Assembly: GCA_964545715.1 (NCBI GenBank)
Contig: CAZJHX010000003.1
Coordinates: 81,644-145,643, forward strand
DNA from: an uncultured Myxococcales bacterium
Lineage (GTDB): Bacteria > Myxococcota_A > UBA9042 > GCA-2863065
Length of the DNA: 64,000 nt
Direction of reading: 5' to 3'
Part shown: positions 1 to 64,000 of the stretch, one piece after another
How the letters are laid out: each line of letters starts with the position of its first letter
Position numbering within the stretch: position 1 is the first letter of the stretch
Translations under genes and position numbers: made by a program
Notes under the pieces: model-generated
The model's input: the letters and a program-made list of their open reading frames with translations, nothing else
Database searches by the model: none
What the model was told of the DNA's origin: nothing

Positions 1-1495
1 CAAAGGTGGCCTCGGCGTCGGCCGTGCCGGTCAGGGTCTCCATCAGGACGACCTGCGGCTTGCCGATTCGCACGTCGATCTTGAACTCGCGCCGGATGCG
101 GTCGGCTTTGATCTCCAAGTGCAGCTCGCCCATGCCCCGGATGAGCAGGTCGCCGGTCTCCGTGTCCTCTTCGAAGCGGAAGGTCGGGTCCTCCTCCGCC
201 ATCTTGGCCAGCACCTCGTGCAGCTTGTCGCGCAGGCGCAGGGTCTCGGGCTCGATCGTCTGGCTGATGACCGGGTCGTAGCCGCCCACGGCCTCCAGCA
301 CGATCTGGTTGCGCGGGTCGCAGATGGTGTCGCCGGTGCACGTCTTCTTCAGGCCCAGGACGCCGACGATCTGGCCGGCGCGCACCTTCTCGACGCGTGT
401 GCGCTTGTTCGCGTGCATCAAGAACACGCGCGAGGGCTTCTCTTTCAACCCGCGCGATGGGTTGCTGATCCCCTCGCCGACGTTGAGCGTGCCCGAGTAC
501 AAGCGCAGGTAGACCAGCCGCCGTCCATCGTCCATCAGCTGGACTTTGTAGGCCAGCGCGCACAACGGGGCCTTGTCATCGGGGGGGCGCGTGCCTATGT
601 CTTCTGGGTCGATCGGGTTGGTGCCCTTCACCGGCGGGATCTCGCCCGGCGACGGCAGGTAGGCCACGACAGCATCCAGGAGCAGCGGAACCCCTCGATC
701 GTGCAGCGCAGATCCACACAGCACCGGCACCAGCTTGCGGGCGATCGTCGCCTTGCGGATCGTCGCCTTGATGTCGTCGACGGCGATGTCCTCCCCCTCG
801 AGAAAGGCCATGGCGATATCGTCGTCGAAGTCGGACAGGCGCTCGATCATCGTCTCGCGCGCCGCCGCCGCCGCGTCCGGGTCCGGCAGGCTCTCCAGCT
901 TCATGGCGTTGATCGGGTCGCCGCGTTCCCAGACGAAGCCCTCCATGGTGATCAGGTCCACGACGCCCTTGAAGTCGCCCTCGGCGCCAATCGGGATCTG
1001 GATGGGCACGCAGTGCTCGCCAAAGCGCTCGTGCATCGACGTGACCGCTTTGTCGAAGTCGGCGCCCAGCCGGTCCAGCTTGTTCACGAAGGCCAGGCGC
1101 GGCACCTCGTATTTGTCGGCCTGCCGCCACACCGTCTCGGTCTGGGACTCCACCCCAGCGACCCCGTCAAAGACCGCCACGGCGCCGTCCAGCACGCGCA
1201 GGGACCGCTCCACCTCGATGGTGAAGTCCACGTGCCCGGGCGTGTCGATCAGGTGGATCTCGTGACCGGCCCACTGAAACTGCGTGACGGCGCTGGTGAT
1301 CGTGATCCCGCGCTCCTGCTCCTGGACCATCCAGTCCATCGTGGCCTCGCCGTCGTGGACCTCGCCGATTTTATGAGTCTTTCCGGTGATGTAGAGCATG
1401 CGCTCCGTCACCGTCGTCTTGCCGGCGTCGATGTGCGCCATGATGCCGATGTTTCGGATTTTCGACAGGTACTTCGGCGTCGGTCGCTGCGTCAT
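1..1495 (-). CDS. fusA: Elongation factor G, 5' part (runs off the left edge); copy outside the str operon
   Basis: Manual translation from ATG at 1495: [50 protein letters not shown]. Missing from the ORF track because its stop lies outside the window. Confidence 0.95.
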
Positions 1496-1589
1496 GAAGG
1501 GGTGATTACCACACCACCGTGCCCCCCTCAATCCTTGACCGACCCATGTTTCGGTGGTCTAAGCAGTGCGAGGAGCTATGCGGTCGTCC

Positions 1590-2660
1590 ATGTCTGATAA
1601 GCGCGATTATTACGAAATTCTGGGATGCGAGCGCGACGTGTCCCCGCGTGATCTGAAGAAGGCGTATCGGGGACTGGCCATGAAGCTGCATCCCGACCAG
1701 AACCAGGACGATCCGGCCGCTGAAGAGCACTTCAAAGAGCTGGCCGAGGCCTACGAGGTCATCAGCGACCCGAAGAAGCGCGAGATCTACGACCGCTACG
1801 GCCACCAGGGGCTGTCCAGCCAGGGCTTCAACCCGTTCGCGGGCGGCATGGACGACATCCTCTCCCAGATGTCCAGCCTGTTCGGCGGCGACATCTTCGG
1901 TGACCTGTTCGGTGGCGGGCGTCGTCGTCGGCGACCCCAGCGCGGCCGCGATCTGGGGCTGGAGCTGGACCTCAAGTTTGAAGAGGCGGCCTTCGGCGTG
2001 CGCCAGACTCTGGAGGTCCCGCGCCCGGTCAGCTGTGCGCCGTGCTCCGGCTCCGGCGTCAAGCCCGGCAGCTCGCCGGTGACGTGTCGCCAGTGCAAGG
2101 GTCAGGGCCAGGTGGTCATCAACCAGGGCCTGCTCATGATGCGCATGGACTGCAACGTGTGCGGGGGCCGCGGCAAGATCATCGAGGACCACTGCCCTGA
2201 CTGCGGCGGCAAAGGTCAGATCCGTGAGGTCTCCAAGGTCACGGTCAACATCCCGGCCGGCGTGGACACCGGGTCCCGCATCCGCAAGCCCGGTGAGGGC
2301 CTGCCCGGTCCTCCCGGCGTGCCGTCGGGTGACCTGGTCGTCATCGTCCGCGTCGAAGATCACGAGAAGTTCCAGCGCGACGACTGCCATGTGCACGCCG
2401 TTGAGGACTGCCCGTTCCCGATGATGGCGATGGGCGGCTCGTTTTCGGTGCAGACGATCCACGGCAACGTGCCCGTGACGGTTCCGGCCGGCAGCCAATA
2501 CGGCGACAAGGTCCGGCTGCCCGGCAAGGGAATCCCGCGGTTGAACGGGCACGGCCAGGGTGACCACTTCGTGCACCTCAGCGTGGCGATCCCCAAAAAG
2601 CTCAACAGCAAGCAGCGCAAGGCCCTGGAGGACTTCCGCGCGGCGTCGGGGGACGGTTGA
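1590..2660 (+). CDS. dnaJ: Chaperone DnaJ (class A, four CxxCxGxG zinc-finger repeats)
   Basis: [12 protein letters not shown] motif, G/F-rich region, [32 protein letters not shown]. Start at ATG 1590 (alternative 1578). Confidence 0.95.
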
Positions 2661-3247
2661 CAGCGCCCGCGCAGGTGATCGGCGCTCAGCGTCGCTTGAT
2701 CGTTCCTTTTACGATCAAGCTGCTCCAGATCGTGAGCGGCTATCTCCTGCTGCGCAGCCTCGTCGCCTTCGCGTCCCGTTACCTCTTCGGCTACCGCGTG
2801 GACACCAAGCTCACGTTTGACGGTCGCTACCTCAAGCTGCACTCGACCGCTTGGCTGCTGGGCCGAAAAATCCGCGAGACCGAGGAGACGATGCTGGGCA
2901 CCGACCTCGTGTCCGTGGGCGTAGAGCGGCGCTACCCGTACCTGCTGTTGCTGCTCGGCTCTCTGGGCGTGATTCTGGGCGCCGTCTACGGCGTCGGCTG
3001 GTTCGTTGACGGTATCCAGGTCAACTATGTGCCTATCGCCATGGTGGGCCTTGGGGTGCTGGGCGCCGGCGTGGTGCTGGATATCGCCCTGGGCTCGCTG
3101 GCCGATTACGTCGGCAGCCGCGCCTCACTGTTGATCACGGTGCGTACCCCGCGCAGGCTGGGCCTCAGTCGCCGATTCAGAGTGTGTGGTGTGGACGAAG
3201 AGGCGGCGCAGACCTTCACGCGCCATCTGGTGCACGCGCGCAGCTGA
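2657..3247 (+). CDS. Hypothetical membrane protein, translationally coupled to dnaJ
   Basis: 196-aa ORF with TTGA overlap on the dnaJ stop and about three hydrophobic segments. Confidence 0.7.
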
Positions 3248-3253
3248 GCCTTC

Positions 3254-3967
3254 TCAGGCTTCCAGCTGACCGCGTACGAAGTCCGCCACGATGCTGGAGT
3301 CCTCGTCCTGTAGACCAAGGAACTTCAGGCCATAGCGCCGTCCACCGCCGGCTTTCGCCGTCTCGCGCGTCACAAGGGCCTCGGTTTGAATCATGCGGTC
3401 GGCGCCGGGAATCAAGAACGACACGACGACTTGATCGTGGACAACGAGTGTCTGGTTCGTCTCGACCATGATGCCGCCCTCGGAGAGGTCGCGGCTTTTG
3501 CCGAAGATCGTGGTCGCCTTGGGCTGCGTGACGCGGACCTGGACCAGGATCGAGATGTACTTGCGGTCCGGGATGCCCAGCACTTTGGACGTCAGCTTCA
3601 GCAGAGACTTGCCCTCGATCGGCGTGTTGACGACCTGAACGCCCTCGACGCCCGACCAGCCGGCCGAATCCTCGCCGTCCAGGACGACGACCACCAGCGG
3701 CGTGGCGTCACCGGCCTGCTTGACGTTGTCCGCGCTCACGTCGGTCGGCACGCCGCGCCACAGCACGAGGTCCGCGCCGTGCTCGCTCAGGAAGGCCAGC
3801 GCCTGCCCGCCGCTCATCGCGGTGAAGACCTCGCAGCCACGCGATTGAAACGTGTGGTCCGGCAATTCGAAGAACTTAGGGTCATCGCTGACCAGCAGGA
3901 CTCTCTTCGTCACGATGGCATCACCATGGGCCGAATCCTCGGACAGGTGGTCCCATCTGTCAACCAA
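3254..3967 (-). CDS. Receiver-like domain plus C-terminal PilZ domain protein
   Basis: KRVLLVSDDP receiver-like start; DLSEGG PilZ motif; RRYGLKF near the end. True start may be GTG 3913. Confidence 0.75.
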   Translation of the reverse strand: MVDRWDHLSEDSAHGDAIVTKRVLLVSDDPKFFELPDHTFQSRGCEVFTAMSGGQALAFLSEHGADLVLWRGVPTDVSADNVKQAGDATPLVVVVLDGEDSAGWSGVEGVQVVNTPIEGKSLLKLTSKVLGIPDRKYISILVQVRVTQPKATTIFGKSRDLSEGGIMVETNQTLVVHDQVVVSFLIPGADRMIQTEALVTRETAKAGGGRRYGLKFLGLQDEDSSIVADFVRGQLEA

Positions 3968-4032
3968 CGCGCGTGGCGCGGATCGATGGCGCTTGCCTGA
4001 TCAGGGGTGCGGCTGCTAACTACCACCTCGCT

Positions 4033-5199
4033 ATGCACGGTATCGCGGACATCGCTCTGGCCATCGAAGACATCCGTAAAGGACGGATGGTCATCCTTGT
4101 GGACGACGAAGATCGGGAGAACGAGGGTGACCTCGTTATCGCGGGGTCCAAGGTGACGCCGCGCGCGATCAACTTCATGGCGACGTACGCCCGGGGCCTG
4201 ACCTGCGTAACGTTGCCCAGCGAAAAAGTCGACGCCATCGGGCTGCCCGACATGGTGCGCGACAACCGGGCGCCTCTCGGCACGGCCTTCACCGTGTCCG
4301 TGGACGCCGCCGTTACGACCAGCGGCATCTCCGCTCGCGACCGTGCCACCACCACGCAGGTGCTCATGCGCGACGACTGCACGATGGCCGACCTGCGCGC
4401 CCCGGGACACACGTTTCCGCTGCGCGCGCGCAAGGGCGGTGTGCTGGTGCGGGCCGGACAGACCGAGGGCAGCGTGGATCTCAGCCGTCTGGCCGGCCTG
4501 AAGCCGGGCGCGGTCATATGCGAGATTATGAACGAAGACGGCACGATGATGCGCTTGGACGGGCTCCTGGAGTTCGGTGCCAGGCACGACATCAAGGTCG
4601 TCACCATCGCGGATTTGATCGCGTATCGGATGCAGAAGGAGTCGTTCATCAAGGCCGTCGCCGATGTCGAGCTGCCGACCGACTACGGCAACTTCCGCGC
4701 GGTGGCCTTCGAGAACGAGCTGGACACACGCGTGCACATGGCGCTGGTCATGGGCGAGGTCCGGCCCGACCGTCCCACGCTCATCCGCGTGCACCGCGCC
4801 GATCTGGTGGCTGACGTGTTCGGCTTCACAGGCGGCGGGGAGCACAATCGGTTGGACTGGGCCCTGCGCCGCATCGCGCAGGAGGGCCACGGCGTGATCC
4901 TGTACCTGCGCACCGGCGCAAATGGCGAGATGGGTGTCGACACGCTGAGCGCGTATCTCAACAAGAGGCGGGGCGACGCGCCGAAGGGGCCGGCGCGGAT
5001 GGGCTTCCGTGAGTTTGGTCTCGGGGCTCAGATCCTGAGCCACCTGGGGCTGCGCCAGATTCGGGTCATTACAAACAACCCGCAGATGCCCTTTCACTCG
5101 GTCCGGGGCTTTGGTCTCGAGATCGTCGAGCGCGTCCCGGTCGAGGGTCAGATCGAGCTGGCCAACGTCACGCCTATCGACAAGGCGCAGGCCGGCTGA
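4033..5199 (+). CDS. ribB: 3,4-dihydroxy-2-butanone-4-phosphate synthase fused to a degenerate GTP cyclohydrolase II domain (RibBX-like)
   Basis: VILVDDEDRENEGDL, PGHTFPL, GQTEGSVDL, VICEIMNEDG. C-terminal domain reads RVHRADLVADVFG and lacks the Zn-binding cysteines. Confidence 0.9.
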   Translation: MHGIADIALAIEDIRKGRMVILVDDEDRENEGDLVIAGSKVTPRAINFMATYARGLTCVTLPSEKVDAIGLPDMVRDNRAPLGTAFTVSVDAAVTTSGISARDRATTTQVLMRDDCTMADLRAPGHTFPLRARKGGVLVRAGQTEGSVDLSRLAGLKPGAVICEIMNEDGTMMRLDGLLEFGARHDIKVVTIADLIAYRMQKESFIKAVADVELPTDYGNFRAVAFENELDTRVHMALVMGEVRPDRPTLIRVHRADLVADVFGFTGGGEHNRLDWALRRIAQEGHGVILYLRTGANGEMGVDTLSAYLNKRRGDAPKGPARMGFREFGLGAQILSHLGLRQIRVITNNPQMPFHSVRGFGLEIVERVPVEGQIELANVTPIDKAQAG

Positions 5200-5202
5200 T
5201 CC

Positions 5203-5331
5203 CTACAGGATGTCTTTTTTGGCCTCGGCGGCCTTGCGGACTGCCGAGCGGATCGCCCGCTTGCGGTTCTTGCCGCTCTTCGTGAGCTTGCGCTTGTCCT
5301 GAGCCTTTGCTTTGCGCGTGTTGGAAGCCAT
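5203..5331 (-). CDS. Small basic protein (42 aa), not in the ORF track
   Basis: Manual translation MASNTRKAKAQDKRKLTKSGKNRKRAIRSAVRKAAEAKKDIL*; AGGA 9 nt upstream of the ATG; lies directly downstream of dut. Confidence 0.7.
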   Translation of the reverse strand: MASNTRKAKAQDKRKLTKSGKNRKRAIRSAVRKAAEAKKDIL

Positions 5332-5369
5332 CTCGGGTGCTCCTATCTCTTCTTTGGGTGTTTCTGTTC

Positions 5370-5825
5370 TCAGGTGCCGGTGGACCCAAAACCACCGGAG
5401 CCTCTCTGTGTCTCTTGCAGCGTGTCGGTCAGCGTTACCGTGACCGGCGCCACGCCGGCGACAACCAACTGAGCGATGCGCATCCCGCGCTCCACCACAA
5501 AAGGTTGCGGGCCGTGGTTTATCAGGATCACCTGAACCTCGCCACGATAATCCGCATCGATGGTGCCCGGACTGTTGAGCACCGTGACCCCGTTTCGGGC
5601 CGCCAGACCGCTGCGGGGCCTGACCTGTCCCTCGAATCCCGCCGGAATCGCCATCGCGAATCCGGTGGGAATCAAGCGGTGCTGCCCGGGCTCCAGGCAG
5701 ACTGGGGTTGCGACCGCAGCGGGCAGGTCAAAGCCGGCTGCGTACTCGGTCATCATCTGCGGTGCGGCGATATCCGCATCCCGCTCGGGACGAACGCGCT
5801 TCAGCTGGACGGTGACGTGCCCCAA
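5370..5825 (-). CDS. dut: dUTP diphosphatase
   Basis: [33 protein letters not shown] motifs. Confidence 0.96.
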
Positions 5826-5851
5826 CGGTCGTGCTCCCCAGGTGTCTTCTC

Positions 5852-8110
5852 TTAGCGACGGTCGCGACGACGTCCGCCGCCACGGTCACCACGGTCACCA
5901 CCACGGCCGCCACCACGGCCGCCACGGTCGTCACGGCCACGGCCGCCACGGTCACGCTGCTCAGCCGCGAAGTCCCGCTCGGGGATCTCCTCGCCCGCCG
6001 CGCGGCGCTGGTCGTACAGCACCTCTTTGCGCGACAACCGGACCTTGCCCTGACGGTCGACGTTGATGACCTTGACCAGGATCTCGTCGCCCTCGCGACA
6101 GACATCCTCGACCGTGTTGACCCGCTCTTCAGCCAGCTCAGAGATGTGAACCAGGCCGTCGGTGCCGGGCATGATCGTCACGAACGCGCCGAAGTCGGTC
6201 ACGCGCGCCACGACGCCCATGTAGGTCTTGCCGGACTCCGGCTCCTCCGTGTAGCTGCGGACCAGCTCGATGGCCTTCTGAGCCGTGTCGCCGTCCGTGG
6301 CCGCGATGTTGACCTTGCCGTCGTCGGTGACGTCGATCTGAGCACCGGTCTGGTCGACGATGCCACGGATGTGCTTGCCGCCGGGGCCGATGAGGTCGCG
6401 GATCTTCTCGGGGTTGATGACCACCGTGAAGATGCGCGGAGCGTGCTCGGACAGGTCCAGGTTGGGCTCGGAGATGCACTTGTCCATCTCGTCGAGGATG
6501 GTCATACGACCGCCCTTGGCCTGGGTCAGCGCGTCTTCCATCGTCTTACGACTCAGGCCGCTGATCTTGATGTCCATCTGCAGCGCCGAGATACCGTCGC
6601 GGTTACCGACGACCTTGAAGTCCATGTCGCCCAGGTGGTCCTCGTCGCCGAGGATGTCGCTGAGGATGGCGAGACGGTCATCGGTCTCGTAGATGAGGCC
6701 CATCGCGATGCCGGCCACGGGGGTCGGAATCGGCACGCCCGCGTCCATCAGCGCCATGGAACCGGCGCATACGGTCGCCATCGAGGAGGAGCCGTTGGAC
6801 TCGAGGACCTCGGAGACGATGCGGATGGTGTAGGGGAAGGTGTCCTGGTCGGGCACGACGTTCTTCAGACCGCGGTGCGCCAGGGCGCCGTGACCGATCT
6901 CGCGACGGCCGGGGCCGCGCAGGAACTTGGTCTCGCCAACGCTGTACGGCGGGAAGTTGTAGTGCAGCATGAAGTCCAGGTTGACGTCGCCGGTCAGCGT
7001 CTCGATGCGCTGGCCGTCTTTGGACGTACCGAGCGTCAGCAGCGCGATGGCCTGCGTCTCGCCACGGGTGAAGACTGCGGAGCCGTGCGTACGCGGGATC
7101 AGGCCCGTCTCACACACGATGCTGCGAACCTGCGTCGGGTTGCGACCGCCGATGCGCTTGCCCTCGTCCAGCACCCAGGCGCGGACGATGTCCTTCTTCA
7201 TGCCACCGATGTAGCCCTTGATCTCTTTGGCGCGCGTAGCCAGCTCTTCCTCGCTGAACTTCGAGAGGATGTCGGCTTTGGCAACGTCCAGAGCGGCGTA
7301 GCGGTCCAGCTTCTCGTTGATCTGAAGCGCCTTGGTCAGCGGCGCCTTGGCCAGCTTGCGGACCTTCTTTTTGAGGTCCTCGTCGACCGTGGGGGCCACG
7401 ACATCGCGCTTGGTCTTGCCACACGCGGCACGCAGCTCCTCGATGGTCTTCATGATGGTCTGACACTTCTCGTGCGCGTAGAAGAGCGCCTCGATCATGT
7501 CTTCCTCGGCCACGAAGTCCGCGCCACCCTCGACCATGCAGATGCCGTCGGGGGAGCAGGCGACCAACAGGTCGATGTCGGCCTCTTCGGCCACGGCCAG
7601 CTCGGGGTTGGCCCGAAGCTGCCCGTCAACGCGAACGACGCGCACACAGGCGGTCGGACCGTTGAAGGGGATGTCGCTGATCGACAGCGCGGCAGAGGCG
7701 CCGTTCATCGCGCAGATGTGCGACTCGTGGACCTTGTCGTGGCTGAGAACGGTGGCGACAACCTGGGTCTCGCAGCGGAAGCCGTCGGGGAACAGCGGCC
7801 GAATCGGCCGGTCCATCAGGCGGCTGGCGAGCACCTCGAACTGGTTCTGGCGACCCTCGCGGCGGAAGTAGTTGCCCGGGATCTTGCCCGCCGCGTACGA
7901 CTTCTCGACGTAGTCACAGGTCAGCGGGAAGAAGTCGATGCCCTCACGAGCGCTCTTGGCGGACGTCGCGGTGACAAGGACGACTGTGTCGCCGATGGAG
8001 GTCATGACCGCGCCGCCGGCCTGTTTGGCGAGCTTCCCGGTCTCAAAGGTAAGTGTCGTCCCGTCGAGCTCGACGCTCTTGGTTACGACGTTAAAGTTCA
8101 AATCTGACAT
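5852..8110 (-). CDS. pnp: Polyribonucleotide nucleotidyltransferase with RGG-rich C-terminal tail
   Basis: [38 protein letters not shown] and S1 domains. Confidence 0.97.
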
Positions 8111-8188
8111 TGGTTCCTCCTGGTGGAGTTAGGCCACGGCAGGGAGGCGGGCGACAGAGTGTCAGTGCCGGAAGAGTGGATGCTTCAC

Positions 8189-8246
8189 GGGTTGGGGACT
8201 AGTGACACGGGACCATCCATGGTCGCACGTCACTAATCACCAACTC
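8189..8246 (-). promoter_or_regulatory. Long hairpin in the rpsO-pnp intergenic region (candidate RNase III site or pnp leader)
   Basis: Transcript strand GAGUUGG-U-GAUUAGUGAC-..GACCA-UGGA-UGGUC..-GUCACUAGUC-C-CCAACCC forms three stacked stems. Confidence 0.6.
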
Positions 8247-8292
8247 GCACCCACCAGCCCGGCCCACTTCTGAGCCGCGGCAAAATGAGTGG

Positions 8293-8562
8293 TTACTTAC
8301 GAATTCCGAGCGCGCCGATGATCTTCTTGTAGCGCGTCAGATCCTTGCCTTTCACGTAGTCCAGAAGACGGCGGCGGTGGCCGACCAGCTTCAACAGACC
8401 GCGACGGCTGTGGTGATCTTTGTGATGTGACTTGAAGTGGTCCGTCAGGTAGTTGATGCGCTCGGTCAGCAGCGCGATCTGGACCTCGGGAGAGCCGGTA
8501 TCTCCCTCATGTGTGGCGAACTTCTCAATGAGCTCGCGTTTTCTTGCTGGCAGCAGTGCCAT
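8293..8562 (-). CDS. rpsO: 30S ribosomal protein S15
   Basis: [27 protein letters not shown]. Confidence 0.98.
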
Positions 8563-8613
8563 GTAGCGTTCCTCGGTCTTTTCGTTCGTGTCTTTTTATT
8601 TCTGTCGGCGCGC

Positions 8614-8642
8614 ACAGTACAGGCGCCTAAACAGCGTGTCAA
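8614..8642 (-). promoter_or_regulatory. Sigma70-type promoter for rpsO-pnp
   Basis: TTGACA-17 bp-TACTGT on the minus strand. Confidence 0.7.
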
Positions 8643-8645
8643 CGT

Positions 8646-9530
8646 CTATTCGGGTGTGAATCCACGCTCTACTTTCAACAACCCGTCATCGGCCAATTTC
8701 AGTATAGCGGTCAGGCGGCCCTGTGCGTCGAGACCGCGGATCGGCATGCCGGGCTCGGCGTCGTCCAGCAGCTCGATTCCGTCGCCCACGGCGACGCGTA
8801 GACCGTTGCGCAGTCGCTCGATCGCGCGGTCGTCTCCACGCGCGGTCGGCAGGTGGCTCACGGCTTCGGCCGGCGGGATCAGCGCCTCCGGGCTGACGTC
8901 GTCGGGCGAGATCGCCTGGGCGACGGTGTGTGCGCCAATCCGCGTGCGTCGCAGCGTGGTCACGTGGGCCGCCGTATCCATGTGTCGAGCCAGGTCACGG
9001 AAGAGACTGCGGACATAGAAGCCCTTGCCCACAACCATCTGCAGCTCGAGCTCAGGCGGCTCCCACGCGATCATGTTCAGCTGCTTGAGGACCACAGGAC
9101 GCGGCTCCAGTCGCGCCTCCACGTCCTCCCCGGCCCGCACGCGCTTGTACAGTCGCTTGCCGTCGATCTTTATCGCCGAGACGCGTGGTGGCGCCTGCAT
9201 CGTCTCGCCCACAAAAGACGGCAACGCGGCCTCAATCGCCGCTTGCGTCACGTGGCTCCACGACACCTCTCGAATCACCTCGCCCTCGGCGTCGTCCGTC
9301 TGAGTCTCGGTGCCGAACCGGCCGCGCGCGATGTACTCCTTCTCCTCCGCCATCAGGTGCTGTACCAGCTTGGTGCCCTCGCCCACGCACACGACCAGCA
9401 GCCCGGACGCGGTGGGATCCAGGGTGCCGCAGTGCCCGACACGCCGCAGATTCAGCCGCTTGCGGATCTGGCGCAGTACACCCGTAGACGTGATGCCCGT
9501 CGGTTTGTCGATTAGCAGGACGCCTTTCAC
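8646..9530 (-). CDS. truB: tRNA pseudouridine(55) synthase
   Basis: LLIDKPTG, GHCGTLDP, SAIKIDGKRLY, GFYVRSL. Confidence 0.95.
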   Translation of the reverse strand: MKGVLLIDKPTGITSTGVLRQIRKRLNLRRVGHCGTLDPTASGLLVVCVGEGTKLVQHLMAEEKEYIARGRFGTETQTDDAEGEVIREVSWSHVTQAAIEAALPSFVGETMQAPPRVSAIKIDGKRLYKRVRAGEDVEARLEPRPVVLKQLNMIAWEPPELELQMVVGKGFYVRSLFRDLARHMDTAAHVTTLRRTRIGAHTVAQAISPDDVSPEALIPPAEAVSHLPTARGDDRAIERLRNGLRVAVGDGIELLDDAEPGMPIRGLDAQGRLTAILKLADDGLLKVERGFTPE

Positions 9531-9551
9531 GGGTTAGATGGTCTCGAACAT

Positions 9552-9908
9552 CTAGTCGTCGGCGAGGAGCTGCTCGATGCGGCGTTGGTCGTCGATGCCC
9601 TGGTCGTACTCGAACTTGAGTACCGGCGTGCTCTTCAGGCTGAGCTTCTGTCCAACGATGGAGCGCAGCAGGCGCGTCGCGCGCTCAAAGCCCGCTTCGG
9701 CCACCGCGACCTTCTCGTCGTCGCGTCCCTTCAGCAGATACCAGTAGACCCGAGCGTGCTTGATGTCGGTCGACATGCGCACTTCCGTGAGCATCACGCC
9801 CTTCAGCGCCGGATCGCTCACCCGCTCGCGCAGCGCCGCCGCCAGTACACTCAGAATGCTGCGGGAGACGCGATCAGCGCGCTTGTATCCGGTGTTCCGC
9901 GTCTTCAT
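9552..9908 (-). CDS. rbfA: Ribosome-binding factor A
   Basis: RADRVS, VRMSTDIKHARVY, TPVLKFEYD; position after infB. Confidence 0.93.
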   Translation of the reverse strand: MKTRNTGYKRADRVSRSILSVLAAALRERVSDPALKGVMLTEVRMSTDIKHARVYWYLLKGRDDEKVAVAEAGFERATRLLRSIVGQKLSLKSTPVLKFEYDQGIDDQRRIEQLLADD

Positions 9909-9925
9909 TCAGCAACTGACGACAT

Positions 9926-12685
9926 CTAGTCGAGCGTTGCGGCGATCTGAACGATCTCGAAGGCGTCGATGATGTCGCCCTCTTTGACGTCGTTGTAGCC
10001 GATGCCGATACCACACTCGTAGCCGCTCTGGACTTCGCGCGCATCGTTCTTGAAGCGCCGCAGCGACGTGATGCTGCCGGTGTAGATGACCTTGTTGTCG
10101 CGGACCAGGCGGACCTTGGCGCCGCGATTCATGACGCCCTCGAGGACGAACGAACCGGCGATGGTGCCGACCTTCGGGACGCCGAACGTGGCGCGAACCT
10201 CGGCCTTGCCCAGCGGTCGCTCCTCTTCCAGCGGCGACAGCAGCCCGGCCATGGCGGCGCGGACGTCGTCCAGCGCGTCATAGATGATGCTGTACAGCTT
10301 GAGGTCGACGCCGATGTTCTCGGCCAGGCTCTTGGCCTTGGACTCCGGACGCACGCCGAAGCCGATGATGATCGCGTTGGACGCCGACGCTAGGTTGACG
10401 TCCGACTCGCTGATGCCGCCGACCGCCGAGTGGATCACCTTCACGGTGACCTCGGGATGCGCCAGCTTGTTCAGCGCGTCTTTCAGCGCCTCGGCTGAGC
10501 CATGCACGTCCGCCTTGACGACGATGTTGAGCTCCTGGACCTCGCCGGCCTTCAGGAACTCGGACAGCGCGTCCAGCGACATCGTCTTCTTTTTGCCCTG
10601 CTGGACCTGCTTGGTCATCCGCTTCTCGTCGAGGCGGTGGTCCAGAATCTTCTTGGCGGCGCGGTCGTCCTTGACCACGTGGAACGGCTCACTGGCCTGC
10701 GGCACGCCCGACAGCCCGATGACCTCGACCGGCATGGACGGGGTCGTCTGCTTGACCTTCTTGCCCTTGTCGTTGGTCAGCGCCCGGACCTTGCCCGTGA
10801 CGACGCCGGAGACGACGACGTCCCCGACCGACAGCACACCCTCTTGAACCAGCAGCGTGGCGACAGGACCGCGGCCCTTCTCCAGCCGGCCCTCGAGCAC
10901 CAGACCCGTCGCCGGCACCTCGTGGCTGGCCGTCAGCTCCATCATCTCGGCCTGCAGCAGCACCATCTCCAACAGGGCGTCGATGCCCTCGTTCTTGAGC
11001 GCTGAGACCTTGCAGACCACGGTGTCGCCGCCCCACTGCTCGGACACCAGGCCGTGCTCGGAGAGCTCGGTCAGGACCTTGTCGGGGTTGGCGTTGGACT
11101 TGTCGATTTTGTTGACCGCCACCACGATCGGCACCTCAGCCGCGCGTGCGTGGTTGATCGACTCGATCGTCTGCGGCATGACGCCGTCATCCGCCGCCAC
11201 GACCAGAATGACCAGGTCGGTCGCCTTGGAGCCGCGGGCACGCATAGCGGTGAACGCCTCGTGGCCCGGGGTGTCGATGAAGACGACCTCGCCCTTGTCG
11301 GGGATCTCGACAGTGTACGCGCCGATATGCTGCGTGATGCCGCCGGCCTCGCCGTCCGCCACCCGCGTGTTGCGGATACAGTCCAGCAGGCTGGTCTTAC
11401 CGTGGTCGACGTGGCCCATCACCGTCACGACCGGGGGCCGCGGCTGCAAGCTGTCGTCGCTCTCCTCGGTATCCGCCAGGTAGTCCGACAGGTCGAACGC
11501 GTGGCTCTCCACCCTCCAGTCGAACTCCTCCGCAATCATCGTGGCGGTCTCAAAGTCGATGGTCTGGTTGACCGTCGCCATGACGCCAAGCTGCATCAGC
11601 TTGCCGATCACGGAGGTCGACTTGACCATCATGCCCTGCGCCAGGTCGCCGATGCTGATGCCGCTGCCCATCTTGACGACGCGCTTCGACTCTTTCATCA
11701 CCGACTGCGGTGTCGACTGCTGCTGGCGGCGCGTCTTCGGACGCTTCTTCTTGGCGCGACCACCTCGGAAGATGTCGTCGTGCTCCAGCATGCCGCGGCG
11801 GATCAGGTGATCGCGGCGCTTGTCGTAGGACAAGCGGCGTCCCGGACCTTTCTTCTTGGGATCCCGGCGCGGGTCGCCCGGACGGGCCGGCGCGTCACGA
11901 CCGGGTCCGCCACCGGGGCGTCGGTCGGCGGGCGCGTTGTCGTTACGCTCACCGCCACCGGCCGGCTGGTCGTATCCTTTCTCAGCGCGGGTGCGTGCGA
12001 CCGCGTCGGCCACCTTGCGGTCGACATGTGCGGCAACCACCACGGCGCGCTCCATCGTCGGCTCCGACGGTGCGTCAGGAAGGGTGACCGGCGTCTTGGG
12101 CGTCGCGTCATCACCGGCAGCGGCGGGCGCCGCTTCGGCATCCGCGGCAGCCGCTGGGACCTCAGCGGTCGCGGGCGGTGTCGCAACAGCCGGCTCTGCA
12201 GCGGCGGACGGCTCGGCCGAGGCGACCTCGGGGGTCGTCTCGGCGACGGGCGCGGTCTCGGCCGGAGCACCTGACTTGGCCACCGGGTCCGGCACCGCCT
12301 CCAGTACGGGCGCCTCGGGGGCGTCGGGGACGGCTGCGATGACAGGTGCGGGCTCCGCGACCTCTGCTGCTGCCGCGGCCTCTGCCGCCGCTGCTGCTGC
12401 TGCCGCCGCGGCTTCTTCGGCCTTGGCTGCTGCTGCCGCTGCTGCCAGCTCTTCCGGCGTCGGCTTACGTGCACGGCGACGTCGAACAGTGCGTGTTACG
12501 CGCTTCTCGACGACGTCGGTAATCGGTCCGGAGGCGAGCATCTTGCGCACGGCCGCGATCTTGTCCTGATCTAGAGCAGTCAGGTGATCATTGGCCATGA
12601 TCCCGATGGACGACATACGATGGATCAGCTCCTTGGAGTCGATCCCGTACTCACGGGCTATTTCGAAAACGCGAAGCGTACTCAT
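9926..12685 (-). CDS. infB: Translation initiation factor IF-2 with Ala/Pro/Glu-rich N-terminal region
   Basis: [34 protein letters not shown]. Confidence 0.98.
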
Positions 12686-12689
12686 TTTC

Positions 12690-13118
12690 TCACTTCTCCC
12701 CGAGGTCGGAGGATTCCTCCGCCTGGGTTGATTCCCCGGTCCAGGAACGATAGCGACGTCGCGCTAAAGCGACCGCGCGGGTATGCGCGGCATCCTGTTC
12801 CACACGCCTGGTCGCCCTTGTAGCGACCTCCAAGCTGTGCAGTAACCCGGCACTGACCTCATAAATCAGACCTTCGTTAGCTGGCACGTGAACGCGCCGT
12901 CTGAACGACCGCGCGAAGGAAGCACGTTTGACCGCACGTCGCAAGCAATCCGAATTCACGCAAAGCCATGCACCGCGGCCATCGGCGACGCCGCGGTAGT
13001 CTACAGCTACCGCTGAGCGAGCGTCCACAGTGAACCGTAACAGCTCACTGGTAGGACGCTTCGCCCGACAGGCGACGCAGGTGCGTTCGGGCTGGTGTTG
13101 CGTGATCGGCGCTCCGAT
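12690..13118 (-). CDS. ylxR: YlxR/RnpM (DUF448) family RNA-binding protein; start codon apparently non-canonical
   Basis: In-frame extension upstream of the ORF-track GTG 13028 encodes PERTCVACR...ELLRF; GRGAWLC follows; operon position between nusA and infB. Confidence 0.8.
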   Translation of the reverse strand: MGAPITQHQPERTCVACRAKRPTSELLRFTVDARSAVAVDYRGVADGRGAWLCVNSDCLRRAVKRASFARSFRRRVHVPANEGLIYEVSAGLLHSLEVATRATRRVEQDAAHTRAVALARRRYRSWTGESTQAEESSDLGEK

Positions 13119-13136
13119 GTCCGTGTCTCCGTTTGA

Positions 13137-14996
13137 TCAGACCGCTGCCGGAGCGGCGGTGTCTGAGTCTTCCTTGTCTTCTGTCTCTACGGCCTTGGCA
13201 GCCTCGGGGGCGGCCTCAGCCTCGGCCGGTGCGGCTTCGACGGCATCGTCTGAAGCGGCTTCGGCGGTCTCGGCGGTCTCGGCGGTCTCGGCAGCCTCAC
13301 CCTCAGAGGCGGCTGTCTCAGGCTCGGGCTCAGGCTCGGGCTCGGGCTCGGTGACCACCGGCTCCGGATCCACGTCCGACATCAGCGCCTCATAGCCACC
13401 GGCCTCGGCTTCCTCTTCGAGGTAGCTGCGGCTGGCGTCACGAATCGAGCGCGCCTTCTTGATGCCGATGCTCTCAATACCCGCCAGGCGGGCCAGGTCC
13501 TTCTCGGTCGCGATGGACTCCACAGTCGTGTAGCCCGCCTCGAGCAGCGCATCCAGCAAGGACTTGCTGAGCCGCGGCACGTTCTGCAGGCGACCGATCT
13601 CCCGGTCCTGCGGCAACGTCACCTCGACCGCCGGCGCGATGGGACGACGCGGGGCCGCCTCGCGAGCGCGCGGGTCGGGACTGGCGTCCTTCACCTGCTG
13701 AGCGATCTTGTGGATCCCGGCGACCGTCTCGGCCGTGATGCCCGGAATCATCGTCAACTCTTCGGCGCTGGCCGCCAGAAGGTTGTCCGGCGAGTGGAAG
13801 CCCAACTTGAAAAGGTACTCGATGGTGGAGGCGTCCAGGCCTTCATCCTCGAGGGCGAGCATGTGCGAACGCAGCTCGTCCTTCATCTCGTTGATCTTCG
13901 TCTCGGAGTGGATCTCGATCTTCCACCCCACCAGCTGGCTCGCCAGCCGCACGTTCTGCCCGCGACGACCGATGGCCAGGCTGAGCTGGTCATCGCCGAC
14001 GATGAGCTCGATCGTATTCGTGGCGTCATCGATGAGCACGCGCGACACGTCCGCCGGGGCGATAGCGTGACACACGAACTTGGCGATGTCGGAGCTCCAC
14101 GGGACGATGTCGATCTTCTCGCCACGCAGCTCTTGAACGACGGCCTGGACGCGCGCGCCCTTCATGCCGACGCAGGCGCCGACGGGATCGACGTCCGAGT
14201 CCGAGCTGGCGACGGCGATCTTGGTCCGCTCGCCGGGCTCACGCGCGACGTTTACGATGCGGACGATGCCCTCGTAGATCTCCGGAACCTCCATTTCGAA
14301 CAATTTCAAAATGAGGCCGATATCGGTGCGGCTCAGGATGATCTGCGGGCCTTTGGCAGCCTTGTTGACGTCCTTCACGTACGCCTGAACGCGGTCACCG
14401 GCGCGGTAGGACTCACGCGGCATCTGCTCGCGAATCGGCAGCACGGCCTCGGCGCGGCCAAGGTCTACGATGACATCGCCGCGCTCGAAGCGCCGCGCGA
14501 TCCCCGTGACCAGCTCGCCCGAGCGGTCCTTGTACTCGTTGAAGACGATGTCCCGCTCGGCCTCGCGGACGCGCTGGATGATGACCTGCTTGGCGGTTTG
14601 GGCGGCGATGCGGCCAAACGTGTTGCGCTGCGTCTTCACGCGCAGGATGTCGCCGTACTTTTCGTCTTCCTCGCGAGCTCGCTCAGCGTGCTCCTCGAGG
14701 TAGAAGATCTGAAAGCCCAGCTCGTCGCCCACCTGCGCCTCGGGGTCCACTTTGGAAGCGATCGGCAGAGGCATCTGCGTGTCGTCGTCGTCAGCCTCCT
14801 CAACCACCTCCATGTACTGGAACAACTCGACCTGGCCGAGCTCCTCTTCGTACACGGCCTCGAGCTGTCGCTCGTAACCAAAGACCTTCTTGGCCGCTGT
14901 GAGAATCGAGGCTTCAATGGCCTCGACGAGCACCGTTCGGTCGATGCCCTTCTCCTTGCTGACCTGCGATATCACCGGGTTGAGATTCTGGCTCAC
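13137..14996 (-). CDS. nusA: Transcription termination/antitermination factor NusA with HhH repeats and an acidic tail
   Basis: FGRIAAQTAKQVI, AREPGERTKIAV, GACVGMKGARV, AIGRRGQNVRLA. Confidence 0.97.
   Translation of the reverse strand: MSQNLNPVISQVSKEKGIDRTVLVEAIEASILTAAKKVFGYERQLEAVYEEELGQVELFQYMEVVEEADDDDTQMPLPIASKVDPEAQVGDELGFQIFYLEEHAERAREEDEKYGDILRVKTQRNTFGRIAAQTAKQVIIQRVREAERDIVFNEYKDRSGELVTGIARRFERGDVIVDLGRAEAVLPIREQMPRESYRAGDRVQAYVKDVNKAAKGPQIILSRTDIGLILKLFEMEVPEIYEGIVRIVNVAREPGERTKIAVASSDSDVDPVGACVGMKGARVQAVVQELRGEKIDIVPWSSDIAKFVCHAIAPADVSRVLIDDATNTIELIVGDDQLSLAIGRRGQNVRLASQLVGWKIEIHSETKINEMKDELRSHMLALEDEGLDASTIEYLFKLGFHSPDNLLAASAEELTMIPGITAETVAGIHKIAQQVKDASPDPRAREAAPRRPIAPAVEVTLPQDREIGRLQNVPRLSKSLLDALLEAGYTTVESIATEKDLARLAGIESIGIKKARSIRDASRSYLEEEAEAGGYEALMSDVDPEPVVTEPEPEPEPEPETAASEGEAAETAETAETAEAASDDAVEAAPAEAEAAPEAAKAVETEDKEDSDTAAPAAV
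13255..13350 (-). repeat. Short coding tandem repeats in the NusA tail (AET x3, EP repeats)
   Basis: ggtctcggc x3 and (ggctcg/ggctca)n visible in the DNA. Confidence 0.7.
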
Positions 14997-15538
14997 TGCC
15001 CCTCCGTCGCATCGAAAACGTACTTCAAATTCGCTTTTCTGATCCCGGTCACCGGGATATTGACCTTCTTCCCGGTGTCGACCGTCATCAAAACCTCGCC
15101 GCCGTCTGTGCCGGCGAGAATGCCCGTAAAGTTGCGGCGGTCGCCCACCGGGTCACGGGTCTTGATGACCGCCTTGCTGCCCTCGTATCGCGCAAAGTCC
15201 GACAGCCGCCCAAGGGGCCGGTCCAGGCCGGGAGATGACACCTCGAGGGTGTAGGCGCCAGCTACGGACTCCTCCACCTCGAGCACGACATCCAGCTGGC
15301 GTGACGCCTTGACGCAGTCGTCCAGGGTCACTCCACCGGGCTGGTCGATGAAGAAACGCAGCACTCCGCGGCCGCCGTTGGGGCGGGGGCCGTGGTACTC
15401 CACGTGCACGCACTCGAAGCCGAGGCTCTCGAGAACGGGCTCGCATACCGACATCACGCTCGTCTCGAGCTTGCCGGTCGCGATTCGCGGGTTGTCCTGG
15501 TCGATCATCATCTCCATCGTGCTGCCAAAATTTCCCAT
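14993..15538 (-). CDS. rimP: Ribosome maturation factor RimP
   Basis: LRFFIDQPGGVTLDDC, YTLEVSSPGLDRPL. Start is probably ATG 15538 or slightly downstream, not the ORF-track 15709. Confidence 0.93.
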   Translation of the reverse strand: MGNFGSTMEMMIDQDNPRIATGKLETSVMSVCEPVLESLGFECVHVEYHGPRPNGGRGVLRFFIDQPGGVTLDDCVKASRQLDVVLEVEESVAGAYTLEVSSPGLDRPLGRLSDFARYEGSKAVIKTRDPVGDRRNFTGILAGTDGGEVLMTVDTGKKVNIPVTGIRKANLKYVFDATEGQ

Positions 15539-15550
15539 CCGGTTTTGCCT

Positions 15551-15580
15551 AAAAAAAAGGCGGGCGACTAGTCGACCCGC
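15551..15580 (-). terminator. Terminator-like attenuator in the rimP leader
   Basis: Minus strand GCGGG-U-CGAC-UA-GUCG-CCCGC-C-U8, ending 12 nt upstream of rimP ATG 15538. Confidence 0.7.
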
Positions 15581-15631
15581 TGTAGCATGCCGAATGTGAG
15601 GAACGCGCGGGACCTTAGCAGAGCAATACGG

Positions 15632-15660
15632 TTGCTTCAAGCGAATTCCGAGGCTATAAG
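15632..15660 (+). promoter_or_regulatory. Sigma70-like promoter for the pssA-pyrE fusion operon
   Basis: TTGCTT-17 bp-TATAAG, ending 8 nt before ATG 15669. Confidence 0.5.
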
Positions 15661-15668
15661 CACGCCCG

Positions 15669-16976
15669 ATGACGGCGGCCACATCACGGTTAAAATACGT
15701 CTTTCCCAACGCGGTAACCGCGATCGGGATGCTCTTCGGGTTGTACTCGATTACCCTAACGATTGTAGGGGATTACGAGCAAGCAGCGTGGATGATCCTG
15801 GTCTGCGTCCTGATCGACAAACTGGACGGTAGCGTTGCGCGCCTGCTCAACGCCTCCTCGCGTTTTGGCGTGGAGCTGGATTCCTTCAGTGATTTCCTAA
15901 CATTCGGGGTCGCTCCGGGGCTGCTTTTCCTGAGTCTGATGACCGATGATCCGCGCTATATGTCCACGTGGCAGGGCGGCAGCGTCTGGTTTGTGCGCTT
16001 CTCGTGCGGCTTCTTCATCGTGATGGCGGCGCTGCGACTGGCCAAGTTCAACGTGCTGACTGAGGAGATCGGGTCCAAGATCTTCCTGGGCATCCCGACC
16101 ACGCTGACGGGCGGGACGTTGGCTGCGTACGTCCTGACGGTCTGGAAATACGACCTGCCGGACGTGATGCTGCAGTACGCGCCCGTGATCCTCATCGTCT
16201 TCGGGCTGTGGATGGTGTCCAACGTGCCCATCCCCAAGATTCGGGTCACGAAGAGCCTGGCGTTCAACATCTTTACGGCGGTCAATGCGGTCGGCGCCTA
16301 TGTGTGCACGCCGCTGCAGGTGCTGCCCGAGTACCTGTTCGCGGTCGCCTTCGGCTATTGCACGATCGGCACCTGGTACGCGCTGGTCTTCATGAAGCCG
16401 GAGAAGGCGCCGCCGGAGGACACCCGAGCGCGGCTGCTGGAGCTTCTGAAGGAGCTGAGCTACGAGAACCGCGAGATCACGCTGGCCAGCGGACAGAAGA
16501 GCAACTTCTACGTCGACTGCCGCAACACCTCGCTGCACCCCGAGGGCATCGTGCTGTGCGGGCGCGAGCTGCTGGATCTACTGCAGGAGGATGGCCCGGA
16601 GTTTGACGCGGTGGCCGGCCCGTCGATCGGCGCGGATCCGCTGATCAGCGGGATTCTGCACGCTAGCCAGGAGCGCAAGTCGCCCATTCCGGGGATGTTT
16701 GTGCGCAAAGAGCCCAAAGGGCACGGCACCGGGCGGCTGCTCGAAGGCACGCGCAACGTAAGGGACGGCGCACGCATCGCGATTGTGGAGGACGTCATCA
16801 CCACGGGCGGCTCCGCGATTCGCACGATTCGGGCCGTGCGCGAGGCCGGCTACGAGGTGGTGCGGCTGGTGGCCCTGGTCGACCGCCAGGAGGGCGGCGT
16901 GCCCAAGCTGGAGGCGGAGAAGGTCGAGGTCACGACGCTCTTCAAGAAGAGCGACTTCATCGGGAGCGGCACCTGA
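15669..16976 (+). CDS. Fusion of a CDP-alcohol phosphatidyltransferase (PssA-like) and orotate phosphoribosyltransferase (PyrE)
   Basis: N-terminal DKLDGSVAR..NASSRFGVELDSFSD; C-terminal LASGQKSNFYVDCR, VRKEPKGHG, IVEDVITTGGS; single uninterrupted frame. Confidence 0.9.
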   Translation: MTAATSRLKYVFPNAVTAIGMLFGLYSITLTIVGDYEQAAWMILVCVLIDKLDGSVARLLNASSRFGVELDSFSDFLTFGVAPGLLFLSLMTDDPRYMSTWQGGSVWFVRFSCGFFIVMAALRLAKFNVLTEEIGSKIFLGIPTTLTGGTLAAYVLTVWKYDLPDVMLQYAPVILIVFGLWMVSNVPIPKIRVTKSLAFNIFTAVNAVGAYVCTPLQVLPEYLFAVAFGYCTIGTWYALVFMKPEKAPPEDTRARLLELLKELSYENREITLASGQKSNFYVDCRNTSLHPEGIVLCGRELLDLLQEDGPEFDAVAGPSIGADPLISGILHASQERKSPIPGMFVRKEPKGHGTGRLLEGTRNVRDGARIAIVEDVITTGGSAIRTIRAVREAGYEVVRLVALVDRQEGGVPKLEAEKVEVTTLFKKSDFIGSGT

Positions 16977-17620
16977 AGGCGGGGCTCCGCGGCAGCACGG
17001 TCGTCCTGGCTGCCTTGATGACGGTCACGGCCGTCGGGTGCAGTCAGCCGAAAGTGGTGCTGGGGCAGGGCGACCGCGCCTACACGGCCCAGAGCTACAA
17101 GCAGGCGCTGACGGAGTGGACGCGCCGTGGCGAGATGTACAAGGACTTTCTGTCGCGCGTTTTCGCGTATGGCACGTACCGGGATTGGTCGTTTCGGCAG
17201 GCCCAGGTCACGTATCGCGCGCGCACAGAGCGGCTCCCGGCGCTGGATGTCGCCCGTCTGCGCGAGCAAGAGCGCCGTGAAGCGCAGAACGGGCACCACT
17301 TCTTCCTGGCGGTGCACACGCACGAGTGGTCCTGGAATCATCTGGAGCGACAGGGGGACGAGGCGCTGTGGCGGCTGCGTCTGATCAACGATCAGGGGGA
17401 CTCGGTGGCGCCGACACAAGTGCAGCGGATCGGGCTGCGAAACGGGCGCTATACGCCACTTTATCCGTACTACGAGGACTTTTATGTGGGGTACCTTGTA
17501 CATTTTCCGCGCCTTACGGAGCGCGGACGTGAGATCCTCCGCAAAGGCATCGGTGAGTTTACGGTGCGGATCAGTGGACCGCAGGCGGTTGTCGACCTGC
17601 GATGGGCGGTGGCGCCATGA
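16973..17620 (+). CDS. Putative lipoprotein (probable CTG start overlapping the upstream TGA)
   Basis: From CTG 16973: (M)KAGLRGSTVVLAALMTVTAVG-C signal peptide; GGGAG 6 nt upstream. The ORF track starts it at 17015. Confidence 0.65.
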   Translation: MKAGLRGSTVVLAALMTVTAVGCSQPKVVLGQGDRAYTAQSYKQALTEWTRRGEMYKDFLSRVFAYGTYRDWSFRQAQVTYRARTERLPALDVARLREQERREAQNGHHFFLAVHTHEWSWNHLERQGDEALWRLRLINDQGDSVAPTQVQRIGLRNGRYTPLYPYYEDFYVGYLVHFPRLTERGREILRKGIGEFTVRISGPQAVVDLRWAVAP

Positions 17621-18534
17621 CGCAGCACACAACATCGGCGTGGGATGACACGCCGCTCTACTATGAGCTGCACGGGCTTCCGGTCGGTGAGGCGCCGGCT
17701 GTGGTGCTGTGCGACGGCATCGGCTGCGACGGCTTCATCTGGAAGTATCTGACGCCCTGGCTGAGCGAGCGGTACACCGTCTTGCACGGCCATTATCGCG
17801 GCCACGGGCGCTCGGGCAAAGCGCCGTCCATGGACCATTATAGTATTGCGGACACGGTCAAAGACCTGTTCACGGTGATGGATGATGCCGGCGTCGAGAG
17901 TGGCCTGCTCTTCGGGCACTCGATGGGCGTGCAGGTGACTATCGAAGCTGCGCTCAGCGCGCCCGAGCGGGTGAACGGGCTCAGCCTGCTCTGCGGCAGC
18001 TTTGGGCGACCGCTGGATACGTGGCACGACCACGCCATGTTGAAGTCTGCGCTGCCTCGCATGCAGTGGTTCATGAGTCGCTTCGGTGGGCTGGTCGAGC
18101 CGGCGCTGCGGCGTCTCATGCCGACCAGCATCGGCTGGCTCTTTGCCCAGGGGGAGGTCGACGGCGCGCTGCTGCGTCGGGAGGACTTCATCCCGTACCT
18201 GGAGCACCTGTCCAAGATGGACAGCTCAGTCTTTCTACGGATGCTGGAGGAGGCGTCCAAGCACACCACTGAGGACCGGCTGCAGCAGCTGGATCGCCCG
18301 GTGCTGATCGTGGGCGGAGAGCGCGACAAGTTCACGCCGTTCTGGGTCAGTGAGGTGTTGGAGAGTCATCTGCCCAACGCGGAGCTGCACATGGTGCGGG
18401 GCGGAACGCATACGATCCCGCTCGAGCATCGAAAGCTGACGGAGATGCTGATCGACAGCTGGCTGTCGCGAAACGCGCTGGCTGAGCCAGTCGCGGATGA
18501 GCCGGCCTACAGGGCGAGCTCGTCGTCCTCGTAG
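17617..18534 (+). CDS. Alpha/beta fold hydrolase
   Basis: YRGHGRS, GHSMG nucleophile elbow, GERDKFTP, GGTH; ATGA overlap with the upstream gene. Confidence 0.9.
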   Translation: MTQHTTSAWDDTPLYYELHGLPVGEAPAVVLCDGIGCDGFIWKYLTPWLSERYTVLHGHYRGHGRSGKAPSMDHYSIADTVKDLFTVMDDAGVESGLLFGHSMGVQVTIEAALSAPERVNGLSLLCGSFGRPLDTWHDHAMLKSALPRMQWFMSRFGGLVEPALRRLMPTSIGWLFAQGEVDGALLRREDFIPYLEHLSKMDSSVFLRMLEEASKHTTEDRLQQLDRPVLIVGGERDKFTPFWVSEVLESHLPNAELHMVRGGTHTIPLEHRKLTEMLIDSWLSRNALAEPVADEPAYRASSSSS

Positions 18535-18905
18535 AAGAGGGTGTCCATCTGCGTGAGCAGTTTGTTGAGGAACTGCTCTTCCCTCCCTTTGATCTCCAGG
18601 AAGCGCACGCCCATGCCGGGGTGCATGACCGGGTTCGTCTCGTCGTACTCGCGGACCCAGCGGACCTCGGCGCGCGTCTCGAACGTGTGATCGACGCCGG
18701 GGACTGAGAAGCTGACCTGCAGAATGCTGCCCAGGGGCAGCGTCTCATAGGTGGAGATGAACAGCCCGCCCGCCGAGATGTCCTCGGTGAAGCCGGTGAA
18801 GAACTGGTGTCCCGTCTGCGCCCCGACCTCGATTCGCTTCGCATGCCGCTCGTGCTCGCGTCGCTCTTCGTAGTTGGGCTGTCGGGCTGTTGACTGCTGT
18901 GGCAT
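18507..18905 (-). CDS. Stand-alone PilZ domain protein (TIGR02266 myxobacterial type)
   Basis: REHER (RxxxR), FFTGFTEDISAGGLFI, EVRWVRE, PGMGVRF. Confidence 0.85.
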   Translation of the reverse strand: MPQQSTARQPNYEERREHERHAKRIEVGAQTGHQFFTGFTEDISAGGLFISTYETLPLGSILQVSFSVPGVDHTFETRAEVRWVREYDETNPVMHPGMGVRFLEIKGREEQFLNKLLTQMDTLFYEDDELAL

Positions 18906-18982
18906 CTGTCTTTCCTTGCGTGGCGTCTGAAGTGGGTATCGGCCCGCTTGCGCACACGGTTAAGGAAAACAATGCGCCGTAA

Positions 18983-20101
18983 TTAGAAAGAGACTCGGAA
19001 GAGCTGCTGGCCCATCAGAAGAAGATCGCCGTCGAAGACCGCGGCGCTGCCCTTGATGCGCACGTACGTGCCGTTGGAGCTGTCGAGGTCCTCCAGGTAG
19101 AGGGCTCCGTTGCGGCGGGTGAGGGTTGCGTGGCGGCCGGAGACGTAGCCGTCGCCGGGGAAGGTGATGTCTCCGCGCTCGCGGCCCAGGGTCACGAAGC
19201 GGCCGCTCAGCAGATAGGAGTTGCCGATGAGATCCGGGCTCATGAGCTGGACGAGGCGACCCCAGACGCCCTCTGAGACCGGGCCGCCGAGCAGCTCGGT
19301 GCCGTCGGACGGGATCGGGTAGTCGGCGGGCGACTTGTCCAGGTCCTCGTAGCGGAGCAGCTCCTGGCCCAGGCGGAAGGTGTCGCCGTGTTGCAGCAGA
19401 GCGGGCTCCGTGATGCGGATGTAGGAGCCGTTCAGAGACTCGTTGTCCTCGACCGTGACCATGTCGCCGTCGACGGTCATGTTGGCATGGTGCGGGCTGA
19501 GGTAGACATCGTCGTCAAAGAACATGTCATTGCCGTCACGGCCCAGGGAGTTGACGCCCTCGAACATCTCGAAGGACCGGCCGTCGGACCCGTCCTCGTT
19601 GATAAGGACCAGGCGGATGCGCGAGTGGTTGCGCTCGCCCGGCTCGGCGACCAGCTCCGGCTCAGGCTCCGGGAAGCGGTAGCCGCAGAGGCCGCAGAAC
19701 TTGGTGCTGTGGTCGAGTACGCCACCGCAGCCCGGGCAGCGCTGGCCGTCGTCTTCCTCGCCGGCGGGCAGGTTCTCCAACGGGTCGGCCGCGGTCTCGA
19801 ACTCGCCCGTTGTGGAGGCGCCCGGGCGCTGATCGGCCGCCCAGTCGGGTGATGAGCCTTCGCCCCACCAGTTGGACTCGACCGGGGCCGTCTCTGCGGC
19901 CGGCACCTCGACGGTGTCCTGGGCCAGGGCCGCGACGTCGGGCTGGGGAGCCGCGGCGACGGGGTCGGGCTTCTTCGGCTTTGGCGCTGCTGCCGGTTTC
20001 AACTCTTGAGCTGCGGGTGCGCGGGACAGATCTCCGCCGCACTTCAAGCAGAACTTGAAGAAGCTCTCGTTGACATGGGTGCAGTGCGGGCACTCCTTCA
20101 T
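18983..20101 (-). CDS. Zinc-ribbon plus double FHA domain protein
   Basis: CPHC..CLKC and CPGC..CGLC; two GR..SxxH..NG[ST] FHA motifs. Confidence 0.9.
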   Translation of the reverse strand: MKECPHCTHVNESFFKFCLKCGGDLSRAPAAQELKPAAAPKPKKPDPVAAAPQPDVAALAQDTVEVPAAETAPVESNWWGEGSSPDWAADQRPGASTTGEFETAADPLENLPAGEEDDGQRCPGCGGVLDHSTKFCGLCGYRFPEPEPELVAEPGERNHSRIRLVLINEDGSDGRSFEMFEGVNSLGRDGNDMFFDDDVYLSPHHANMTVDGDMVTVEDNESLNGSYIRITEPALLQHGDTFRLGQELLRYEDLDKSPADYPIPSDGTELLGGPVSEGVWGRLVQLMSPDLIGNSYLLSGRFVTLGRERGDITFPGDGYVSGRHATLTRRNGALYLEDLDSSNGTYVRIKGSAAVFDGDLLLMGQQLFRVSF

Positions 20102-20124
20102 AGGTCGGCGACCTCCACGACCGG

Positions 20125-20153
20125 AGCGTAATTCGGCCGCATGGACACGTCAA
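20125..20153 (-). promoter_or_regulatory. Sigma70-type promoter for the FHA gene (divergent from the kinase)
   Basis: TTGACG-17 bp-TACGCT on the minus strand. Confidence 0.6.
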
Positions 20154-20170
20154 GGTAGCCACAAGCTTGA

Positions 20171-22165
20171 TTGATGCCGATCCATGAGGTACCACTCCAA
20201 GCAGGCCCATCGAGCACCACACCTTTGAAAGTCTGCCCCAAATGCGCCGCTGAATGCTCCGACGAGACAAAGTTCTGCTCGCATTGCGGGGAGTCCGTCG
20301 AGGCTGTGGAGTCTACGAAAGACTCCGGAACGCTGACGGGCAAGGTCATCGCCGGCAACTTCCGGCTCGCTGATACGATCGGCAGCGGGGCCATGGGCGC
20401 CATCTACAAAGCAGAGCAGATCTCGCTCGGCAAGACGGTGGCGATCAAGCTGCTGCACCGGCACCTGCTCAGCGATCCGACGTTGAGCCGGCGCTTTCAC
20501 CGAGAGGCGCGCGCCGCAAGTCGGCTGAACCATCCCAACGCGATCAACATCATCGACTTCGGACAGGCCGAGAACGGCGCGCTCTTCATCGCCATGGAGT
20601 TTGTCGACGGGCGCGACCTCGCCGAGACGCTCTTCGCCGACTACCCGATGAGCTACGACCGCGTGTTCAAGGTGCTCAAACAGGTCTGCCTTGCGCTGGA
20701 CGAAGCCCACGCGGCGTCGATTATTCACCGCGATCTCAAGCCTGAGAACATCATGCTGGAGGACCGCCGCACCGAGAAAGACTTCGTGAAGGTGCTGGAC
20801 TTCGGCATCGCCAAGATTCAGGACGCGACCACCGACGAGGACAGCGGCGGCTGGCAGACGGTGGCCGGCGTCGTGTGCGGTACGCCGGAGTACATGGCGC
20901 CCGAGCAGGCGCGTGGCGAGAAGCTGGACGCGCGCTGTGACCTCTATTCTCTGGGCGTCATCCTCTATCAGATGCTGACCAATGAGATGCCCTACACGGG
21001 GGACTCGCCCATCGCCGTGGTCACGCAGCACCTGACGGAGCCGGTGCCGGACGTGCTGGAGCGCGTGCCGACAGTCGATACAGAGCTGGCCGGGCTCGTG
21101 ACGCGCCTCATGTCCAAGGATCGCGAGAAGCGCTACTCCACTGCCATGCAGGTTCACCGGGAGCTCGAGCGGCTGGAGAAGCGGCTGACCGGCGGCCCGA
21201 CCTACACCGGCACGCTGGTGGGCGCCGGGCGCCAGCTGACGGGCCAGGTGCCTGTCATGCCCGACTCGGAGACCGAGATCGCTCCCATCGCCGTGCAGGT
21301 CTCGGGCATTCACGAGAACGCGACCGCCATTTTCGATTCTGACACAAACCTCGTGCCGTCCCTGGCGCGAAAGGCGCCCGAGCCCCTGGGCACGGAAGCC
21401 GGACTCGAGGCGGCGGCGCTGGTTCGTCAGCGCACCGCCACGCCGATTCTGGCCATAGCGGCCATCGTGGTGTTCGGCATCGGCGGCTTCTTTCTGATGC
21501 GCTACCTAAGCAAGGAGAAAGCATCGGATGATCCGGCCCCTGCCGCGGCAGTGGTTGCACTTGATACGTCCGACACCGCGGGCGTGGAGCCCACCCCGGC
21601 CAAACCTGTCCAAAAGCCGGTAGAGGTGGTCGCAGCACCCGACCCGAAGCCGGGCGGCGTCGTCGCGCCGGTCGAGCAGCCCGTTGTGGCGCCGGTGGAG
21701 AAGCCGGTCGAGAAGCCCGTTGTGGCGCCGGTGGAGAAGCCCGCTGTGGCGCCGGTCGAGAAGCCCGTGGAGCAGCCGGTGGAGAAGCCCGTGGAAAAGC
21801 CGGTGGTGAAGCCCGCGGGCAAGCCCACCGTCAAGAAGCCCACAGCCAAGCCGCGTACCCCGCGCAAGCCGCGCACCGGCGTCAAACCGTCCGGGGGCCA
21901 GAAGAACCTGGCGACCGTCCTTGCGGCCGCGACCGCCGCCAAGCGGGCCGGCAACTGGTCCAAGGTCGCCAGCGCGTACGCCGCCGCCTACAAGCTGAAG
22001 AAGAGCCCGAAATACCTCAAGGAGATCGGTCGCGCGCACCTGAAGTCGGGCAACCAGCCCAAGGCGTGCGGGTACTTCCGCAAGTTCATCAAACGCTACA
22101 AAGGTCAGAAGCGCATCGACCATATCGCTCGCCTTGCTCACTATGGGTGCGATCTGGGAAAGTAG
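20171..22165 (+). CDS. Membrane-anchored Hanks-type Ser/Thr protein kinase with N-terminal zinc ribbon, Pro-rich spacer and C-terminal TPR-like helices
   Basis: IGSGAMGAIY, VAIKLL, HRDLKPEN, DFG, GTPEYMAPE, DLYSLG; transmembrane segment ILAIAAIVVFGIGGFFLM. Confidence 0.95.
   Translation: MMPIHEVPLQAGPSSTTPLKVCPKCAAECSDETKFCSHCGESVEAVESTKDSGTLTGKVIAGNFRLADTIGSGAMGAIYKAEQISLGKTVAIKLLHRHLLSDPTLSRRFHREARAASRLNHPNAINIIDFGQAENGALFIAMEFVDGRDLAETLFADYPMSYDRVFKVLKQVCLALDEAHAASIIHRDLKPENIMLEDRRTEKDFVKVLDFGIAKIQDATTDEDSGGWQTVAGVVCGTPEYMAPEQARGEKLDARCDLYSLGVILYQMLTNEMPYTGDSPIAVVTQHLTEPVPDVLERVPTVDTELAGLVTRLMSKDREKRYSTAMQVHRELERLEKRLTGGPTYTGTLVGAGRQLTGQVPVMPDSETEIAPIAVQVSGIHENATAIFDSDTNLVPSLARKAPEPLGTEAGLEAAALVRQRTATPILAIAAIVVFGIGGFFLMRYLSKEKASDDPAPAAAVVALDTSDTAGVEPTPAKPVQKPVEVVAAPDPKPGGVVAPVEQPVVAPVEKPVEKPVVAPVEKPAVAPVEKPVEQPVEKPVEKPVVKPAGKPTVKKPTAKPRTPRKPRTGVKPSGGQKNLATVLAAATAAKRAGNWSKVASAYAAAYKLKKSPKYLKEIGRAHLKSGNQPKACGYFRKFIKRYKGQKRIDHIARLAHYGCDLGK
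21665..21845 (+). repeat. Coding tandem repeats (PVEKP/PVVAP) in the kinase extracytoplasmic spacer
   Basis: Repeated gcgccggt[cg]gagaagccc[gg]t units in the DNA. Confidence 0.8.
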
Positions 22166-22189
22166 CGGCTCACACTGGAGCCACCGCAC

Positions 22190-23158
22190 ATGAGAGCACC
22201 CGACTCTAACGCCACACATGACGGCGTCCGTCCCTTTGTCGGCGTCAATGGCCATCGCGTCCTTCTGGCAGACCGCGTGCGGACCCACGCGTTTCAGCAG
22301 GCGCTGGAAGAGGTCGTGAAGCCGGGCATGAGCGTCCTGGATATCGGGACCGGCACCGGCATTTTGTCGTTTATCGCCGCGCGCGCCGGCGCCGGCCGTG
22401 TGGTGGGCGTCGATCTGGAGCCGGTCACGCACCTGGCGGCCAAGATCGCCGAGGCGAACGGGCTGTCCGATGTCGTCAGCTTCATTCAGGCGGATAGTCG
22501 GAGCCTGGATTTCGGCGCGGAGTTCGACGTCATCGTCTCGGAGTGCATGGGCAACTTCTTCGTCACCGACGAGATGCAGCTGGCCTTGAAGGACGCGCGC
22601 CGCATGCTCAAGCCCGGCGGCTGCTTCATCCCCAACCGCATTGACCTGCACGTGGCGCCCGTCTTCTTCCCGCAGTTCAACGAGATCAACTTCTGGCGCG
22701 AGGACAAGTACGGCTTTGACTTCGGCCCCGTCGCCGATACCGCGCTGCATCAATGTTATGTGCAGGTGGTGCCCGACAGCCTGCTGATGGGGGCGCCCGT
22801 CCAGTTCGCGTCGATCGACTTCATGGACATGCAGCAGGATCTCACGCGGCGCATGCAGCTGGAGCTGAACAACTCGATCACGATTCACGGGCTGTGCGGC
22901 TGGTTCGACGCGCAGCTGTCAGACAGCGTGCTGCTGAGTACCCATCCACGGGAGCCGGTGACTCACTGGGCACACACCCTGTTCCCGATCGAGCCGACGC
23001 CTCTGCAAAAGGGCGACATTATCGACGTGGAGCTGTCCATCGACCACGCCGGCGACCTCGTACGGCGCGTGGCGTGGGTGGGTGACGTGAAGCGCGGTGG
23101 CGAGGTCGTGCACAGCTTCGATCACGACACCAATCGGCGCTTTGCCAACCAGCTCTAA
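22190..23158 (+). CDS. Protein arginine methyltransferase (PRMT)-like SAM-dependent methyltransferase
   Basis: LADRVRT, VLDIGTGTGILS, VVGVD, DVIVSECMG..DE, LKPGG, FW..YGFDF arm, HGLCGWFD, PVTHW loop. Confidence 0.85.
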   Translation: MRAPDSNATHDGVRPFVGVNGHRVLLADRVRTHAFQQALEEVVKPGMSVLDIGTGTGILSFIAARAGAGRVVGVDLEPVTHLAAKIAEANGLSDVVSFIQADSRSLDFGAEFDVIVSECMGNFFVTDEMQLALKDARRMLKPGGCFIPNRIDLHVAPVFFPQFNEINFWREDKYGFDFGPVADTALHQCYVQVVPDSLLMGAPVQFASIDFMDMQQDLTRRMQLELNNSITIHGLCGWFDAQLSDSVLLSTHPREPVTHWAHTLFPIEPTPLQKGDIIDVELSIDHAGDLVRRVAWVGDVKRGGEVVHSFDHDTNRRFANQL

Positions 23159-23742
23159 TTGAGGAGTAGTCGCCTGGCCAGTGCCAGCGTGTAGTCGGCG
23201 TCTGAGTCCCACAGCGCGTCTCTTCGATCGCGCATCACCGACCTGAGCAGGTACCCCGAGATCAGCTGCAGAGCGACCTCCTGCAGCGGAATCTCGGCGC
23301 GGATCCGGTCACCGCCCTCGCTCCGTACAAACGCGTTCAGCGCCTCTACAAACTGCGCGAGGGCCCCCGAGACCATCTCCGCGTGCGGGCTGGGCGCGAT
23401 CAGCTCACGCGCGATGATCTGCATCAGCGGCGTCCGTTGGGCGGCAAACGCCGTCAGGTTCACCACCACCGCCTCCAGGCGCTCTTCAAAAGTGCCGGCG
23501 CCGGCGATGCCCTCCGCGGCGGCCACCGTCAGCCCCTGGAAGCCGCGCTCGACCACGGCGCTGTACAGCGCGGCCTTGGTTTCGAAGTAATAGAGCAGGG
23601 TAGGGCGCCGTATGCCGGCGGTCGCGGCGATGTCCGCCAGCGCGGCCCCGTGGAAGCCCAATGGCCCGAACTCGCCTTCGGCCGCCTCCAGAATCCGCTG
23701 GTCGGTCGGCCGGCGGTTCGGGTCTTTCTTAGGACGCCCCAT
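23155..23742 (-). CDS. TetR/AcrR family transcriptional regulator
   Basis: RILEAA..F...GFHGAALADIAATAGIRRPTLLYYFETK helix-turn-helix. Confidence 0.92.
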   Translation of the reverse strand: MGRPKKDPNRRPTDQRILEAAEGEFGPLGFHGAALADIAATAGIRRPTLLYYFETKAALYSAVVERGFQGLTVAAAEGIAGAGTFEERLEAVVVNLTAFAAQRTPLMQIIARELIAPSPHAEMVSGALAQFVEALNAFVRSEGGDRIRAEIPLQEVALQLISGYLLRSVMRDRRDALWDSDADYTLALARRLLLN

Positions 23743-24808
23743 CAGTGGCAGCGTAAGCCATGTCGCGCGGCGGGTCGATAGCGCGCAGACGCTCCACCCG
23801 CTCGTCCATCACCCGGCGCCAAAGCGGCGGCGCGAGCGCGATGAGAAACATCGTGGCGTAGCCCGCCGGCAGCTGCGGCGCGTGGGCGTGGTGCCGCAGA
23901 ATCGGGTACTCGCGGCTGGCCAGAAAGTGGTGATCAGAGTGCCGCGGCAGCCCGAAGAGCAGGCGTCCGGTGATGGCGTGGGCCGAGTTCCAGCTGTGCT
24001 CCGGCTGCGTGCGCTCGTACCTGCCGTTTGCGTCGCGCTTGCGCTGCAGACCGTAGTGCTCGATGTAGTTGATGACCTCCAGCATGACGATCGCGACGAC
24101 GCTCTGCGCCGCGAAGAGCAGCAGCCCGAGCGCGCCGCCGATCCAGGACGCCAGCGCCCCTGCGACGACGAGGTTCAGTGCATACCGCACGCGACGATCG
24201 TGCAGCGTGCCGGTTGCGCCGCGCTTGCCGGCCAGACGCGCCTCGATGGCGGCGAAGCTGCTTACACCGCCCAGGATGCTGCGAGGGACAAAGCCGTAGA
24301 CGGTCTCGCCCAGGCGCGCCGTGGCCGGATCCTCCTCGGTCGCGACCCGCTTGTGGTGGCCGTGAACGTGCTCGACGCAGAAGTGCGGGTAGCTCACAGC
24401 GGTCATCAGAACCTCGGCGAGCGCGCGGTCCATGGCGGGCCGTCGGTGCATCAGCTCGTGCGCCGCGTTGATCCCCACGCCGCCGGTGACCCCGACTGCG
24501 AGGATCAGGCCGACGAGCTCCACCGCGGAGAGTCCGCCGCCGGCCACCGTGATCAGGGCGGCGATCAGCACCGTGAGCTGCAGCGGCACCCAGCCCCGGA
24601 CCACACGCCGGAACCAGGGGTCTGCGGCCCGGTCGGCTTCTTGCTGTGCCGTGGGGTTGACCTCGTCGTCACCAACGCTCTCGTCCACAAACGGAACCAG
24701 GACGAAGACGAACAGCACGGGGGCGAGCGTCCACAGGCCGCCTGCCCACAAACCTGCCAGAGCCGAGAGCGGGACGAGATAGGCCACCGAGTAGTGCACA
24801 GCTTTCAT
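23729..24808 (-). CDS. alkB: Alkane 1-monooxygenase (membrane di-iron hydroxylase)
   Basis: His boxes HELMH, EHVHGHH, NYIEHYG, HSDHH; DPATARLGE; HSWNS; PQLPAGY. Confidence 0.9.
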   Translation of the reverse strand: MKAVHYSVAYLVPLSALAGLWAGGLWTLAPVLFVFVLVPFVDESVGDDEVNPTAQQEADRAADPWFRRVVRGWVPLQLTVLIAALITVAGGGLSAVELVGLILAVGVTGGVGINAAHELMHRRPAMDRALAEVLMTAVSYPHFCVEHVHGHHKRVATEEDPATARLGETVYGFVPRSILGGVSSFAAIEARLAGKRGATGTLHDRRVRYALNLVVAGALASWIGGALGLLLFAAQSVVAIVMLEVINYIEHYGLQRKRDANGRYERTQPEHSWNSAHAITGRLLFGLPRHSDHHFLASREYPILRHHAHAPQLPAGYATMFLIALAPPLWRRVMDERVERLRAIDPPRDMAYAATDGAS

Positions 24809-24826
24809 GAGTACCTCCAGGGGCTT

Positions 24827-24846
24827 TATCTACTGAGTGGTAGATA
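24827..24846. promoter_or_regulatory. Palindromic operator upstream of alkB (candidate TetR site)
   Basis: TATCTAC-TGAGTG-GTAGATA, perfect 7-bp arms with a 6-bp spacer, just upstream of the alkB GGAGG. Confidence 0.65.
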
Positions 24847-24863
24847 TTGTCCAGGGGTTTCTT

Positions 24864-25412
24864 TCAGCTGCCGCCTTTCCAGAGGCGCGCGATCGACGCA
24901 TGTGAAGGGTTTTCGGTGTCCGACTTCGTGCAGACATATTGGCTGCATTCCAGGGGCCGAGCCCCGTAGATCCGGCAGCCCTCGCCGTTGAAGAACACAC
25001 ACGTCCCGCGCAGCACCCGATACAGCTCGTCGGCACGCGTCCCGGGCGGTAGGGCCGGCTCGCCGTTACGGTCCAGCTTCACCGGTGCAAACACCTCCAC
25101 CGGCTCGCCGTCCACGTCGATGCTGTCGATGATCAGGAAACGTCGCACAAAGGCGTCCGGGCTCATCTCCGACAGCGCCGCGGCTTTTTCGACCTCGCCC
25201 GGCGCAAACCAGCCGGGACTGGACCGACAACAGATGCCCCGCCGGATGCAGCCGCGCGCCGGGTCCGGATGGGGCGCCGGCTCCTCACTGAGCCAGTATG
25301 GATTGGTGGCTTCCCCGGCGTCTGGACGGTGCTCGATCCGCTCGTCCAGAATTCGGAACTTCTTTTCCTGCTCAGTTTTCACCGTTGTCTGGACGATACC
25401 ACGGGCAGGCAT
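24864..25412 (-). CDS. YkgJ family cysteine-cluster protein
   Basis: CIRRGICC, CVFFNGEGCRIYGARPLECSQYVC. Start uncertain (GTG 25382 possible). Confidence 0.75.
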   Translation of the reverse strand: MPARGIVQTTVKTEQEKKFRILDERIEHRPDAGEATNPYWLSEEPAPHPDPARGCIRRGICCRSSPGWFAPGEVEKAAALSEMSPDAFVRRFLIIDSIDVDGEPVEVFAPVKLDRNGEPALPPGTRADELYRVLRGTCVFFNGEGCRIYGARPLECSQYVCTKSDTENPSHASIARLWKGGS

Positions 25413-25450
25413 TACGATTTGCCCAACCCATCAGCGAGTCGAGAGGAAGC

Positions 25451-25846
25451 ATGTCGGACAAGCCGAGGAAGGATCGCCGTCGAAGCCCACGCGTCAAGGC
25501 AGAGCACGATGTGACGCTGCAAGAAGACTCAACCGAGGCCATACCCTTCTACGCCAAGTCGGCGGACCTCAACCTGGGCGGCATCTACTGCACGCTGGGC
25601 CGGCACACGCCGCTGTTCTCCAAGATGAGCATCACGCTGAACCTGCCCGTGATGGATGACGAGGGCGAGACCCGCGTGATCGAGTGCGCGCTGGACGGCG
25701 TCGTCGTGCGTATCGAGCCCGAAGAGCCGACCGCAGGCTGCGAGGAGTATCACTGCGCGCTGGCGTTCGTGAACACCGACGAGGACGTCGAGCTTCTGCT
25801 GGCGAAGTACCTGCTGCAGACAATGGTCCGCGGCGAGGTCAATTAG
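25451..25846 (+). CDS. PilZ domain protein
   Basis: MSDKPRKDRRRSPRV (RxxxR), DLNLGG, GVVVRIEP, ALAF; AGAGG upstream of ATG 25451. Confidence 0.8.
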   Translation: MSDKPRKDRRRSPRVKAEHDVTLQEDSTEAIPFYAKSADLNLGGIYCTLGRHTPLFSKMSITLNLPVMDDEGETRVIECALDGVVVRIEPEEPTAGCEEYHCALAFVNTDEDVELLLAKYLLQTMVRGEVN

Positions 25847-26625
25847 GTAATCTCGACCCGCACGAGCTGCTTGCCGAGGAAGAGATAGTCGCCGTTCTGC
25901 AGGCCGACCTCTTCACGCACCCGATAATACGTTCCGTTCTTGGAGTCGGTGTCTTCCAGATAGAAGACGCCTTCGCCCATCACCACGCGCGCGTGGTAGT
26001 GGCTCATGAAGCGGTCCGTCGGGAAGTTGAGGTCGCAGTCCTCGCGCCCCACCGTCAGGTTGCCGTTCTCCACGCATCGGACCTCGCCGGTGCGGGCCCG
26101 CGTCAGCACCTGCATGACCTGATATTTCCACGCCCACAGCTGTGGAGTGCCGCAGAAGCACGTCTCCTCGACCCATCGCTCGGCGATCTTGTCGGGGAAG
26201 GTGTGGAACTGGAACATCTGCTCGCCGCACACAAATCGGTCGCCGTCGTGCAGGGGGATGCGACCGCGCAGGCGGATGAACGTGCCGTTGGCGCTGCCCA
26301 TGTCCTGCATGTAGAGCCGGCCTTCCTTGTAATAGAAGTTGGCGTGCTCAGGGGATACGGTCGGGTCATCCGGAAACAAGATCGTCCCGCGGGTGCGCCC
26401 ACAGACGTGCTCGTTGGAGTTCAGGTAGTAGCTGGCGCCGTCTCCACCGCTGCCGCGCAGCAGGACCAGGCGCGCCTTTCGCTTGACGGGTGACGCCTCG
26501 AAAAACGCCGTCTCCGGCGGCTCGGCGTCAACCTGCAGCCCCTCCAGACGGGTCCCGCACACCCCGCAAAACCGGTGACCGGGCGGGACAGGACTTTCGC
26601 AGTTGGGGCACGTCGTCACACTCAT
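25843..26625 (-). CDS. Zinc-ribbon plus double FHA domain protein
   Basis: CPNC..CGVC; GRTRG..SPEHA..SANGT and GREDC..SHYHA..SKNGT. Confidence 0.9.
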   Translation of the reverse strand: MSVTTCPNCESPVPPGHRFCGVCGTRLEGLQVDAEPPETAFFEASPVKRKARLVLLRGSGGDGASYYLNSNEHVCGRTRGTILFPDDPTVSPEHANFYYKEGRLYMQDMGSANGTFIRLRGRIPLHDGDRFVCGEQMFQFHTFPDKIAERWVEETCFCGTPQLWAWKYQVMQVLTRARTGEVRCVENGNLTVGREDCDLNFPTDRFMSHYHARVVMGEGVFYLEDTDSKNGTYYRVREEVGLQNGDYLFLGKQLVRVEIT

Positions 26626-26633
26626 GCCGCAGG

Positions 26634-26662
26634 ATAATAGCCGAGTTTAAAACGCGTTCCAA
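26634..26662 (-). promoter_or_regulatory. Sigma70-like promoter for the second FHA gene
   Basis: TTGGAA-17 bp-TATTAT, ending 8 nt before ATG 26625. Confidence 0.55.
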
Positions 26663-26680
26663 GAGCACCCGGTACGCGAT

Positions 26681-27766
26681 TTACCCGCGCTTGGTCGGAC
26701 CGAAGACCGACAGCCCGGTGCGTCCTTTAATTTCTTTTGTTTCAGGTAGTTGTAGTCGGAACTGGCTGCGGTTGTAGAAGTTCATGGGCTGGATGAAGAG
26801 CTGCAGCACACTGCGAATGAACTTGGGCACCTCGCCCAGCACGTCCTCGCGGTACAGCAGTTTGCCGGTCTTGACCTCCAGCGTGATGCCGTCCGCCGTG
26901 ACCCGATATCGGGTCGGCACTTTATGGCCTTTATTGGTCCGAGTCTTGAGCACGGTCGCATGTGCGTTGAGAGAGTGGGCTACGACTTTGCCGCCCTTCG
27001 TGACGACGAGCCAGCCGAAACGCTCCTCAGCCCAGTCCTTCGGTGTCGCAATCTCCATAAAGGTGACGCGATGGCCCTTGGCGCGTCCGGTGAAGCGCAG
27101 CATGAAATGCGCAAGCTTCTGGGGCGAGACCGTCGTGGCTGCATGCTCACCCGAGCACGTGCCTTTGAAGGTCTGCCACTCCCCATTGTGCGTGCGCTCG
27201 CGACCGGTCAGGCGCCCGCCGGTCGGCAGCGTGTGAAGCTTCAGCACGCCGGCCCCGGGAAAGCTCACCTTGCCGTTGCCGGGGCGCCAGGACTTCGATC
27301 GCGGCTTACACACGAACTCCAGCTCGTAGCCCCAGGCCGTCATGTAGCCCTCGATACCCTTGCTGGTCTTGCGCAGCGTGTTTTTTGCAATGCGGATGTC
27401 GAGACCCGACGTCTTCGCCGCCCAGTCGCCTTTCGGGGCGCGCTTGGGCCACCGATAGAACTCGGGCTTGCCCGTCGGCTCCGCCAGCGGCGGCGCATAT
27501 CGCATGATGTCGATCGTGGCGTGTCCGTCGCCCGGGCCCAGGTTGGTCAGAACGTAGCTGGCCTGCATCCACGCGCCGCCCTTGCGCTCCAGCGTGATCA
27601 GCCAACGCTCCAGGTAGGCTTCTTTGCCCTTGAACCGCTCGTGGTGGCTGCCGAGGTCCGCCTTTCCGACAGTCGACGATGCTTTGGTAAAGCCTGTGAC
27701 GCGGTCGGCGTGTGCCGGTGACGGGAGAGAGAAAACGATGATGATCAACAAGGACGCTAAGCGCAT
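26681..27766 (-). CDS. Secreted hypothetical protein (beta-rich, possibly lipocalin/AttH-like)
   Basis: Signal peptide MRLASLLIIIVFSLPSPAHA; 361 aa; the fold guess is weak. Confidence 0.65.
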   Translation of the reverse strand: MRLASLLIIIVFSLPSPAHADRVTGFTKASSTVGKADLGSHHERFKGKEAYLERWLITLERKGGAWMQASYVLTNLGPGDGHATIDIMRYAPPLAEPTGKPEFYRWPKRAPKGDWAAKTSGLDIRIAKNTLRKTSKGIEGYMTAWGYELEFVCKPRSKSWRPGNGKVSFPGAGVLKLHTLPTGGRLTGRERTHNGEWQTFKGTCSGEHAATTVSPQKLAHFMLRFTGRAKGHRVTFMEIATPKDWAEERFGWLVVTKGGKVVAHSLNAHATVLKTRTNKGHKVPTRYRVTADGITLEVKTGKLLYREDVLGEVPKFIRSVLQLFIQPMNFYNRSQFRLQLPETKEIKGRTGLSVFGPTKRG

Positions 27767-27807
27767 CGAGATAGGATAGCGGACACCCTACGAATCATGA
27801 TAGTCGA

Positions 27808-29379
<1,572 letters not shown>

Positions 29380-29386
29380 GAGGCTG

Positions 29387-30394
29387 ATGGCCCAGGACTA
29401 CACCGAGGTCCAGCCGGTTCTGGATACGCTGCAGCAGGCGCTGGACGAGGCGCTGGGCGGCCGCTTGCTGGTGCCGGGCGGCGTGCTCGAGGTGCGGGGC
29501 GTGGACGACGTGCGCGGGGTGGTGAGCGCGGCCCACCTCTTCGGTGGCCGCGTGGTGCTCGGCGCGGCCCACAGCGGGGCCCTGGCGTTGAACCTGAGCG
29601 GGCTCAGCGCGGTGCGCGACCTGGACATCACCAGCGGCGTGGTAACCGCGGAGGCCGGCATGACCCCTGCGGCTCTGGAAGCGGCGCTGAACGCAGAGGG
29701 CATGACCCTGGGAGCGGGGCATTTCGCGAGCCCAGACGGCAGCCTCGGCGCGGCGATCTCAGCCGGAGAGGGCGTCGCGCTTACGGTGAGCATCGGCGCG
29801 GTGCTGCCCGACGGAACCCTGTTCAACACTCCGGTGGCGCCACGGCGCGCCACGGGGCCCGACCCGGTCTTTCTGTTGCTCGGTACCGAGGGGCGGCTGG
29901 CTGTGGTCGTGTGGGTGACGTTGCGGATCTTCCCGCGGGCCCAGGATCCGGTCACGGTGGCCTACTCGGGGCGAGGCGCGGCGTTGCTGGAGGCGGTGCG
30001 GCTGGCGTATCGGGCAGGCGTACGCCCGGTCAGCGTCCAGCTGAGAAAAGCCGCGCGCGGTCGCGCCAGGGTGACCGTCGTCGTCGATCGGCACGATGAC
30101 GAAGGCCGCTTTGCGCAGCAGATGACCGACGCCGGGGCCAAGACCACCACCCCGGACGACCCGGTTCCGCCGGCTGGCAGGCCTCGTCGACTGGGCTGGC
30201 GTGCGCTGGGGGCGCTGGCCAGGGGGCAAAAGCACAAGGGGCTGTGGATCGGGCCGTTTGACCTGCACGGCGGCTGGGCGCGAACGCCAGGCGACGCCCC
30301 GGCCGGCGATGTCCATCTGGACCGTCTGCAGCGCGTGGTCGACCCGCTCGGCACGCTGCGCCTGCATCCGGCGGCAGCCGAGGACGCGCCATGA
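29387..30394 (+). CDS. FAD-binding subunit (GlcE-like, degenerate PCMH fold)
   Basis: VVTAEAG, LPDG, RRATGPDPVFLLLGTEGRL. Confidence 0.75.
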   Translation: MAQDYTEVQPVLDTLQQALDEALGGRLLVPGGVLEVRGVDDVRGVVSAAHLFGGRVVLGAAHSGALALNLSGLSAVRDLDITSGVVTAEAGMTPAALEAALNAEGMTLGAGHFASPDGSLGAAISAGEGVALTVSIGAVLPDGTLFNTPVAPRRATGPDPVFLLLGTEGRLAVVVWVTLRIFPRAQDPVTVAYSGRGAALLEAVRLAYRAGVRPVSVQLRKAARGRARVTVVVDRHDDEGRFAQQMTDAGAKTTTPDDPVPPAGRPRRLGWRALGALARGQKHKGLWIGPFDLHGGWARTPGDAPAGDVHLDRLQRVVDPLGTLRLHPAAAEDAP

Positions 30395-31314
30395 AACCCG
30401 CCGAGCTCATCCTGCACGCCACCGACCACTGCGCCTACTGCCCGACGCTGTGCATGCATGCGTGTCCGGTGTCGACGGCGGAGTGCAGCGACGTGGTGAC
30501 GCCGTGGGGCAAGATGTCGCTGGCGCGCTGGATCGCGAGCGGGCGCACCGACCTGACCGCCGAGACCGCGGCCGTGCTCTACAAATGCACCGGCTGCGGG
30601 GCCTGCCAGGACGCATGCCGTCACAGCGTCGATGTGGCGGAGGCGCTGCGACATGCCCGCAAGCAGGCCATCGACGCCGGTGCGGCGCCGTACGGGACTG
30701 AGCTCTTCGACGTGCCCGTGGAGAGCGACGATGACGCGATTCTGCCCGTGGGCGTCAGCGGATATCGCCTCTGGGCGGCTGGATACGCGGACAGGTTCCG
30801 GCAGGTGGCGGGCGCGGCGGCTCGACGTTGGGTGAGGCGGCCGGAGTTGGTGCTGGCGTCAGCAGACGACGCGCGCTGCATTCGCGACGTCTATTCCGAG
30901 GTGGGCATCCAGATCACCTCGCGGGTCGTGCTGGCGTCGGAGCGGCCGGGCGCGGCGCCGTTTGAGGCCCCCAAAGGTCCTGTCGCGTACCACGAGGCGT
31001 GCAACATCGCGCGCGGGCTGCCGCAGGACGCCGAGGTCGTGCGGGCAAACGCGCGTTCAGCAGCGGACGGCGACCTGATCGAGCTTCGATGGACCGGCCC
31101 GCAAGCGACCTGCTGCGGCGCCGGTGGGGCGTACGCTGCCACCTCTGAGGACGGCGCCCGAATCGCGGCCCAGCGGATCCTGGACAACGCATTGCTGAAG
31201 GGCGCCAAAACCCTGCTGACGGGGTGCGCCGGTTGCGCGGCCCATTTGGACGCCAGCAAGGGCGAGCGCGCGATTGAGGTGCTCTCGATCGGCACCGGCC
31301 CCGAGACCTGCTAG
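30391..31314 (+). CDS. (Fe-S)-binding protein (GlcF-like, CCG domain)
   Basis: CAYCPTLCMHACP, CTGCGACQDAC, YHEAC, TCCGAGG, TGCAGC. Confidence 0.85.
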   Translation: MKPAELILHATDHCAYCPTLCMHACPVSTAECSDVVTPWGKMSLARWIASGRTDLTAETAAVLYKCTGCGACQDACRHSVDVAEALRHARKQAIDAGAAPYGTELFDVPVESDDDAILPVGVSGYRLWAAGYADRFRQVAGAAARRWVRRPELVLASADDARCIRDVYSEVGIQITSRVVLASERPGAAPFEAPKGPVAYHEACNIARGLPQDAEVVRANARSAADGDLIELRWTGPQATCCGAGGAYAATSEDGARIAAQRILDNALLKGAKTLLTGCAGCAAHLDASKGERAIEVLSIGTGPETC

Positions 31315-31326
31315 TCTACCGCGATC

Positions 31327-32259
31327 ATGGGTGACAGCTACCGCACATTCGTGGTGGTCAACCCCCGCTCCTCGGGCGGGTCGACCAACAAACGCTGGCA
31401 GGCGATCTCCGCCAGCCTCTCGCGGGCGTTGGGGACCTGGGATCACGCGTTTACCACCGCCCAGGGCGACGCCACCCGGCTGACGCGCACGGCGCTGCGG
31501 GACGGCTACGAGATGATCGTGGCGGTCGGCGGCGACGGCACGATTCATGAGGTCGTCAACGGGTTCTTCGACGGGGAAGAGCCTGTTTCGGCGCAGCCAC
31601 CCGTGCTGGGTCTGCTGCCGTCGGGCACCGGGGGGGACACCCGCAAGACCTGGGGTCTCTCTCGCGATCCGGACGAGGCCTGCGCGCGGCTTGGCGGGCT
31701 GGACACCAAACCGACGGACGCCGGGCGTATTCGGTGGACGGAGCCCGACGGGTCGCCGGCCTTTCGCTACTTCGCCAACATCGCGTCGTTCGGGATGAGC
31801 GCGCTGGTCAGCAAGAACGTCAATGAGTCCAGCAAGGTGCTCGGCGGCCGGCTGTCGTTTCTGAAGTCGTCGTTGGCTGCGCTGCTGCGATATAAGCGCA
31901 CGCCGGTTCGCCTTGTCACCGATGGGGACGACACGCGGGAGGTGACGCTGACAGTCGGCGCGGTCTGCATCGGCAAGTACTTTGGCGGGGGCATGATGGT
32001 CGGTCCCGACGCCGACCCGTCTGACGGGCAGTTCGACATGGTGACCATCGCGCTGACCAAGCTGGACATGGCGCGGTTCAACAGCATCTACAAAGGCAAG
32101 CATCTGTCCAACCCCAAGGTTGACTGCTGGCGTGGCGCCGTTGTCGAGGCCGCACCCGTCGGCGATGTCGACGTCTTCATCGAGGCTGACGGTGAGGTTT
32201 TTGGGAAGCTGCCGGCGCGCTTCGAGATCCTTCCCGGCGCCTTCCGCATGAAGGTCTGA
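31327..32259 (+). CDS. Diacylglycerol/lipid kinase family protein (YegS/DagK-like)
   Basis: VVNPRSSGG, VGGDGTIHEVVNG, LPSGTGGD, YFGGGM, EADGE. Confidence 0.9.
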   Translation: MGDSYRTFVVVNPRSSGGSTNKRWQAISASLSRALGTWDHAFTTAQGDATRLTRTALRDGYEMIVAVGGDGTIHEVVNGFFDGEEPVSAQPPVLGLLPSGTGGDTRKTWGLSRDPDEACARLGGLDTKPTDAGRIRWTEPDGSPAFRYFANIASFGMSALVSKNVNESSKVLGGRLSFLKSSLAALLRYKRTPVRLVTDGDDTREVTLTVGAVCIGKYFGGGMMVGPDADPSDGQFDMVTIALTKLDMARFNSIYKGKHLSNPKVDCWRGAVVEAAPVGDVDVFIEADGEVFGKLPARFEILPGAFRMKV

Positions 32260-32262
32260 CGC

Positions 32263-34983
32263 GTGGGGAAGCGAAAGTCATCCACCACGGCCAAAGAGCC
32301 TAAATCGAAGCCGAAGCGATCGACGAAGAAGCCGGCTAAGAAGAAGGCGTCGAAGCCGGTCGTTCCCGGCACGTGGACCAGTCTGCTGCTGGCCTGCGTG
32401 TCCGGCACGATGGTCTTCATGTCGTACCCCAACTACGACCTCTACCCGCTGCAGTGGTTCGCGTTTGTGCCGCTGCTGTTCGTCATTGAGAAGCGCGGTC
32501 CGGGCAAGTCGTTCCTCTTTGGTCTGCTGGCGGGCACGGTCACCAACTGGGGCGGCTTCTATTGGATCACCGGAATGCTCATGGATTTCGGGCATTTCTC
32601 ACTGGCGCTGGCGATCCCGCTGTGCACGGTGATGTGCGTCTATCAGGGCCTGGTCTGCGGGCTGTGGGCCGCCCTGACGCGCTGGCTTGTCAATCGAACG
32701 GACGCTCCCATCTTGCTGGTCTCGCCCGTCGTGTGGGTGGTGGTCGAGTACTGTGTGCCGTTCATCTTCCCCTGGTACCTGGCCAACGGGCAGTATCTCT
32801 TCTATCCGGCGATTCAAGTTGTCGAGCTGACCGGCGTGCTGGGGCTCAGCTTCATCATCATTCTGGTCAACACCGGGCTCTTTCTCGGGCTCCGGGCCGC
32901 CCTTCGTCGCCGCTGGCAGCAGGCGCTGCGTCCGACTGCGTTCGTGCTGGCCGTCTTTGCGGCCAACGTGCTGTACGGGCTGGTTCGCATGCATCAGGTA
33001 GACGCTGCCATGGCCGAGGCCCCGTCCCTGAAGATCGGCGCCGGCGAGGCGGACGTGGGCATCTTTGAGAAAGAGGCCAAGGGGCTGAGGAATCGCACCC
33101 AGATGCTGGGCCTGTTGCGCGGCAACATCATGAAGCACCACCTGTTGGCGGCCGACCTGGCGAAAGACAAAGGCGTGGACCTGATAGTGGAGCCGGAGTC
33201 CAGCTTCATCCCAGTGCCGGGCCACAAGGTGCAGTTCAAGCGCAACGACCTGTTTGCTGTGGTCGCAGGCGCCGGTCGAAACGCGTGGGAGCTGCGGGAC
33301 AAGCGCTGGACGGGACCGCGGCGTGCTGCGCGCGAGGCCCCGGCGGTTCACTCGATGTGGGCGGCGCGGGAGGACCACGTCTACGGCGTGGGGCCGGGCG
33401 GCATCATCTTGCGGCACAACGGCGAGGAGTGGACGCGCGAGCGCAACGACGATCGGGCAAACCTGCACGGGGTGTGGGCCGGGGAGTACTCGCCGATCGT
33501 GCGGCGCGTGGACGGCGCGCCCGTGGTCGCGGTCGCGGTCGGGGAAAAGGGCACGGCGCTGCTGAGTACGCAGAGTGGTGAGTGGGTTCCGACGCGCACC
33601 GGCACCAACGCGACGCTACGGGCGGCCACGGGCACGGGCGCCAAGCAGATCTACGCGGTGGGCGACGAGGGCACGGTGCTTCGGTTCGACGGCCAGAAGT
33701 GGTCAGCGGAGCTGTCCGGGGTGACCGTCGCCCTGCGCGGCGTCTGGGCGGCCGAGAACGGCCGGGTCGTGGCGGTCGGCGACGAGGGTACGATCGCGAC
33801 GCGCAAGGGGGCGCGCTGGAGCGCGGTGACGCTGCCGGGCAAGCCGCGCCTCAACGGCGTGATCGGCAACCGGCGCGGCATGTTTGCTGTTGGGGAGCGC
33901 GGGCATGTCTGGCGTCTGACCAACGGCGAGTGGCGGCGCGTGGCGTCGCGCACAAACGCGGACCTGCATGCGGTCGCGGTCGACGGGCGCGGCAACTACT
34001 ATGCGGTCGGCTCCGGCGCCACAATGCTCGTGCGCAAGGCGGGGGCCAACGACTGGACGGCGTCCGATGTGCTGCGCGACGCCGGTGACCTGTTTGCAGT
34101 GGCCGGCGTGCCGTTCACGGGCGCGCACGCTTTCGCGCGGGACGCTCGGTTTATCTATCGGTCACAGGCCCCGCTGCCGCCGCTGAAGGGATGGACGACG
34201 CTGGACGCGGTGGCCAACGTCGGCGCCGTCATGGCCAACGACCAGGACACGGCCTCCGAGGACTGGAATACGCCCGTGCGGGGCTTCGACAAGCCGATCT
34301 TGCTGGGGCTCTTGACGTACGAGCCCAAGGACCCGGCGATCAGCGCGCTGCGCAGCCGGGAGGACCGGCGCACGTACAACTCGGCCATGCTGATAGACAG
34401 CGATGGAAAGGTGCTGGGGCGCTACGACAAGAACTACCTGCTGATTTTCGGGGAGTTCATCCCGTTCGGCGACGTGTTCCCGCAGTTCTACGAGTGGCTG
34501 CCCGAGGCCAGTCACTTCTATCCGGGCGAGACGGTGGAGACCTTCTCCTTCAAGGGACACCAGATCGGCGTGCTGATCTGCTACGAGGACATCATCCCGC
34601 GCTTTACTCGCAGCCTCGCGGGCAAAGACCCCAACGTGCTCATCAACGTCACGAACGACGCCTGGTTCGGTAAAACCAGCGAGCCGTATCTGCACCTGGC
34701 GCTCTCGATCTTCCGCGCCGTCGAGAATCGGCTGTGGCTCATCCGCAGCACGAACACGGGCGTGACCGTCTTTGTGGACGCCGTTGGACGTATCGTGAGC
34801 GAGACCGGGCTCGAGGACCCCGAGGTGCTGGTCTCCGATGTGCCCATGATGCGCAGCAGCACGCTGTATCGCAGCTATGGCGAGCTGTTCGCCTACCTGT
34901 GCCTGATCGCGTTTGCCTTGCTGGTTATCGGGGCGCTTGCTCGACGTCGCCGACAGCGGCGCGCCAAAAGAGAAGCGAGCTAG
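32263..34983 (+). CDS. lnt: Apolipoprotein N-acyltransferase with a ~300-aa repeat (probable beta-propeller) insertion
   Basis: N-terminal transmembrane helices; nitrilase triad motifs PES, YDKNYLLIFGE, ICYED; NVTNDAWFG, RAVENR, RSTNTG. Confidence 0.88.
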   Translation: MGKRKSSTTAKEPKSKPKRSTKKPAKKKASKPVVPGTWTSLLLACVSGTMVFMSYPNYDLYPLQWFAFVPLLFVIEKRGPGKSFLFGLLAGTVTNWGGFYWITGMLMDFGHFSLALAIPLCTVMCVYQGLVCGLWAALTRWLVNRTDAPILLVSPVVWVVVEYCVPFIFPWYLANGQYLFYPAIQVVELTGVLGLSFIIILVNTGLFLGLRAALRRRWQQALRPTAFVLAVFAANVLYGLVRMHQVDAAMAEAPSLKIGAGEADVGIFEKEAKGLRNRTQMLGLLRGNIMKHHLLAADLAKDKGVDLIVEPESSFIPVPGHKVQFKRNDLFAVVAGAGRNAWELRDKRWTGPRRAAREAPAVHSMWAAREDHVYGVGPGGIILRHNGEEWTRERNDDRANLHGVWAGEYSPIVRRVDGAPVVAVAVGEKGTALLSTQSGEWVPTRTGTNATLRAATGTGAKQIYAVGDEGTVLRFDGQKWSAELSGVTVALRGVWAAENGRVVAVGDEGTIATRKGARWSAVTLPGKPRLNGVIGNRRGMFAVGERGHVWRLTNGEWRRVASRTNADLHAVAVDGRGNYYAVGSGATMLVRKAGANDWTASDVLRDAGDLFAVAGVPFTGAHAFARDARFIYRSQAPLPPLKGWTTLDAVANVGAVMANDQDTASEDWNTPVRGFDKPILLGLLTYEPKDPAISALRSREDRRTYNSAMLIDSDGKVLGRYDKNYLLIFGEFIPFGDVFPQFYEWLPEASHFYPGETVETFSFKGHQIGVLICYEDIIPRFTRSLAGKDPNVLINVTNDAWFGKTSEPYLHLALSIFRAVENRLWLIRSTNTGVTVFVDAVGRIVSETGLEDPEVLVSDVPMMRSSTLYRSYGELFAYLCLIAFALLVIGALARRRRQRRAKREAS

Positions 34984-34996
34984 TGGGCTGAGTCAA

Positions 34997-35554
34997 CTAG
35001 TTGATCGCGGTGTTGGACGACACCAGATCGTGTCGCGTGATGCCCAAACCCGCCAGCGCCGTGTCGTAGACCAGCTCGGGCGCCGTCTTGAACAGCAGCG
35101 CCTGGGTCACAGGCGCCATCACCCAGGTGCCCTCGGTCATCTCACGCTCGAGCTGCCCCGGACCCCAGCCCGCATAACCAAGCATCAGGCGGAACGGGCA
35201 GTTGGGCAGGCCGACCAGCGTCTCCAGCGCCTCTCGGCTGGTGCTGACGGCGATCTCGGGGGTGACGACCTGCGTGTCTTCGAATTTCTGCAGCGGCGGA
35301 TGCACGATGCAGCCGGCCTGGGTGCGCACGGGCCCACCGAGCCGAATATCGCCCAATGAGCCGTCCAGCCAGCTGATGCCGAGCCCGGAGCAGATGACGT
35401 GCGGGCTGCCGGGAAACGGTCGATTGACGACCAGACCCACCGCGCCATCCTTATTGTGCTCGAGCATCAGCACGACCGTTTCCGCGAAGTTTGGGTCGCG
35501 CAGATTCGGCATGGCGATGAGCAGCCCCGGCGCGGTGTGGTTCACGCGTTTCAC
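34997..35554 (-). CDS. YqgE/AlgH family protein (DUF179)
   Basis: LLIAMPNLRDPNFAETVVLMLEH, GLVVNRP, GGPV, LGYAGWGPGQLE. GTG 35554 is preceded by AAGGGGA. Confidence 0.92.
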   Translation of the reverse strand: MKRVNHTAPGLLIAMPNLRDPNFAETVVLMLEHNKDGAVGLVVNRPFPGSPHVICSGLGISWLDGSLGDIRLGGPVRTQAGCIVHPPLQKFEDTQVVTPEIAVSTSREALETLVGLPNCPFRLMLGYAGWGPGQLEREMTEGTWVMAPVTQALLFKTAPELVYDTALAGLGITRHDLVSSNTAIN

Positions 35555-35604
35555 TATATGCGTCCCCTTGTCGCAGCGCAACGGCTCTGTCAGGATGCTC
35601 AGCG

Positions 35605-36471
35605 GTGGTCGAGAAGCAGTCCGTCCCGCTTGTGAGTTCGCTTACGGTGGTTCTTCCGCAGCGCTATCGCGCAAGCGTTGTGGATGTCGTGCCGTATGGG
35701 CACGGATCCATCTTGATTCTGCTGAAGGACTTTGTCGTGGTCGCGGACAAGCCACCGGAGCCGATCTGGCGCCTGTTCCGGTACGAGGCGCCGGCGACGA
35801 CCGCGGTCGAGGTATGCACATTCTCCCAGGCGGGCAAGTCCGGCGTCTTTCCGGTCCACATTGCCTGCGTGGGCACCGACGTCTACCTGCTGTTTCACAA
35901 CGAGCTGCTGCGCGTCGACGTGGACGAGAAGGTGGTTCACGGCGTTTGCCGACTGCACCTGCCCCAGAGCGAGGATGAGCAGGCCGGGAGCCTGGTCCGA
36001 GCATTGGCGATGCGCGCCGGCACAGCCTGCCTGACGGTCGAGCTGGGCGAAGAAAACCTGACGCTGCACTGGATCCCGCTGGACGACCGGCCCGTTGTCG
36101 GCTGCCGCTTCCGCGGGGTGCGGGGCGAGCGCATCCTGTTCGGGCCCAACGACGACCTGTACGCGTTGGATATGCTGGACCTGACCATCTACCGCAACGG
36201 CGAGTGGATCGGGCACCGCGACCTGACCGACTGCTTTGATGAGTGGTATCGCAATCCCCTGGAGCTGTTGAGCATCGCGCCGGACGGCCGGGTCTTCGTG
36301 GCCAACGGTACGCGGATGGTCGCGGTCGCACCGGACCTGAGCCGCATCGTGGGCACCTACGCGCTGCCCACGGTGCCGACAGCCATAAAGTATCGCGGCG
36401 ACTCGGAGGCGCTTCTGGCGACTGTCGATCCGGTGTCATGCACGCTTTTGATCCAGACGGTAAAGGTGTAG
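35605..36471 (+). CDS. Hypothetical protein
   Basis: 288-aa ORF filling the gap between yqgE and the C45 gene; no motif recognised. Confidence 0.6.
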   Translation: MVEKQSVPLVSSLTVVLPQRYRASVVDVVPYGHGSILILLKDFVVVADKPPEPIWRLFRYEAPATTAVEVCTFSQAGKSGVFPVHIACVGTDVYLLFHNELLRVDVDEKVVHGVCRLHLPQSEDEQAGSLVRALAMRAGTACLTVELGEENLTLHWIPLDDRPVVGCRFRGVRGERILFGPNDDLYALDMLDLTIYRNGEWIGHRDLTDCFDEWYRNPLELLSIAPDGRVFVANGTRMVAVAPDLSRIVGTYALPTVPTAIKYRGDSEALLATVDPVSCTLLIQTVKV

Positions 36472-36505
36472 CTTCCCAGCCCATGAGGGGCACATCGGAG
36501 CTTGC

Positions 36506-37549
36506 GTGACGATCGAGTTGTTGGATCTTGGCGCCGGGAGCTATCGCGACCTGGGGCGCGCTCATGGCGACGCCTGGGGTGAAGAGGCGTGTGCGCTGTT
36601 CGGCATCCGGTGGCAGCTGACGCGCGACTCGAGTCCCGTCACGGGCCTGGCGGCGCTGGCGCGAGAGCACATCCAGGTGATGGAGGCCTACGATTCGGGG
36701 CTGTTCCAAGAGCTACAGGGCATCTCCGAGACCAGCGGCCTCGAGCTGTGGCAGCTGGTGATCCTCAATCACTACACGGACTTTCGTGACATCCGAGCCG
36801 AGGTTGCCGCGTCGGCGGGGGGCTGCAGCGCCATCTTTGCGCCGCTGGCGAGCGGTCCGGCCATCGCGCAGACGTGGGATATGCACGGATCGGCCGAGGA
36901 CCATGTCCGCCTGCTGCGCGTCGAGCCGCCGGATGGTCCCTCCGTTGTCACGTTTACGCTGACCGGCTGCCTGGGCATGACCGGGCTGAACGCCGAGGGT
37001 GTGGCCGTGTGCATCAACAACCTGACGCCCGGTGATGCGCGCGTGGGCGTGTTGTGGCCGGCGCTGGTGCGGCGGATGTTGCGCGAGCGGACCGCACTGG
37101 CGGCGGTCCAGGTGCTGCACGACACGGAGCTGAGCAGCGGCCACAACTACCTGATCGCTGACGACACCCACATGTTCAACGTGGAGACGACCGGCGGGCG
37201 GAAGCGCGTGACGGCAGACGCCACGACGCGGCCCTGCTATCACACCAACCATTACCTGCACGACGAGCTGACGGACATCGCCCTGCCGCTGCACCCTGCA
37301 AGCACCAGCGTGGACCGGTTTGCGCTGCTCGGCGCCGCGCTGGAGTTGGCGCCCCGGTCGCTGGAGCAGCTGTGGTCGGTGTTGGGTAGCCATGAGGGAC
37401 ATCCGCGCAGCATCTGCGGCCATGTAGGGGGCTCCGACCCGTCCGCCAGCAAGACCTGCGGCGGCGTGATCTGCGACATGTCCAGCCGTCGCATGCTGGC
37501 GCAGCAGGGCTGCCTGAACGGCGCGGCGTGGAGTGAGGTGCGACCATGA
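36506..37549 (+). CDS. Peptidase C45 family (Ntn hydrolase, isopenicillin-N acyltransferase-like)
   Basis: GRAHG, GGCS autoproteolysis site, AQTWD, GMTGLNAEG, HTNHY. Confidence 0.85.
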   Translation: MTIELLDLGAGSYRDLGRAHGDAWGEEACALFGIRWQLTRDSSPVTGLAALAREHIQVMEAYDSGLFQELQGISETSGLELWQLVILNHYTDFRDIRAEVAASAGGCSAIFAPLASGPAIAQTWDMHGSAEDHVRLLRVEPPDGPSVVTFTLTGCLGMTGLNAEGVAVCINNLTPGDARVGVLWPALVRRMLRERTALAAVQVLHDTELSSGHNYLIADDTHMFNVETTGGRKRVTADATTRPCYHTNHYLHDELTDIALPLHPASTSVDRFALLGAALELAPRSLEQLWSVLGSHEGHPRSICGHVGGSDPSASKTCGGVICDMSSRRMLAQQGCLNGAAWSEVRP

Positions 37550-38805
37550 CCGAGAGCCTGGAGGCGCGCCAGCGGGCCCATGTTTTCTACACGTGGACGG
37601 CCCAGAGCGAGGCTACGCCGGTGTCGATCGCGTCAGGGCAGGGCGCCACCTTCACCGATCACGCCGGCAAGCGCTGGCTGGACTTTGAGGCCCAGGTCTT
37701 CAACTGCAACGCCGGCCACGGCGAGCGCCGCATCATCGAGGCGATGCAGCAGCAGGTGGAGGAGCTGGCGTGCGCGCATCCGGCGGCGGTCTTTGAGACC
37801 AAGGCCAGGCTGGGCGAGCTGCTCGCGTCGGTGACGCCGGGCGACCTGAATCACTTTCTGCTGTGCCTGTCGGGCGCGGAGGCCAACGAGAACGCGCTGA
37901 AGATCGCGCGGATGGTGACGGGCCGCAGCAAAGTCATCGCTCGCCGCCGCAGCTATCACGGCGCCAGTATGGGCGCGCTCTCGTTGACGGGTGATCCGCG
38001 CCGGCATCATGCGGAGCCGGGTCTGTGGGGCGTCATACGCGCGGAGGATCCTTACTGTCATCGGTGCCCGTTTGGGTTGGAATACCCGGCATGCAAGGTG
38101 CGGTGCGCAAGCCACGTCGAACACGTCATCCAGTCCGAGGGGCCTGATCGTGTCGCTGCGGTCTTCCTGGAGGGCATCACGGGCGCCAACGGGGGCCTGG
38201 TGCCGCCCGACGAGTACTGGCCAATGGTGCGCGAGATCTGCGATCGGTACGGCATTCTGCTGGTCAGCGACGAGGTCTTCACCGGCTTTGGCCGCACGGG
38301 CGCCTGGTTTGCCGTGGACCACTACGGGGTTGTGCCCGACATGATCACGATGGCCAAAGGCGTGACCAGCGGCTACGCCCCGCTCGGAGTGGTCGCCGTC
38401 AACGGCGGAATCGCCGGCTATTTTGAACACAAAACGCTGTGGTGTGGGCTGACCAACCACGCCCATCCGGTGTCCTGCGCGTCTGCGGCGGCCGCCATCG
38501 AGGTCTATCGGGACGACAAGCTGATCGAGCGGGCGGCCGCGCTGGAGCCCCGCATGTTGGCCGGTCTGCGCGCGATTCAGAGCCGCTACCCGATCGTCAC
38601 CGATGTTCGCGGCAAGGGCCTGTTCGGCGTGCTGGAGCTCGACCGCCCGTCGGCACCGCTCAAGCCTGCGCTGCACGCCGCCGGTCTGCACACATTGGTT
38701 CGCGACAACTGCGTCTTCGTCACGCCCCCCCTGGTGATCACCGGTGCGGAGCTGGACGAGGGCCTGGCCATCATAGAAGCCGCTATCGCCGAGGTATTTT
38801 CATGA
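37546..38805 (+). CDS. Class III PLP aminotransferase (omega-amino acid type)
   Basis: SGAEANENALK, SYHG, LVSDEVFTGFGRTG, PDMITMAKGVTSG. Confidence 0.92.
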   Translation: MTESLEARQRAHVFYTWTAQSEATPVSIASGQGATFTDHAGKRWLDFEAQVFNCNAGHGERRIIEAMQQQVEELACAHPAAVFETKARLGELLASVTPGDLNHFLLCLSGAEANENALKIARMVTGRSKVIARRRSYHGASMGALSLTGDPRRHHAEPGLWGVIRAEDPYCHRCPFGLEYPACKVRCASHVEHVIQSEGPDRVAAVFLEGITGANGGLVPPDEYWPMVREICDRYGILLVSDEVFTGFGRTGAWFAVDHYGVVPDMITMAKGVTSGYAPLGVVAVNGGIAGYFEHKTLWCGLTNHAHPVSCASAAAAIEVYRDDKLIERAAALEPRMLAGLRAIQSRYPIVTDVRGKGLFGVLELDRPSAPLKPALHAAGLHTLVRDNCVFVTPPLVITGAELDEGLAIIEAAIAEVFS

Positions 38806-39500
38806 GCAAAGTGTTTGAAAACGCAGCCGCCGCCCTTCACGACGTAGCCGACGGCGCCAGCATCATGTCCGGCGGTTTTGGCCTCTGCGCCAACGCCGAG
38901 AACTGCATCGCACAGCTGCACAAAAGCGGCGTCAAGGACCTTACGATCATCAGCAATAACTGTGGCAACGCGGGCCAGGGTCTGGCCGTTCTGCTGCAGG
39001 CGCACCAGGTCAGAAAGGTCATCGGCAGCTACATCGGCGGCAACCCGGATCTGCAACAGCAGATGCTGGCGGGTGAGCTCGAGGTCGAGCTGACTCCGCA
39101 GGGCACGCTGGTCGAGCGCATCCGCGCAGGCGGCGCGGGACTGGGCGGCTTCTATACCCCGACGGGCGTGGGCACGGTGGTCGCCGAGGGCAAGGACCAC
39201 AAAGAGATCAACGGCCGGCGCATGATCCTGGAGACCGCGCTGACCGCCGACTACGCCATCATCCGCGCCCGCGTGGGCGACGAGTTCGGCAATCTGCGCT
39301 TCTACGGCACCGGCCGCAACTTCAGTCCGCTGATGGCGACCGCAGGAAGAATCGCGGTGGTCGAAGTCGAGGAGCTGGTGCCGCTGGGCGAGCTGGGCCC
39401 CGACGACATCCACCTCTCGGGCGTCTTCGTCCAGCGCATCTTCAAAGGCACGAACTACGTCGACCCGATCGAGTACCTCACAACGCGGCCACGCGCATGA
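38802..39500 (+). CDS. CoA-transferase subunit A (3-oxoacid/acetate CoA-transferase alpha)
   Basis: SGGFGLC, SNNCG, PQGTLVERIRAGGAG, GNL, IHLSGVFV; ATGA overlap with the upstream gene. Confidence 0.92.
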   Translation: MSKVFENAAAALHDVADGASIMSGGFGLCANAENCIAQLHKSGVKDLTIISNNCGNAGQGLAVLLQAHQVRKVIGSYIGGNPDLQQQMLAGELEVELTPQGTLVERIRAGGAGLGGFYTPTGVGTVVAEGKDHKEINGRRMILETALTADYAIIRARVGDEFGNLRFYGTGRNFSPLMATAGRIAVVEVEELVPLGELGPDDIHLSGVFVQRIFKGTNYVDPIEYLTTRPRA

Positions 39501-40033
39501 CCCGCCTCCTCCCGATCGCCCTGGGTCTGACCGCGCTCGCGTGCTCTCCGTCGGGCGGCGGCAGAAGCGCCCCGAAGGTCAAAGCCGGCGACAGCTGCGA
39601 GGCCGGCGACAACGCGCGCTGTAGCGGCACAACCATCCTGACCTGCGAGGGCGAGACCTGGACATCCGGCCAGAGCTGCGCCGACCAGGATCAGACCTGC
39701 TCCAACGGGCAATGCGTCGACAAGCCCGCCGAACCCGCAGGCCCGACCGGCTCGGGCAGCGGCACCTGGACCGGCACCTGCCAGGGCCAGGGCACCAACG
39801 GCACCTTCGAGATGTCGATCGACGAGGCCGGCACCATCACCGGCACGTTCGCGGGCGCCGACACGGGGACCATCAGCGGTACCATCGCCGCCTCGGGTTC
39901 ACTCACCGCCTCGGCCGCGGGCCTCGCGGGCGGCTGTGATTGGACGGGCACGCTGACCGGCAACGGCAAGCTCACCGGCAACGGAAAGTGGGACTGCGGC
40001 AACAGCTGCACCGGTACGTGGCGCGCTAACTAG
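39497..40033 (+). CDS. Cys/Gly/Thr-rich lipoprotein
   Basis: Lipobox TALA-C; Cys-rich N-terminal module; ATGA overlap. Confidence 0.75.
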   Translation: MTRLLPIALGLTALACSPSGGGRSAPKVKAGDSCEAGDNARCSGTTILTCEGETWTSGQSCADQDQTCSNGQCVDKPAEPAGPTGSGSGTWTGTCQGQGTNGTFEMSIDEAGTITGTFAGADTGTISGTIAASGSLTASAAGLAGGCDWTGTLTGNGKLTGNGKWDCGNSCTGTWRAN

Positions 40034-40046
40034 ATGTGGCCGCGGA

Positions 40047-40463
40047 TCAGGTCAGGCCGATGACGCTCAGCCACTGAGTCAGCTTCTCGTCTTCGCCTTC
40101 CAGATCGACGTGTGTGATCCGGCGGATGCGGCCGTCGCGGCCGAAGATCAGGTGTTGGCAGCTGCGGAAGGTGTGGGACTGGCCCTTGTGGCCCAGGTGG
40201 CTGGCAAAAAGCAGGGTCGCCTGGCCGGAGTCCAGCTCCGTGAGGCGGTTTTCGCGCTCGACGTTTTGAAACGTGCCGTGCAGCGCCGTCGCGGACTTGT
40301 GGTATTCGGCCATGATGAGGTCCGGGCCCGTGAATTTTCGGCCGTGGATCTCGTAGACGCAGTCCGGGGCGACCAGGCGCGCCGCGCGGCGGAAGTCGTT
40401 GGTATCCAGAGCGTCCGCAAAGGACTGCGCTACCGCGCGGACGGTTCCGATGCCTGTGCTCAT
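40047..40463 (-). CDS. SnoaL/NTF2-like protein
   Basis: FADALDTNDF..LVAPDCVY, FGRDGRIRRI. Confidence 0.7.
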   Translation of the reverse strand: MSTGIGTVRAVAQSFADALDTNDFRRAARLVAPDCVYEIHGRKFTGPDLIMAEYHKSATALHGTFQNVERENRLTELDSGQATLLFASHLGHKGQSHTFRSCQHLIFGRDGRIRRITHVDLEGEDEKLTQWLSVIGLT

Positions 40464-42118
40464 GAGTGGCTCTTCTCGCAGTCTTGGGATTGGGGGCTCG
40501 CGTGGACGAGCTTTAGCCGCTTATTTTCGGCGCGGCTCTCATGGGCGTTGGTGACGTAGACCGCCGGCTCGCTGACCGGGCAGGCCCACTCACAGCTGCC
40601 GCAGCCGATGCAGCGGTCGATGTCGACTCTCGGCTGCTGCAGCATGATGGACTTGCCGTGGCGGTCCAGCTTCTCGATCTCGATGCTCCAGATCGCCTTC
40701 GGACTGGTCGGGCAGAACTCCTCGCACTTCACGCACGGGGTGTCCATGGAGTACGGCAGGCAGCGGCCCTTGTCGTAGAACGCCGTGCCCATGCGGATGG
40801 GCTCGACGCCCTCGTCCAGGTTGCCCAGGCGATCCTTGATGCTGAAGCGGCTGATCGCGCCCGTCGGGCAGACCTCGCCGCACAGGTTGCAGCGCTGCAG
40901 GCAGTTGCCCAGGCGGTACTCCGCGATCGGCGTCCACAGGCCCTCGAGCCCGGCCTCGAAGCCCGCCGGCTGCAGCACATTGGTCGGACACACCTTGATG
41001 CACTCGTCGCACTTGATGCACGCCGACAAGAACTGGTCTTCCGGAAGGCTGCCGGGCGGGCGAATCAGCTGCGCGTCGTAGGCCTTGGGCAGCCCCTGCT
41101 CGCGCGGGTTCAGGTGACTGGCCCGATTCAGTGGCAGAAATGCGGCGCCCGCAACCACGCTGCCGAACAGCTCACGTCGTCCCAGCTGAACCATGTCCTC
41201 GCTGCCTTCGGTGGGCGGCAAGAAGGCGTAGCTGAGCGCGTCGTGCGGGCAGTCGGCGATGCAGTTGAAGCACATCAGGCACTCGGACTGCTTGGTGCTG
41301 GCCTGCGGCTCAGCGGCGCCGTCGCACACCTCCACGCACTTGTTGCAGTTGGTGCACGCGTCCAGGTTGCGGTGGATGCGGAAGACGCTGAACCGGCTCA
41401 GGACGCCGAGCAGCGCCCCCAGCGGGCACAGCGCGCGGCACCAGAAGCGCGGGATGATCCGGTTGGCCAGCACGATGGCGATGAACAGCCCACCGATGAC
41501 CCAACCCCAGTTGAAGTTGAGCTGCGGATAGAGGTCTTTGTTGAGCTCGTGCGCGGCCGGGAAGATGCTGGTGGAGAAGCTGCGCACCAGCACGCAGATC
41601 GGGTCCATCAGCCCGATCTGCAGACTGCCGAACGCCGCCGAGACCAAAAAGAAGACCAGCAGGTAGTACTTGAGGTTGTACATCGGCCGCGGCCGGTTCT
41701 CGGCCATCTTCTGAGCGTCGGTCTTCTTCTTGGGAAAGATGAGGCCCGCGATGTGATTGATGATGCCCAGCGGGCAGATCCAGCTGCAGAAGATGCGGCC
41801 GAAGACCAGCGTGATGCCCACGATGACGGCGGCCCAGGCCAGCCCCAGATACAGGGTGCCGCTGCTGAGCATGGTGCCTAGCGCCACCAATGGGTCGGCC
41901 TCTAGAAAGATGCTGACCGGATAGCCGCCCATCAGGCTCTGGGTGGTCATCCCCAGCAGCAGAAAGAAGAGCACCAGGAAGAACGCCTGGTAAACGATGC
42001 GCACCTTCTTGAGCGTGCTGCCCTCAAACGTGTATCGCTTGGTCCAGGCCCGCCACGAGCGGCGCAACCGCCGGCGGGTCCGTGCTAGACGCATGATTCG
42101 TGCGTCCGGGGTCGTCAT
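40460..42118 (-). CDS. Membrane polyferredoxin (NapH/MauN-like fused to NapG/MauM-like)
   Basis: GRIFCSWICPLG, RFWCRALCPLG, several CxxCxxCxxxCP motifs, IRPPG, internal RRELF. Confidence 0.88.
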   Translation of the reverse strand: MTTPDARIMRLARTRRRLRRSWRAWTKRYTFEGSTLKKVRIVYQAFFLVLFFLLLGMTTQSLMGGYPVSIFLEADPLVALGTMLSSGTLYLGLAWAAVIVGITLVFGRIFCSWICPLGIINHIAGLIFPKKKTDAQKMAENRPRPMYNLKYYLLVFFLVSAAFGSLQIGLMDPICVLVRSFSTSIFPAAHELNKDLYPQLNFNWGWVIGGLFIAIVLANRIIPRFWCRALCPLGALLGVLSRFSVFRIHRNLDACTNCNKCVEVCDGAAEPQASTKQSECLMCFNCIADCPHDALSYAFLPPTEGSEDMVQLGRRELFGSVVAGAAFLPLNRASHLNPREQGLPKAYDAQLIRPPGSLPEDQFLSACIKCDECIKVCPTNVLQPAGFEAGLEGLWTPIAEYRLGNCLQRCNLCGEVCPTGAISRFSIKDRLGNLDEGVEPIRMGTAFYDKGRCLPYSMDTPCVKCEEFCPTSPKAIWSIEIEKLDRHGKSIMLQQPRVDIDRCIGCGSCEWACPVSEPAVYVTNAHESRAENKRLKLVHASPQSQDCEKSHS

Positions 42119-43086
42119 CCGGTGGTGACTTCTTTGAGGCGCAGCGAGCGCCAGTCCGCGGTGCCGATGCCGCGCTGGGTGGCCAGATTCAAGAACGTTA
42201 CGTCCTGGACCTTTTGCTCCAGCTCCAGGGTGCCCCAGACGTCCAGTGCCACCGGATCGGTGCCGGCTGCCACCGCGCGAGACTCTTTGACGTCACCCAG
42301 GCTGCCGCCGGTCGGTCCGTTGCGCATCAGCACGCGCTGAGCGTCCAGCACGGTCAGCGTCGGCCGAACCGCGTCCGCCAGGTCCACGATCGAGCCGTGA
42401 ATGTCCTGATGCAGCAGCCCACGGTCGCCGCCCAGAATGCCGTACCAGTTCTTCATCCCGCACGTGACGCGCGACTGCACGTGGTGCTTGACGATGGCCG
42501 CGTTGATGACCTTGTCGAAGCCCGGCAGCTCGTGCCAGACCTGCCACTTCTTGATGAGCTTGCCGCCGAAGTCGACCTTCACGTAGTCGGTCTTGGCCGG
42601 GTAGACCACGCGCGCGCCCACGCTCTCGCCGGCCGCCAGGATGCCGCTGGCCATGAACGTGGCGGCCCCGGCGTCGCACGGGCTGTCGAAGACGCACACC
42701 TCCGCAGCCCCGGCGTCAAAGCACAGGCGACACAGCTCAGCCACCAACTCGGGGTTGGTCGTGGCCGCCTGCTGCGGGATGCGCTTCCAGGCCACGTTGG
42801 GCTTGATCATCACCCGATCGCCCGCCGAGATGAACGTGTCCATGCCGCCCAGCGCCGCGATGGCCGCTCGCGTGTTGGTCACCGCCGAGCCGCCGCGCGC
42901 CACCGCCATCTGCGGATAGCTCTCGGACCGCACGACTTCGAACGACTCCAATACGTCCATCGCCCCATCAGAGCGTCGGGGCCGTCCGTACAGCCACGCA
43001 CCCGCACCGCCGACGGCCAGCGCACTGGCGCCCAGTCCGGCGAGCTGTTTCAGGGCTTGGCGACGCGTTCTCATGAATGAGTGCAT
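42115..43086 (-). CDS. DUF362 domain protein with a Tat-like leader
   Basis: TRRQALK, VMIKPN, TTNPELV, KHH..VTCGMKNWYG, GPTGG, DPVALD. Start uncertain (43074-43113). Confidence 0.85.
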   Translation of the reverse strand: MHSFMRTRRQALKQLAGLGASALAVGGAGAWLYGRPRRSDGAMDVLESFEVVRSESYPQMAVARGGSAVTNTRAAIAALGGMDTFISAGDRVMIKPNVAWKRIPQQAATTNPELVAELCRLCFDAGAAEVCVFDSPCDAGAATFMASGILAAGESVGARVVYPAKTDYVKVDFGGKLIKKWQVWHELPGFDKVINAAIVKHHVQSRVTCGMKNWYGILGGDRGLLHQDIHGSIVDLADAVRPTLTVLDAQRVLMRNGPTGGSLGDVKESRAVAAGTDPVALDVWGTLELEQKVQDVTFLNLATQRGIGTADWRSLRLKEVTTG

Positions 43087-43099
43087 CGTAGGGTGCAGA

Positions 43100-44149
43100 T
43101 CAGAGGCTCGCAAGTACTTCTTTCAGCAATAAAAGCGCCGTGTTTGCGTCTTCATAGCCGGCAACTCCAACGATTGCCGCGGCTTTACGTGAAAGCAGCA
43201 CGTTGCCCTGATAGGGGTCTGTAGCGGTAACAACGCCATCTTTTTCGGAGGCGACCGTGACCGACGCGACCAGGTCCTTGAACGCCTGGTCCGGATCCGG
43301 GGGCGCCGCGACAAACGCCTCGGACTCGTCCGCCATCTCCCCGACCAGCGTGTTGCCCAGATAGGCGCGTCCGCCCCAGCCGTTGGTGCGCACCTCGGTC
43401 GACTTGGCTTGCTTCAGCAACGTCGCGGGCGGTGCCGCGGGTTTTGGGGCGGCCTTCTTCTCGAAGGTGGCCCCCAGCGCCTCCAGCATGGTCTTGGGCG
43501 CCGCCTTTACCGCGTCGCTGTCGCCCACGCCGCTGACCACGATCCGTGCGTAATAGCGGTCCTTGCGCATTTCGCCGCCGCCCTCCCACAAGATGGCGGC
43601 CGGCTCCGCTTTGTCCGTGACGCGCACGAACAGCTTCTCTGCGTTTTCGGCCGTGCCCATGTCGAACAGCTGAATCTCGATGTCGGTGTCCGAGGTACGC
43701 GCCGTCGCAAAGTACGCGCCCTTCAGGCCGTACTCGCGGTACATCTCCGCGGCGCCGTTGATCCGGTTCCACAGTGACCCGGACGTGTAGCGCTTGCCCT
43801 TGTCGGGCCAGGTGAGGCCGTCCAGCGCCACGACCGGCGCCAGCCACTTCTCCAGCTCACCCCCGCTCGTCGACGCCGCCGGATGGGTCGCGCTTTCGGC
43901 CGGCTCCTTACCCGCGCCCGCGTGACTGCCGCCCAGCTCGTGCTTGCCATCGCCAAACACTGTGGCGTTGACGTCCATATCCTCGGCTTCTTCACGCTCG
44001 CGCTCACCGGCGGCCAGCAGCACGCCCGCGAAGGCCACCAGCGGGAGCAGTGTGCCGGCCGCGATCAGACGTGCCTTCGTGGTTCTGAAGAGGAGGGCCG
44101 CGAGCACAAGCCCCGCCGCGGCCGATCCTCCCAGGACGGCCGAGGACAT
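43100..44149 (-). CDS. DUF6599-like exported or membrane protein
   Basis: SLWNRINGAAEMYREYG..IQLFDMG pattern; upstream of the DUF362 gene. Confidence 0.6.
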   Translation of the reverse strand: MSSAVLGGSAAAGLVLAALLFRTTKARLIAAGTLLPLVAFAGVLLAAGEREREEAEDMDVNATVFGDGKHELGGSHAGAGKEPAESATHPAASTSGGELEKWLAPVVALDGLTWPDKGKRYTSGSLWNRINGAAEMYREYGLKGAYFATARTSDTDIEIQLFDMGTAENAEKLFVRVTDKAEPAAILWEGGGEMRKDRYYARIVVSGVGDSDAVKAAPKTMLEALGATFEKKAAPKPAAPPATLLKQAKSTEVRTNGWGGRAYLGNTLVGEMADESEAFVAAPPDPDQAFKDLVASVTVASEKDGVVTATDPYQGNVLLSRKAAAIVGVAGYEDANTALLLLKEVLASL

Positions 44150-45049
44150 CTAGAGCCCCTGCTCGCGCAGCGACTCGAATAAGGTGCGCTGCTCGTCGGT
44201 CAACTCACCGGGGAACTCGGGCTTGAGCGTGACGAACAACGCCCCGCGCTCGCCGTTGCGTTTGGCCGCGCCGAGTCCCCGCAAACGCTGTTGCGTGCCC
44301 GACTGGCTGGCCTCTTTCACGCGGATCTTCTTGTCGCCGTCCAGCGTGGGCACAGAGACGGTGCCGCCCAGGGCCAGGGTGCTGATCGACGTCTTCACCG
44401 TCACATACAGGTCGGCGCCCTTCCGTGAAAACTGCGGATGCGGCGCCACCTTGATATCCAGCATCAGGTCGCCCGCCGGACCATGCGGCTGCGGCGAGGG
44501 CAGGCCTTTGCCGCGCAGGCGAATCGTCTGTCCGCTGGAGATGCCGGCCGGGATCTTCACTGTGACGGCGAGCTCGCGTCCGTCATGCGCCCGAAACGCG
44601 ACCTTGCGCTGGCCGCCGAGCGCCGCCTCGTTGAACGTGACCTCGATCTGCATGCGGTAATCCTGGCCGGGGATCACCTGCCCGGGATGGAACCCCGAGC
44701 TGCGCGTGCCCCCGCCTGCGCCACCGCTGAAGATCGACCCGAACACGTCGGCGCCAAACCCCAGGTTGTTGAAGATCGAGGAGAAGTCCGTGCCGCGGAA
44801 GATGTCCTCCACGTCGAACTGCTGGCGAAATTGCGTGTGCCCGAAGCGGTCGTACTGCTGTCGTCGGTCCGGATCGCTCAGGATGGCGTAGGCTTCGCCC
44901 AGCTCCTTGAACTTCTCTTCAGCCTGGGGATCGTCCGGATTCTGGTCGGGATGCAGCTTCATCGCCTTGGCGCGATAAGCTCTCTTTACCTCTTTGGCGC
45001 TCGCGCTGCGTTCCACACCGAGCGTGGCGTAATAGTCGTTAGCAGCCAA
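44150..45049 (-). CDS. Class B DnaJ (CbpA-like, no zinc finger)
   Basis: DYYATLG, HPD, VKIPAG, GDL, LGG..VPTLDG. TTG 45049 with GGAGG upstream; the ORF-track extension to 45481 is spurious. Confidence 0.9.
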
Positions 45050-45063
45050 AGAGGGGGCCTCCG

Positions 45064-45987
45064 CTAGGGGGCGGGTGCGGGCTTGGGCGCGGCGTTCTTG
45101 AGCCGCTCGATCTGCTGCTTGGCCGTGGCGACGTACTTCTTCTCGGTGGGCAGCTGCTCGCTGACCTCCAGGTACTTCTGCCAGAAGACCAGCGCGTTCT
45201 CGGTGTCTTTCTTCTCCTCGTACGCGAACGCCAGGTTGAACAGCGCCTGGGGGTACTCGGGCTTGACCTCGACCGCCTTGCGGTACGCGTTGATCTCCTC
45301 GTCGACCTGGCCCAGCTTGTTGTGGGCGATCGCCAGGTTGTACCAGGCCTTGTGATACTTGTTGTTCTTCTCGACGGCCTTGTTGTAGGCCTCGACCTCT
45401 TTGCGAATCAGCGCCTGCTTGGCGTCCTTCTCCGGCTGCTTGGCGGCCTGCTTGCCGTACGCGATGCCCAGGTTGAACCACGCGTCAGCGACCTCACCGT
45501 CCAAGCCGATCGCCTCGTTGTAGCGCTCGATAGCCTTCTCCAGCCGCCCTTTGCGGGCCAGAAGAATGCCGAGGTTGATGCGCGCGTCGACCGCTTTGGG
45601 CTCGCTGCCGATCACCCGATCGTAGTATTCGATGGCCTTTTCGTCGTCGCCCTTGTCCTCATACGCGATTGCGAGGTTGTACAGCGCCTTCGTATATTTG
45701 GGGTCGGCGGCGATCGCTTTTTCGTAGGCGCCGATCTCGTTGTCGAACTGCTTCTTGCGACCGTACGCGATGCCCAGGTTGTACCAGGCCTCTTTGAAGC
45801 TCTCGCGCTTCTCAGTGCACTTTTGATAGTGCTCTATCGCCTTGTCGATCTTGCCTTCGTTGAAGGCCTCGTTGCCCAGCTTGAACAACTCATCAGGCGC
45901 CGGGTCATTCTGCGCCGACGCCGTAGCGGGCAGCAGCAGTGCGAAGCTCACGAATAGAGCGGTCAAATAGCTTGTTCTGCGAGTCAT
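45064..45987 (-). CDS. Secreted TPR-repeat protein
   Basis: Signal peptide ending ATASA; repeated AWYNLG/ALYNLA/ARINLG units. Confidence 0.9.
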
Positions 45988-46120
45988 GTCTCCCTCGGGG
46001 CGAACGAACCGCGTAACGATCGCGGATGGGGTTATCGATGTCAAGAACGCCAGACGTGCGACAGGGTCACTATCTGGGCGCCGTTGCGCGAGCACGGCCG
46101 CGCGGTTTACCCTCGGCACC

Positions 46121-47494
46121 GTGCTCAACGACCACTTGAACCTTGCACACACACTGGTGATTCCGCTGCTCTGCGCGGGTTTGGTGTCGTGCAAACCGTC
46201 GGACGAACCGCAGTTTCCGTATGGGCCCCCACCTGAGAGCTATCCGGTGATCGAGGTGTCCGTCCAGGGCGATAAATCCAGCGATGGCGATAAGCGCGGC
46301 GCCGGCTCCAAGCCGATCGCGGTGAAACCGACAGAGCCTGAGACGCCGTCCGACACCGGCGACGACGACGGGACCGACAAGCCCGCGGCCGGTGTGGTCG
46401 AGCCCGAGCCGGCGACGACCGACGGCTCTGAGTCCCCGGACACGGGCGACGATTCGGACACCGGAGATGCGACGACCGGGGAGGCCGGCATCGTGGAGAC
46501 CGACACGGGCACCGGGCCCGAAGAGGTCACGCCGGAGCCGGTCGATCCGGCTGCGATGCCCGAGCTGGACGCCGGCATCCGCGAGGCGATCAGCCGCAAG
46601 GCCAAGCGGCGCGCGCGGCTGGAGGCGCGTCGGCTGAACGGCGAGGGACTGAAGCGTCACAAGGCGCGCGATTTTGCGGGCGCTATCGATAAGTATCGTG
46701 CCGCCCTCGGCTCCGACGCCCGCTCCCGCTTCCCGCGCTACAACCTGGCATGCGCCCTGGCCATGACCGAGAAGTCGGACGAGGCGCTGCAACACCTGCT
46801 GGCGCTGCGCGAGCTCGGCTACAAGGACAAGGTCGCCGACGCCCGCATGGACAGCGACTTTGAGTCCATGCGCCAGGACCCGCGGTTTCGCAAGCTCACG
46901 GCGTATGCGCGGCTGGTCCTGATGCGGCGAAAGGCGGTGCCGTCCGGCGCCATGAAGTCGCTGGCGGGCACCCTGCGCAAGGAGGCGCGCTTTGCCGGGG
47001 ACATGGGCGGCGTCAGCCCGGTCTACGTGCAGGAGGCGACCGTATTTCATCGGCCGGGCTTCGAGAATCAGGCGCGGGCGATCGCCGAGGTGCTGTCTGA
47101 CGCTCGGGTCCGCGGCCTTCACGAGAAGCTGCTGCAGGTGGAGGCCGACGTCATCGTTGTGGTGGCGACCGAAGAGGACATCGCGGCGGCGGCGGGGCGG
47201 GCGCTGGAGCGGTTCTACGACGTCCAGCTGCACGGCAAAGGGCGCAGTGGCGAGTACTCCCTGAAGCTCAAGTCCAGCGGGTTCTTCGACGAGCGCTTCT
47301 ACGCAAAGGACGACTCGGAGACGATCAAGCGCAGCGGCACGTTCAAGGTGGCCGAGGGCAAGCTTCAGCGCAGCTATCGCGAGACCCGGGAGACCGAGGA
47401 CGACGTCTTCGGTCCGGCCGAGAAGACCGATCGCGTGCCGTTCAAAGTGGCCGGCGACACCCTCATTGTGAAGGGCGTCAAGTACCGCCGCTGA
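46121..47494 (+). CDS. Lipoprotein with acidic linker, TPR module and LytR_C-like domain
   Basis: LVS-C lipobox; RYNLACALA..EALQHL; TVFHRPGFENQARAIA..ADVIVVV. Start uncertain. Confidence 0.65.
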   Translation: MLNDHLNLAHTLVIPLLCAGLVSCKPSDEPQFPYGPPPESYPVIEVSVQGDKSSDGDKRGAGSKPIAVKPTEPETPSDTGDDDGTDKPAAGVVEPEPATTDGSESPDTGDDSDTGDATTGEAGIVETDTGTGPEEVTPEPVDPAAMPELDAGIREAISRKAKRRARLEARRLNGEGLKRHKARDFAGAIDKYRAALGSDARSRFPRYNLACALAMTEKSDEALQHLLALRELGYKDKVADARMDSDFESMRQDPRFRKLTAYARLVLMRRKAVPSGAMKSLAGTLRKEARFAGDMGGVSPVYVQEATVFHRPGFENQARAIAEVLSDARVRGLHEKLLQVEADVIVVVATEEDIAAAAGRALERFYDVQLHGKGRSGEYSLKLKSSGFFDERFYAKDDSETIKRSGTFKVAEGKLQRSYRETRETEDDVFGPAEKTDRVPFKVAGDTLIVKGVKYRR

Positions 47495-47506
47495 CGCGGA
47501 CGACCC

Positions 47507-47535
47507 TTGCAAAAAACGCCGTGCTGTGCTATGGT
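47507..47535 (+). promoter_or_regulatory. Sigma70-type extended -10 promoter for the DUF4157 gene
   Basis: TTGCAA-17 bp-TATGGT with TG immediately upstream (TGCTATGGT). Confidence 0.6.
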
Positions 47536-47585
47536 TACGCGCGTTCTAGCAGTCCTACTTGCCGCTGTTTCCAGGAGCCCGCCCC

Positions 47586-48347
47586 ATGTCCAACGACAAG
47601 GACACAAAACACCCCGACGTTGAAGAGCTCGATGAGGCGCTTGGCGCCGCCGAAGACGAGATAGAGCTCTCAGAAGACCAGGCGCGATCGATCGCGCAGT
47701 CGGGCCGGACGGATGAGATGGCGCGCGCCGCCAGCCTGGCGGTCGCGCAGGTCGAGCGGCAGAAGGACTCGCCGCAGGCGATGAGTCAGGAGATCACCCA
47801 GAAGTACCTGCAGATGGGTAAGACGCTTCTGTCGGACGGCAAAGAGCAGCACCTCAGCGGCCGCGTTCGCGATCGAGTCACCCGCATCCTGGGCCACGAT
47901 CCCGGCGATGTGCGCATTCACTCCGGTGAGCGGGCGGCTCAGGCTGCCGACGCGCTCGGCGCCCAGGCCTTTGCGGTCGGCGACAGCGATGTCTACTTTG
48001 GGCGTGGCAAGTTCGACCCGGAGACCGCCGAGGGCATGGGCGTGCTGGTTCACGAGCTGACCCACGTCGCCGACAACGCGGTGGGCGCGGCCTTCTCGAC
48101 CCAGGCCGGTAACGTGCAGTACAGCGCCGCTGAGGAGCGCGCCGAGGCGGCCGAGCGCTTTGCGGTCGATACCGAGGGCGAGGGCACGGATAACGAGGGC
48201 GAGACCGGCCACGAGATTCACGCGGCCGAAGAGGAAGCGCTGGACCTGCAGAAGCTCGAAGACGCGGTCGCTAAGCTGCTGGAACGCAGCGAGCGCCACT
48301 CGCATGACCGCACCGGCGTCAGCGGCCTCGGACCCGACCGGCGATAG
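47586..48347 (+). CDS. DUF4157 (eCIS core domain) protein, stand-alone
   Basis: LGHDPGDVRIHSG, AQAFAVG, YFGRGKFDP, LVHELTHV, EERAE. Confidence 0.85.
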   Translation: MSNDKDTKHPDVEELDEALGAAEDEIELSEDQARSIAQSGRTDEMARAASLAVAQVERQKDSPQAMSQEITQKYLQMGKTLLSDGKEQHLSGRVRDRVTRILGHDPGDVRIHSGERAAQAADALGAQAFAVGDSDVYFGRGKFDPETAEGMGVLVHELTHVADNAVGAAFSTQAGNVQYSAAEERAEAAERFAVDTEGEGTDNEGETGHEIHAAEEEALDLQKLEDAVAKLLERSERHSHDRTGVSGLGPDRR

Positions 48348-48399
48348 CGCCCACACAACCTCCTCAAAAAAAGTGAGCCCTTAACGCGCGCGCGTGCGG

Positions 48400-48428
48400 T
48401 TGTGAGCCCGCGTGCTTCGCAGTATAAG
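48400..48428 (+). promoter_or_regulatory. Candidate promoter for the giant TPR gene (possibly leaderless)
   Basis: TTGTGA-17 bp-TATAAG, ending 5 nt before ATG 48434. Confidence 0.5.
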
Positions 48429-48433
48429 GTGCA

Positions 48434-51400
48434 ATGGCCAGAAGCATAGAAGCACTGCGCGAGCAGTTGACCGGCGGCGCGGCGCTTGACGAGAGCGCCC
48501 TGCACGAGCTGGAGCAGCACTACTCGACCAACGGTGACGAGCTCTCCCAGCTGTTCGTCACCTACCGCGAAATCGTGGAGTCCGTGACCGACGTGGCCAG
48601 CGTGAGGGTGCTCCGGCGCCGCCTGGTCAAGGTCTTGGATGGGGTTCTGGGCGACGAGTCCAACGAAGCGACCCGAGGGACGCTGCGCCGCCGAAAGGGC
48701 GAGCTGCTGACGTCGCTGGAAGATGGCGACGCGATCGGTGAGCTGGCGCAGGCCTTTCGGGAGCTGCCGGATGAGCAGGTGCTGGACGCGCTGGGCGGCT
48801 TTGTCGACCTGGACGCGCAGCCCGCGCTCAAAGTCGACGTGCTCAGAGCCCGCTTCAAGCTGGCGGGCGAGCCCGGGCGGCGGGCGATCGCGGCGCTGGA
48901 GCTGGGCGCGCAGCTGCTGGGCGATCAGCAGCTGGATGAGGCCGAGGAGATGTTCCAGAGCGTCCTCGAGCTGGAGCCGGGGGACGAGACCGCCACCGGC
49001 GCGCTGACGACGATCACCGAGATTCGCGAGGCCCGCCAGGCGATGCTGGACGAGCTGCGCGCGGACGTCGAAGCGGGCAAGGGCACGGACAAAGTGCCGG
49101 CGCTGCTGGCGCTGGCCGAGGCGATCTTCGATGACGGCGGCGACGAGGCGGAGGCGGTTGCGGCGGTCGAGCAGGCCTGTGAGTTGGTGCCGGGCAACGG
49201 CGATGCGGCGTCACTGTTGCTGTCTCGCTACGTGGCGGACGAGCGGTGGGACGATATCGCGACTGCAGGCGACCGGTGGATCGAAGCGGCCTCCTCAGAC
49301 GACAAGCTGGAGGCGCTGCGGACGGTTGGTGTCGCGCTGCTCGATGGCGGCGAGGACTTCACCGAGCCGGCGTTGGCGCACCTGCAGGCGGCGCACAAGC
49401 TGAACGCGGCTGATCCGGGTACGGTCGATGGTCTGAACCGTGCGTTGAGCGCGCTTGAGCGGCACGACGAGTTGGTGGCTGTGCTGCAGGCGGGCCGCCG
49501 GGCATCGCGCGTGCGCAAGGACGAGCGCCGGTGGTTGGTCCGCGAGGCGGAGATCGTCTGGCGGCATCAGGGCCTGATGGACAAGGCCGAGAAGATGTTC
49601 CGGCGCGTCCGGGCCAGCGATCCGCGCGACATGACCGCGCTGCTCTTTTACGAGGATCACCTGTCGCAGAAGGGCGACTGGAAGCGCCTGCACGCGATTT
49701 TGAGCCAGAAGTTCACGCTGGTGGCCAAGGAGTCGCGCGTCGACGTGGCGTCGCAGATGGCGGACATCGCCGAAAACAAGATGAGCAACCTGGCCAAGGC
49801 GATCGAGGCCTACAAGCGCGTGCTTATCGAGGATCCGAGCAATCTGCGTGGGGCCGAGCACCTGGTCGAGCTGTACCGCAAGACCGGCAAGTGGCACGCC
49901 CTGATCGAGTTCCTGAACAGCCAGATCCGACGGCTGGGCGCCCAGGACATCGAGGCGCGCGTGGCGCTGCTGTTCCAGATCATCGACGTCTACCAGGACC
50001 CGGACAAGCTGCCGGTCGAAGAGATGGTCATCCACACCTACAACCGCATCGTGCAGGTGTCGCCGACCAACGTGGTCGCGCTGGACAACCTGGCGCAGCG
50101 CTACGAGGACTCTCGGCGCTGGAGCGAGCTGGTCAAGGTGCTGCAGAAGAAGATCCACGCCACGACGGACGCGGAGATGCTGCTGGACCTGTTCCACCAG
50201 GTGGCCGACCTGTACCTGTCGAAGATGTCCAGCGAGAGCCAGGCGATCCCGTTCCTGGAGCGCATTCTGGAGCTGGATCCGACCAACCTGGACGTCGTGC
50301 GCAAGCTGCGCTCGATCTACAAAGCCAAACACAACCTGGAGCGGCTGTACGGCACGTACGAGGCCGAGCTCAACCTGTTGGAGGGCAAGAAGCGCGAGCC
50401 CGTGCTGACCGAGCTGGCGGTGCTGGCCACGGACAAGCTGTACTGGCAGGCGCAGGCGATCGAGCACTGGGAAGAGCTGCTCGGCCTGAACCCCAAGAAC
50501 GAGAAGGCGGTCACCAGCCTGTACGCGCTGTATGCGCAGGACGGGCGGTGGGAGAAGTACGTCGAGCTGCTGGAGAGCCGGCTGGAGCTGGCGCGGACCA
50601 AGCGCAAGAAGGTCGAGATTCTCGGCCGCATCGGCCAGATCCGGTTCGAGAAGCTGGACCAGGTCGACGAAGCGGTCAAAACGTACAAGCAGATTCTGAA
50701 GACCAGCGCGCACAACGCGGCGGCGCGCAAAGCGCTGCAGCGGATCTACATCTCGGCGCAGGACTGGGACGCGCTGAAGGCGCTGTATGCCGAGCAGAAG
50801 GACTGGACCGGGTACATCGCGTTCTTGGACGAGACCGCCTCGCAGGAAGACGATCCGGTGCTGGCGGCCGAGATTCAGCTCGAGGTCGTGAGGGTCTTTG
50901 AGGAGAAGCTCAAGAAGAAGGCGAAGGCCGTTGAGCGGCTGGAGCAGGTGCTGGAGAAAGACGCGCAGAACGTGGATGTCGCGGCGATGCTGGACGAGCG
51001 CTACTCCGCGCTGAAAGAGACGGAGAAGCGCGTGCCTGTGCTGCAGGTGATTGCGGATTACAGTCAGGCGCCCGCGGCGGTGATCGAGGCGCTGCGCATG
51101 GGTGTGGAGCTGCTGCTTGGCGGCGACAAGGCGTCCGACGCGCTCGACTGGGCGATGAAGGCGGTTGACGCCGGGATCGACGAGGGACAGCTCGAGGGCG
51201 TTGATCAGCTGGAGGAGCTGGCGGACAAAGCGGAGCGGCTGGAGGACCTGTCGGCGTGGTACGGCGATGCCGCCACGCGCGTTGGTGCGCCGGAGGACCG
51301 CACGGATCTGCTGAAGCGGCATGCCGAGCTGCTGCGCCATCGTCTGCGGAAGAACGCCGACGCGATCGAGGTGTATGAGGAGCTCAGCCGCGCGGATGAC

Positions 51401-54400
51401 GTGGACTGGGACACCCTCAAGAACCTGGAGGAGCTGACCCGATCGGAGCGGGACTGGCAGGCGCTGGAGCGCGTGCTGCAACGCGAGATCACGGTGCTGG
51501 ACGGATCGACGGCCAAGAAGAAGGTCGCGCAGCGTCGGGTGTGCCGGCTGCAGCTGGGGCAGCTGTACGAAGACATCATCGACGATCCGGATCAGGCGAT
51601 CGCGTGTTATCGCGCGATTCTGGCGGAGAAAGCGGGCGACCCGGAGGCCGTTGAGGGGCTGGACCGCATCTTCAGCCTGGAAGAGCTGTGGGAAGAGCTG
51701 TTGGCGCTGCTCGAGGGCGAGCTGGAGCGGGCCGAGGAGCCCGTGTCCCTGATGAACCGCATCGCGGGGATTCTGTACGAGAATGTGGGAGACCCGTCCG
51801 GGGCGATCGATCGGCTGCAGCAGGCGTTGGACGTGGACCCGGTGAACGCGGAGACGGTCAAGCTGCTGGACAAGCTGTTTGATGCGGACGAGTCCCGTGA
51901 GCGGGTCAGCGGGATGCTGAGCCCGGTGCTGCGCGAGATCGAGCGCTACGACCGCCTGGTCGAGGTGCTGAGCGACGGGCTGGGGACGACCGAGGATCCG
52001 GACGACCGGCGCGCGCTGCTGGCGGATATCGCGACGCTGCGTGAAGAGAAGCTGAAGGACGCGGCGGGGGCGTTTGTGCTGCGGGCCGAGCAGGTCGCGC
52101 TGATGCCGTCCGATGTGGCGGCGCGCGGCGAGTTTGAGCGGCTGGCGGAGGAGCTGTCGCAGTGGCCGGATGTGGCGGCGCTGTATGCCGTGGCTGTCGG
52201 GCTGGAGGGCGTTGAGGCGCCGCTGGACCTCGGCGGTGTGGTGCCGCTCGAGGACACGAACGAGGAGACCGCGCTTACCCGCCGATTGGCGGAGATCTAC
52301 GAGGTGCAGGTCGAAGAGCTCGATCGAGCGACCGAGTGCTATGAGCGCGTGCACACCTTCGATCCGGAGGATCTGGACATTCTGGCGGCGCTTGAGCGAC
52401 TGCATGCGCGCCGGCAGGACTGGGACGCCATGCTGGCGATCCTGCGCGTGAAGGCGGAGCTGACGTGGGAGGTGGACGACAAGAAGGCGGTCTACCTGGA
52501 GATCTGTCAGCTGCTGCGCGACGAACTGGATCGGCCTGAGGACGCGATCGAGTTCTATCGGATGTTCCTGGAGCTGGACGAGGGCAACCTGGAGGTCATC
52601 GGCGAGCTCGAGAGCTTGTTCGCCGAGTTCGAGCGCTGGGAGGACCTGGTCGACCTGATGCGCCGTCGCATCGGGCTGGTCGACAACAAAGACGCGCGCA
52701 TCGAGATCCTGTTCGAGCTGTCCGTGGTCTTCCGCGATCGGCTGGAGGACGTGGACAAGGCGATCGATACGTTCGGTGCGATCCTGACGGACGAGCCGGA
52801 CCACGAGGAGACGATCACAGCGCTTGAGGCGCTGCTGCTGCGCGAGGATCTGGGCGGGTACGACCAGTTTGCGCTGCGGGTGGCGGATATCGTGCAGCCG
52901 TGGTTCCACGAGAAGGGCGAGTGGCAGCGCGAGATCAAGGTGATCCAGGTGCGTGCGGCGCTGGCCGCCGACGACGTGGCCAAGGCCAAGCACCTGTGCT
53001 CGGTCGGGCAGCGCACGGAAGACAAGGGCGACTCATTGGAGGAGGCGTTCGGCTTCTACGCTGAGGCGTTCAAGCTGGATCCAGCCAATGAAGACGCGAC
53101 GGCGGCGCTGAAGCGGTCGGCGGAGACCCTGCAGTGCTGGGAAGACTGGGCCGACGTGCTGGAGGAAGGCGCACGGGACGACGAGCCGAGCGTTGCGGTG
53201 CCGGTCCTGATGACGGTTGGCGGGCTGTGTCGTGAGCAGCTGGCGGACGATGAGCGGGCGATCAAGACATTTACCCGCATTCTGGACATGGATCCGGTGC
53301 ATGCGGGGGCGCTGGAGGCGCTGGACGAGCTGTATGACGTGGCCGACAACGCCACCGAGCGCGTGGCGATTTTGGAGCGGCGGGCGGAGAGCGCGGAGCA
53401 CGAGTCGACGCGGCGGGCGCTGATGTTCGAGGTCGGCAAGATCCACCAGGCGTTGGGAAACACGGAAGACGCGATCAGCGGGTTTGCGTATGTCGCCGAG
53501 CACGGCGATGCGGCCATGGAGGAGATCGCGGCCGAGGCGCTGGACCAGCTGCAGCAGCTGTACACGGAGCTGGAAGACTGGATGCAGCTGGTCGGTGTGC
53601 TGTTGGCCAAGGCCGACGTTGCAGGCGACGACGAGCAGCGCATCGGGTGGCTGCTCGAGGCGGCGAGCACGCAGGAGCAGAAGCTCAGCAACACCGATGA
53701 GGCGATCAAGCTGTACGAGCAGGTGTGCGAGGTCGAGACGGGCCATCCGTCGGCCTTTGACAACCTGGCGCGGCTGCTGGATGCGGCCGAGCGGTGGGAC
53801 GATCTCGAGGAGCTGTTCCTGGGGGCGCGGGCTGTCGCGGGGCCGGATGCGGCCAACAAGTACGACTTCATGCTGGGGCAGCTGTACGACCATCGGTTGG
53901 GGCGCGCTGAGGACGCGATCAACCACTACGAGGCGATTTTGGATCGCACGCCGGACTTTGTGCCGGCGCTGAAGTCACTGGCGCAGGCGATGGACATCCC
54001 GGAGCACGGGCTGCGCGCGTCGGAGGTTCTGTTGCGGGCGCACAGCGCGACCGACAACGCCGGTGAGCTGGCTGGCGTGCTGACGAAGCGCCTGGAGTCG
54101 TGGCCGGACGAGATCGAGCTGAGCGCGACGCACATTCAGTTGGCCAAGATCCTGGAGAGCGAGTTCTCGGATGCCGAGAAGGCGTTCGACAACCTGTGCC
54201 AGGCGGCGATCATCAACTGGGTCGAGCCGCCTGAGCTGCGCGATGACCTGGTGCGGCTGGCCGAGGAGACGGAGCGCTGGGACGAGCTGGAGGTGGTCGA
54301 TCGGGAGGTGCTGGACGCCGCCGACGATGACCTGGAGCGGGTTGCGGTGCTGATGGAGATGGCGCGTGTGGCGCGGTTCCATCGCGAGGATGGCGACGCC

Positions 54401-57400
54401 GCGGAGGCGCGCTATCGCGAGGTGTTGGAGATCGATGCCGGGCACGCGGACAGCCTGGACGCGCTGCGCGAGATCTACGAGGAGTCGGGGCGGTCGGCGG
54501 ACATCGTCGAGGTGCTGCAGGTCAAGGCTGAGCTGGCAGGTGACGGGGCTGAGAAGATCGCGATTCTGTACCAGATCGGGGCGCTGCAGCTCGGTGAGCT
54601 GGACGAGAAGGCCGCGGCGATCGAGACGTACGAGCAGATCGTGGCCCTGGAGCCGCTGGAGCGCGACGCGTATCGGCAGATCGAGCAGGTCTATGCGCTG
54701 CAAGAGGCGTGGGACGAGGTCGTGGCCGTGCTGGGGCGCGAGCTGGATGTGCTGGATGACCAGACCGATCGCGTGGCGACGCGGCGGCGGATGGCGGAGA
54801 TCCTCTACCACAAGGCGGAGGACCGCGATCGCGCTCTGGACGAGGTGACCGCGCTGCTGGAGGTGGATACCGAGCACGCGACGGCGCTGTCGATTCTGGA
54901 GGCGGCGCTGGCGGATGGGCATGCGTATGACCGGGTGATCCGGCATCTGGTGCCGATCTATGAGTCGGTGCAGAACTGGGAGAAGCTGATCGCGCTGTAT
55001 GAGAGCCATGCGGAGCGCAGCGAGACGGCCGGGCAGCTGTGGGCGTTGGAGGAGATCCGGCGGATTCAGCTGGAGAACAAGAACGACGCGGGGGCGGCTT
55101 ACGACGCGTTCAAGCGGATCGTGCGGTTGGCGCCGGAGGATAGCGGCCGTCGGGGCGACCTGGAGAACATGGCGCGCGGGCTGCGCAAGCACGCGGATGT
55201 GGCGGCGTTTTACGGGACGCTGTTGGATGACAATCCGGATGCCGGCTACGCGGTGCCGGTGGCGCTGAAGGCGGCGGCGCTTTACGAGGATCCGCTGCAC
55301 GACACGGACAAGGCGATCGAGAAGTACCGCTTTGTGTTGGAGCGTGAGGTGACCAACGAGACGGCGCTGCCGGCGCTGTCGAAGCTGTTTGAAGCGGATG
55401 AGCGTTGGGATGAATTGGCCGAGCTGCAGGGCAGGGCGGTCGATGAGGTGCTGGACGCCGGTGAGCGGCGACGGCTGCTGTTTGAGCAGGCGCGGCTGTA
55501 CATGGATCGGCTGGAGCAGCCGGAGAAGGCGGTCGAGTCGCTGCAGCGGGCGCTGGACGAGAACCCGGACAGCCGGGAGGCGCTGGCTCGCCTGGAGGGG
55601 CTGTACAGCGAGCTGGAGCGTTGGGAGGACACCGAGGACCTGTACCGGCAGTGGCTGGAGGTCGCGGAGCCGCCCGACGAGACGACGGCGGTGCGGTATC
55701 GGCTGGCGCTCTTCGCGGTGGACCAGCGGGCGGACTACGCCATGGCGCTGGATGAGCTGGAGCGGACGATCGGCGAGAAGCCGGACCATGGCCTGTCTGT
55801 GGCGCTGCTGGAGCGGATCGTCGGGCATGTGGAGCTGCCGGAGCCGGAGGCGGCACAGGTTGGCGCGCAGGCGGCGGAGCTGCTGGCGAAGCTCTATGAC
55901 AAGGAGACGCCCTGGGAGAGCTGGGCGGCGGTGCATCGGGCGCGGCTGGCGGCGGCGGAGGAGCCGCGGGCGAAGATGAAGCTTCATACGCAGCTGGGCG
56001 ACCTGCTGTTGAAACGGGCGGAGGACCCGGAGCAGGCATTTGCGCAGTACGGGGCGGCGTTCACGCTGGACTTCGGCAGCGAGAAGCTGACGCGGAAGTT
56101 GGAGACGCTGGCGAAGAAGCACGAGCTGTGGGACGCGCTGGTGGTGGTGTATGAGCAGGGGTTGGATGAGGCGCCGGATGACGATATCCGGAGCCGGTAT
56201 CTGCTGAAAGTCGCGACGATCAATAGGGAGCATCTCGCGAATGCGGCGGCCGCGGCTGCTGTGTATGAGCAGCTGCTGGAGATCAACCCGAGCGATGGCG
56301 AGGCGCTGGGCGCGCTGGAGAGCTACTACGAAGAGGCGGACGCGTGGAAGGACCTGGCGCGAGTGGCGCGGCTGCGGCTGGATACGACGCATGAGTCGGC
56401 GGATCGGATCGCGATCTTGTATCGCATTGCGAGTCTGGAGCTGGACCAGCTGGGCAACCAGGACAATGGGGTCGAGGCGCTGCGCGAGATTCTGAGCATG
56501 GATGCGTCCGAGAAAGACGCCAAGGACATGCTGGAGTGGCTGCACTCGGCGCGCGAGGAGTGGGCGGATCTGGTGCAGGTCTTCCGGTGGAAGCTGGACT
56601 ACGCGGAGGAGAATGACGAGCGGATCGATCTGCTGAGCAAGACGGCGCAGATTCAGGAGCGCCAGCTGATGGCGCCTGAGGACGCGGTGACGACGTATCG
56701 GGAGATTTTGGAGACGTCGCCGCAGAACCTGTACGCGATCACGAGCTTGGAGCGGCTGTATCCCGAGATCGAGGATTGGGCCGGGATGCTGGAGATCCTG
56801 GAGCGCAAGCGTGGATTGTTCCAGGCGCCGCGGGACCGAGTGGACGTGGACTTCCAGATGGGCGGGCTGCTGTTCGATCGTTTGGGGGAGCCGGAGCGTG
56901 CGCTCGAGCACTTCAGGATGGTGCTGAGTGAGAGCCCCGAGCATGAGGGCGTGATCGAGTATCTGGAGAAGATGCTGGAGAACGAGAATGTGCGGATGCC
57001 CACCAGCTTTGTGCTGGAGCCGATCTATGAGCAGCGGCAGGACTGGGCGCGGCTTGGGATGTTGCTCGAGGTGCAGCTGACGGATGCGGAGGAGCCTCAA
57101 GAGCAGGTCGATCTGTTGAAGCGGCTTGCGGAGCTGCGGGACCAGGATCTGGACGACCCGGATGGCGCGATCGCCGCGCTTGGGCAGGCGTTTCAGTTGG
57201 ACCCGCATGACGCTGAGGTGCGGGATGGTCTGACGAGCGTGGCGGACCGCAGCGAGCGCTGGGAGGCGCTGTCGGCGGTGTATCACGAGGCGCTGGCGGC
57301 AGTGACTGATGTGGATGTGACACGCGAGGTCAGCGGCTGGCTGGCGGAGCTGTCGGAAAAGCATCTGAACGATCCCGAGGGCGCTGTCGATCGGTACATG

Positions 57401-59896
57401 GAGGTGCTGCGGTACGACCAGTTCAACGTGACGGCGCTGACGGCGTTGTCGCGGCTGCTTGAGGAGCAGAGCCGGTGGGAGGAGCTGGTTGATGTGCTTC
57501 GCACGATGCTGGCCGAGGCGTCGGGCGATGCGGTGCGCAAGCAGAGGACGAAGCTGGCCGAGGTGCTGCTGCAGCATGTGAACGAGCCGGAGGAGGCGCT
57601 GCAGCTGTACAAAGAGCTGCTGTGGGAGGACCCGAACGACGCGGACGCCCTGGAGGGGATGGCGCAGATCGCGGCGAAGCACGCCTTCTTGCGCGATGCG
57701 GTGACGGAGATCCTGAAGCCGATCCACCAGGGTGCCGAGCGATATGACGAGGTGATCCGGCTGATGCTGATCAGCTTGCAGTCGGAGGAGGACCTGTTCG
57801 CGCGGGCCCATGTCTACCGGCAGGTCGCCGAGCTGTACGACACGCACGTGGGCGATCCGGTGCAAGCGTTCAACTACTACACGGAGGCGCTGAAGGCGGA
57901 TCCGTCGTTGGATGACGTGCTGCGAGAGATCGACCGGCTTGCGGCGTCGCAGGAGCGGTGGGCTGAGCTGGGCCAGCTTTATGACGCGATGGTGGAGCAG
58001 ACGGACTCGGAGGACACCCTGAAGGTGTTGCTGATGAAGTCGGGCCGGATCGCGCAGCGGCGGTTGGGACAGGAGGACGTGGCGGTGGCGCGCTTCAAGC
58101 GGGTCCTGGAGTATGACGCGGAGCACTACGAGGCGCTGGAGGCGCTGGAAGAGGTGTACGAGTCGCAGGGCAAGATTCGCGAGCTGATCGCGGTGTGCGA
58201 GGTGCGCGCGCGGCTGCCGATCGAGGTGGCTGAGCGGGTGTCGCTGTACAGGAAGATGGCCAAGGCGGCGCTGTATCGGCAGGACACGGAGAAGGCCGAG
58301 GAGTGCTGGCTGGCGCTGCTGGACGTGGACGCGTCGGATGTGGAGGCGTTGCAGGCGCTCGAGGCGTTGTATCGCGACAAGTCGGACTATGACCGGCTGG
58401 CGGAGACGATGGACCGGCGTGCGAGCGTCACCGAGGACGAGGCCGAGCTGGTCGCGATCAAGGTGGAGCTGGGCAAGCAGCGGGTCGGGCATCTGGATGA
58501 CCAGCGCGGTGCGGTCGATGCGTATGAAGAGGCGTTGGAGTTGGATCCCACGTGTCTGGAGGCGCTGGCGGCGCTGGACGTGCTGTACGAGGACCTCAAC
58601 GAGTGGGAGGAGCTGGCGCGTGTGCTGGCGGCTCGGGTGGAGCTGGCCGATGGGGCGGCGTCGCAGATCACGCTGCTGACGCGGCTGGCGATGCTGCATG
58701 AGGTTCAGCTGGGCCGCGTGGATGACGCGATCGAGAACTACGAGCAGGTTCTGAAGGTCGAGCCGATGCACAGCCAGACGATCGATGAGCTGGTGCGCAT
58801 CTATCACAAGTACGAGCGGTGGGACGGCCTGGTCGACGTGTATGAGCGGAAGATCGGGCTGACTGAGGTCGCGTCCGAGCAGATCGCGCTGAAGATCAAG
58901 TCGGCGGAGGTTTACGAAGGAAGGCTTAAGAACGTTGATCGGGCGACCGAACTCCTACAAGAGGTGCTAGCTCTAGATCCAAAGAACCCTGCTGCCTTAC
59001 GCCTGCAGGCGCGACTGATGGTCGTGAACGAGAACCCGGAGGAGGCGATCGCCACCTACGAGGCTCTTTTGCCGACTTTGGAGACCGATAAGGAGCGCAT
59101 CTCGGCGCACCTGGCGCTGGGCAAGCTGTACCTCGAAGCGTGGGACAACACGGCGAAAGCGCTGGTGTGCTTCAGAGACGCGTTGGCGTTGGACGAGGAT
59201 CACCCGGAGGCGAACTCGCTGCTGAAGGATATCTTGTACCGGCGTGAGAGCTGGGAGGCTGTCGTCCCGGTGTTGGAGCGCGAGTACAAGCGGGCTGAGG
59301 ACCGAAAGAAGCTGGCGGATATCGCCCATGAGCTGGCGGTGCTGCAGCGCGATCGGCTGGGGGAGCCGGCGGAGTCGTACAAGTGGCTTCGGGCGGGCTA
59401 CAACGCCAAGCGGGACCACAAGCCGATCGTCGAGGACCTGGTCGAGTACTACACGACCCGGGACATGTGGGACGACGCGGCGCCGCTGCTGGCGTGGCTG
59501 GTCAGCTATCTGGAAGCCAAGCGCATGTACGGAGAGCTGGCTGGACAGGCGCATCGGCTCGGGGCGCTGTACGAGCGAACCGGAGATGAGGCCAAGGCGC
59601 TGCGCTATTACCAGGTGGCGAACCAGTACGACTCGCGCAACGTGCCGAACCTGTTGGCCCTTGGGCGGCTGCTGCACTCGGTTGGGAAGAACGAGAAAGC
59701 GCTGCAGACGTTCCAGAGCCTGTTGCTGCTGCAACACGACATCGAAGATGACGCGGTGAAAGTGGAGATGTTCCTGTCGCTGGCCAAAGTGTGCTCGGCG
59801 ACGGGTGACAAGACCAAGGCGCGCCGCCACTTGAAGCGGCTGTTGGCGTTGGACCGCGAGCACGCCGAGGCCAATGCCCTTCTCGAAAAGCTGTAG
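48434..59896 (+). CDS. Giant acidic TPR-repeat protein (3820 aa), AgmK/GltI-like
   Basis: Dozens of A...Y..IL..DP....AL..L..LY....W..L repeats; size and repeat style recall myxobacterial AgmK/GltI. Confidence 0.85.
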   Translation: MARSIEALREQLTGGAALDESALHELEQHYSTNGDELSQLFVTYREIVESVTDVASVRVLRRRLVKVLDGVLGDESNEATRGTLRRRKGELLTSLEDGDAIGELAQAFRELPDEQVLDALGGFVDLDAQPALKVDVLRARFKLAGEPGRRAIAALELGAQLLGDQQLDEAEEMFQSVLELEPGDETATGALTTITEIREARQAMLDELRADVEAGKGTDKVPALLALAEAIFDDGGDEAEAVAAVEQACELVPGNGDAASLLLSRYVADERWDDIATAGDRWIEAASSDDKLEALRTVGVALLDGGEDFTEPALAHLQAAHKLNAADPGTVDGLNRALSALERHDELVAVLQAGRRASRVRKDERRWLVREAEIVWRHQGLMDKAEKMFRRVRASDPRDMTALLFYEDHLSQKGDWKRLHAILSQKFTLVAKESRVDVASQMADIAENKMSNLAKAIEAYKRVLIEDPSNLRGAEHLVELYRKTGKWHALIEFLNSQIRRLGAQDIEARVALLFQIIDVYQDPDKLPVEEMVIHTYNRIVQVSPTNVVALDNLAQRYEDSRRWSELVKVLQKKIHATTDAEMLLDLFHQVADLYLSKMSSESQAIPFLERILELDPTNLDVVRKLRSIYKAKHNLERLYGTYEAELNLLEGKKREPVLTELAVLATDKLYWQAQAIEHWEELLGLNPKNEKAVTSLYALYAQDGRWEKYVELLESRLELARTKRKKVEILGRIGQIRFEKLDQVDEAVKTYKQILKTSAHNAAARKALQRIYISAQDWDALKALYAEQKDWTGYIAFLDETASQEDDPVLAAEIQLEVVRVFEEKLKKKAKAVERLEQVLEKDAQNVDVAAMLDERYSALKETEKRVPVLQVIADYSQAPAAVIEALRMGVELLLGGDKASDALDWAMKAVDAGIDEGQLEGVDQLEELADKAERLEDLSAWYGDAATRVGAPEDRTDLLKRHAELLRHRLRKNADAIEVYEELSRADDVDWDTLKNLEELTRSERDWQALERVLQREITVLDGSTAKKKVAQRRVCRLQLGQLYEDIIDDPDQAIACYRAILAEKAGDPEAVEGLDRIFSLEELWEELLALLEGELERAEEPVSLMNRIAGILYENVGDPSGAIDRLQQALDVDPVNAETVKLLDKLFDADESRERVSGMLSPVLREIERYDRLVEVLSDGLGTTEDPDDRRALLADIATLREEKLKDAAGAFVLRAEQVALMPSDVAARGEFERLAEELSQWPDVAALYAVAVGLEGVEAPLDLGGVVPLEDTNEETALTRRLAEIYEVQVEELDRATECYERVHTFDPEDLDILAALERLHARRQDWDAMLAILRVKAELTWEVDDKKAVYLEICQLLRDELDRPEDAIEFYRMFLELDEGNLEVIGELESLFAEFERWEDLVDLMRRRIGLVDNKDARIEILFELSVVFRDRLEDVDKAIDTFGAILTDEPDHEETITALEALLLREDLGGYDQFALRVADIVQPWFHEKGEWQREIKVIQVRAALAADDVAKAKHLCSVGQRTEDKGDSLEEAFGFYAEAFKLDPANEDATAALKRSAETLQCWEDWADVLEEGARDDEPSVAVPVLMTVGGLCREQLADDERAIKTFTRILDMDPVHAGALEALDELYDVADNATERVAILERRAESAEHESTRRALMFEVGKIHQALGNTEDAISGFAYVAEHGDAAMEEIAAEALDQLQQLYTELEDWMQLVGVLLAKADVAGDDEQRIGWLLEAASTQEQKLSNTDEAIKLYEQVCEVETGHPSAFDNLARLLDAAERWDDLEELFLGARAVAGPDAANKYDFMLGQLYDHRLGRAEDAINHYEAILDRTPDFVPALKSLAQAMDIPEHGLRASEVLLRAHSATDNAGELAGVLTKRLESWPDEIELSATHIQLAKILESEFSDAEKAFDNLCQAAIINWVEPPELRDDLVRLAEETERWDELEVVDREVLDAADDDLERVAVLMEMARVARFHREDGDAAEARYREVLEIDAGHADSLDALREIYEESGRSADIVEVLQVKAELAGDGAEKIAILYQIGALQLGELDEKAAAIETYEQIVALEPLERDAYRQIEQVYALQEAWDEVVAVLGRELDVLDDQTDRVATRRRMAEILYHKAEDRDRALDEVTALLEVDTEHATALSILEAALADGHAYDRVIRHLVPIYESVQNWEKLIALYESHAERSETAGQLWALEEIRRIQLENKNDAGAAYDAFKRIVRLAPEDSGRRGDLENMARGLRKHADVAAFYGTLLDDNPDAGYAVPVALKAAALYEDPLHDTDKAIEKYRFVLEREVTNETALPALSKLFEADERWDELAELQGRAVDEVLDAGERRRLLFEQARLYMDRLEQPEKAVESLQRALDENPDSREALARLEGLYSELERWEDTEDLYRQWLEVAEPPDETTAVRYRLALFAVDQRADYAMALDELERTIGEKPDHGLSVALLERIVGHVELPEPEAAQVGAQAAELLAKLYDKETPWESWAAVHRARLAAAEEPRAKMKLHTQLGDLLLKRAEDPEQAFAQYGAAFTLDFGSEKLTRKLETLAKKHELWDALVVVYEQGLDEAPDDDIRSRYLLKVATINREHLANAAAAAAVYEQLLEINPSDGEALGALESYYEEADAWKDLARVARLRLDTTHESADRIAILYRIASLELDQLGNQDNGVEALREILSMDASEKDAKDMLEWLHSAREEWADLVQVFRWKLDYAEENDERIDLLSKTAQIQERQLMAPEDAVTTYREILETSPQNLYAITSLERLYPEIEDWAGMLEILERKRGLFQAPRDRVDVDFQMGGLLFDRLGEPERALEHFRMVLSESPEHEGVIEYLEKMLENENVRMPTSFVLEPIYEQRQDWARLGMLLEVQLTDAEEPQEQVDLLKRLAELRDQDLDDPDGAIAALGQAFQLDPHDAEVRDGLTSVADRSERWEALSAVYHEALAAVTDVDVTREVSGWLAELSEKHLNDPEGAVDRYMEVLRYDQFNVTALTALSRLLEEQSRWEELVDVLRTMLAEASGDAVRKQRTKLAEVLLQHVNEPEEALQLYKELLWEDPNDADALEGMAQIAAKHAFLRDAVTEILKPIHQGAERYDEVIRLMLISLQSEEDLFARAHVYRQVAELYDTHVGDPVQAFNYYTEALKADPSLDDVLREIDRLAASQERWAELGQLYDAMVEQTDSEDTLKVLLMKSGRIAQRRLGQEDVAVARFKRVLEYDAEHYEALEALEEVYESQGKIRELIAVCEVRARLPIEVAERVSLYRKMAKAALYRQDTEKAEECWLALLDVDASDVEALQALEALYRDKSDYDRLAETMDRRASVTEDEAELVAIKVELGKQRVGHLDDQRGAVDAYEEALELDPTCLEALAALDVLYEDLNEWEELARVLAARVELADGAASQITLLTRLAMLHEVQLGRVDDAIENYEQVLKVEPMHSQTIDELVRIYHKYERWDGLVDVYERKIGLTEVASEQIALKIKSAEVYEGRLKNVDRATELLQEVLALDPKNPAALRLQARLMVVNENPEEAIATYEALLPTLETDKERISAHLALGKLYLEAWDNTAKALVCFRDALALDEDHPEANSLLKDILYRRESWEAVVPVLEREYKRAEDRKKLADIAHELAVLQRDRLGEPAESYKWLRAGYNAKRDHKPIVEDLVEYYTTRDMWDDAAPLLAWLVSYLEAKRMYGELAGQAHRLGALYERTGDEAKALRYYQVANQYDSRNVPNLLALGRLLHSVGKNEKALQTFQSLLLLQHDIEDDAVKVEMFLSLAKVCSATGDKTKARRHLKRLLALDREHAEANALLEKL

Positions 59897-60941
59897 GTCA
59901 AGGCTTCTCATAACCATCCCTGTTGCTGTTGCCGTCTCGCTGGCGGTGGGGTGCAAGGATGATGGGAAGGAGTCGCCGCGTGCGCGGGCTGCGCCGGTGG
60001 TGCGGGCGGCGTCGCAGCTGAGCGTGCGGCGCGCAATGATGGACCAATGTAAGGCGAAGGCGATCCGGCTGGCGGGCAAGACCCGGTTTGATGGCGAGCT
60101 GCCGGTGGTCGAGATGCCGCCGACGGCGATGGCTGGGGATGACGGGGCGCGGCGCAGGCTGGCTGCGCTGGAGGCGATCGATGTGCTGGCCGCGCAGCTG
60201 AAGCGGGCGTCGTATCGTGCGGAGCTGTACTTCCAGGTGGGGTGGATCTATCTGCGGTCGCTGGAGAATCCAGCTGAGGCGGCGAGGTATCTGTGTCGGG
60301 CGCTGGTGCTTGAGCCGCGGGTGCGGCGGTATGAGCTGGCGGTGCTGACGGCGTGGATGGGGCCTGGCGCCGAGCCTGAGCTGGAGCTGGCGCTGAGGCC
60401 GGGCGAGCGCAGTCTGCCGTGGCGGGCGGCGCTGAAGGAGGCGCGGACCCTGACAGGTGTCAGTTGGGAGCAGCGCGCGGGCGCTTTTGATGAGGGTGTG
60501 TCGGCGCAGCGAATCGTGCGGAACAACCGGCTGATGCAGCGAGTGCGGCTGTCGGGGCGGATCGAGGCGCTGGCCGATGTATTGCGTGCGTGGGTTGAGC
60601 CGGGTGGGGATGTGGTCCGCCTGGTCGTGTCGTTTCCTCAGCGGTATCAGAAGCGCAACCGGAGCCTGCGGAAGCGGGGTGAGGTGGCGGATGAGCGGGT
60701 GTGGTCGATGCCGGGACCGGGGCCGCGCGGGGTTGTGTTTGGACGTGGTGAGGCGGCGGTTGGGCCGGTGTTGCAGTACGCGGCGTCGGTGATGCGGCGG
60801 GTGCGTGTAGGGGTGTCGCTGCGGCAGGGGGAGCGGCGCTTGTATCTGATCGGACGGCTCGAGGGTGAGGCGATGAAGGTGCAGGCGATTGCGGCGCGCC
60901 CGGATGCGCCCGCTGTTCGCGAAGCGGCGCGGGACGACTGA
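59874..60941 (+). CDS. Putative lipoprotein with a TPR-like segment
   Basis: AVSLAVG-C lipobox; AELYFQVGWIYL..AARYL. Overlaps the upstream stop by 23 nt. Confidence 0.6.
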   Translation: MPFSKSCRSRLLITIPVAVAVSLAVGCKDDGKESPRARAAPVVRAASQLSVRRAMMDQCKAKAIRLAGKTRFDGELPVVEMPPTAMAGDDGARRRLAALEAIDVLAAQLKRASYRAELYFQVGWIYLRSLENPAEAARYLCRALVLEPRVRRYELAVLTAWMGPGAEPELELALRPGERSLPWRAALKEARTLTGVSWEQRAGAFDEGVSAQRIVRNNRLMQRVRLSGRIEALADVLRAWVEPGGDVVRLVVSFPQRYQKRNRSLRKRGEVADERVWSMPGPGPRGVVFGRGEAAVGPVLQYAASVMRRVRVGVSLRQGERRLYLIGRLEGEAMKVQAIAARPDAPAVREAARDD

Positions 60942-60944
60942 ATC

Positions 60945-60973
60945 TTGATCTGGGGTTGTGCGCGCTCTATCGT
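60945..60973 (+). promoter_or_regulatory. Sigma70-like promoter for the MXAN_5187-like gene
   Basis: TTGATC-17 bp-TATCGT. Confidence 0.5.
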
Positions 60974-61012
60974 TCGCGTTAGCTACCAAGGGAGTTTGGG
61001 GGTTTTGGGCGC

Positions 61013-62815
61013 ATGTTTAACGTAAAGGTCTCCCTGCTGTACTTCCTGCTGATCGCTCTATGCGTGGTCTCCATCGTGGTGATCGTGGGCGAGAAGAAGG
61101 AGGAGGCAGTCGCGCAGGCGGAGCGAAATCTGCAGCGCATGCCTCACATCTTTGAGGTGCACAAGGAGCTCCGCGAGAGCCGGCTGCGCGATTTTGCTCA
61201 TCGGTTGGGCACCAGCGAGCTGCGCACGCGGCTGAGGGTGCTGCGGAAGTTCCGCAAGCAGTTCATCGAGGTGGATAGGTACATCTGCTCGTCCGAGACA
61301 GGTGTGAAATGCGACATGACGAACACAGTCTTCTCGGCGGAGCGGGCGCGCATCGCGGAGGAGGAGTTCGGGGCTACGACGTTCAAGGCGTTTACGGACA
61401 AGCTGCTGGTCGAGGTCGGCAAGTATCGGCGCGGCTGGAGCGACGCGGATCAGGCGACGTTCCGTACCGCGACGATGGAGCGCCTGCGTGAGTGTTTTGG
61501 CCGCGGGTCGACGCAGTGTGATTGGAGCTTTACGTACTCGGCGCTGCAGGAGGTGCTGCCCAAGCTGAGGGCTGAGGTGGAGCGCGTTGGGGAGGAGGGT
61601 CGCTCCCCGGACCTCGTGCTGGTGTTTGACGGTCACGGCGTTGGGATTGCGAACGCGGACAACGATGGCTGGTCGTATCGGCGGGAGTACATGGACCTGG
61701 TGGGGCGGCTTCGGTCGTTCCAGAACAACGAACGGAAAGGCGTGCGGCCGGTCTACTACGATCTGCGGACGTTCGCGGAGACGGGCGAGACCGAGTACCT
61801 GAGCGCGATGGTGCCGATTACGGCAGACGATGATGAGACGTTCGTAGGGGCGATACTGGTGGCGGAGGCCATCACCCAGAAGCTGGTCGACTCGGAGAAG
61901 AAGATCTTCGACACCGAGGTCACCTACATCATGGACGACAAGGCGCTGGCATCGACGGTGGAGCAGGACTCGTACCGCTTCCTGCTGGCGAGCGCCAAAG
62001 TGAACAATCGGCTGAAGCGCCACCTCGTGTCCAGCGAGAAGTGGCTGGGCGTGAGCATCCCGTACTACACGCTTGGCGCCAAGGCCCCGAAGACGGCGGA
62101 CGGCAGCCCGGAGGCCGTGCCCACGTTTGTGAACGGTGTTGCCTATGGGTCGCGCTATCAGACGCTGCGGGTCGGGTTGGCGGTGCATCGGGCGAACTGG
62201 GTGGGGGCGTTCTCGACGCTGCAGACCTACGTGCCGATGTTTGGCGGGATTCTGTTTTTGATCGGCGTGATTCTGTTCTGGATGTTGATTCGGAACCATA
62301 CGCGGCCGTTTGAGGAGATCGACCGCGGGATCCACGAGGTCATCAACGGCAACTTCGACTACGAGTTCCCGTTCAACTACAACGAGGAGCTGCCGTCGGT
62401 GATGGCGCAGAGCCTGAACCTGATGAACGCGGTGTTGCTGGGCAAGCCGCTGCCGGAGGATGAGGACGAGACCGGCGGGGTCTGGGAGGGGGCGGCGATC
62501 GTCAGCTCACCGGCCAACGCGGCGCCCGGAGTCAGCGGCGGCTTGATCATCGAGATGGAGCCGGACGGCTCGGACGCGCCGCCTGACCTGATGCGTGAGC
62601 CGGCGGAGACGTACTACAAGCGCCTGTACGGCAGCTATCGGCAGTCTCGAAGCGAGACGGGCAATCCGGATGACGTGATCACGTACGTGCGGTTTGTCGA
62701 GCAGTTGGTGAAGAGCGAGCGTGAGTTGAAGGGCCGCCTGGAGTGCAAGCATGTGCGCTTCATGGTGAACCAGCGCGATGGAAACGTCGTGCTGACGCCT
62801 ATCCCCGTCGCGTAA
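61013..62815 (+). CDS. Membrane protein with periplasmic sensor-like region, HAMP-like linker and MXAN_5187-type C-terminal domain
   Basis: Two transmembrane helices; RPFEEIDRGIHEVINGNFD HAMP-like segment; C-terminal YYKRLY..Y...R...G....ITYVRF..L......C..VRF.V....G.VVL. Confidence 0.7.
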   Translation: MFNVKVSLLYFLLIALCVVSIVVIVGEKKEEAVAQAERNLQRMPHIFEVHKELRESRLRDFAHRLGTSELRTRLRVLRKFRKQFIEVDRYICSSETGVKCDMTNTVFSAERARIAEEEFGATTFKAFTDKLLVEVGKYRRGWSDADQATFRTATMERLRECFGRGSTQCDWSFTYSALQEVLPKLRAEVERVGEEGRSPDLVLVFDGHGVGIANADNDGWSYRREYMDLVGRLRSFQNNERKGVRPVYYDLRTFAETGETEYLSAMVPITADDDETFVGAILVAEAITQKLVDSEKKIFDTEVTYIMDDKALASTVEQDSYRFLLASAKVNNRLKRHLVSSEKWLGVSIPYYTLGAKAPKTADGSPEAVPTFVNGVAYGSRYQTLRVGLAVHRANWVGAFSTLQTYVPMFGGILFLIGVILFWMLIRNHTRPFEEIDRGIHEVINGNFDYEFPFNYNEELPSVMAQSLNLMNAVLLGKPLPEDEDETGGVWEGAAIVSSPANAAPGVSGGLIIEMEPDGSDAPPDLMREPAETYYKRLYGSYRQSRSETGNPDDVITYVRFVEQLVKSERELKGRLECKHVRFMVNQRDGNVVLTPIPVA

Positions 62816-62832
62816 CTTTCTGGCGGCGAGGT

Positions 62833-63972
62833 CTAGCTGAGGACTTTTTCGAGCTCGTGTCGGACGGCGGCGCCGGTCTGCTCGGTGCTTGCGGTGCCGC
62901 CGAGGTCGGGCGGGTGCGAGTCCATGGACTGGAGGGCTGCCCCCAGCGCGTCTTCGATAGCCTTTCCGGCTGCGATGGTGTCCGCGTCGCCATGCCGGTC
63001 CCCCAGCCAGTCCAGCATCATGGCGATGGACAAGATGGCGGCGCAGGGGTTGGCTTTTCCCTGACCTGCGATGTCCGGCGCGGAGCCGTGAACGGGCTCG
63101 AACATGGCGTGGTGGTCGCCCAGGTTGCCGCTGGCCGCCATGCCCATCCCACCCTGGAGGACTGAGCCGAGGTCGGTGACGACGTCGCCGGGGAGGTTGG
63201 GGGCGACACAGACGTCGTAGTGCTCCGGTGCCCGAACGAGGTTGTGGCAGAAGGCGTCGACGTAGGCGAAATCGGCCTCGATGTCCGTGTACTCGGCGGC
63301 AACCTCGCGGAAGACGTCGCGGAAGAAGCGATGGGCGCGCACGACGTTGCTCTTGTCGATGCAGGTGACGCGCTTGATGCCGTCCTCGCGCGCGGGGGCG
63401 CGCCGGCGTGCGAGCTCAAAGGCGCGGCGGGACACCCGCTCGGCGCCGCGGCGAGTCACGAGGGTCGGGGAGACGACGGTCTCGACGCTCTCCGCGCGCT
63501 CGAGGATGAAGCTGCCGGTGACGTACGCGCCTTCGGTGTTTTCGCGGAAGATCACGATGTCGACGTTTTCGGGCTTCCAGACCTGGCGGAACTCGCCGGA
63601 GATAGAGTGTTTGACGCCGGGCAGCAGGCGAATGGGCCGCTTGTTGGCGTAAAGGTCCAGCTTGGTGCGGATGCCGATGACCTGCTCATAGCCCGCCAGC
63701 TCACCGTCTGCGCGGCGAACCGGCTTGCCGTCGGGACCGAGGTGTCCGATGGCGCCGAGCACGATGGCGTCGGCTGCCTTGCAGCGCTCGAGGGAGCCGT
63801 CCGCCCACTCTTTTCCGTGCTCTACGTAATAAGAACCCGCGCACGGGATCGTCTCGACGTCAAAGGCGCACAGGCCCGTGGCCTCGATTATGCCGAGAAC
63901 ACGGACGGCCTCGCGCATGACCTCTGGTCCGATTCCGTCTCCGGGAAGAACGACGACGTGGTACCGCTTCAT
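62833..63972 (-). CDS. Isocitrate/isopropylmalate/tartrate dehydrogenase family enzyme
   Basis: LPGDGIGPEV, RENTEG, DKSNV, NLPGDVVTD, FEPVHGSAPDIAGQGKANP. Confidence 0.93.
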   Translation of the reverse strand: MKRYHVVVLPGDGIGPEVMREAVRVLGIIEATGLCAFDVETIPCAGSYYVEHGKEWADGSLERCKAADAIVLGAIGHLGPDGKPVRRADGELAGYEQVIGIRTKLDLYANKRPIRLLPGVKHSISGEFRQVWKPENVDIVIFRENTEGAYVTGSFILERAESVETVVSPTLVTRRGAERVSRRAFELARRRAPAREDGIKRVTCIDKSNVVRAHRFFRDVFREVAAEYTDIEADFAYVDAFCHNLVRAPEHYDVCVAPNLPGDVVTDLGSVLQGGMGMAASGNLGDHHAMFEPVHGSAPDIAGQGKANPCAAILSIAMMLDWLGDRHGDADTIAAGKAIEDALGAALQSMDSHPPDLGGTASTEQTGAAVRHELEKVLS

Positions 63973-64000
63973 AGCGGCCGGACCCTATCACAACTTCCCT

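Follow-up and report, generated by a model that had tools for sequence, protein, structure and literature searches.

A fused pssA–pyrE gene in an uncultured marine Myxococcota lineage and its probable origin from two neighbouring genes

The locus and its fused reading frame

The window, by which we mean the whole stretch of 64,000 nucleotides that was analysed, contains a single open reading frame (ORF) that starts with ATG and encodes 435 residues (Table 1). From the N- to the C-terminus, the encoded chain comprises one PssA-type CDP-alcohol phosphatidyltransferase (residues 1–242), one linker of 10 residues and one complete orotate phosphoribosyltransferase (OPRT or PyrE, residues ∼252–435). 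The junction of the two halves reads ...ALVF-MKPEKAPPEDT-RARLLELL... and holds neither a stop codon nor a change of frame. The sequence-only reading had claimed one 435-residue frame with a CDP-alcohol motif, transmembrane (TM) helices and a complete PyrE; this observation is confirmed.

Table 1. Features of the fused locus, in window positions
Feature	Position	Strand	Basis or remark
Divergent intergenic region between rimP (−) and the fusion gene (+)	15539..15668	.	Presumed promoter region of the pssA–pyrE operon; gene calls on identical contigs
Fused pssA–pyrE ORF	15669..16976	+	435 aa plus stop; identical in at least nine independent contigs; fused orthologs L010, L001 and L003
PssA-type CDP-diacylglycerol–serine O-phosphatidyltransferase domain, residues 1–242	15669..16394	+	Pfam, NCBIfam; MjPSS 7POW/7B1K by sequence and fold
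Linker, residues 243–252, MKPEKAPPED	16395..16424	+	Low-pLDDT coil 242–251; dN/dS about 1; junction codons
Complete orotate phosphoribosyltransferase (PyrE) domain, residues 253–435	16425..16973	+	TIGR00336, 5HKF alignment, Foldseek
ORF of ∼200 aa with lipoprotein-like N-terminus (lipobox AVGC), no Pfam family	16973..17620	+	Directly after pyrE in every locus
α/β-hydrolase gene, last conserved member of the gene string	17602..18534	+	Pfam Abhydrolase_1/6 and Hydrolase_4 on orthologous genes

The PssA–PyrE fusion is real and heritable, and it is not an assembly error. The exact 435-residue protein is present on at least nine contigs from several marine metagenomes, which were obtained from different samples and with different assemblers, and the 1308 nt of the fusion gene show zero differences in five further contigs. 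The junction region (16380–16440), for which the sequence-only reading had asked for read support, is spanned by Logan contigs from three marine metagenome runs with zero substitutions and zero indels. For the window's protein, neither the reads nor close relatives pointed to a stop codon or frameshift, and neither half is predicted from its sequence to be inactive. The metatranscriptome runs from the same study contained 0% of the fusion sequence's words.

The fusion gene opens a conserved gene string of pssA, pyrE, the lipoprotein-like ORF and the α/β-hydrolase gene, which is divergent from rimP-nusA-infB. In gene calls on identical contigs, rimP encodes 181 residues and ends 130 nt before the ATG of the fusion gene (2325–2870 versus 3001 on contig L011); given these calls, a 238-residue rimP ORF seen in the window is an over-extension. 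No Rfam element was found in the divergent intergenic region. The frame of the lipoprotein-like ORF opens across the stop codon of the fusion gene (CTGA). In L004, L006 and L003 the start codon of this ORF and the stop codon of pyrE share bases, in the form GTGA or TTGA; the equivalent codon of the window is CTG, and canonical starts are located at 17015 and 17018.

The PssA and PyrE halves

The PssA half matches Pfam CDP-OH_P_transf (PF01066) at residues 11–167, with a score of 59 bits against a cutoff of 22. Among the lipid-synthase families of NCBIfam, pssA is by far the best-ranked for this half; different from type II phosphatidylserine synthases (PSS), its score against pssA TIGR00473 (97.5 bits) lies just under the trusted cutoff of 107. 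The stretch DKLDGSVARLLNASSRFGVELDSFSD corresponds to the CDP-alcohol motif D50xxD53G54xxA57R58x8G67xxxD71xxxD75, with Asp50, Asp53, Asp71 and Asp75 as the catalytic residues, and Asp50, Asp53, Gly54, Ala57, Arg58, Gly67, Asp71 and Asp75 are all invariant across 51 homologs. The residues that form the serine (Ser1) site have been listed for Methanocaldococcus jannaschii PSS (MjPSS) (PMC8633023). When the PssA half was aligned to 7POW/7B1K, MjPSS Asp62, Ser63, Asp66, Arg101 and Phe105 were matched by Asp71, Ser72, Asp75, Arg123 and Phe127, which are invariant or nearly so among the homologs. The Asp residues that bind the metal are likewise conserved.

The fold of this half is also that of a type II PSS, as in MjPSS (7B1K/7POW) and the Bacillus-type PssA. 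The AF2 model was built from an alignment of fused and PssA-only rows; PyrE-only rows were left out, as MAFFT placed them on the PssA half. It contains helices at residues 7–32, 36–59, 65–93, 105–130, 144–160, 171–183, 197–216 and 220–241 (pLDDT 95–98) and the PSS-specific β-strands 138–140 and 187–189, and Foldseek aligned it with 7POW/7B1K at a TM-score of ∼0.80. Like type II PSS, the PssA half has an N-terminal amphipathic, horizontal helix, eight TM helices, a short two-stranded cytoplasmic β-sheet and both termini on the cytoplasmic side, and the hydropathy and charge bias agree with this topology. Compared to MjPSS it has ∼35 extra loop residues, and its helix 8, unlike that of type II PSS in general, carries at its C-terminus a soluble enzyme of 185 residues. 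Helices 7–8 are specific to PSS and absent from PIPS and DIPPS; helix 8 sits at the outer ends of the PSS dimer and belongs to the mobile lid, specific to PSS, that covers the substrate pocket (PMC8633023). Judged by these motifs, the PssA half would most likely catalyse CDP-DAG + L-serine → PS + CMP at the membrane interface.

The PyrE half scores 127.7 bits against pyrE TIGR00336 (cutoff 106.8) and covers model positions 11–172 of 173; Pfam Pribosyltran matches residues 343–416 of the fusion. The type I PRT core is present in full, together with the N-terminal hood. Residues 252–424 aligned end to end with Mycobacterium tuberculosis OPRT 5HKF (E 4e-30), and Foldseek gave TM-scores of 0.84–0.89. 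The AF2 model is of a monomer, and its alignment has only four rows over this half, where the pLDDT is lower, at about 70–90. Overall, the half resembles the short actinobacterial-type OPRTs (M. tuberculosis PyrE 5HKF/5HKI and C. diphtheriae 2P1Z) in end-to-end alignment (∼36% identity), fold and the common RKxxKxHG flexible loop, VEDxxTTGxS PRPP loop and DR..GG motif. Different from these, it is not free and soluble; the 10-residue linker ties its N-terminal helix to a membrane enzyme.

In the window, the flexible loop is R344-K-E-P-K-G-H-G and the PRPP loop is VEDVITTGGS. The segments IAIVEDVITTGGS, FVRKEPKGHG and LVDRQEGG correspond to VLVVEDTSTTGNS, VVRKSAKAHG and VVDRATGA of M. tuberculosis OPRT, so that the catalytic loop, the PRPP loop and the Arg of DRQEGG all match an active enzyme. 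The S. typhimurium/E. coli equivalents of the catalytic positions are presumably K73, R99, K100, K103, H105, D124, D125 and R156. Purifying selection acts on both halves (dN/dS 0.15–0.28; 0.15–0.23 for the PyrE half), and tblastn found no second pyrE in the 64-kb window. With these motifs intact, the PyrE half would most likely catalyse orotate + PRPP → OMP + PPi on the cytoplasmic face. OPRT is an obligate homodimer, each subunit completing the active site of its neighbour with the flexible loop, and it tolerates N-terminal fusion partners.

Fusions of comparable build are known for each half. In bifunctional IPCT-DIPPS (Archaeoglobus AF0263/AF2299-type), one CDP-alcohol phosphotransferase is fused to a cytoplasmic enzyme domain that lies over the active-site face (PMC8633023). 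IPCT-DIPPS is thus a precedent for a membrane domain of this family that covalently bears a soluble cytoplasmic enzyme; there, however, the partner is N-terminal and performs the preceding step of the same pathway, whereas in the window the partner is attached C-terminally and comes from an unrelated pathway. OPRT is part of a larger polypeptide, including one with an N-terminal partner, in UMP synthase (PyrE-PyrF, with the order reversed in Leishmania, 3QW4) and in cyanobacterial PyrF-PyrE (NF004034); 3QW4 and NF004034 both came up as matches to the PyrE half. In those proteins the partner is the soluble next enzyme of the pathway, whereas in the window it is an integral membrane enzyme of lipid synthesis.

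Fused and unfused relatives

Three fused orthologs (L010, L001 and L003), at 81%, 67% and 59% identity to the window's protein, share its synteny. In all four, the frame is continuous, with neither an internal stop nor a conserved internal start, and no Shine-Dalgarno (SD) sequence at the junction is conserved among them. The linker is variable in sequence and fixed in length, with a dN/dS of about 1; in the AF2 model it is a flexible, low-pLDDT coil at residues 242–251, rich in Pro, Glu and Lys. The distance between the PEY and RLL anchors is exactly 105 nt in four of the four fused orthologs; in unfused orthologs it is 109, 139 or 166 nt, all of which are 1 mod 3.

The sister marine Myxococcota MAGs (L004, L006, L008 and L017–L021) carry the same orthologous genes in the same synteny, with the lipoprotein-like and hydrolase genes downstream, but as two ORFs in different frames, with stop, SD and start at the junction. 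In the closest of them (L004, L006 and L008), pyrE lies directly after pssA, with a 4-nt gap or 11–14-nt overlaps, and the SD for pyrE is located inside pssA. In GTDB MAGs of the wider family, pssA and pyrE also adjoin but are unfused. In neighbor-joining trees with bootstrap, the fused set was monophyletic on PyrE (97–100%) and on the concatenation (87%); on PssA only it was not recovered as monophyletic (6%), so two parallel fusions remain conceivable. The fusion probably arose in one event.

Since the two genes are already adjacent in the unfused relatives, abutting or overlapping and with the SD of pyrE inside pssA, the fusion goes back to a merging of the frames of two translationally coupled genes. 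In the operon of this uncultured marine Myxococcota family, pyrE is translated by coupling, with its start overlapping or abutting the pssA stop. A small length change of 3n+1 nt in the overlap merged the two frames in one sub-lineage, removing the pssA stop and the pyrE start together; an L006-like arrangement lies just 4 nt from the fused state. The product would be one polypeptide of ∼48 kDa, in which the cytoplasmic C-terminus of an eight-TM PSS, at the end of helix 8, bears a complete OPRT on a 10-residue linker. We consider it quite probable that this is a genuine gene fusion by frame merger of the coupled pssA–pyrE pair, made as one chain whose two reactions most likely run independently. 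It offers a clean natural example of overlapping, translationally coupled genes giving a fusion protein.

In the fused L003, the PyrE half has lost the catalytic loop, the PRPP loop and the hood, so at least one lineage can do without OPRT activity from the fusion. Three separate deletions in the eroded half have all preserved the frame, and its dN/dS is <1. The sister lineages therefore present three stages: unfused genes (L004/L006/L008), a fused gene predicted to be bifunctional (the window, L010 and L001) and a fused gene with one half decaying (L003). They could serve as a small test bed for whether 'Rosetta-stone' fusions imply functional linkage, and for whether an obligate-dimer OPRT can work while tethered to a membrane dimer.

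The sequence-only reading did not know the fusion as a described architecture, and so far this holds. When 1.84 billion cluster representatives were searched exhaustively, only one 50%-identity cluster spanned both halves, and no other fused PssA-PyrE family was found among them. A profile search of metagenome contigs with the fused alignment returned one distant unrelated match and no new fused members, and nothing relevant to either the fusion or the gene pair turned up in full-text literature searches. Long PyrE-containing matches were examined as candidates for further membrane-tethered PyrEs. P0115 (DsbD_2 plus PyrE), P0073 and P0103 are mis-called ORFs with Arg/Pro/Gly-rich wrong-frame segments, and P0072, P0086, P0087 and P0116 are soluble fusions of PyrE with YgfZ/CAF17-like domains. 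There is no support for a general membrane-anchoring theme for PyrE. The architecture appears to be genuine, rare, undescribed and evolutionarily ordinary.

Membrane tethering, coupling and translation

Both termini of the PssA half are cytoplasmic as in MjPSS, according to the AF2 model, Foldseek, hydropathy and charge bias. Because the PSS fold puts its C-terminus on the cytoplasmic face and that terminus bears PyrE, PyrE would be tethered to the membrane on this face, provided that translation of the ORF gives a single chain. It would then be the first noted enzyme of de novo pyrimidine synthesis that is covalently anchored to the membrane via a phospholipid synthase. The sequence-only reading had proposed that the fusion tethers pyrimidine synthesis to the membrane or couples it to phospholipid synthesis. 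Given one chain, the tethering follows from the anatomy, but metabolic coupling of the two halves is speculative; the frame merger of adjacent coupled genes explains the fusion fully. What the fusion brings would then be a fixed 1:1 co-expression of the two halves and a membrane location for PyrE, and it is possibly nearly neutral.

Alternatively, the fusion could have been selected for a pay-off of PyrE tethering or of the link to PssA, which we consider unlikely. Among the possibilities, OPRT may sit beside a class-2 dihydroorotate dehydrogenase, which would be bound to the membrane and release its orotate there; pyrimidine (CTP/CDP-DAG) supply may be matched to phospholipid head-group synthesis; or the PRPP/orotate-binding PRT fold may serve as an allosteric sensor that acts on PssA through its mobile helix 7/8 gate. 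Such selection would fit a fused state that lasted through deep divergence (dS saturated, amino acid identity down to 59%) and in which both halves stay constrained, and a pssA–pyrE adjacency that is kept family-wide. However, the fusion is limited to one narrow clade, sister lineages with equally similar enzymes are unfused, and the two reactions share neither substrates nor products. The anchor spacing of 105 nt is invariant while the linker sequence drifts, but this constraint on length comes from four sequences only. Membrane-anchored PyrE is not recurrent either, its apparent examples being the mis-called ORFs described above.

In its most specific form, this alternative makes PyrE, attached to helix 8 in the PSS-specific mobile lid (PMC8633023), a membrane-localised OPRT or a PRPP/orotate sensor that links pyrimidine status (CTP, CDP-DAG supply) to PS/PE synthesis, and in the L003 lineage a dead pseudoenzyme kept for a structural or regulatory role. 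We regard this as improbable, and as a shade more so than selection in general; if true, it would be a new mode of regulating a CDP-alcohol phosphotransferase. The eroded, in-frame PyrE of L003, with its three deletions and dN/dS <1, would fit a retained non-catalytic role, but the frame may also have been kept because translation of the lipoprotein gene downstream is coupled to the ORF stop (TTGA).

It is less likely still that two proteins are made despite the fused ORF, that is, that PyrE is mainly separate and soluble through initiation at the ATG at 16393 or through proteolysis of the linker, with the fusion chain minor or transient. This ATG (16393–16395), which the sequence-only reading did not mention, encodes Met243, the first residue of the linker, and in the window and L010 it is an in-frame potential start exactly at the linker start. 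Met243 is nevertheless an ancestral PssA residue, which is also conserved in unfused PssA proteins (FFMKDKP, VFMREDNP); at this position L001 has Leu and L003 has Trp. The ATG has no SD. The fusion gene's own ATG has no well-placed SD either, so SD-less initiation may occur in this organism. In L001, GAGG is located 8 nt upstream of an in-frame GTG at Val248, and the Pro-, Glu- and Lys-rich coil could suit proteolysis. The linker of the window holds the relict SD-like GGAGAAGG and GGAGGA (16415–16420), neither of which is followed by a start codon; downstream of GGAGGA there is no ATG, GTG or TTG within ∼20 nt, just as the sequence-only reading had it, whereas a clear SD and start are present in every unfused ortholog. 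With no stop codon in between, ribosomes on pssA must run into pyrE, and the full-length chain would be made anyway. No credible promoter, terminator or RNA element was found at the junction; two terminator-like matches inside pssA are weak stems within coding sequence.

That two separate genes were joined by a chimeric contig, or by an indel from sequencing or assembly, is extremely improbable: high-GC metagenome assemblies do give false fusions, several long database 'PyrE fusion' proteins carry wrong-frame Arg/Pro-rich junk, and pssA and pyrE overlap in different frames in relatives, but here the domains are separated by just 10 residues with no junk segment, the sequence is identical and free of indels across the contigs and runs given above, and the in-frame junction recurs with identical anchor spacing in three other, divergent orthologs that come from unrelated datasets.

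Annotation pipelines name the fusion proteins just 'CDP-diacylglycerol--serine O-phosphatidyltransferase' (P0003). With the PssA name alone, metabolic reconstructions of the MAGs of these marine Myxococcota could score pyrE as missing and arrive at a false pyrimidine auxotrophy.

The fused reading frame

A single 435-residue frame with an intact CDP-alcohol motif and a complete PyrE was the claim of the sequence-only reading, and the ORF, Pfam and NCBIfam all agree with it. The CDP-alcohol phosphotransferase motif, D50xxD53G54xxA57R58...G67xxxD71xxxD75, is complete within residues 1–242; residues ∼253–435 are a full orotate phosphoribosyltransferase (OPRT), in which IAIVEDVITTGGS is the PRPP loop and FVRKEPKGHG the catalytic flexible loop. 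Pfam matched both CDP-OH_P_transf and Pribosyltran. In NCBIfam, the C-terminal half scored 127.7 bits with TIGR00336 (pyrE), above the curated cutoff of 106.8; the N-terminal half scored 97.5 bits with TIGR00473 (pssA), slightly below the cutoff of 107, pssA being clearly its top-ranked lipid-synthase family. As noticed earlier, the linker DNA contains a GGAGGA, located at 16415–16420, and inspection of the junction found no start codon in the ∼20 nt downstream of it. The ATG at 16393, unremarked in that reading, is the first linker codon (M243) and an in-frame potential start.

Features of the fusion locus and of its most divergent fused ortholog
Feature	Position	Strand	Description
Fused pssA-pyrE ORF	15669..16976	+	435 aa, ATG start, without stop or frame break
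Linker	residues 243-252		MKPEKAPPED
Conserved ∼200-aa ORF after pyrE	16973-17620	+	lipoprotein-type N-terminus
L003 fused ortholog	L003:3204-4433		GCA_964343445.1, contig CAYFJQ010000059.1

The fusion is real. The exact protein occurs on at least nine contigs from several marine metagenomes and several assemblers, and five of these, compared base by base, are identical at 1308 of 1308 nt. Read support had been called for at the junction; Logan contigs from three separate runs cross it with 0 substitutions and 0 indels. The three divergent orthologs, L010 (81% identity), L001/L002 (67%, two independent samples) and L003 (59%), are fused as well, have no stop or frameshift at the junction and share the same gene neighbourhood. 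That the fused frame is an artefact is hardly credible, and we reject it.

Hydropathy and the positive-inside rule gave eight transmembrane segments, N-in/C-in. The AlphaFold model (pLDDT 86.5 overall, 95–98 in the membrane part) contains eight helices and two short strands, one between H4 and H5 and one between H6 and H7, followed by a low-confidence coil (242–251) and an α/β PRT fold. The predicted topology agrees with PSS as published: dimeric, with eight transmembrane helices, a cytoplasmic β-sheet and both termini in the cytoplasm, and with helices 7 and 8 as a mobile lid, specific to PSS, over the lipid pocket (PMC8633023). With this topology and architecture, the OPRT domain is predicted to hang from helix 8 on the cytoplasmic face, the side of its soluble substrates.

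In the window, L010 and L001 genes, dN/dS is 0.15–0.28 for PssA and 0.15–0.23 for PyrE; the estimate for the 10-codon linker is ∼1, but noisy. The PyrE half can be aligned over its whole length with OPRT 5HKF from M. tuberculosis, a biochemically active enzyme (E 4e-30), resembles 5HKI/5HKF in fold (Foldseek TM 0.84–0.89) and keeps the flexible-loop Arg-Lys...Lys-x-His-Gly, the PRPP-loop acidic pair plus TTG-S, and the Arg of VDRQEGG. The PssA half matches M. jannaschii PSS in sequence and in fold (TM ∼0.80). In that enzyme, the reacting serine is bound by Asp62, Ser63, Asp66 and Phe105, with Arg101 (PMC8633023); their counterparts in the fusion, D71, S72, D75, F127 and R123, are invariant or nearly so across 51 homologs.

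Origin by merger of adjacent genes

In the closest unfused relatives, whose PssA is 60–70% identical to that of the window, pyrE directly follows pssA, with a gap of 4 nt in L004 and overlaps of 14 nt in L006 and 11 nt in L008. At these three sister marine Myxococcota loci, a Shine-Dalgarno (SD) sequence lies within the pssA 3′ end, pyrE starts with ATG or GTG, and the PyrE N-terminus reads M..D(R)xRLLxLLxELSY. In four further GTDB representative MAGs (L017–L019 and L021, 54–59% identity), the pair is adjacent but in different frames; no pyrE adjoins the more distant Myxococcales PssA at L022 (38%). These arrangements make adjacency the family-wide state and the fusion a derived one. At L020 (2876–3540, MAG CB27_Tmax.68), unlike the tight junctions elsewhere, a spacer of ∼660 nt between pssA and pyrE holds stop codons; either the insertion of a small gene or the decay of a segment could account for it.

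From the conserved motif PEY in PssA to the conserved RLLxLL in PyrE, each of the four fused genes measures exactly 105 nt, against 109, 139 and 166 nt in unfused genes, every one of which is 1 mod 3. Losing a net 3n+1 nt from the overlap would suffice to merge the frames; starting from an ancestor like L006, this is just 4 nt. The window linker contains the SD-like GGAGAAGG, the start codon being gone, and this probably sits at the position of the L006 pyrE SD, AAGGAGAG. The PyrE tree (97–100% bootstrap) and the tree from concatenated sequences (87%) both group the fused genes as a clade; PssA by itself does not resolve them. These clades, the identical junction spacing and the linker motif K-P/A-x-P-E-D common to the fused genes favour one ancestral fusion event.

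Consequences of the fusion and the decayed ortholog

Quite probably, the gene encodes a genuine bifunctional, membrane-anchored PssA-PyrE polypeptide, which arose by frame merger of a translationally coupled pair. Fusion would fix a 1:1 stoichiometry and place OPRT at the membrane; the two enzymes most likely act independently, and a new mechanism is probably not involved. Of the two earlier functional proposals, the anatomy implies membrane tethering but gives no ground for coupling to phospholipid synthesis.

The L003 ortholog differs in its PyrE half. Its true ORF is 409 aa; the database entry (389 aa) misses the ATG further upstream and starts 20 codons too late. Eighteen hood residues are deleted (ELSYENREITLASGQKSNFYV region), IEANDGGE stands in place of the RKEPKGHG loop, with a 5-residue deletion, GDGSR replaces TTGGS, and FDGEEGG replaces VDRQEGG, in which the conserved Arg is lost. 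The frame is kept open through three in-frame deletions, and dN/dS of this half (0.25–0.56) is raised, not neutral. As its motifs predict, the domain cannot be an OPRT; with the catalytic motifs lost, the OPRT activity of the fusion would thus be dispensable in at least one lineage, this variant being known from one MAG contig only. The eroded domain may retain a non-catalytic role as a pseudoenzyme domain. Alternatively, the frame could be kept for translational coupling of the next gene, because the start of the lipoprotein gene downstream and the stop of this ORF overlap as TTGA.

Retention of this dead domain, the long persistence of the fused state and the invariant linker length suggest an adaptive fusion with mechanistic coupling, which could work by orotate hand-over from a membrane DHODH, by balancing pyrimidine against CDP-DAG or by PRT-fold sensing that acts on the helix 7/8 lid; we nevertheless consider it unlikely. 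Still more doubtful is that most PyrE is produced as a separate protein, by initiation at M243 or by cleavage: M243 goes back to ancestral PssA, is replaced in L001 and L003 and has no SD, and with no stop codon ribosomes cannot avoid reading through. Taken together, the loci form a natural series from unfused through fused to half-decayed genes. The fusion can also mislead annotation of the pyrimidine pathway in these MAGs.

Rarity and gene neighbourhood

The architecture is rare and, as suspected earlier, appears undescribed: full-text literature searches found no description of a PssA-PyrE fusion. Among the best 150 HMMER matches in 1.84 billion cluster representatives, only P0004, representing the cluster of the window's protein, covered both halves; the other 149 span residues ∼5–250 or ∼250–432. 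A word-indexed search of 5.8 billion proteins returned the same four fused sequences. Each half appears to be an ordinary member of its own family, only the combination being new. OPRT is known within larger polypeptides, as UMP synthase in both orders and cyanobacterial PyrF-PyrE, and IPCT-DIPPS likewise joins a CDP-alcohol phosphotransferase to a soluble cytoplasmic enzyme. In these, however, the partners catalyse consecutive steps of one pathway, whereas PssA and PyrE come from separate pathways, PssA being an integral membrane protein.

Other database proteins look like genuine PyrE fusions: P0072, P0086, P0087 and P0116 (∼500–520 aa) have an N-terminal PyrE and a YgfZ/CAF17-like (folate-binding, GcvT-type) C-terminal region, and P0066, P0070 and P0079 (∼609 aa) carry adenylosuccinate lyase (PurB) and a C-terminal PyrE. 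P0115, P0073 and P0103 ('orotate phosphoribosyltransferase', 424–515 aa) are false fusions with long Arg/Pro/Gly-rich wrong-frame stretches, caused by over-extended ORFs in high-GC DNA; in one of them the apparent DsbD_2 + PyrE architecture is spurious.

The conserved locus comprises infB-nusA-rimP on one strand and, divergently, pssA(-)pyrE, the ∼200-aa ORF and an α/β hydrolase, followed by PilZ and FHA genes. The ∼200-aa ORF matches no Pfam family; its lipobox reads ...AVGC, LATAC or FALGC in the window and relatives. The relatives have GTGA or TTGA where the start of this ORF and the pyrE stop overlap (L003:4430, L004:∼11366, L006:11348); the window equivalent is CTG (CTGA, 16973–16976). 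With a CTG start the protein would have a proper signal peptide, MKAGLRGSTVVLAALMTVTAVGC; from the canonical starts, 17015 and 17018, it would have just 8–9 residues ahead of the Cys. A non-canonical CTG start may be used.

A mechanical rimP ORF (14993–15709, minus strand, 238 aa, TTG) overlaps the fusion gene start. On identical contigs rimP is called at 181 aa, ending at ∼15538, which shows the overlap to be an artefact of ORF listing and leaves a divergent intergenic region of 130 nt. Right after the operon, in the window (18507–20101, minus strand) and at the orthologous loci of all relatives, lies a PilZ, FHA/zinc-ribbon and Ser/Thr kinase cluster, a signalling neighbourhood typical of Myxococcota. 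The window also contains a giant ORF of 3820 aa (48434–59896, plus strand).

Follow-up and report, generated by a model that had tools for sequence, protein, structure and literature searches.

The kinase–PRMT locus

Two genes lie one behind the other on the forward strand of the window, by which we mean the whole 64-kb stretch of DNA that was analysed. The upstream gene (20171..22165) encodes a receptor-type Hanks Ser/Thr kinase of 664 aa (Pfam Pkinase, 1.1e-49, and Zn_Ribbon_1), and the downstream gene (22190..23158) a protein arginine methyltransferase (PRMT)-family protein of 322 aa, assigned by Pfam, phmmer against the PDB, an AF2 model, Foldseek and a table of residue conservation. Both reading frames, and the 24 nt between the kinase stop (TAG, 22163-22165) and the PRMT start (ATG, 22190-22192), lie where a preliminary description of this DNA had placed them. 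The spacer itself (22166..22189, +), read directly, carries a Shine–Dalgarno GGAG at 22177-22180, 9 nt ahead of the PRMT ATG, and a scan of it for terminators and promoters found neither. At homologous loci the junction measures 2 nt (L001) or 8 nt (L095), or is a 4-nt overlap (L004 and L098); the stop/start codon overlap in the last two lineages suggests that kinase and PRMT are translationally coupled. A single strand, a short junction, a ribosome-binding site and a junction kept in relatives are all operon-type features, and from this arrangement the two genes are predicted to form one two-gene operon and to be co-transcribed. Because the window holds just one kinase gene in 64 kb, their adjacency is not due to kinase crowding.

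From its N-terminus, the kinase comprises a four-Cys zinc ribbon (residues 22-41), the kinase domain (66-327), a predicted transmembrane (TM) helix (~428-449), a Pro/Glu/Lys-rich repeat linker and a C-terminal domain of ~75 aa with a conserved Cys pair, which is probably periplasmic; the protein has one hydrophobic segment, ILAIAAIVVFGIGGFFLMRYL. The motifs VAIK, HRDLKPEN, DFG and TPEYMAPE are all present and are invariant in four orthologues, and the C-terminal domain with its Cys633 and Cys660 is likewise conserved among orthologues. The (PVEK)-like linker is encoded by a 12-nt tandem repeat (21658..21815, +; Tandem Repeats Finder: period 12, 10 copies) that varies in length between assemblies, with a 24-aa indel separating contigs whose PRMT genes are 100% identical.

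A full-length PRMT with a partly divergent active site

ORF 22190-23158 is a full-length, type-I-like member of the PRMT family. Pfam PRMT_C matches residues 152-288 at 2.7e-19 (70.2 bits against a cutoff of 27), next to Pfam methyltransferase domains, and phmmer aligns residues 15-285 with PRMT1 homologues in the PDB at 2.4e-34 to 4e-33. The PDB matches to PRMT1, Hmt1, PRMT8, CARM1 and PRMT6 together span 1e-34 to 1e-30, PRMT7 and PRMT9 match far less well, and the 60 matches listed include no chain of PRMT5. The AF2 model (pLDDT 93.3, pTM 0.90) retrieves type I PRMTs throughout the Foldseek top 50, with TM scores of 0.77-0.85 over ~315 columns at 21-30% identity, and aligns over its full length with PRMT1/2/4/6/8 (TM ~0.83). 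The motifs quoted in the preliminary description, VLDIGTGTGILS (motif I), LADRVRT, SECMGNFFVTDE, FWREDKYGFDF, HGLCGWFD and PVTHW, are all found in the translation; its placement of the protein in the PRMT family agrees with the Pfam, PDB and Foldseek results, and the arm and THW loop that it read from the letters are seen, with the beta-barrel, in the model and the fold search.

The chain begins with an N-terminal helix (H22, L25, D28, R31) and a Rossmann SAM domain (~44-147) with motif I VLDIGTGTG, and goes on through a double-E-type loop, E118...D127-E128 (nt 22541-22573), to a beta-barrel (~148-313), an arm (~159-189) and the THW loop T258-H259-W260 (nt 22961-22969). In the AF2 model the barrel consists of ~10 strands within residues 140-313 (pLDDT above 90), and the arm segment has short helices at 167-170 and 179-185 (pLDDT ~95) and contains FWREDKYGFDF, which aligns with WWENVYGFDM of PRMT1.

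Much of the catalytic apparatus is conserved. Motif I has invariant D51, G53, G55 and G57; the post-I acidic residue D75 corresponds to PRMT1 E100, a position that is D/E across the family; and the motifs FDVIVSE and LKPGG are found. Residues H22, D28 and R31 correspond to PRMT1 H45, D51 and R54, which bind SAM and shape the active site, and are kept in every full-length clade member and in 12/12 eukaryotic sequences of the alignment, while G53/G55, E118, M129 and T258-H259-W260 correspond to PRMT1 G78/G80, E144, M155 (one of two type I product-specificity methionines) and T-H293-W. One N-terminally truncated fragment apart, this whole set is present in 26/26 clade members, and the THW loop is present in all 26.

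In PRMT1 the two glutamates of the double-E loop, E144 and E153, hold the substrate guanidinium. In the double-E-type loop proposed in the preliminary description, E118 matches E144 and is invariant, and the alignment puts Asp127, not Glu128, at the position of E153. This residue is Asp in 26/26 Myxococcota-clade sequences, where a conserved acidic residue (E128) follows it, and Glu in the eukaryotic set and most other relatives, so that acidic character is kept on a side chain shorter than that of Glu. Of the N-terminal YFxxY of type I PRMTs (helix alpha-X lid) a single aromatic residue is left, Phe16, opposite PRMT1 Y39; G12, V13, R14 and P15 take up the remaining positions, in a segment modelled at lower confidence (pLDDT ~72). 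Finally, the other product-specificity methionine, PRMT1 M48, is matched by Leu25 in the kinase-linked clade, whereas 16/18 sequences from the sister Myxococcota clade and every eukaryotic sequence have Met there. Given Asp127, the missing YFxxY lid and Leu in place of PRMT1 Met48, the activity of the PRMT or the type of its product may therefore differ.

Bacterial ancestry

The PRMT family is usually taught as eukaryote-only. Arginine methylation has been termed eukaryote-specific (PMC7743719), and the preliminary description took the protein to be eukaryote-like and PRMTs to be essentially eukaryotic. That premise is outdated. The query sits in a prokaryotic PRMT radiation of 762 clusters (50% identity) below 1e-30, of which more than 150 score at least 157 bits with it, as against at most 122 bits for any eukaryotic PRMT in the PDB, and full-length copies of the family occur in many phyla and in Thorarchaeota. 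In a neighbour-joining (NJ) tree, the phylogeny that the preliminary description had suggested as a check, the query nests in a Myxococcota PRMT clade apart from eukaryotic PRMT1/3, and the eukaryotic sequences form a clade of their own several nodes away. The named NusA relatives are Myxococcota, Myxococcales or Deltaproteobacteria. As judged from these sequence comparisons, the ancestry of the PRMT is bacterial, which matches the account of bacterial PRMT-like “peptide methylases” by Aravind, Abhiman, and Iyer (2011) as far as it is summarised in PMC3417536. According to that summary, eukaryotic PRMTs are proposed to derive from the prokaryotic PRMT-like radiation, and their closest bacterial relatives sit in antibiotic-like biosynthesis operons (PMC3417536).

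A conserved PilZ/FHA block and the reach of the kinase linkage

The pair is embedded in a block of conserved genes. Its outermost member on the left encodes a PilZ-domain protein of 132 aa (18507..18905, −; Pfam PilZ 1.5e-17), with orthologues of 60-65% identity at the equivalent position in L001, L004 and L095. Next to it and divergent from the kinase gene lies a gene for a 372-aa protein with two zinc ribbons and two FHA domains (18983..20101, −; Pfam FHA 7.7e-24 in two stretches, with DZR/zinc-ribbon matches), which is 59-71% identical and equivalently placed in the same three lineages. To the right are a putative zinc/iron-chelating CxxCxxCC protein (24864..25412, −; Pfam CxxCxxCC 7e-05), 63-75% identical in L001, L004 and L098; a second PilZ-domain protein (25445..25846, +; Pfam PilZ 8e-08), 51-70% identical in L001, L004, L095 and L098; and a second zinc-ribbon and double-FHA protein of 260 aa (25843..26625, −; Pfam FHA 7.9e-25), which is 74-76% identical in L001 and L098 and is a paralogue, at 31% identity, of the 18983-20101 product. 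In relatives the CxxCxxCC gene lies directly downstream of the PRMT gene and convergent to it, whereas in the window TetR and desaturase genes intervene. The conserved block contains no NRPS, RiPP precursor, RRE, oxygenase or transporter genes, and no substrate motif candidates specific to the PRMT-linked lineages were found. An FHA gene beside the kinase is also kept in the PRMT-less kinase loci L099-L111, and a skeleton in which a kinase gene is flanked by one divergent and one convergent FHA gene is common to ~50%-identical kinases from soil metagenomes.

Synteny of kinase and PRMT, raised in the preliminary description, is indeed conserved in five lineages (the window, L001, L004, L095 and L098); their PRMTs share 54-68% pairwise identity, and their junctions extend from 4 nt of overlap to 24 nt of spacing. 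Three lineages show rearrangements immediately downstream of the PRMT gene, namely the TetR and desaturase insertion, loss of the CxxC gene, and a swap of the CxxC and second PilZ genes; between kinase and PRMT there is none in the five. The left flanks of the block in L004 differ from those in the window and L095, and L181, a NusA-anchored relative, lacks the block, which thus behaves as a unit. The linkage is confined to one eight-member PRMT clade. Nested in that clade is P0003 (58% identity), which is not linked to a kinase and whose gene lies just downstream of one for a secreted Cys/Arg-rich repeat protein. Myxococcota PRMTs at 40-45% identity occur in unrelated contexts without the kinase, some with a small membrane protein, a GHMP kinase and an ECF sigma factor, others with an ABC transporter or DUF4846. 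The pairing was found at 0/14 distant full-length PRMT-like loci and at 0/80 other kinase loci. L001, the closest relative, shares synteny over much of the surrounding region, and some of the conservation may reflect inherited gene order and not selection.

Proposed role and alternative explanations

We favour, at a probability of roughly 60%, the reading that a bacterial arginine methyltransferase was recruited into an FHA-kinase signalling operon. The first cistron would supply a receptor-type kinase whose zinc ribbon and kinase domain face the cytoplasm and whose single TM helix leads to a sensor-like tail in the periplasm; the second would supply the PRMT. The pair lies inside a conserved block of c-di-GMP-type (PilZ) and phospho-threonine-reading (FHA) proteins that a clade of uncultured marine Myxococcota carries. 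The PRMT itself has a type-I-like active site and most likely uses SAM to methylate the guanidino nitrogen of arginine in one or more cytoplasmic proteins or peptides, presumably to an ADMA-type product, and by analogy with eukaryotic PRMT1 it probably acts as an arm-mediated homodimer. Since the older FHA–kinase–FHA module exists without it, the PRMT seems to have joined the module in a single recruitment event basal to the clade; by virtue of this recruitment it would be expressed with the kinase and, we propose, plausibly wired to it. The kinase or the FHA proteins could regulate or recruit the PRMT, or PRMT and kinase could modify common targets. The fuller version of this idea, which builds on the phosphorylation/arginine-methylation signalling module suggested in the preliminary description, is a true unit of this kind in which the kinase, sensing a periplasmic cue, controls or is controlled by the PRMT encoded on the same mRNA, with the FHA and PilZ proteins as partners or substrates; we regard it as tentative and, in so complete a form, rather unlikely. 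The literature searched yielded no biochemical evidence for any bacterial PRMT, nor a protein substrate demonstrated for any bacterial enzyme of the family.

How much of this could be adjacency without function? The PRMT may be active but independent of the kinase, with housekeeping targets (ribosomal, RNA-binding or RNA-polymerase-associated), its position reflecting inherited order or simple co-expression in one lineage. This is a real possibility, if not the one we would bet on. The sister-clade members P0017 and P0121 (~40% identity) are fused to Rnk_N and a GreA/GreB C-terminal domain, a combination that in known proteins makes an RNA-polymerase secondary-channel factor; neither P0003 nor any of the 40-45%-identical relatives comes with the kinase; the older module works without a PRMT; and the broad synteny with the closest relative implies that the conservation is partly inertia. 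Yet the pair stays contiguous down to 54% PRMT identity, does so while downstream genes are rearranged and the flanks of the block differ, and overlaps at stop and start in two lineages in the manner of translationally coupled genes. It is improbable that the protein is instead a PRMT-fold methylase acting on the guanidino groups of peptides or small molecules in secondary metabolism (RiPP or NRPS tailoring) and not a protein-modifying signalling enzyme. The antibiotic-like operons cited above for the closest bacterial relatives of eukaryotic PRMTs speak for such a role, as do the fusion of the relative P0140 to a PqqD/RRE peptide-recognition domain and the Cys/Arg-rich protein encoded next to P0003; however, the PqqD fusion sits in a distant branch of the tree, and the block around our pair contains the signalling proteins PilZ, FHA and kinase in place of biosynthetic genes.

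Two further identities were considered and rejected. That a eukaryote passed the gene on recently, or that eukaryotic DNA contaminates the assembly, might be suspected from the solved structures, where the best matches are eukaryotic PRMT1 homologues and no prokaryotic PRMT-family chain is among the PDB matches listed. The contig is nevertheless bacterial, at 65% GC with no compositional break around the PRMT gene and with NusA/RimP, PilZ and TetR genes in its surroundings; the same gene recurs on at least three independent metagenome contigs, of up to 168 kb; and the clusters that outscore every eukaryotic PRMT, together with the NJ tree, leave this origin a negligible chance. Equally far-fetched is an identity as a PrmA-type ribosomal protein L11 (lysine/N-terminal) methyltransferase or, with the kinase, as a MADS-like phage-defence pair, even though “50S ribosomal protein L11 methyltransferase” is the public annotation of some relatives, Pfam PrmA reaches 54 bits, and PADLOC mad2 (66 bits) and mad6 (220 bits) match the two proteins. 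The PrmA and mad2 matches are confined to the generic Rossmann region (residues 37-147), covering profile positions 153-257 of 296 and 105/492 positions, respectively; the NCBIfam models TIGR00406, NF001790 and NF001785 score 39-49 bits against cutoffs of 183-269, and MAD6 148 bits against 460; there are no further MADS genes or defence matches among the neighbours; and a PRMT beta-barrel makes up the C-terminal half. By family membership the PrmA and MADS readings are thus refuted, and the distinction from PrmA drawn in the preliminary description was right.

Significance and comparison with known systems

PRMTs are central regulators in eukaryotes and drug targets. The locus offers a compact, canonical-looking bacterial PRMT of 322 aa without accessory domains, and its partners, a receptor kinase, two FHA and two PilZ proteins, amount to a short list of candidate regulators or substrates. 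If the enzyme is active on proteins, regulated arginine methylation would exist in bacteria, and there would be an experimental handle on the origin of the eukaryotic enzymes from a bacterial radiation. If the signalling unit is true, arginine methylation would be a regulated bacterial signalling modification, and the locus a simple prokaryotic model, possibly an evolutionary precursor, of the crosstalk between phosphorylation and arginine methylation in eukaryotes. Should the protein not act on proteins, or act independently of the kinase, it would be one more member of a computationally recognised, uncharacterised family.

With the Hanks kinase/FHA modules of myxobacteria the locus shares an active-looking kinase with adjacent FHA genes, but the block of this clade additionally encodes the PRMT, both PilZ proteins and a CxxCxxCC protein; the literature searched yielded no such association. 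With PrmA the PRMT shares the class I Rossmann SAM-binding domain and differs in lacking the N-terminal substrate-binding domain of PrmA, while PrmA in turn has no beta-barrel, arm or THW loop. The bacterial “peptide methylases” of Aravind and colleagues belong to the same prokaryotic radiation, but the groups described in the summary (PMC3417536) lie in secondary-metabolite operons (NRPS, oxygenase, amine-oxidase) or inside giant synthetases, whereas the window PRMT lies in a PilZ/FHA/Ser-Thr-kinase block without biosynthetic genes. The eukaryotic type I PRMTs (PRMT1/Hmt1, PRMT8, PRMT6, CARM1, PRMT2 and PRMT3) have the same N-terminal helix, Rossmann domain and barrel with arm, and motifs I, post-I, II and III, the first double-E glutamate, Met129 and THW are common to both; in contrast to them, the window PRMT is bacterial (Myxococcota), has no extra targeting domains, carries Asp127-Glu128, Phe16 in place of YFxxY and Leu25 in place of Met48, and is the second cistron of a predicted kinase operon.

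Organization of the kinase–PRMT junction

The Ser/Thr kinase gene (20171-22165, +, 664 aa) and the protein arginine methyltransferase (PRMT) gene that follows it (22190-23158, +, 322 aa) lie on the same strand of a window whose GC content, about 65%, is uniform along its length; the former is the only kinase gene in the 64 kb. Direct reading of the sequence bore out the ORF positions, strand and 24-nt gap given in the preliminary description, and the peptide motifs quoted there are all present in the PRMT translation. The spacer between the kinase stop codon (TAG, 22163-22165) and the PRMT ATG at 22190 carries GGAG at 22177-22180, 9 nt 5′ of the ATG, and a consensus scan found neither a terminator-like nor a promoter-like site between the two genes. 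We infer from this operon-like junction that the PRMT gene is co-transcribed with the kinase gene, possibly with translational coupling.

The kinase begins with a four-Cys zinc ribbon, followed by a Hanks kinase domain with every catalytic motif; one predicted transmembrane helix then leads, through a (PVEK)-like repeat linker, to a domain of about 75 residues that has a conserved Cys pair and is probably periplasmic. The linker DNA is a 12-nt tandem repeat (21658-21815), which is 24 aa (72 nt) longer on three contigs from other marine metagenomes (L088, L089 and L090) whose PRMT gene is 100% identical, a difference reflecting either copy-number polymorphism or assembly collapse. Divergently upstream lie genes for a zinc-ribbon/double-FHA protein and a PilZ protein, and in relatives the PRMT gene is followed on its 3′ side by genes for a CxxCxxCC protein, a second PilZ protein and a second zinc-ribbon/double-FHA protein; we call the whole cluster the block. 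In the window one gene for a TetR regulator and one for a membrane fatty-acid desaturase (23155-24808, −) separate the PRMT from the CxxCxxCC gene, an arrangement seen only in this lineage, the relatives having CxxCxxCC or PilZ directly after PRMT. The stops of the convergent TetR and PRMT genes overlap by 4 nt.

Elsewhere in the window, a single 3,820-aa ORF (48434-59896, +) is rich in TPR repeats and has a weak ARM-repeat match near its N-terminus. Another (15669-16976, +, 435 aa) joins a CDP-alcohol phosphatidyltransferase domain to a half that, judged by eye, is phosphoribosyltransferase-like; on L181, a contig of a relative, the counterparts of these halves are two genes overlapping by 4 nt (5832-7183), so that the two loci differ either by fusion of the genes or by a frameshift.

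Fold and active site

The proposal that the downstream gene encodes a PRMT rather than a PrmA-type methyltransferase held up in both profile and structure comparisons. Pfam assigns residues 152-288 to PRMT_C, the “arginine methyltransferase oligomerisation subdomain” (2.7e-19; 70 bits, cutoff 27), and residues 44-152 to generic SAM-methyltransferase domains. The best match among PDB sequences is Naegleria PRMT1 (2.4e-34), with yeast Hmt1 at 4e-33 and PRMT1, PRMT8, CARM1 and PRMT6 at about 1e-31 to 1e-30; PRMT7 and PRMT9 match far more weakly. Modelled by AlphaFold2 from 33 homologues (mean pLDDT 93.3, pTM 0.90), the protein has a predicted Rossmann fold and then an all-beta domain that carries a short inserted helical segment at about residues 159-189. 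When Foldseek compared the model with the PDB, the 50 best matches were without exception type I PRMTs (PRMT2, 1, 8, 6 and CARM1), with TM-scores of 0.77-0.85 across 306-325 columns. Given these Pfam, PDB, AlphaFold2 and Foldseek results, the beta-barrel, the arm and the THW loop, the features that set PRMTs apart from PrmA, are truly present. A PrmA identity was rejected because similarity to PrmA is confined to the Rossmann region and this protein scores below the cutoff of every NCBIfam model, those for PrmA among them. A MADS-like defence reading (PADLOC mad2/mad6, PD-T4-6) was likewise discarded, the matches being to generic domains only.

In an alignment that joins 253 relatives with a handful of eukaryotic sequences, and with PRMT1 as the reference, H22, D28, R31, G53, G55, D75, E118 and M129 correspond to PRMT1 H45, D51, R54, G78, G80, E100, E144 and M155, respectively, and T258-H259-W260 to T-H293-W; all of these positions are kept in the clade to which the protein belongs. 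Compared with canonical PRMT1, it departs at three points. At the second double-E position (PRMT1 E153), the eukaryotic set and most relatives outside the Myxococcota clade have Glu; here it is Asp127, as in 26 of the 26 sequences of that clade, with a conserved acidic residue (Glu128) directly after it. The YFxxY motif is cut down to Phe16, and the Met48 position is Leu25 within the kinase-linked subclade. Since the variant residues are strictly conserved, they argue for a functional enzyme under selection. Such an enzyme would transfer methyl groups from SAM to arginine guanidino groups in cytoplasmic proteins, presumably giving a type-I-like product and acting as an arm-mediated dimer.

Bacterial ancestry of the PRMT

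The view of arginine methylation as eukaryotic is still common (PMC7743719), and the preliminary description started from the premise that PRMTs are essentially eukaryotic. This premise is contradicted by the presence of relatives in many bacterial phyla and by their scores. When 1.84 billion cluster representatives were searched exhaustively with HMMER, 18,367 relatives fell below 1e-3, 762 of them below 1e-30; the best 150 score at least 157 bits, as against 122 bits for the top-scoring eukaryotic PRMT of the PDB, and the taxon-named members among them are Myxococcota. A contig search with the family alignment, for which generic SAM motif I served as the pattern, gave at least 600 matches. 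Those listed include no close relative, and they place full-length PRMT-like genes in genomes labelled Nannocystis, Vampirovibrionales, Acidimicrobiia, Streptomyces, Opitutus, Aquibaculum, Acidobacteria, Chitinophaga, Planctomycetes, Thermoanaerobaculia and Thorarchaeota. Public annotations name the PRMT-like proteins of Candidatus Thorarchaeota (P0076, P0077 and L020; about 279 aa, 26-29% identity) “50S ribosomal protein L11 methyltransferase”.

A rough neighbour-joining tree, midpoint-rooted, lacking support values and used for coarse placement only, nests the protein in an 8-member clade within a 26-member Myxococcota clade, itself within a clade of 61 members, a Nannocystis MAG among them, and puts eukaryotic PRMT1/PRMT3 in a separate clade elsewhere among bacterial lineages. 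The named relatives of NusA from the window are solely Myxococcota, Myxococcales or Deltaproteobacteria (identity up to 83%), and an identical PRMT gene is present on several marine metagenome contigs, the longest of 168 kb. Recent transfer from eukaryotes and contamination were both rejected on the uniform GC content, the copies on other contigs, the HMMER scores and the tree; the ancestry of the gene is bacterial.

Conservation and history of the linkage

Eight close relatives, with PRMTs 45-68% identical to one another, were compared; the contexts of L179, on a contig of 1 kb, and of L097, where the gene lies at the edge of its contig, were left out of the linkage count. The PRMT gene directly follows the kinase gene in the window (24 nt) and in four loci of relatives: L001 (2 nt), L004 (4-nt overlap), L095 (8 nt) and L098 (4-nt overlap). 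Conserved synteny with the kinase, which the preliminary description named as a check, was found in five lineages and, among the loci compared, is confined to this clade. Three lineages are rearranged right after the PRMT gene (an insertion of TetR and desaturase in the window, no CxxC in L095, CxxC and PilZ2 in swapped order in L098), and none of these rearrangements splits kinase from PRMT. The block behaves as a unit, because its left flanks differ, that of L004 being unlike those of the window and L095, and because L181 (NusA 75% identical) keeps the NusA-to-abhydrolase backbone with the whole block missing. L181 is syntenic with the window along RimP-NusA-IF2-RbfA-TruB-S15-PNPase and on the abhydrolase side; epimerase, steroid-dehydrogenase-like and polysaccharide-synthesis genes stand there in place of PilZ-FHA-kinase-PRMT, so that L181 bears on the block as a whole and not on the pairing of kinase with PRMT.

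One close relative, P0003 (58% identical), has no kinase beside it although it is nested within the linked clade of the neighbour-joining tree, which suggests a later relocation or duplication. Just upstream of it (L091, 5348-5866) is a gene for a secreted, Cys- and Arg-rich 172-aa protein with six repeats of CSSDSDCxxGRCRNNxCGG. Farther out, a kinase adjoins none of three Myxococcota PRMTs at 42-45% identity, whose neighbours are unrelated, and none of 14 distant full-length PRMT-like loci among the matches listed. A metagenome search with the kinase found a PRMT at none of the 80 other kinase loci among the matches listed, where the closest kinases reach at most 52% identity. The skeleton of a rightward kinase gene between two leftward FHA genes persists, with PRMT absent, around kinases that are about 50% identical and share the zinc-ribbon architecture. 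At such loci from a soil metagenome (L099-L111), a zinc-ribbon/double-FHA gene stands on each side of the kinase, and PRMT, PilZ and CxxCxxCC genes are lacking; this looks like an older FHA-kinase-FHA module. The simplest history would have a Myxococcota PRMT recruited once into the older FHA-kinase module and then retained.

Possible roles and relation to known systems

Fusions in other relatives bear on what the gene pair might do. In P0017 and P0121 (Myxococcales, about 40% identical) the PRMT is fused C-terminally to Rnk_N and a GreA/GreB C-terminal domain, a combination known from RNA-polymerase secondary-channel factors, which is a hint that the transcription machinery is a target of some Myxococcota PRMTs. 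A small ORF 3′ of the unlinked Myxococcota P0014 was considered as a free-standing GreA/Rnk domain and rejected, having no similarity and encoding a small membrane protein. In the distant P0140 (498 aa) the fusion partner is a PqqD/RRE domain, by which RiPP pathways recognise their peptides. Because the GreA/Rnk and PqqD/RRE fusions occur in separate relatives, the family is attached to differing targeting devices by lineage: transcription-factor-like, RiPP-like and TPR. The kinase operon may play the targeting role in this clade, though the fusions offer no more than a hint of it.

Gene order makes it conceivable, as a speculation, that the kinase or the FHA proteins control or recruit the PRMT, or that both enzymes share targets. 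The main alternative is that the PRMT works independently of the kinase, adjacency reflecting co-expression or inherited order; we regard this as rather unlikely, though it deserves serious weight. Comparison of the kinase sequences nominated no PRMT substrate specific to the linked kinases: their Gly/Arg juxtamembrane stretch (VGAGRQ / VGGGRS) was dropped as a GAR-like substrate because PRMT-less kinases carry similar R/G-rich stretches before the transmembrane helix. A role in methylating secondary-metabolite peptides, consistent with the P0140 fusion for some bacterial branches, is quite improbable here, as no biosynthetic genes lie alongside the PRMT. The preferred reading remains a bacterial PRMT linked to, and perhaps coupled with, its kinase.

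Bacterial PRMT-like proteins are already recognised through comparative genomics (PMC3417536), so the family assignment is not new, and some annotation pipelines label bacterial relatives as PRMT-like. A non-exhaustive literature search, covering few subscription journals, found no description of a characterised bacterial PRMT or of a kinase-PRMT operon. The enzyme gives a clean and testable way into arginine methylation in bacteria. As a canonical PRMT whose active site has undergone a Glu-to-Asp change specific to its clade, it differs from the known systems, and its genomic arrangement with a receptor kinase, FHA and PilZ proteins is new.

Follow-up and report, generated by a model that had tools for sequence, protein, structure and literature searches.

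The lnt gene analysed here encodes an Lnt in which a predicted Ycf48-like beta-propeller is inserted into the beta2-alpha2 loop of the nitrilase domain, straight after the catalytic Glu. We propose that this propeller would serve the organism's resident Lnt as a non-catalytic periplasmic docking platform for proteins or peptides beside the substrate entrance. For this explanation as a whole, i.e. structure, evolution, and docking function together, we estimate a probability of about 0.4, while its structural and evolutionary part, a real propeller insert in the resident Lnt of one lineage, is held with high confidence. To our knowledge, all solved Lnt structures are those of a compact two-domain protein. 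No description of a propeller-bearing Lnt was found in the literature searched on Lnt with propeller, Ycf48, insertion, fusion, and Myxococcota, which included only a minority of subscription journals; measured against that literature, a known enzyme appears here in a new form.

The gene is located in a 64-kb stretch of DNA (hereafter the window) and forms an uninterrupted ORF of 906 codons with a GTG start and a stop at 34981-34983 (Table 1). Its product matched the TIGR00546 lnt model with 233.6 bits (curated equivalog cutoff 132.9) in two stretches split by the insert, and all Pfam and NCBIfam Lnt matches are confined to both flanks of the latter, i.e. LNT_N at aa 47-204 (E = 6.9e-30) and CN_hydrolase at aa 699-862 (E = 2.1e-25, profile positions 85-248 only). 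Likewise, the full model aligned with solved Lnt structures across both flanks in Foldseek (TM-target 0.72-0.80). The E. coli and P. aeruginosa enzymes (PDB 5N6H, 5N6M, 5VRG, 8B0K and others) have the same eight-helix membrane domain, periplasmic nitrilase-like alpha-beta-beta-alpha domain, and Glu/Lys/Cys triad. The triad motifs EPESSF (aa 310, nt 33190), YDKNYLLIFGE (aa 721, nt 34423), and ICYE (aa 772) are intact, as the first-pass annotation had claimed: Glu312, Lys723, and Cys773 align to the E. coli Lnt motifs (the Glu312 region to WPESAI) and are invariant in a 33-sequence alignment together with Glu731, while Tyr774 and Glu775 are nearly so. Glu731 (of the FGE motif), Tyr774, and Glu775 are the conserved equivalents of E. 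coli E343, Y388, and E389. An equivalent of E. coli W237 is not evident, as this residue aligns to Ala272 in a profile alignment that is uncertain in this loop, with an aromatic F268 (W in homologues) four residues upstream; given this alignment, not every residue essential in E. coli Lnt appears demonstrably kept. The ORF product is the organism's resident Lnt and, judged from its intact triad and most other essential residues, should be catalytically competent, with N-acylation of diacylglyceryl-cysteine lipoproteins from a phospholipid acyl donor as the predicted activity. A further difference from the E. coli and P. aeruginosa enzymes is the Lys-rich N-terminal tail, which would be cytoplasmic according to Lnt topology.

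The first-pass annotation placed a repeat domain of about 300 aa inside the nitrilase domain at 33240-34140 (aa 326-626). The ORF, the motif positions, and the alignment bear this out, the latter delimiting the insert to aa 319-625 (nt 33217-34137), beginning just past the catalytic-Glu strand. The distance from Glu to Lys is 411 aa here and 382-448 aa in insert-bearing homologues vs 67-68 aa for canonical Lnt and 91-119 aa among the closest relatives that lack the insert; similarly, the gap from WPESAI to RDKGSS comprises about 18 residues in E. coli Lnt vs about 355 here. Compared with the E. coli and P. aeruginosa enzymes, the protein thus has about 337 extra residues between the Glu strand and alpha2, consisting of the 307-aa propeller and a clade-specific linker of about 45 aa that is also found in insert-free Myxococcota Lnts.

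Repeat heads were recognised at aa 362 (VHSMWA), 401 (LHGVWA), 452 (LRAATG), 491 (LRGVWA), 530 (LNGVIG), and 568 (LHAVAV), to which we add a seventh, LFAVAG, at aa 610. The 39-aa repeat is not due to chance, with a BLOSUM62 autocorrelation peak at offset 39 (z = 6.3 vs 200 shuffles) and seven evenly spaced 'AVGxxG' cores. AlphaFold2 returned a model of the full protein that is confident throughout (pLDDT 90.3, pTM 0.88) and an equally ordered one of the insert alone (pLDDT 89.7, pTM 0.89), both with 28 strands that make up seven four-stranded blades. The 'six to seven repeats' suggested earlier are therefore exactly seven blades in model and alignment. LFAVAG carries the strand-A motif and the N-terminal end of blade 1 has only strands B, C, and D, which identifies LFAVAG as the velcro strand. 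The insert is thus predicted to be a folded, autonomous, and closed seven-bladed beta-propeller whose ends meet via this strand.

Table 1. Coordinates of lnt, its parts, and the upstream gene in the window, with the supporting evidence.
Feature	Position (nt)	Strand	Evidence
YegS/diacylglycerol-kinase-like lipid kinase gene, ends 4 nt before lnt	31327..32259	+	Pfam DAGK_cat, YegS_C
lnt coding sequence	32263..34983	+	ORF list; TIGR00546; Pfam LNT_N, CN_hydrolase; Foldseek matches to solved Lnt of E. coli and P. aeruginosa
Lys-rich N-terminal tail (aa 1-35; disorder predicted)	32263..32367	+	pLDDT <50 for residues 1-34; homologues with comparable basic tails
Membrane domain, transmembrane helices 1-7 (aa 36-252)	32368..33018	+	Pfam LNT_N; AlphaFold2 helices; hydrophobic segments
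Nitrilase domain part 1, beta1-alpha1-beta2 (aa 253-318), Glu312 at nt 33196-33198	33019..33216	+	Alignment; E. coli WPESAI
Inserted seven-bladed Ycf48-like beta-propeller (predicted), ~307 residues (aa 319-625)	33217..34137	+	Clean indel vs short relatives; periodicity; AlphaFold2; Foldseek; Ycf48 profile match
Entry linker (conserved FKR-D) and blade 1 strands B, C, D (aa 319-358)	33217..33336	+	DSSP strands 330-337, 340-345, 348-354; K326 86%, W349 86%
Blade 2 (aa 359-397), semi-conserved 'ARED' A-B loop	33337..33453	+	Model, conservation: E370 86%, D371 77%
Blade 3 (aa 398-448), 12-aa additional loop from strand A to B	33454..33606	+	Model, conservation
Blade 4 (aa 449-487)	33607..33723	+	Model; L452, G467, G470 invariant or nearly
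Blade 5 (aa 488-526)	33724..33840	+	Model; G506, G509, W519 invariant
Blade 6 (aa 527-564)	33841..33954	+	Model; G544, G547 invariant
Blade 7 (aa 565-609)	33955..34089	+	Model, conservation
Velcro strand 'LFAVAG' (aa 610-615) completing blade 1 as its strand A, and exit segment to aa 625	34090..34137	+	DSSP strand 610-615
Clade-specific linker with conserved S..PLP motif and short helices (aa 626-672)	34138..34278	+	Alignment; P637, L638, P639 95-100% conserved
Nitrilase domain remainder (aa 673-866): Lys723 (nt 34429-34431), Glu731, Cys773 (nt 34579-34581), Tyr774, Glu775	34279..34860	+	Pfam CN_hydrolase; invariant columns; E. coli Lnt alignment
Transmembrane helix 8 and Arg-rich C-terminal tail (aa 867-906)	34861..34980	+	Model helix 875-905; hydrophobic segment 870-896

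The nearest natural relative of the insert is Ycf48, a photosystem II (PSII) assembly factor. Foldseek matched the insert to Ycf48 at E = 1.7e-10 to 4e-9 (TM about 0.6) and to the seven-bladed WRAP-T at TM 0.73/0.82, and a profile of the insert recovered Ycf48 PDB chains at E = 2.4e-13. The Pfam family PSII_BNR scored E = 0.6 (9.7 bits, cutoff 27) with the lnt product alone and E <= 0.01 with four of the 22 members of the insert family. Of the earlier label 'YCF48/BNR-like', the first half therefore stands, while BNR was loosely applied: a regex search for the canonical Asp-box S-x-D-x-G-x-x-W gave no occurrence in the insert, just three relaxed G-x-x-W turns, and we rejected Asp-box membership on this ground. 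Ycf48/HCF136 (PDB 2XBG, 5OJ5, 8AM5 chain S; PSII_BNR PF14870) has the same seven-bladed propeller of about 300 aa as is modelled here, and works on the non-cytoplasmic face of the membrane on a membrane-anchored protein, which would resemble the predicted placement of the Lnt propeller. At the membrane surface it attaches to those segments of a membrane protein that are exposed, and a conserved patch of six Arg contacts the lumenal surface of D1 (PMC10403576). This patch is absent from the insert, where no column has Arg above 68%, and orthology to Ycf48 was rejected accordingly. Moreover, Ycf48 is a free-standing lumenal (lipo)protein of oxygenic phototrophs involved in PSII assembly, whereas the propeller found here is a domain within Lnt, and its hosts belong to a Myxococcota lineage for which phototrophy is not known.

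About 30 homologues share the same insert at the same site, as do 12 species-level Myxococcota MAGs, all 12 with a full-length match inside lnt. The first-pass annotation had considered that the architecture might prove common and dispensable; this does not hold outright, as the architecture is rare and appears to be inherited within one small lineage of uncultured (marine) Myxococcota. In a tree of the core alone, the insert-free Lnts P0028 and P0030-34 nest among insert-bearing ones, so that neither Lnt function in close relatives nor Lnt chemistry as such depends on the insert. The insert-bearing clade of the neighbour-joining Lnt-core tree was recovered in 7/100 bootstraps (45/100 without four basal sequences), and with no supported clade a single gain followed by losses and multiple gains are inseparable. 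The insert diverges about twice as fast as the core, with identities of 47% vs 80% to P0002 and 20% vs 50% to P0035. Conserved insert residues are limited to fold-determining ones, the top positions being Gly, Leu, Ala, Val, and Trp, and the propeller surface showed no conserved polar or charged patch. The lack of such a patch and the fast divergence argue against one universally conserved partner. A search around lnt for another propeller copy, as donor or partner of the inserted one, found none in the window or in the 6-kb flanks of the 12 related loci. Three Lnts of intermediate length (L013, L014, P0034; Glu-to-Lys distance 187-190 aa) were considered as carriers of decayed propellers and rejected, as the insert HMM remained blank (E > 0.1, filters off) and their segment reads differently.

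In terms of the published topology, the insertion lies in 'Arm 5' of the loop ring around the active-site funnel of Lnt, at the front of the nitrilase domain on its periplasmic face. In that description, Arm 5 is the loop leading into alpha2 at the front end of the upper half, among the loops that ring the catalytic triad, and it is argued that a lipoprotein keeps its folded part, held by a flexible tether, outside the funnel (Wiktor et al. 2017, PMC5500888). Where the propeller would lie relative to the membrane and to the portal between Arms 1 and 3 follows from the same topology, and an insertion site on the front face is compatible with substrate selection or partner scaffolding, the roles first suggested for the domain. 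Conservation of only fold-determining residues, repeat relatives that seem to be extracytoplasmic, and the binding of a membrane protein by Ycf48 point to binding rather than catalysis; the relatives co-occur with Big_2, fn3, and PA14 domains, which we take as a sign of extracytoplasmic proteins. A more specific version, in which Lnt would be substrate-selective or pathway-coupled because the propeller captures apolipoproteins (or their unfolded N-terminal tethers) or LolCDE/LolA at the funnel, is a doubtful further step. If true, it would provide lipoprotein maturation with a built-in hand-off or sorting step without counterpart in model bacteria.

The most serious competitor of a docking function, though still rather unlikely in our view, is that the propeller represents a tolerated passenger or purely structural insertion, i.e. 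a common extracytoplasmic module that sits in a permissive surface loop and has a stabilising or steric effect but no specific ligand. The Arm 5 loop is indeed an insertion hot-spot, with about 40 extra residues in short Myxococcota Lnts and an unrelated segment of about 100 aa in another group, and donors are plentiful given the 19,580 representative proteins with related blade repeats (E <= 1e-3). The restriction of conservation to the fold would also suit a passenger, and the short forms nested within the insert-bearing radiation are compatible with its cost-free loss. On the other hand, the seven-blade fold, the length, and the exact position were kept across homologues with a catalytic core diverged to about 46-50% identity and across 12 species-level genomes, which speaks for sustained purifying selection on a 300-aa domain. 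The semi-conserved charged residues K326, R327, E370, and D371 near the junction likewise speak against a passenger.

Alternatively, the protein might be an Lnt paralogue that is distinct from the housekeeping enzyme and specialised on a target of its own, which the propeller would recruit. Some bacteria, e.g. Streptomyces, encode two Lnt homologues, and a second lnt could be missed in incomplete MAGs. However, the glcDEF-yegS-lnt neighbourhood is common to insert-bearing loci and the insert-free lnt loci of other Myxococcota, which implies orthology to the resident lnt, and none of the 12 insert-bearing MAGs recurred with a short Lnt among the best 80 genome loci, a set that covers many phyla and reaches Lnts of about 32% identity. 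We thus regard a paralogue as improbable. The adjacency of lnt to the yegS-like gene, with which it is probably co-transcribed, is kept in many Myxococcota loci. RNA genes, tRNAs, promoters, and terminators around lnt offered nothing informative.

Binding of a sugar instead of a protein is slightly less probable still. Here the propeller would be a tectonin-like lectin module that binds a glycan or another envelope polymer and anchors or places Lnt with respect to peptidoglycan, exopolysaccharide, or a glycolipid. PA14 and Ig-like domains, with which the repeat relatives co-occur, are typical of carbohydrate-binding surface proteins, and the insert gave a weak Pfam match to Tectonin (PF19193, aa 497-596, E = 2e-4) as well as a Foldseek match to tectonin 2 bound to methylated sugars (E = 6.5e-8, TM-target 0.65). 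The Pfam match, however, has 21.3 bits vs a gathering threshold of 30 and occurs in one of 22 members, for which reason Tectonin membership was rejected. The tectonin 2 chains are shorter (222-226 vs about 300 residues), align over fewer columns, and rank below Ycf48, a protein binder that fits better by both profile and fold; moreover, no conserved aromatic or polar sugar-binding positions recur across the blades except the structural Trp. Finally, an assembly chimera, which the first-pass annotation had raised, or a frame-fused pseudogene is suggested solely by the rise in overall GC from about 0.62 to about 0.73 inside the insert and has a negligible probability: GC3 is uniform (0.85-0.90) in all parts of the gene and in neighbouring genes, so that the rise is due to amino-acid composition; four sequencing runs yielded contigs across the gene and its two junctions (among them a 42.9-kb Logan contig from run X1 that covers the whole gene with zero differences, a 1,277-nt contig from X2 that crosses both junctions, and two contigs from X3 with one junction each); the identical protein is present on two contigs; the about 30 homologues and 12 MAGs of unrelated studies share both junctions; and the full-length model is confident. 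Foreign origin was rejected on the same grounds.

Lnt is essential in model Gram-negative bacteria and has been discussed as an antibiotic target. An Lnt with a putative protein-binding propeller on a funnel arm is a natural experiment on how the enzyme meets a bulky substrate protein or passes its products to Lol. Binding of substrates or Lol components by the propeller would reveal possible sites of such contacts; a dispensable propeller would instead mark Arm 5 as a loop of Lnt that tolerates engineered tags, sensors, or fusion partners. The protein also offers a clean example of a whole domain inserted next to a catalytic residue with the nitrilase fold preserved. Lnt with an acquired extra domain also exists as actinobacterial Lnt-Ppm1, in which Lnt is joined to polyprenol-phosphate mannose synthase, and P0047, an Lnt with glycosyltransferase Pfam domains among our homologue matches, is an example of this type. 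In Lnt-Ppm1, a cytoplasmic enzyme domain is fused to Lnt end to end, whereas here a non-catalytic repeat fold is inserted within the periplasmic catalytic domain.

The insert further draws attention to the Ycf48-like propellers that bacteria have outside photosynthesis, a very large family with poor models. Large extracytoplasmic repeat proteins (P0057-P0203) have the same blade motif of about 39 aa (L-x-x-V ... AVG-x-x-G ... W) with 30-42% identity over multi-blade stretches, and many of them contain Big_2, fn3, or PA14 domains. Unlike the protein described here, they stand alone and have no Lnt parts, and they are often giant, with multiple propellers and lengths of up to 6,713 aa. Pfam models this repeat family poorly.

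The apolipoprotein N-acyltransferase (Lnt) of this uncultured Myxococcales bacterium is encoded by a single unbroken ORF with a GTG start in the ORF list of the window and is predicted to carry a seven-bladed propeller inside its nitrilase domain. Pfam recognised LNT_N (E = 6.9e-30) and only the second two-thirds of CN_hydrolase (profile positions 85-248), the NCBIfam Lnt equivalog TIGR00546 scored 233.6 bits (cutoff 132.9) in two separate stretches, and a PDB sequence search returned Lnt structures and weaker matches to other nitrilases and nothing else; no Lnt model matched the middle ~350 of the 906 residues. The motifs and all six repeat heads quoted in the first-pass annotation were located, and the triad (Glu312/Lys723/Cys773) is intact as it had said, with the equivalents of E343, Y388 and E389 (E. 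coli numbering) kept. Repetition in the middle region, likewise noticed there, is far beyond chance: BLOSUM62 autocorrelation peaks at a 39-residue offset (z = 6.3 vs 200 shuffles), and seven 'AVGxxG' cores are evenly placed. Both tails are basic, the N-terminal one strongly Lys-rich and predicted disordered (MGKRKSSTTAKEPKSKPKRSTKKPAKKKASKP) and the C-terminal one Arg-rich; similar tails occur in most homologues, and that at the C-terminus of the homologue P0026 is ~100 aa long and rich in Lys, Ala, Pro and Ser.

Positions of lnt features and neighbouring genes
Feature	Window, nt (strand)	Lnt, aa
361-aa protein, 5' of glcDEF-like genes	26681-27766 (-)	
YegS-type lipid kinase gene	31327-32259 (+)	
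lnt	32263-34983 (+)	1-906
Lys-rich tail	32263-32367	1-35
LNT_N match		47-204
EPESSF		310
Propeller insert	33217-34137	319-625
Blade 1, strands B, C and D		330-354
Repeat heads		362, 401, 452, 491, 530, 568
Blade 1, strand A ('LFAVAG')		610-615
Linker	34138-34278	626-672
CN_hydrolase match		699-862
YDKNYLLIFGE		721
ICYE		772
Arg-rich tail	34951-34980	
288-aa ORF, 3' of algH	35605-36471 (+)	

An alignment (A1) of 22 long, insert-bearing homologues and 11 shorter Lnts showed a clean indel of ~300 residues in the long forms, from 'PESSFIP' (aa ~318) to 'ARDARFIYRSQ.PLP' (aa ~625), where the nearest short relatives (P0028, P0030-33; 42-62% identity over the shared domains) have no gap-filling residues. 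The A1 profile aligned E. coli Lnt in the PDB through 'WPESAI' and again from 'RDKGSSLVTGIV', with ~18 E. coli residues in between vs ~355 in the window protein. The Glu-to-Lys distance is 411 aa in the window protein, 382-448 aa in all long forms, 91-119 aa in short Myxococcota forms and 67-68 aa in canonical Lnt. Nine 'arms', loops roughly parallel to the membrane, ring the catalytic triad, with the substrate portal between Arms 1 and 3, and Arm 5 is given in a figure legend as 'beta1 and alpha2' (Wiktor et al., PMC5500888). The order of the nitrilase domain is beta1-alpha1-beta2(Glu)-alpha2, and we read Arm 5 as beta2-alpha2 because beta1-alpha1 is Arm 7. Since the insert lies between beta2(Glu) and alpha2, alignment and published topology would place the propeller in Arm 5. 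Short Myxococcota Lnts have ~40 extra residues in this loop with a conserved S..PLP motif, which is nearly invariant (S634, P637, L638, P639) in the clade-specific linker 3' of the insert; insert-free Myxococcota Lnts have this linker too, and E. coli Lnt lacks it.

In the AlphaFold2 model of the full protein (alignment A1; mean pLDDT 90.3, pTM 0.88) disorder is limited to the first 34 residues and the insert is all-beta, with seven blades of four strands (28 strands). The N-terminal end provides only strands B, C and D of blade 1 and the C-terminal end provides strand A, a predicted classical velcro closure that would join both insert ends, as a loop-inserted domain requires. The insert adopts the same fold when modelled by itself from an alignment of inserts only (pLDDT 89.7, pTM 0.89) and is therefore an autonomous domain. 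Foldseek matched the full model to Lnt structures across both flanks (E ~1e-19, TM-target 0.72-0.80) and the insert to the photosystem II assembly factor Ycf48 (E = 8e-11 to 3e-9) and to a designed propeller with seven blades (TM-target 0.82, rmsd 3.0 Å, 305 columns); the insert-only model ranked these alike, with tectonin, Kelch and WD40 propellers next. The folded, Ycf48-like propeller guessed in the first-pass annotation was thus borne out. An insert profile reached Ycf48/HCF136 chains at E = 2.4e-13 and 4/22 family members reached Pfam PSII_BNR (best E = 5.5e-7; window protein itself, E = 0.6), therefore the insert is a distant member of the Ycf48-like group. Orthology to Ycf48 was ruled out: Ycf48 acts via six highly conserved arginines (PMC10403576), which have no counterpart here, as Arg does not exceed 68% in any insert column and the conserved positions are fold-determining (strand A Leu, AVG..G turn, strand D Trp). 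The insert also has no canonical Asp-box.

The family of the blade repeat is very large, with 19,580 representative proteins at E <= 1e-3 and 814 at 1e-30; it is poorly modelled by Pfam and also found in giant multi-propeller proteins with Big_2, fn3 and PA14 domains. To us, such partners point to extracytoplasmic proteins, in agreement with the periplasmic position of the nitrilase domain in Lnt. In ten members that were sampled, Big_2, fn3, PA14 or Ig-like domains were present and the propeller part was mostly without Pfam match; the largest cited relative (P0057, among P0057-P0203) has 6,713 aa and 43 matched stretches.

The architecture is rare: long spacing was found in 12 MAGs among the best 80 lnt loci (L002-L011, L021, L039; Myxococcota, Myxococcales, 'Deltaproteobacteria') from 185,579 species-representative genomes, and in all 12 the lnt ORF contains a full-length match to the insert profile (E, 1e-32 to 1e-108). 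It is common to ~30 protein clusters (830-940 aa, identity down to 33%), the named ones being Myxococcota or Myxococcales, and appears confined to uncultured Myxococcota in metagenomes from marine and other environments; Lnts of the usual kind occur in cultured Sorangium and in MAGs labelled Polyangiaceae and Nannocystaceae. Both Lnt and the Ycf48-like propellers are well known by themselves, and their combination as an intradomain insertion beside the catalytic Glu can be seen in automated annotations, such as the JGI label 'apolipoprotein N-acyltransferase/photosystem II stability/assembly factor-like' on some clusters; no description of it was found in the literature searched.

Upstream of lnt lie glcD/E/F-like genes and the lipid kinase gene, which ends 4 nt before it. 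This order is syntenic in insert-bearing and insert-free Myxococcota loci, and therefore the insert arose within the resident lnt gene. The yegS-lnt adjacency (L003, L006, L007, L013, L014, L016, L025, L028, L039, L051, L061, L072), often with glcD/E/F-like genes 5', is kept across many Myxococcota with or without the insert and may reflect a functional link between the lipid kinase and the phospholipid-consuming Lnt. The 361-aa protein has a 36% identical counterpart in L003 and a weak match to an Svf1-like C-terminal lipocalin-like domain (E = 2.3e-10), and the 288-aa ORF, without Pfam family, has one at the same position in L002 (34% identity).

Identity of the window protein to P0002 is 47% in the insert vs 80% in the core, and to P0035 20% vs 50%, so that the insert diverges at ~2x the core rate; it nevertheless keeps its length, its position and its number of blades. 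In a neighbour-joining tree built from the core columns, the short forms fall among the long ones; support is poor, with 7/100 bootstraps for monophyly of all long forms, so the tree is compatible with one ancient gain with losses and with repeated gains alike. A third Myxococcota class (L013, 5800-7986, +; L014, 5839-7965, +; P0034) of about 660-730 aa has a Glu-to-Lys distance of 187-190 aa and, in the same beta2-alpha2 loop, an unrelated ~100-aa segment ('LFLELDSLFVP.FRD...') without detectable similarity to the propeller; the loop is therefore an insertion hot-spot.

The protein is structurally striking and experimentally tractable, with a function that we only infer. We give a probability of about 0.4 to a binding platform on the nitrilase domain's front face. 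Lnt itself would perform standard ping-pong acyl transfer, and the autonomous propeller in Arm 5, which we call rigid and which has no conserved catalytic-type residues, might hold the folded part or unfolded tether of apolipoproteins, argued to stay necessarily outside the funnel (Wiktor et al., PMC5500888), or alternatively a pathway partner, e.g. Lol components. The working analogy is Ycf48, a propeller at the membrane surface that holds on to exposed stretches of a protein anchored in the membrane. The insert surface evolves fast and lacks a conserved patch, which, together with insert-free close relatives, counts against a single conserved partner; judging by these relatives, the insert is probably accessory, and a mere passenger or structural insertion seems rather unlikely. 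A specialised Lnt paralogue is improbable; none of the 12 insert-bearing MAGs, which are incomplete, had a second Lnt among the best 80 loci, which weakly supports the long form as their only Lnt. A lectin-like role is slightly less probable still; the Tectonin match of the insert was below threshold.

An artefact such as the assembly chimera considered in the first-pass annotation can practically be dismissed, as GC3 is uniform (0.85-0.90) throughout the membrane domain, the insert and the nitrilase segments and in eight genes nearby, the identical protein is recorded on two contigs, the protein clusters share the architecture, and four marine-metagenome runs have Logan assemblies that cover the gene: a 42.9-kb contig of X1 spans it without differences, a 1,277-nt contig of X2 crosses both junctions and two contigs of X3 cross one each. 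Overall GC is higher within the insert (codon positions 1 and 2, 0.64 vs about 0.50), which reflects its Gly/Ala/Arg/Val-rich composition. A 1,193-nt contig of the fourth run, X4, matched just 30 nt (32756-32785) and 25 nt (34574-34598) of the gene, implying a 1,788-nt (596-codon) skip from the FPWY to the ICYE region, and the remainder of the contig does not resemble the window. This contig probably stems from a divergent relative or is an artefact of short matches, and the ends of its skip differ from the insert boundaries.
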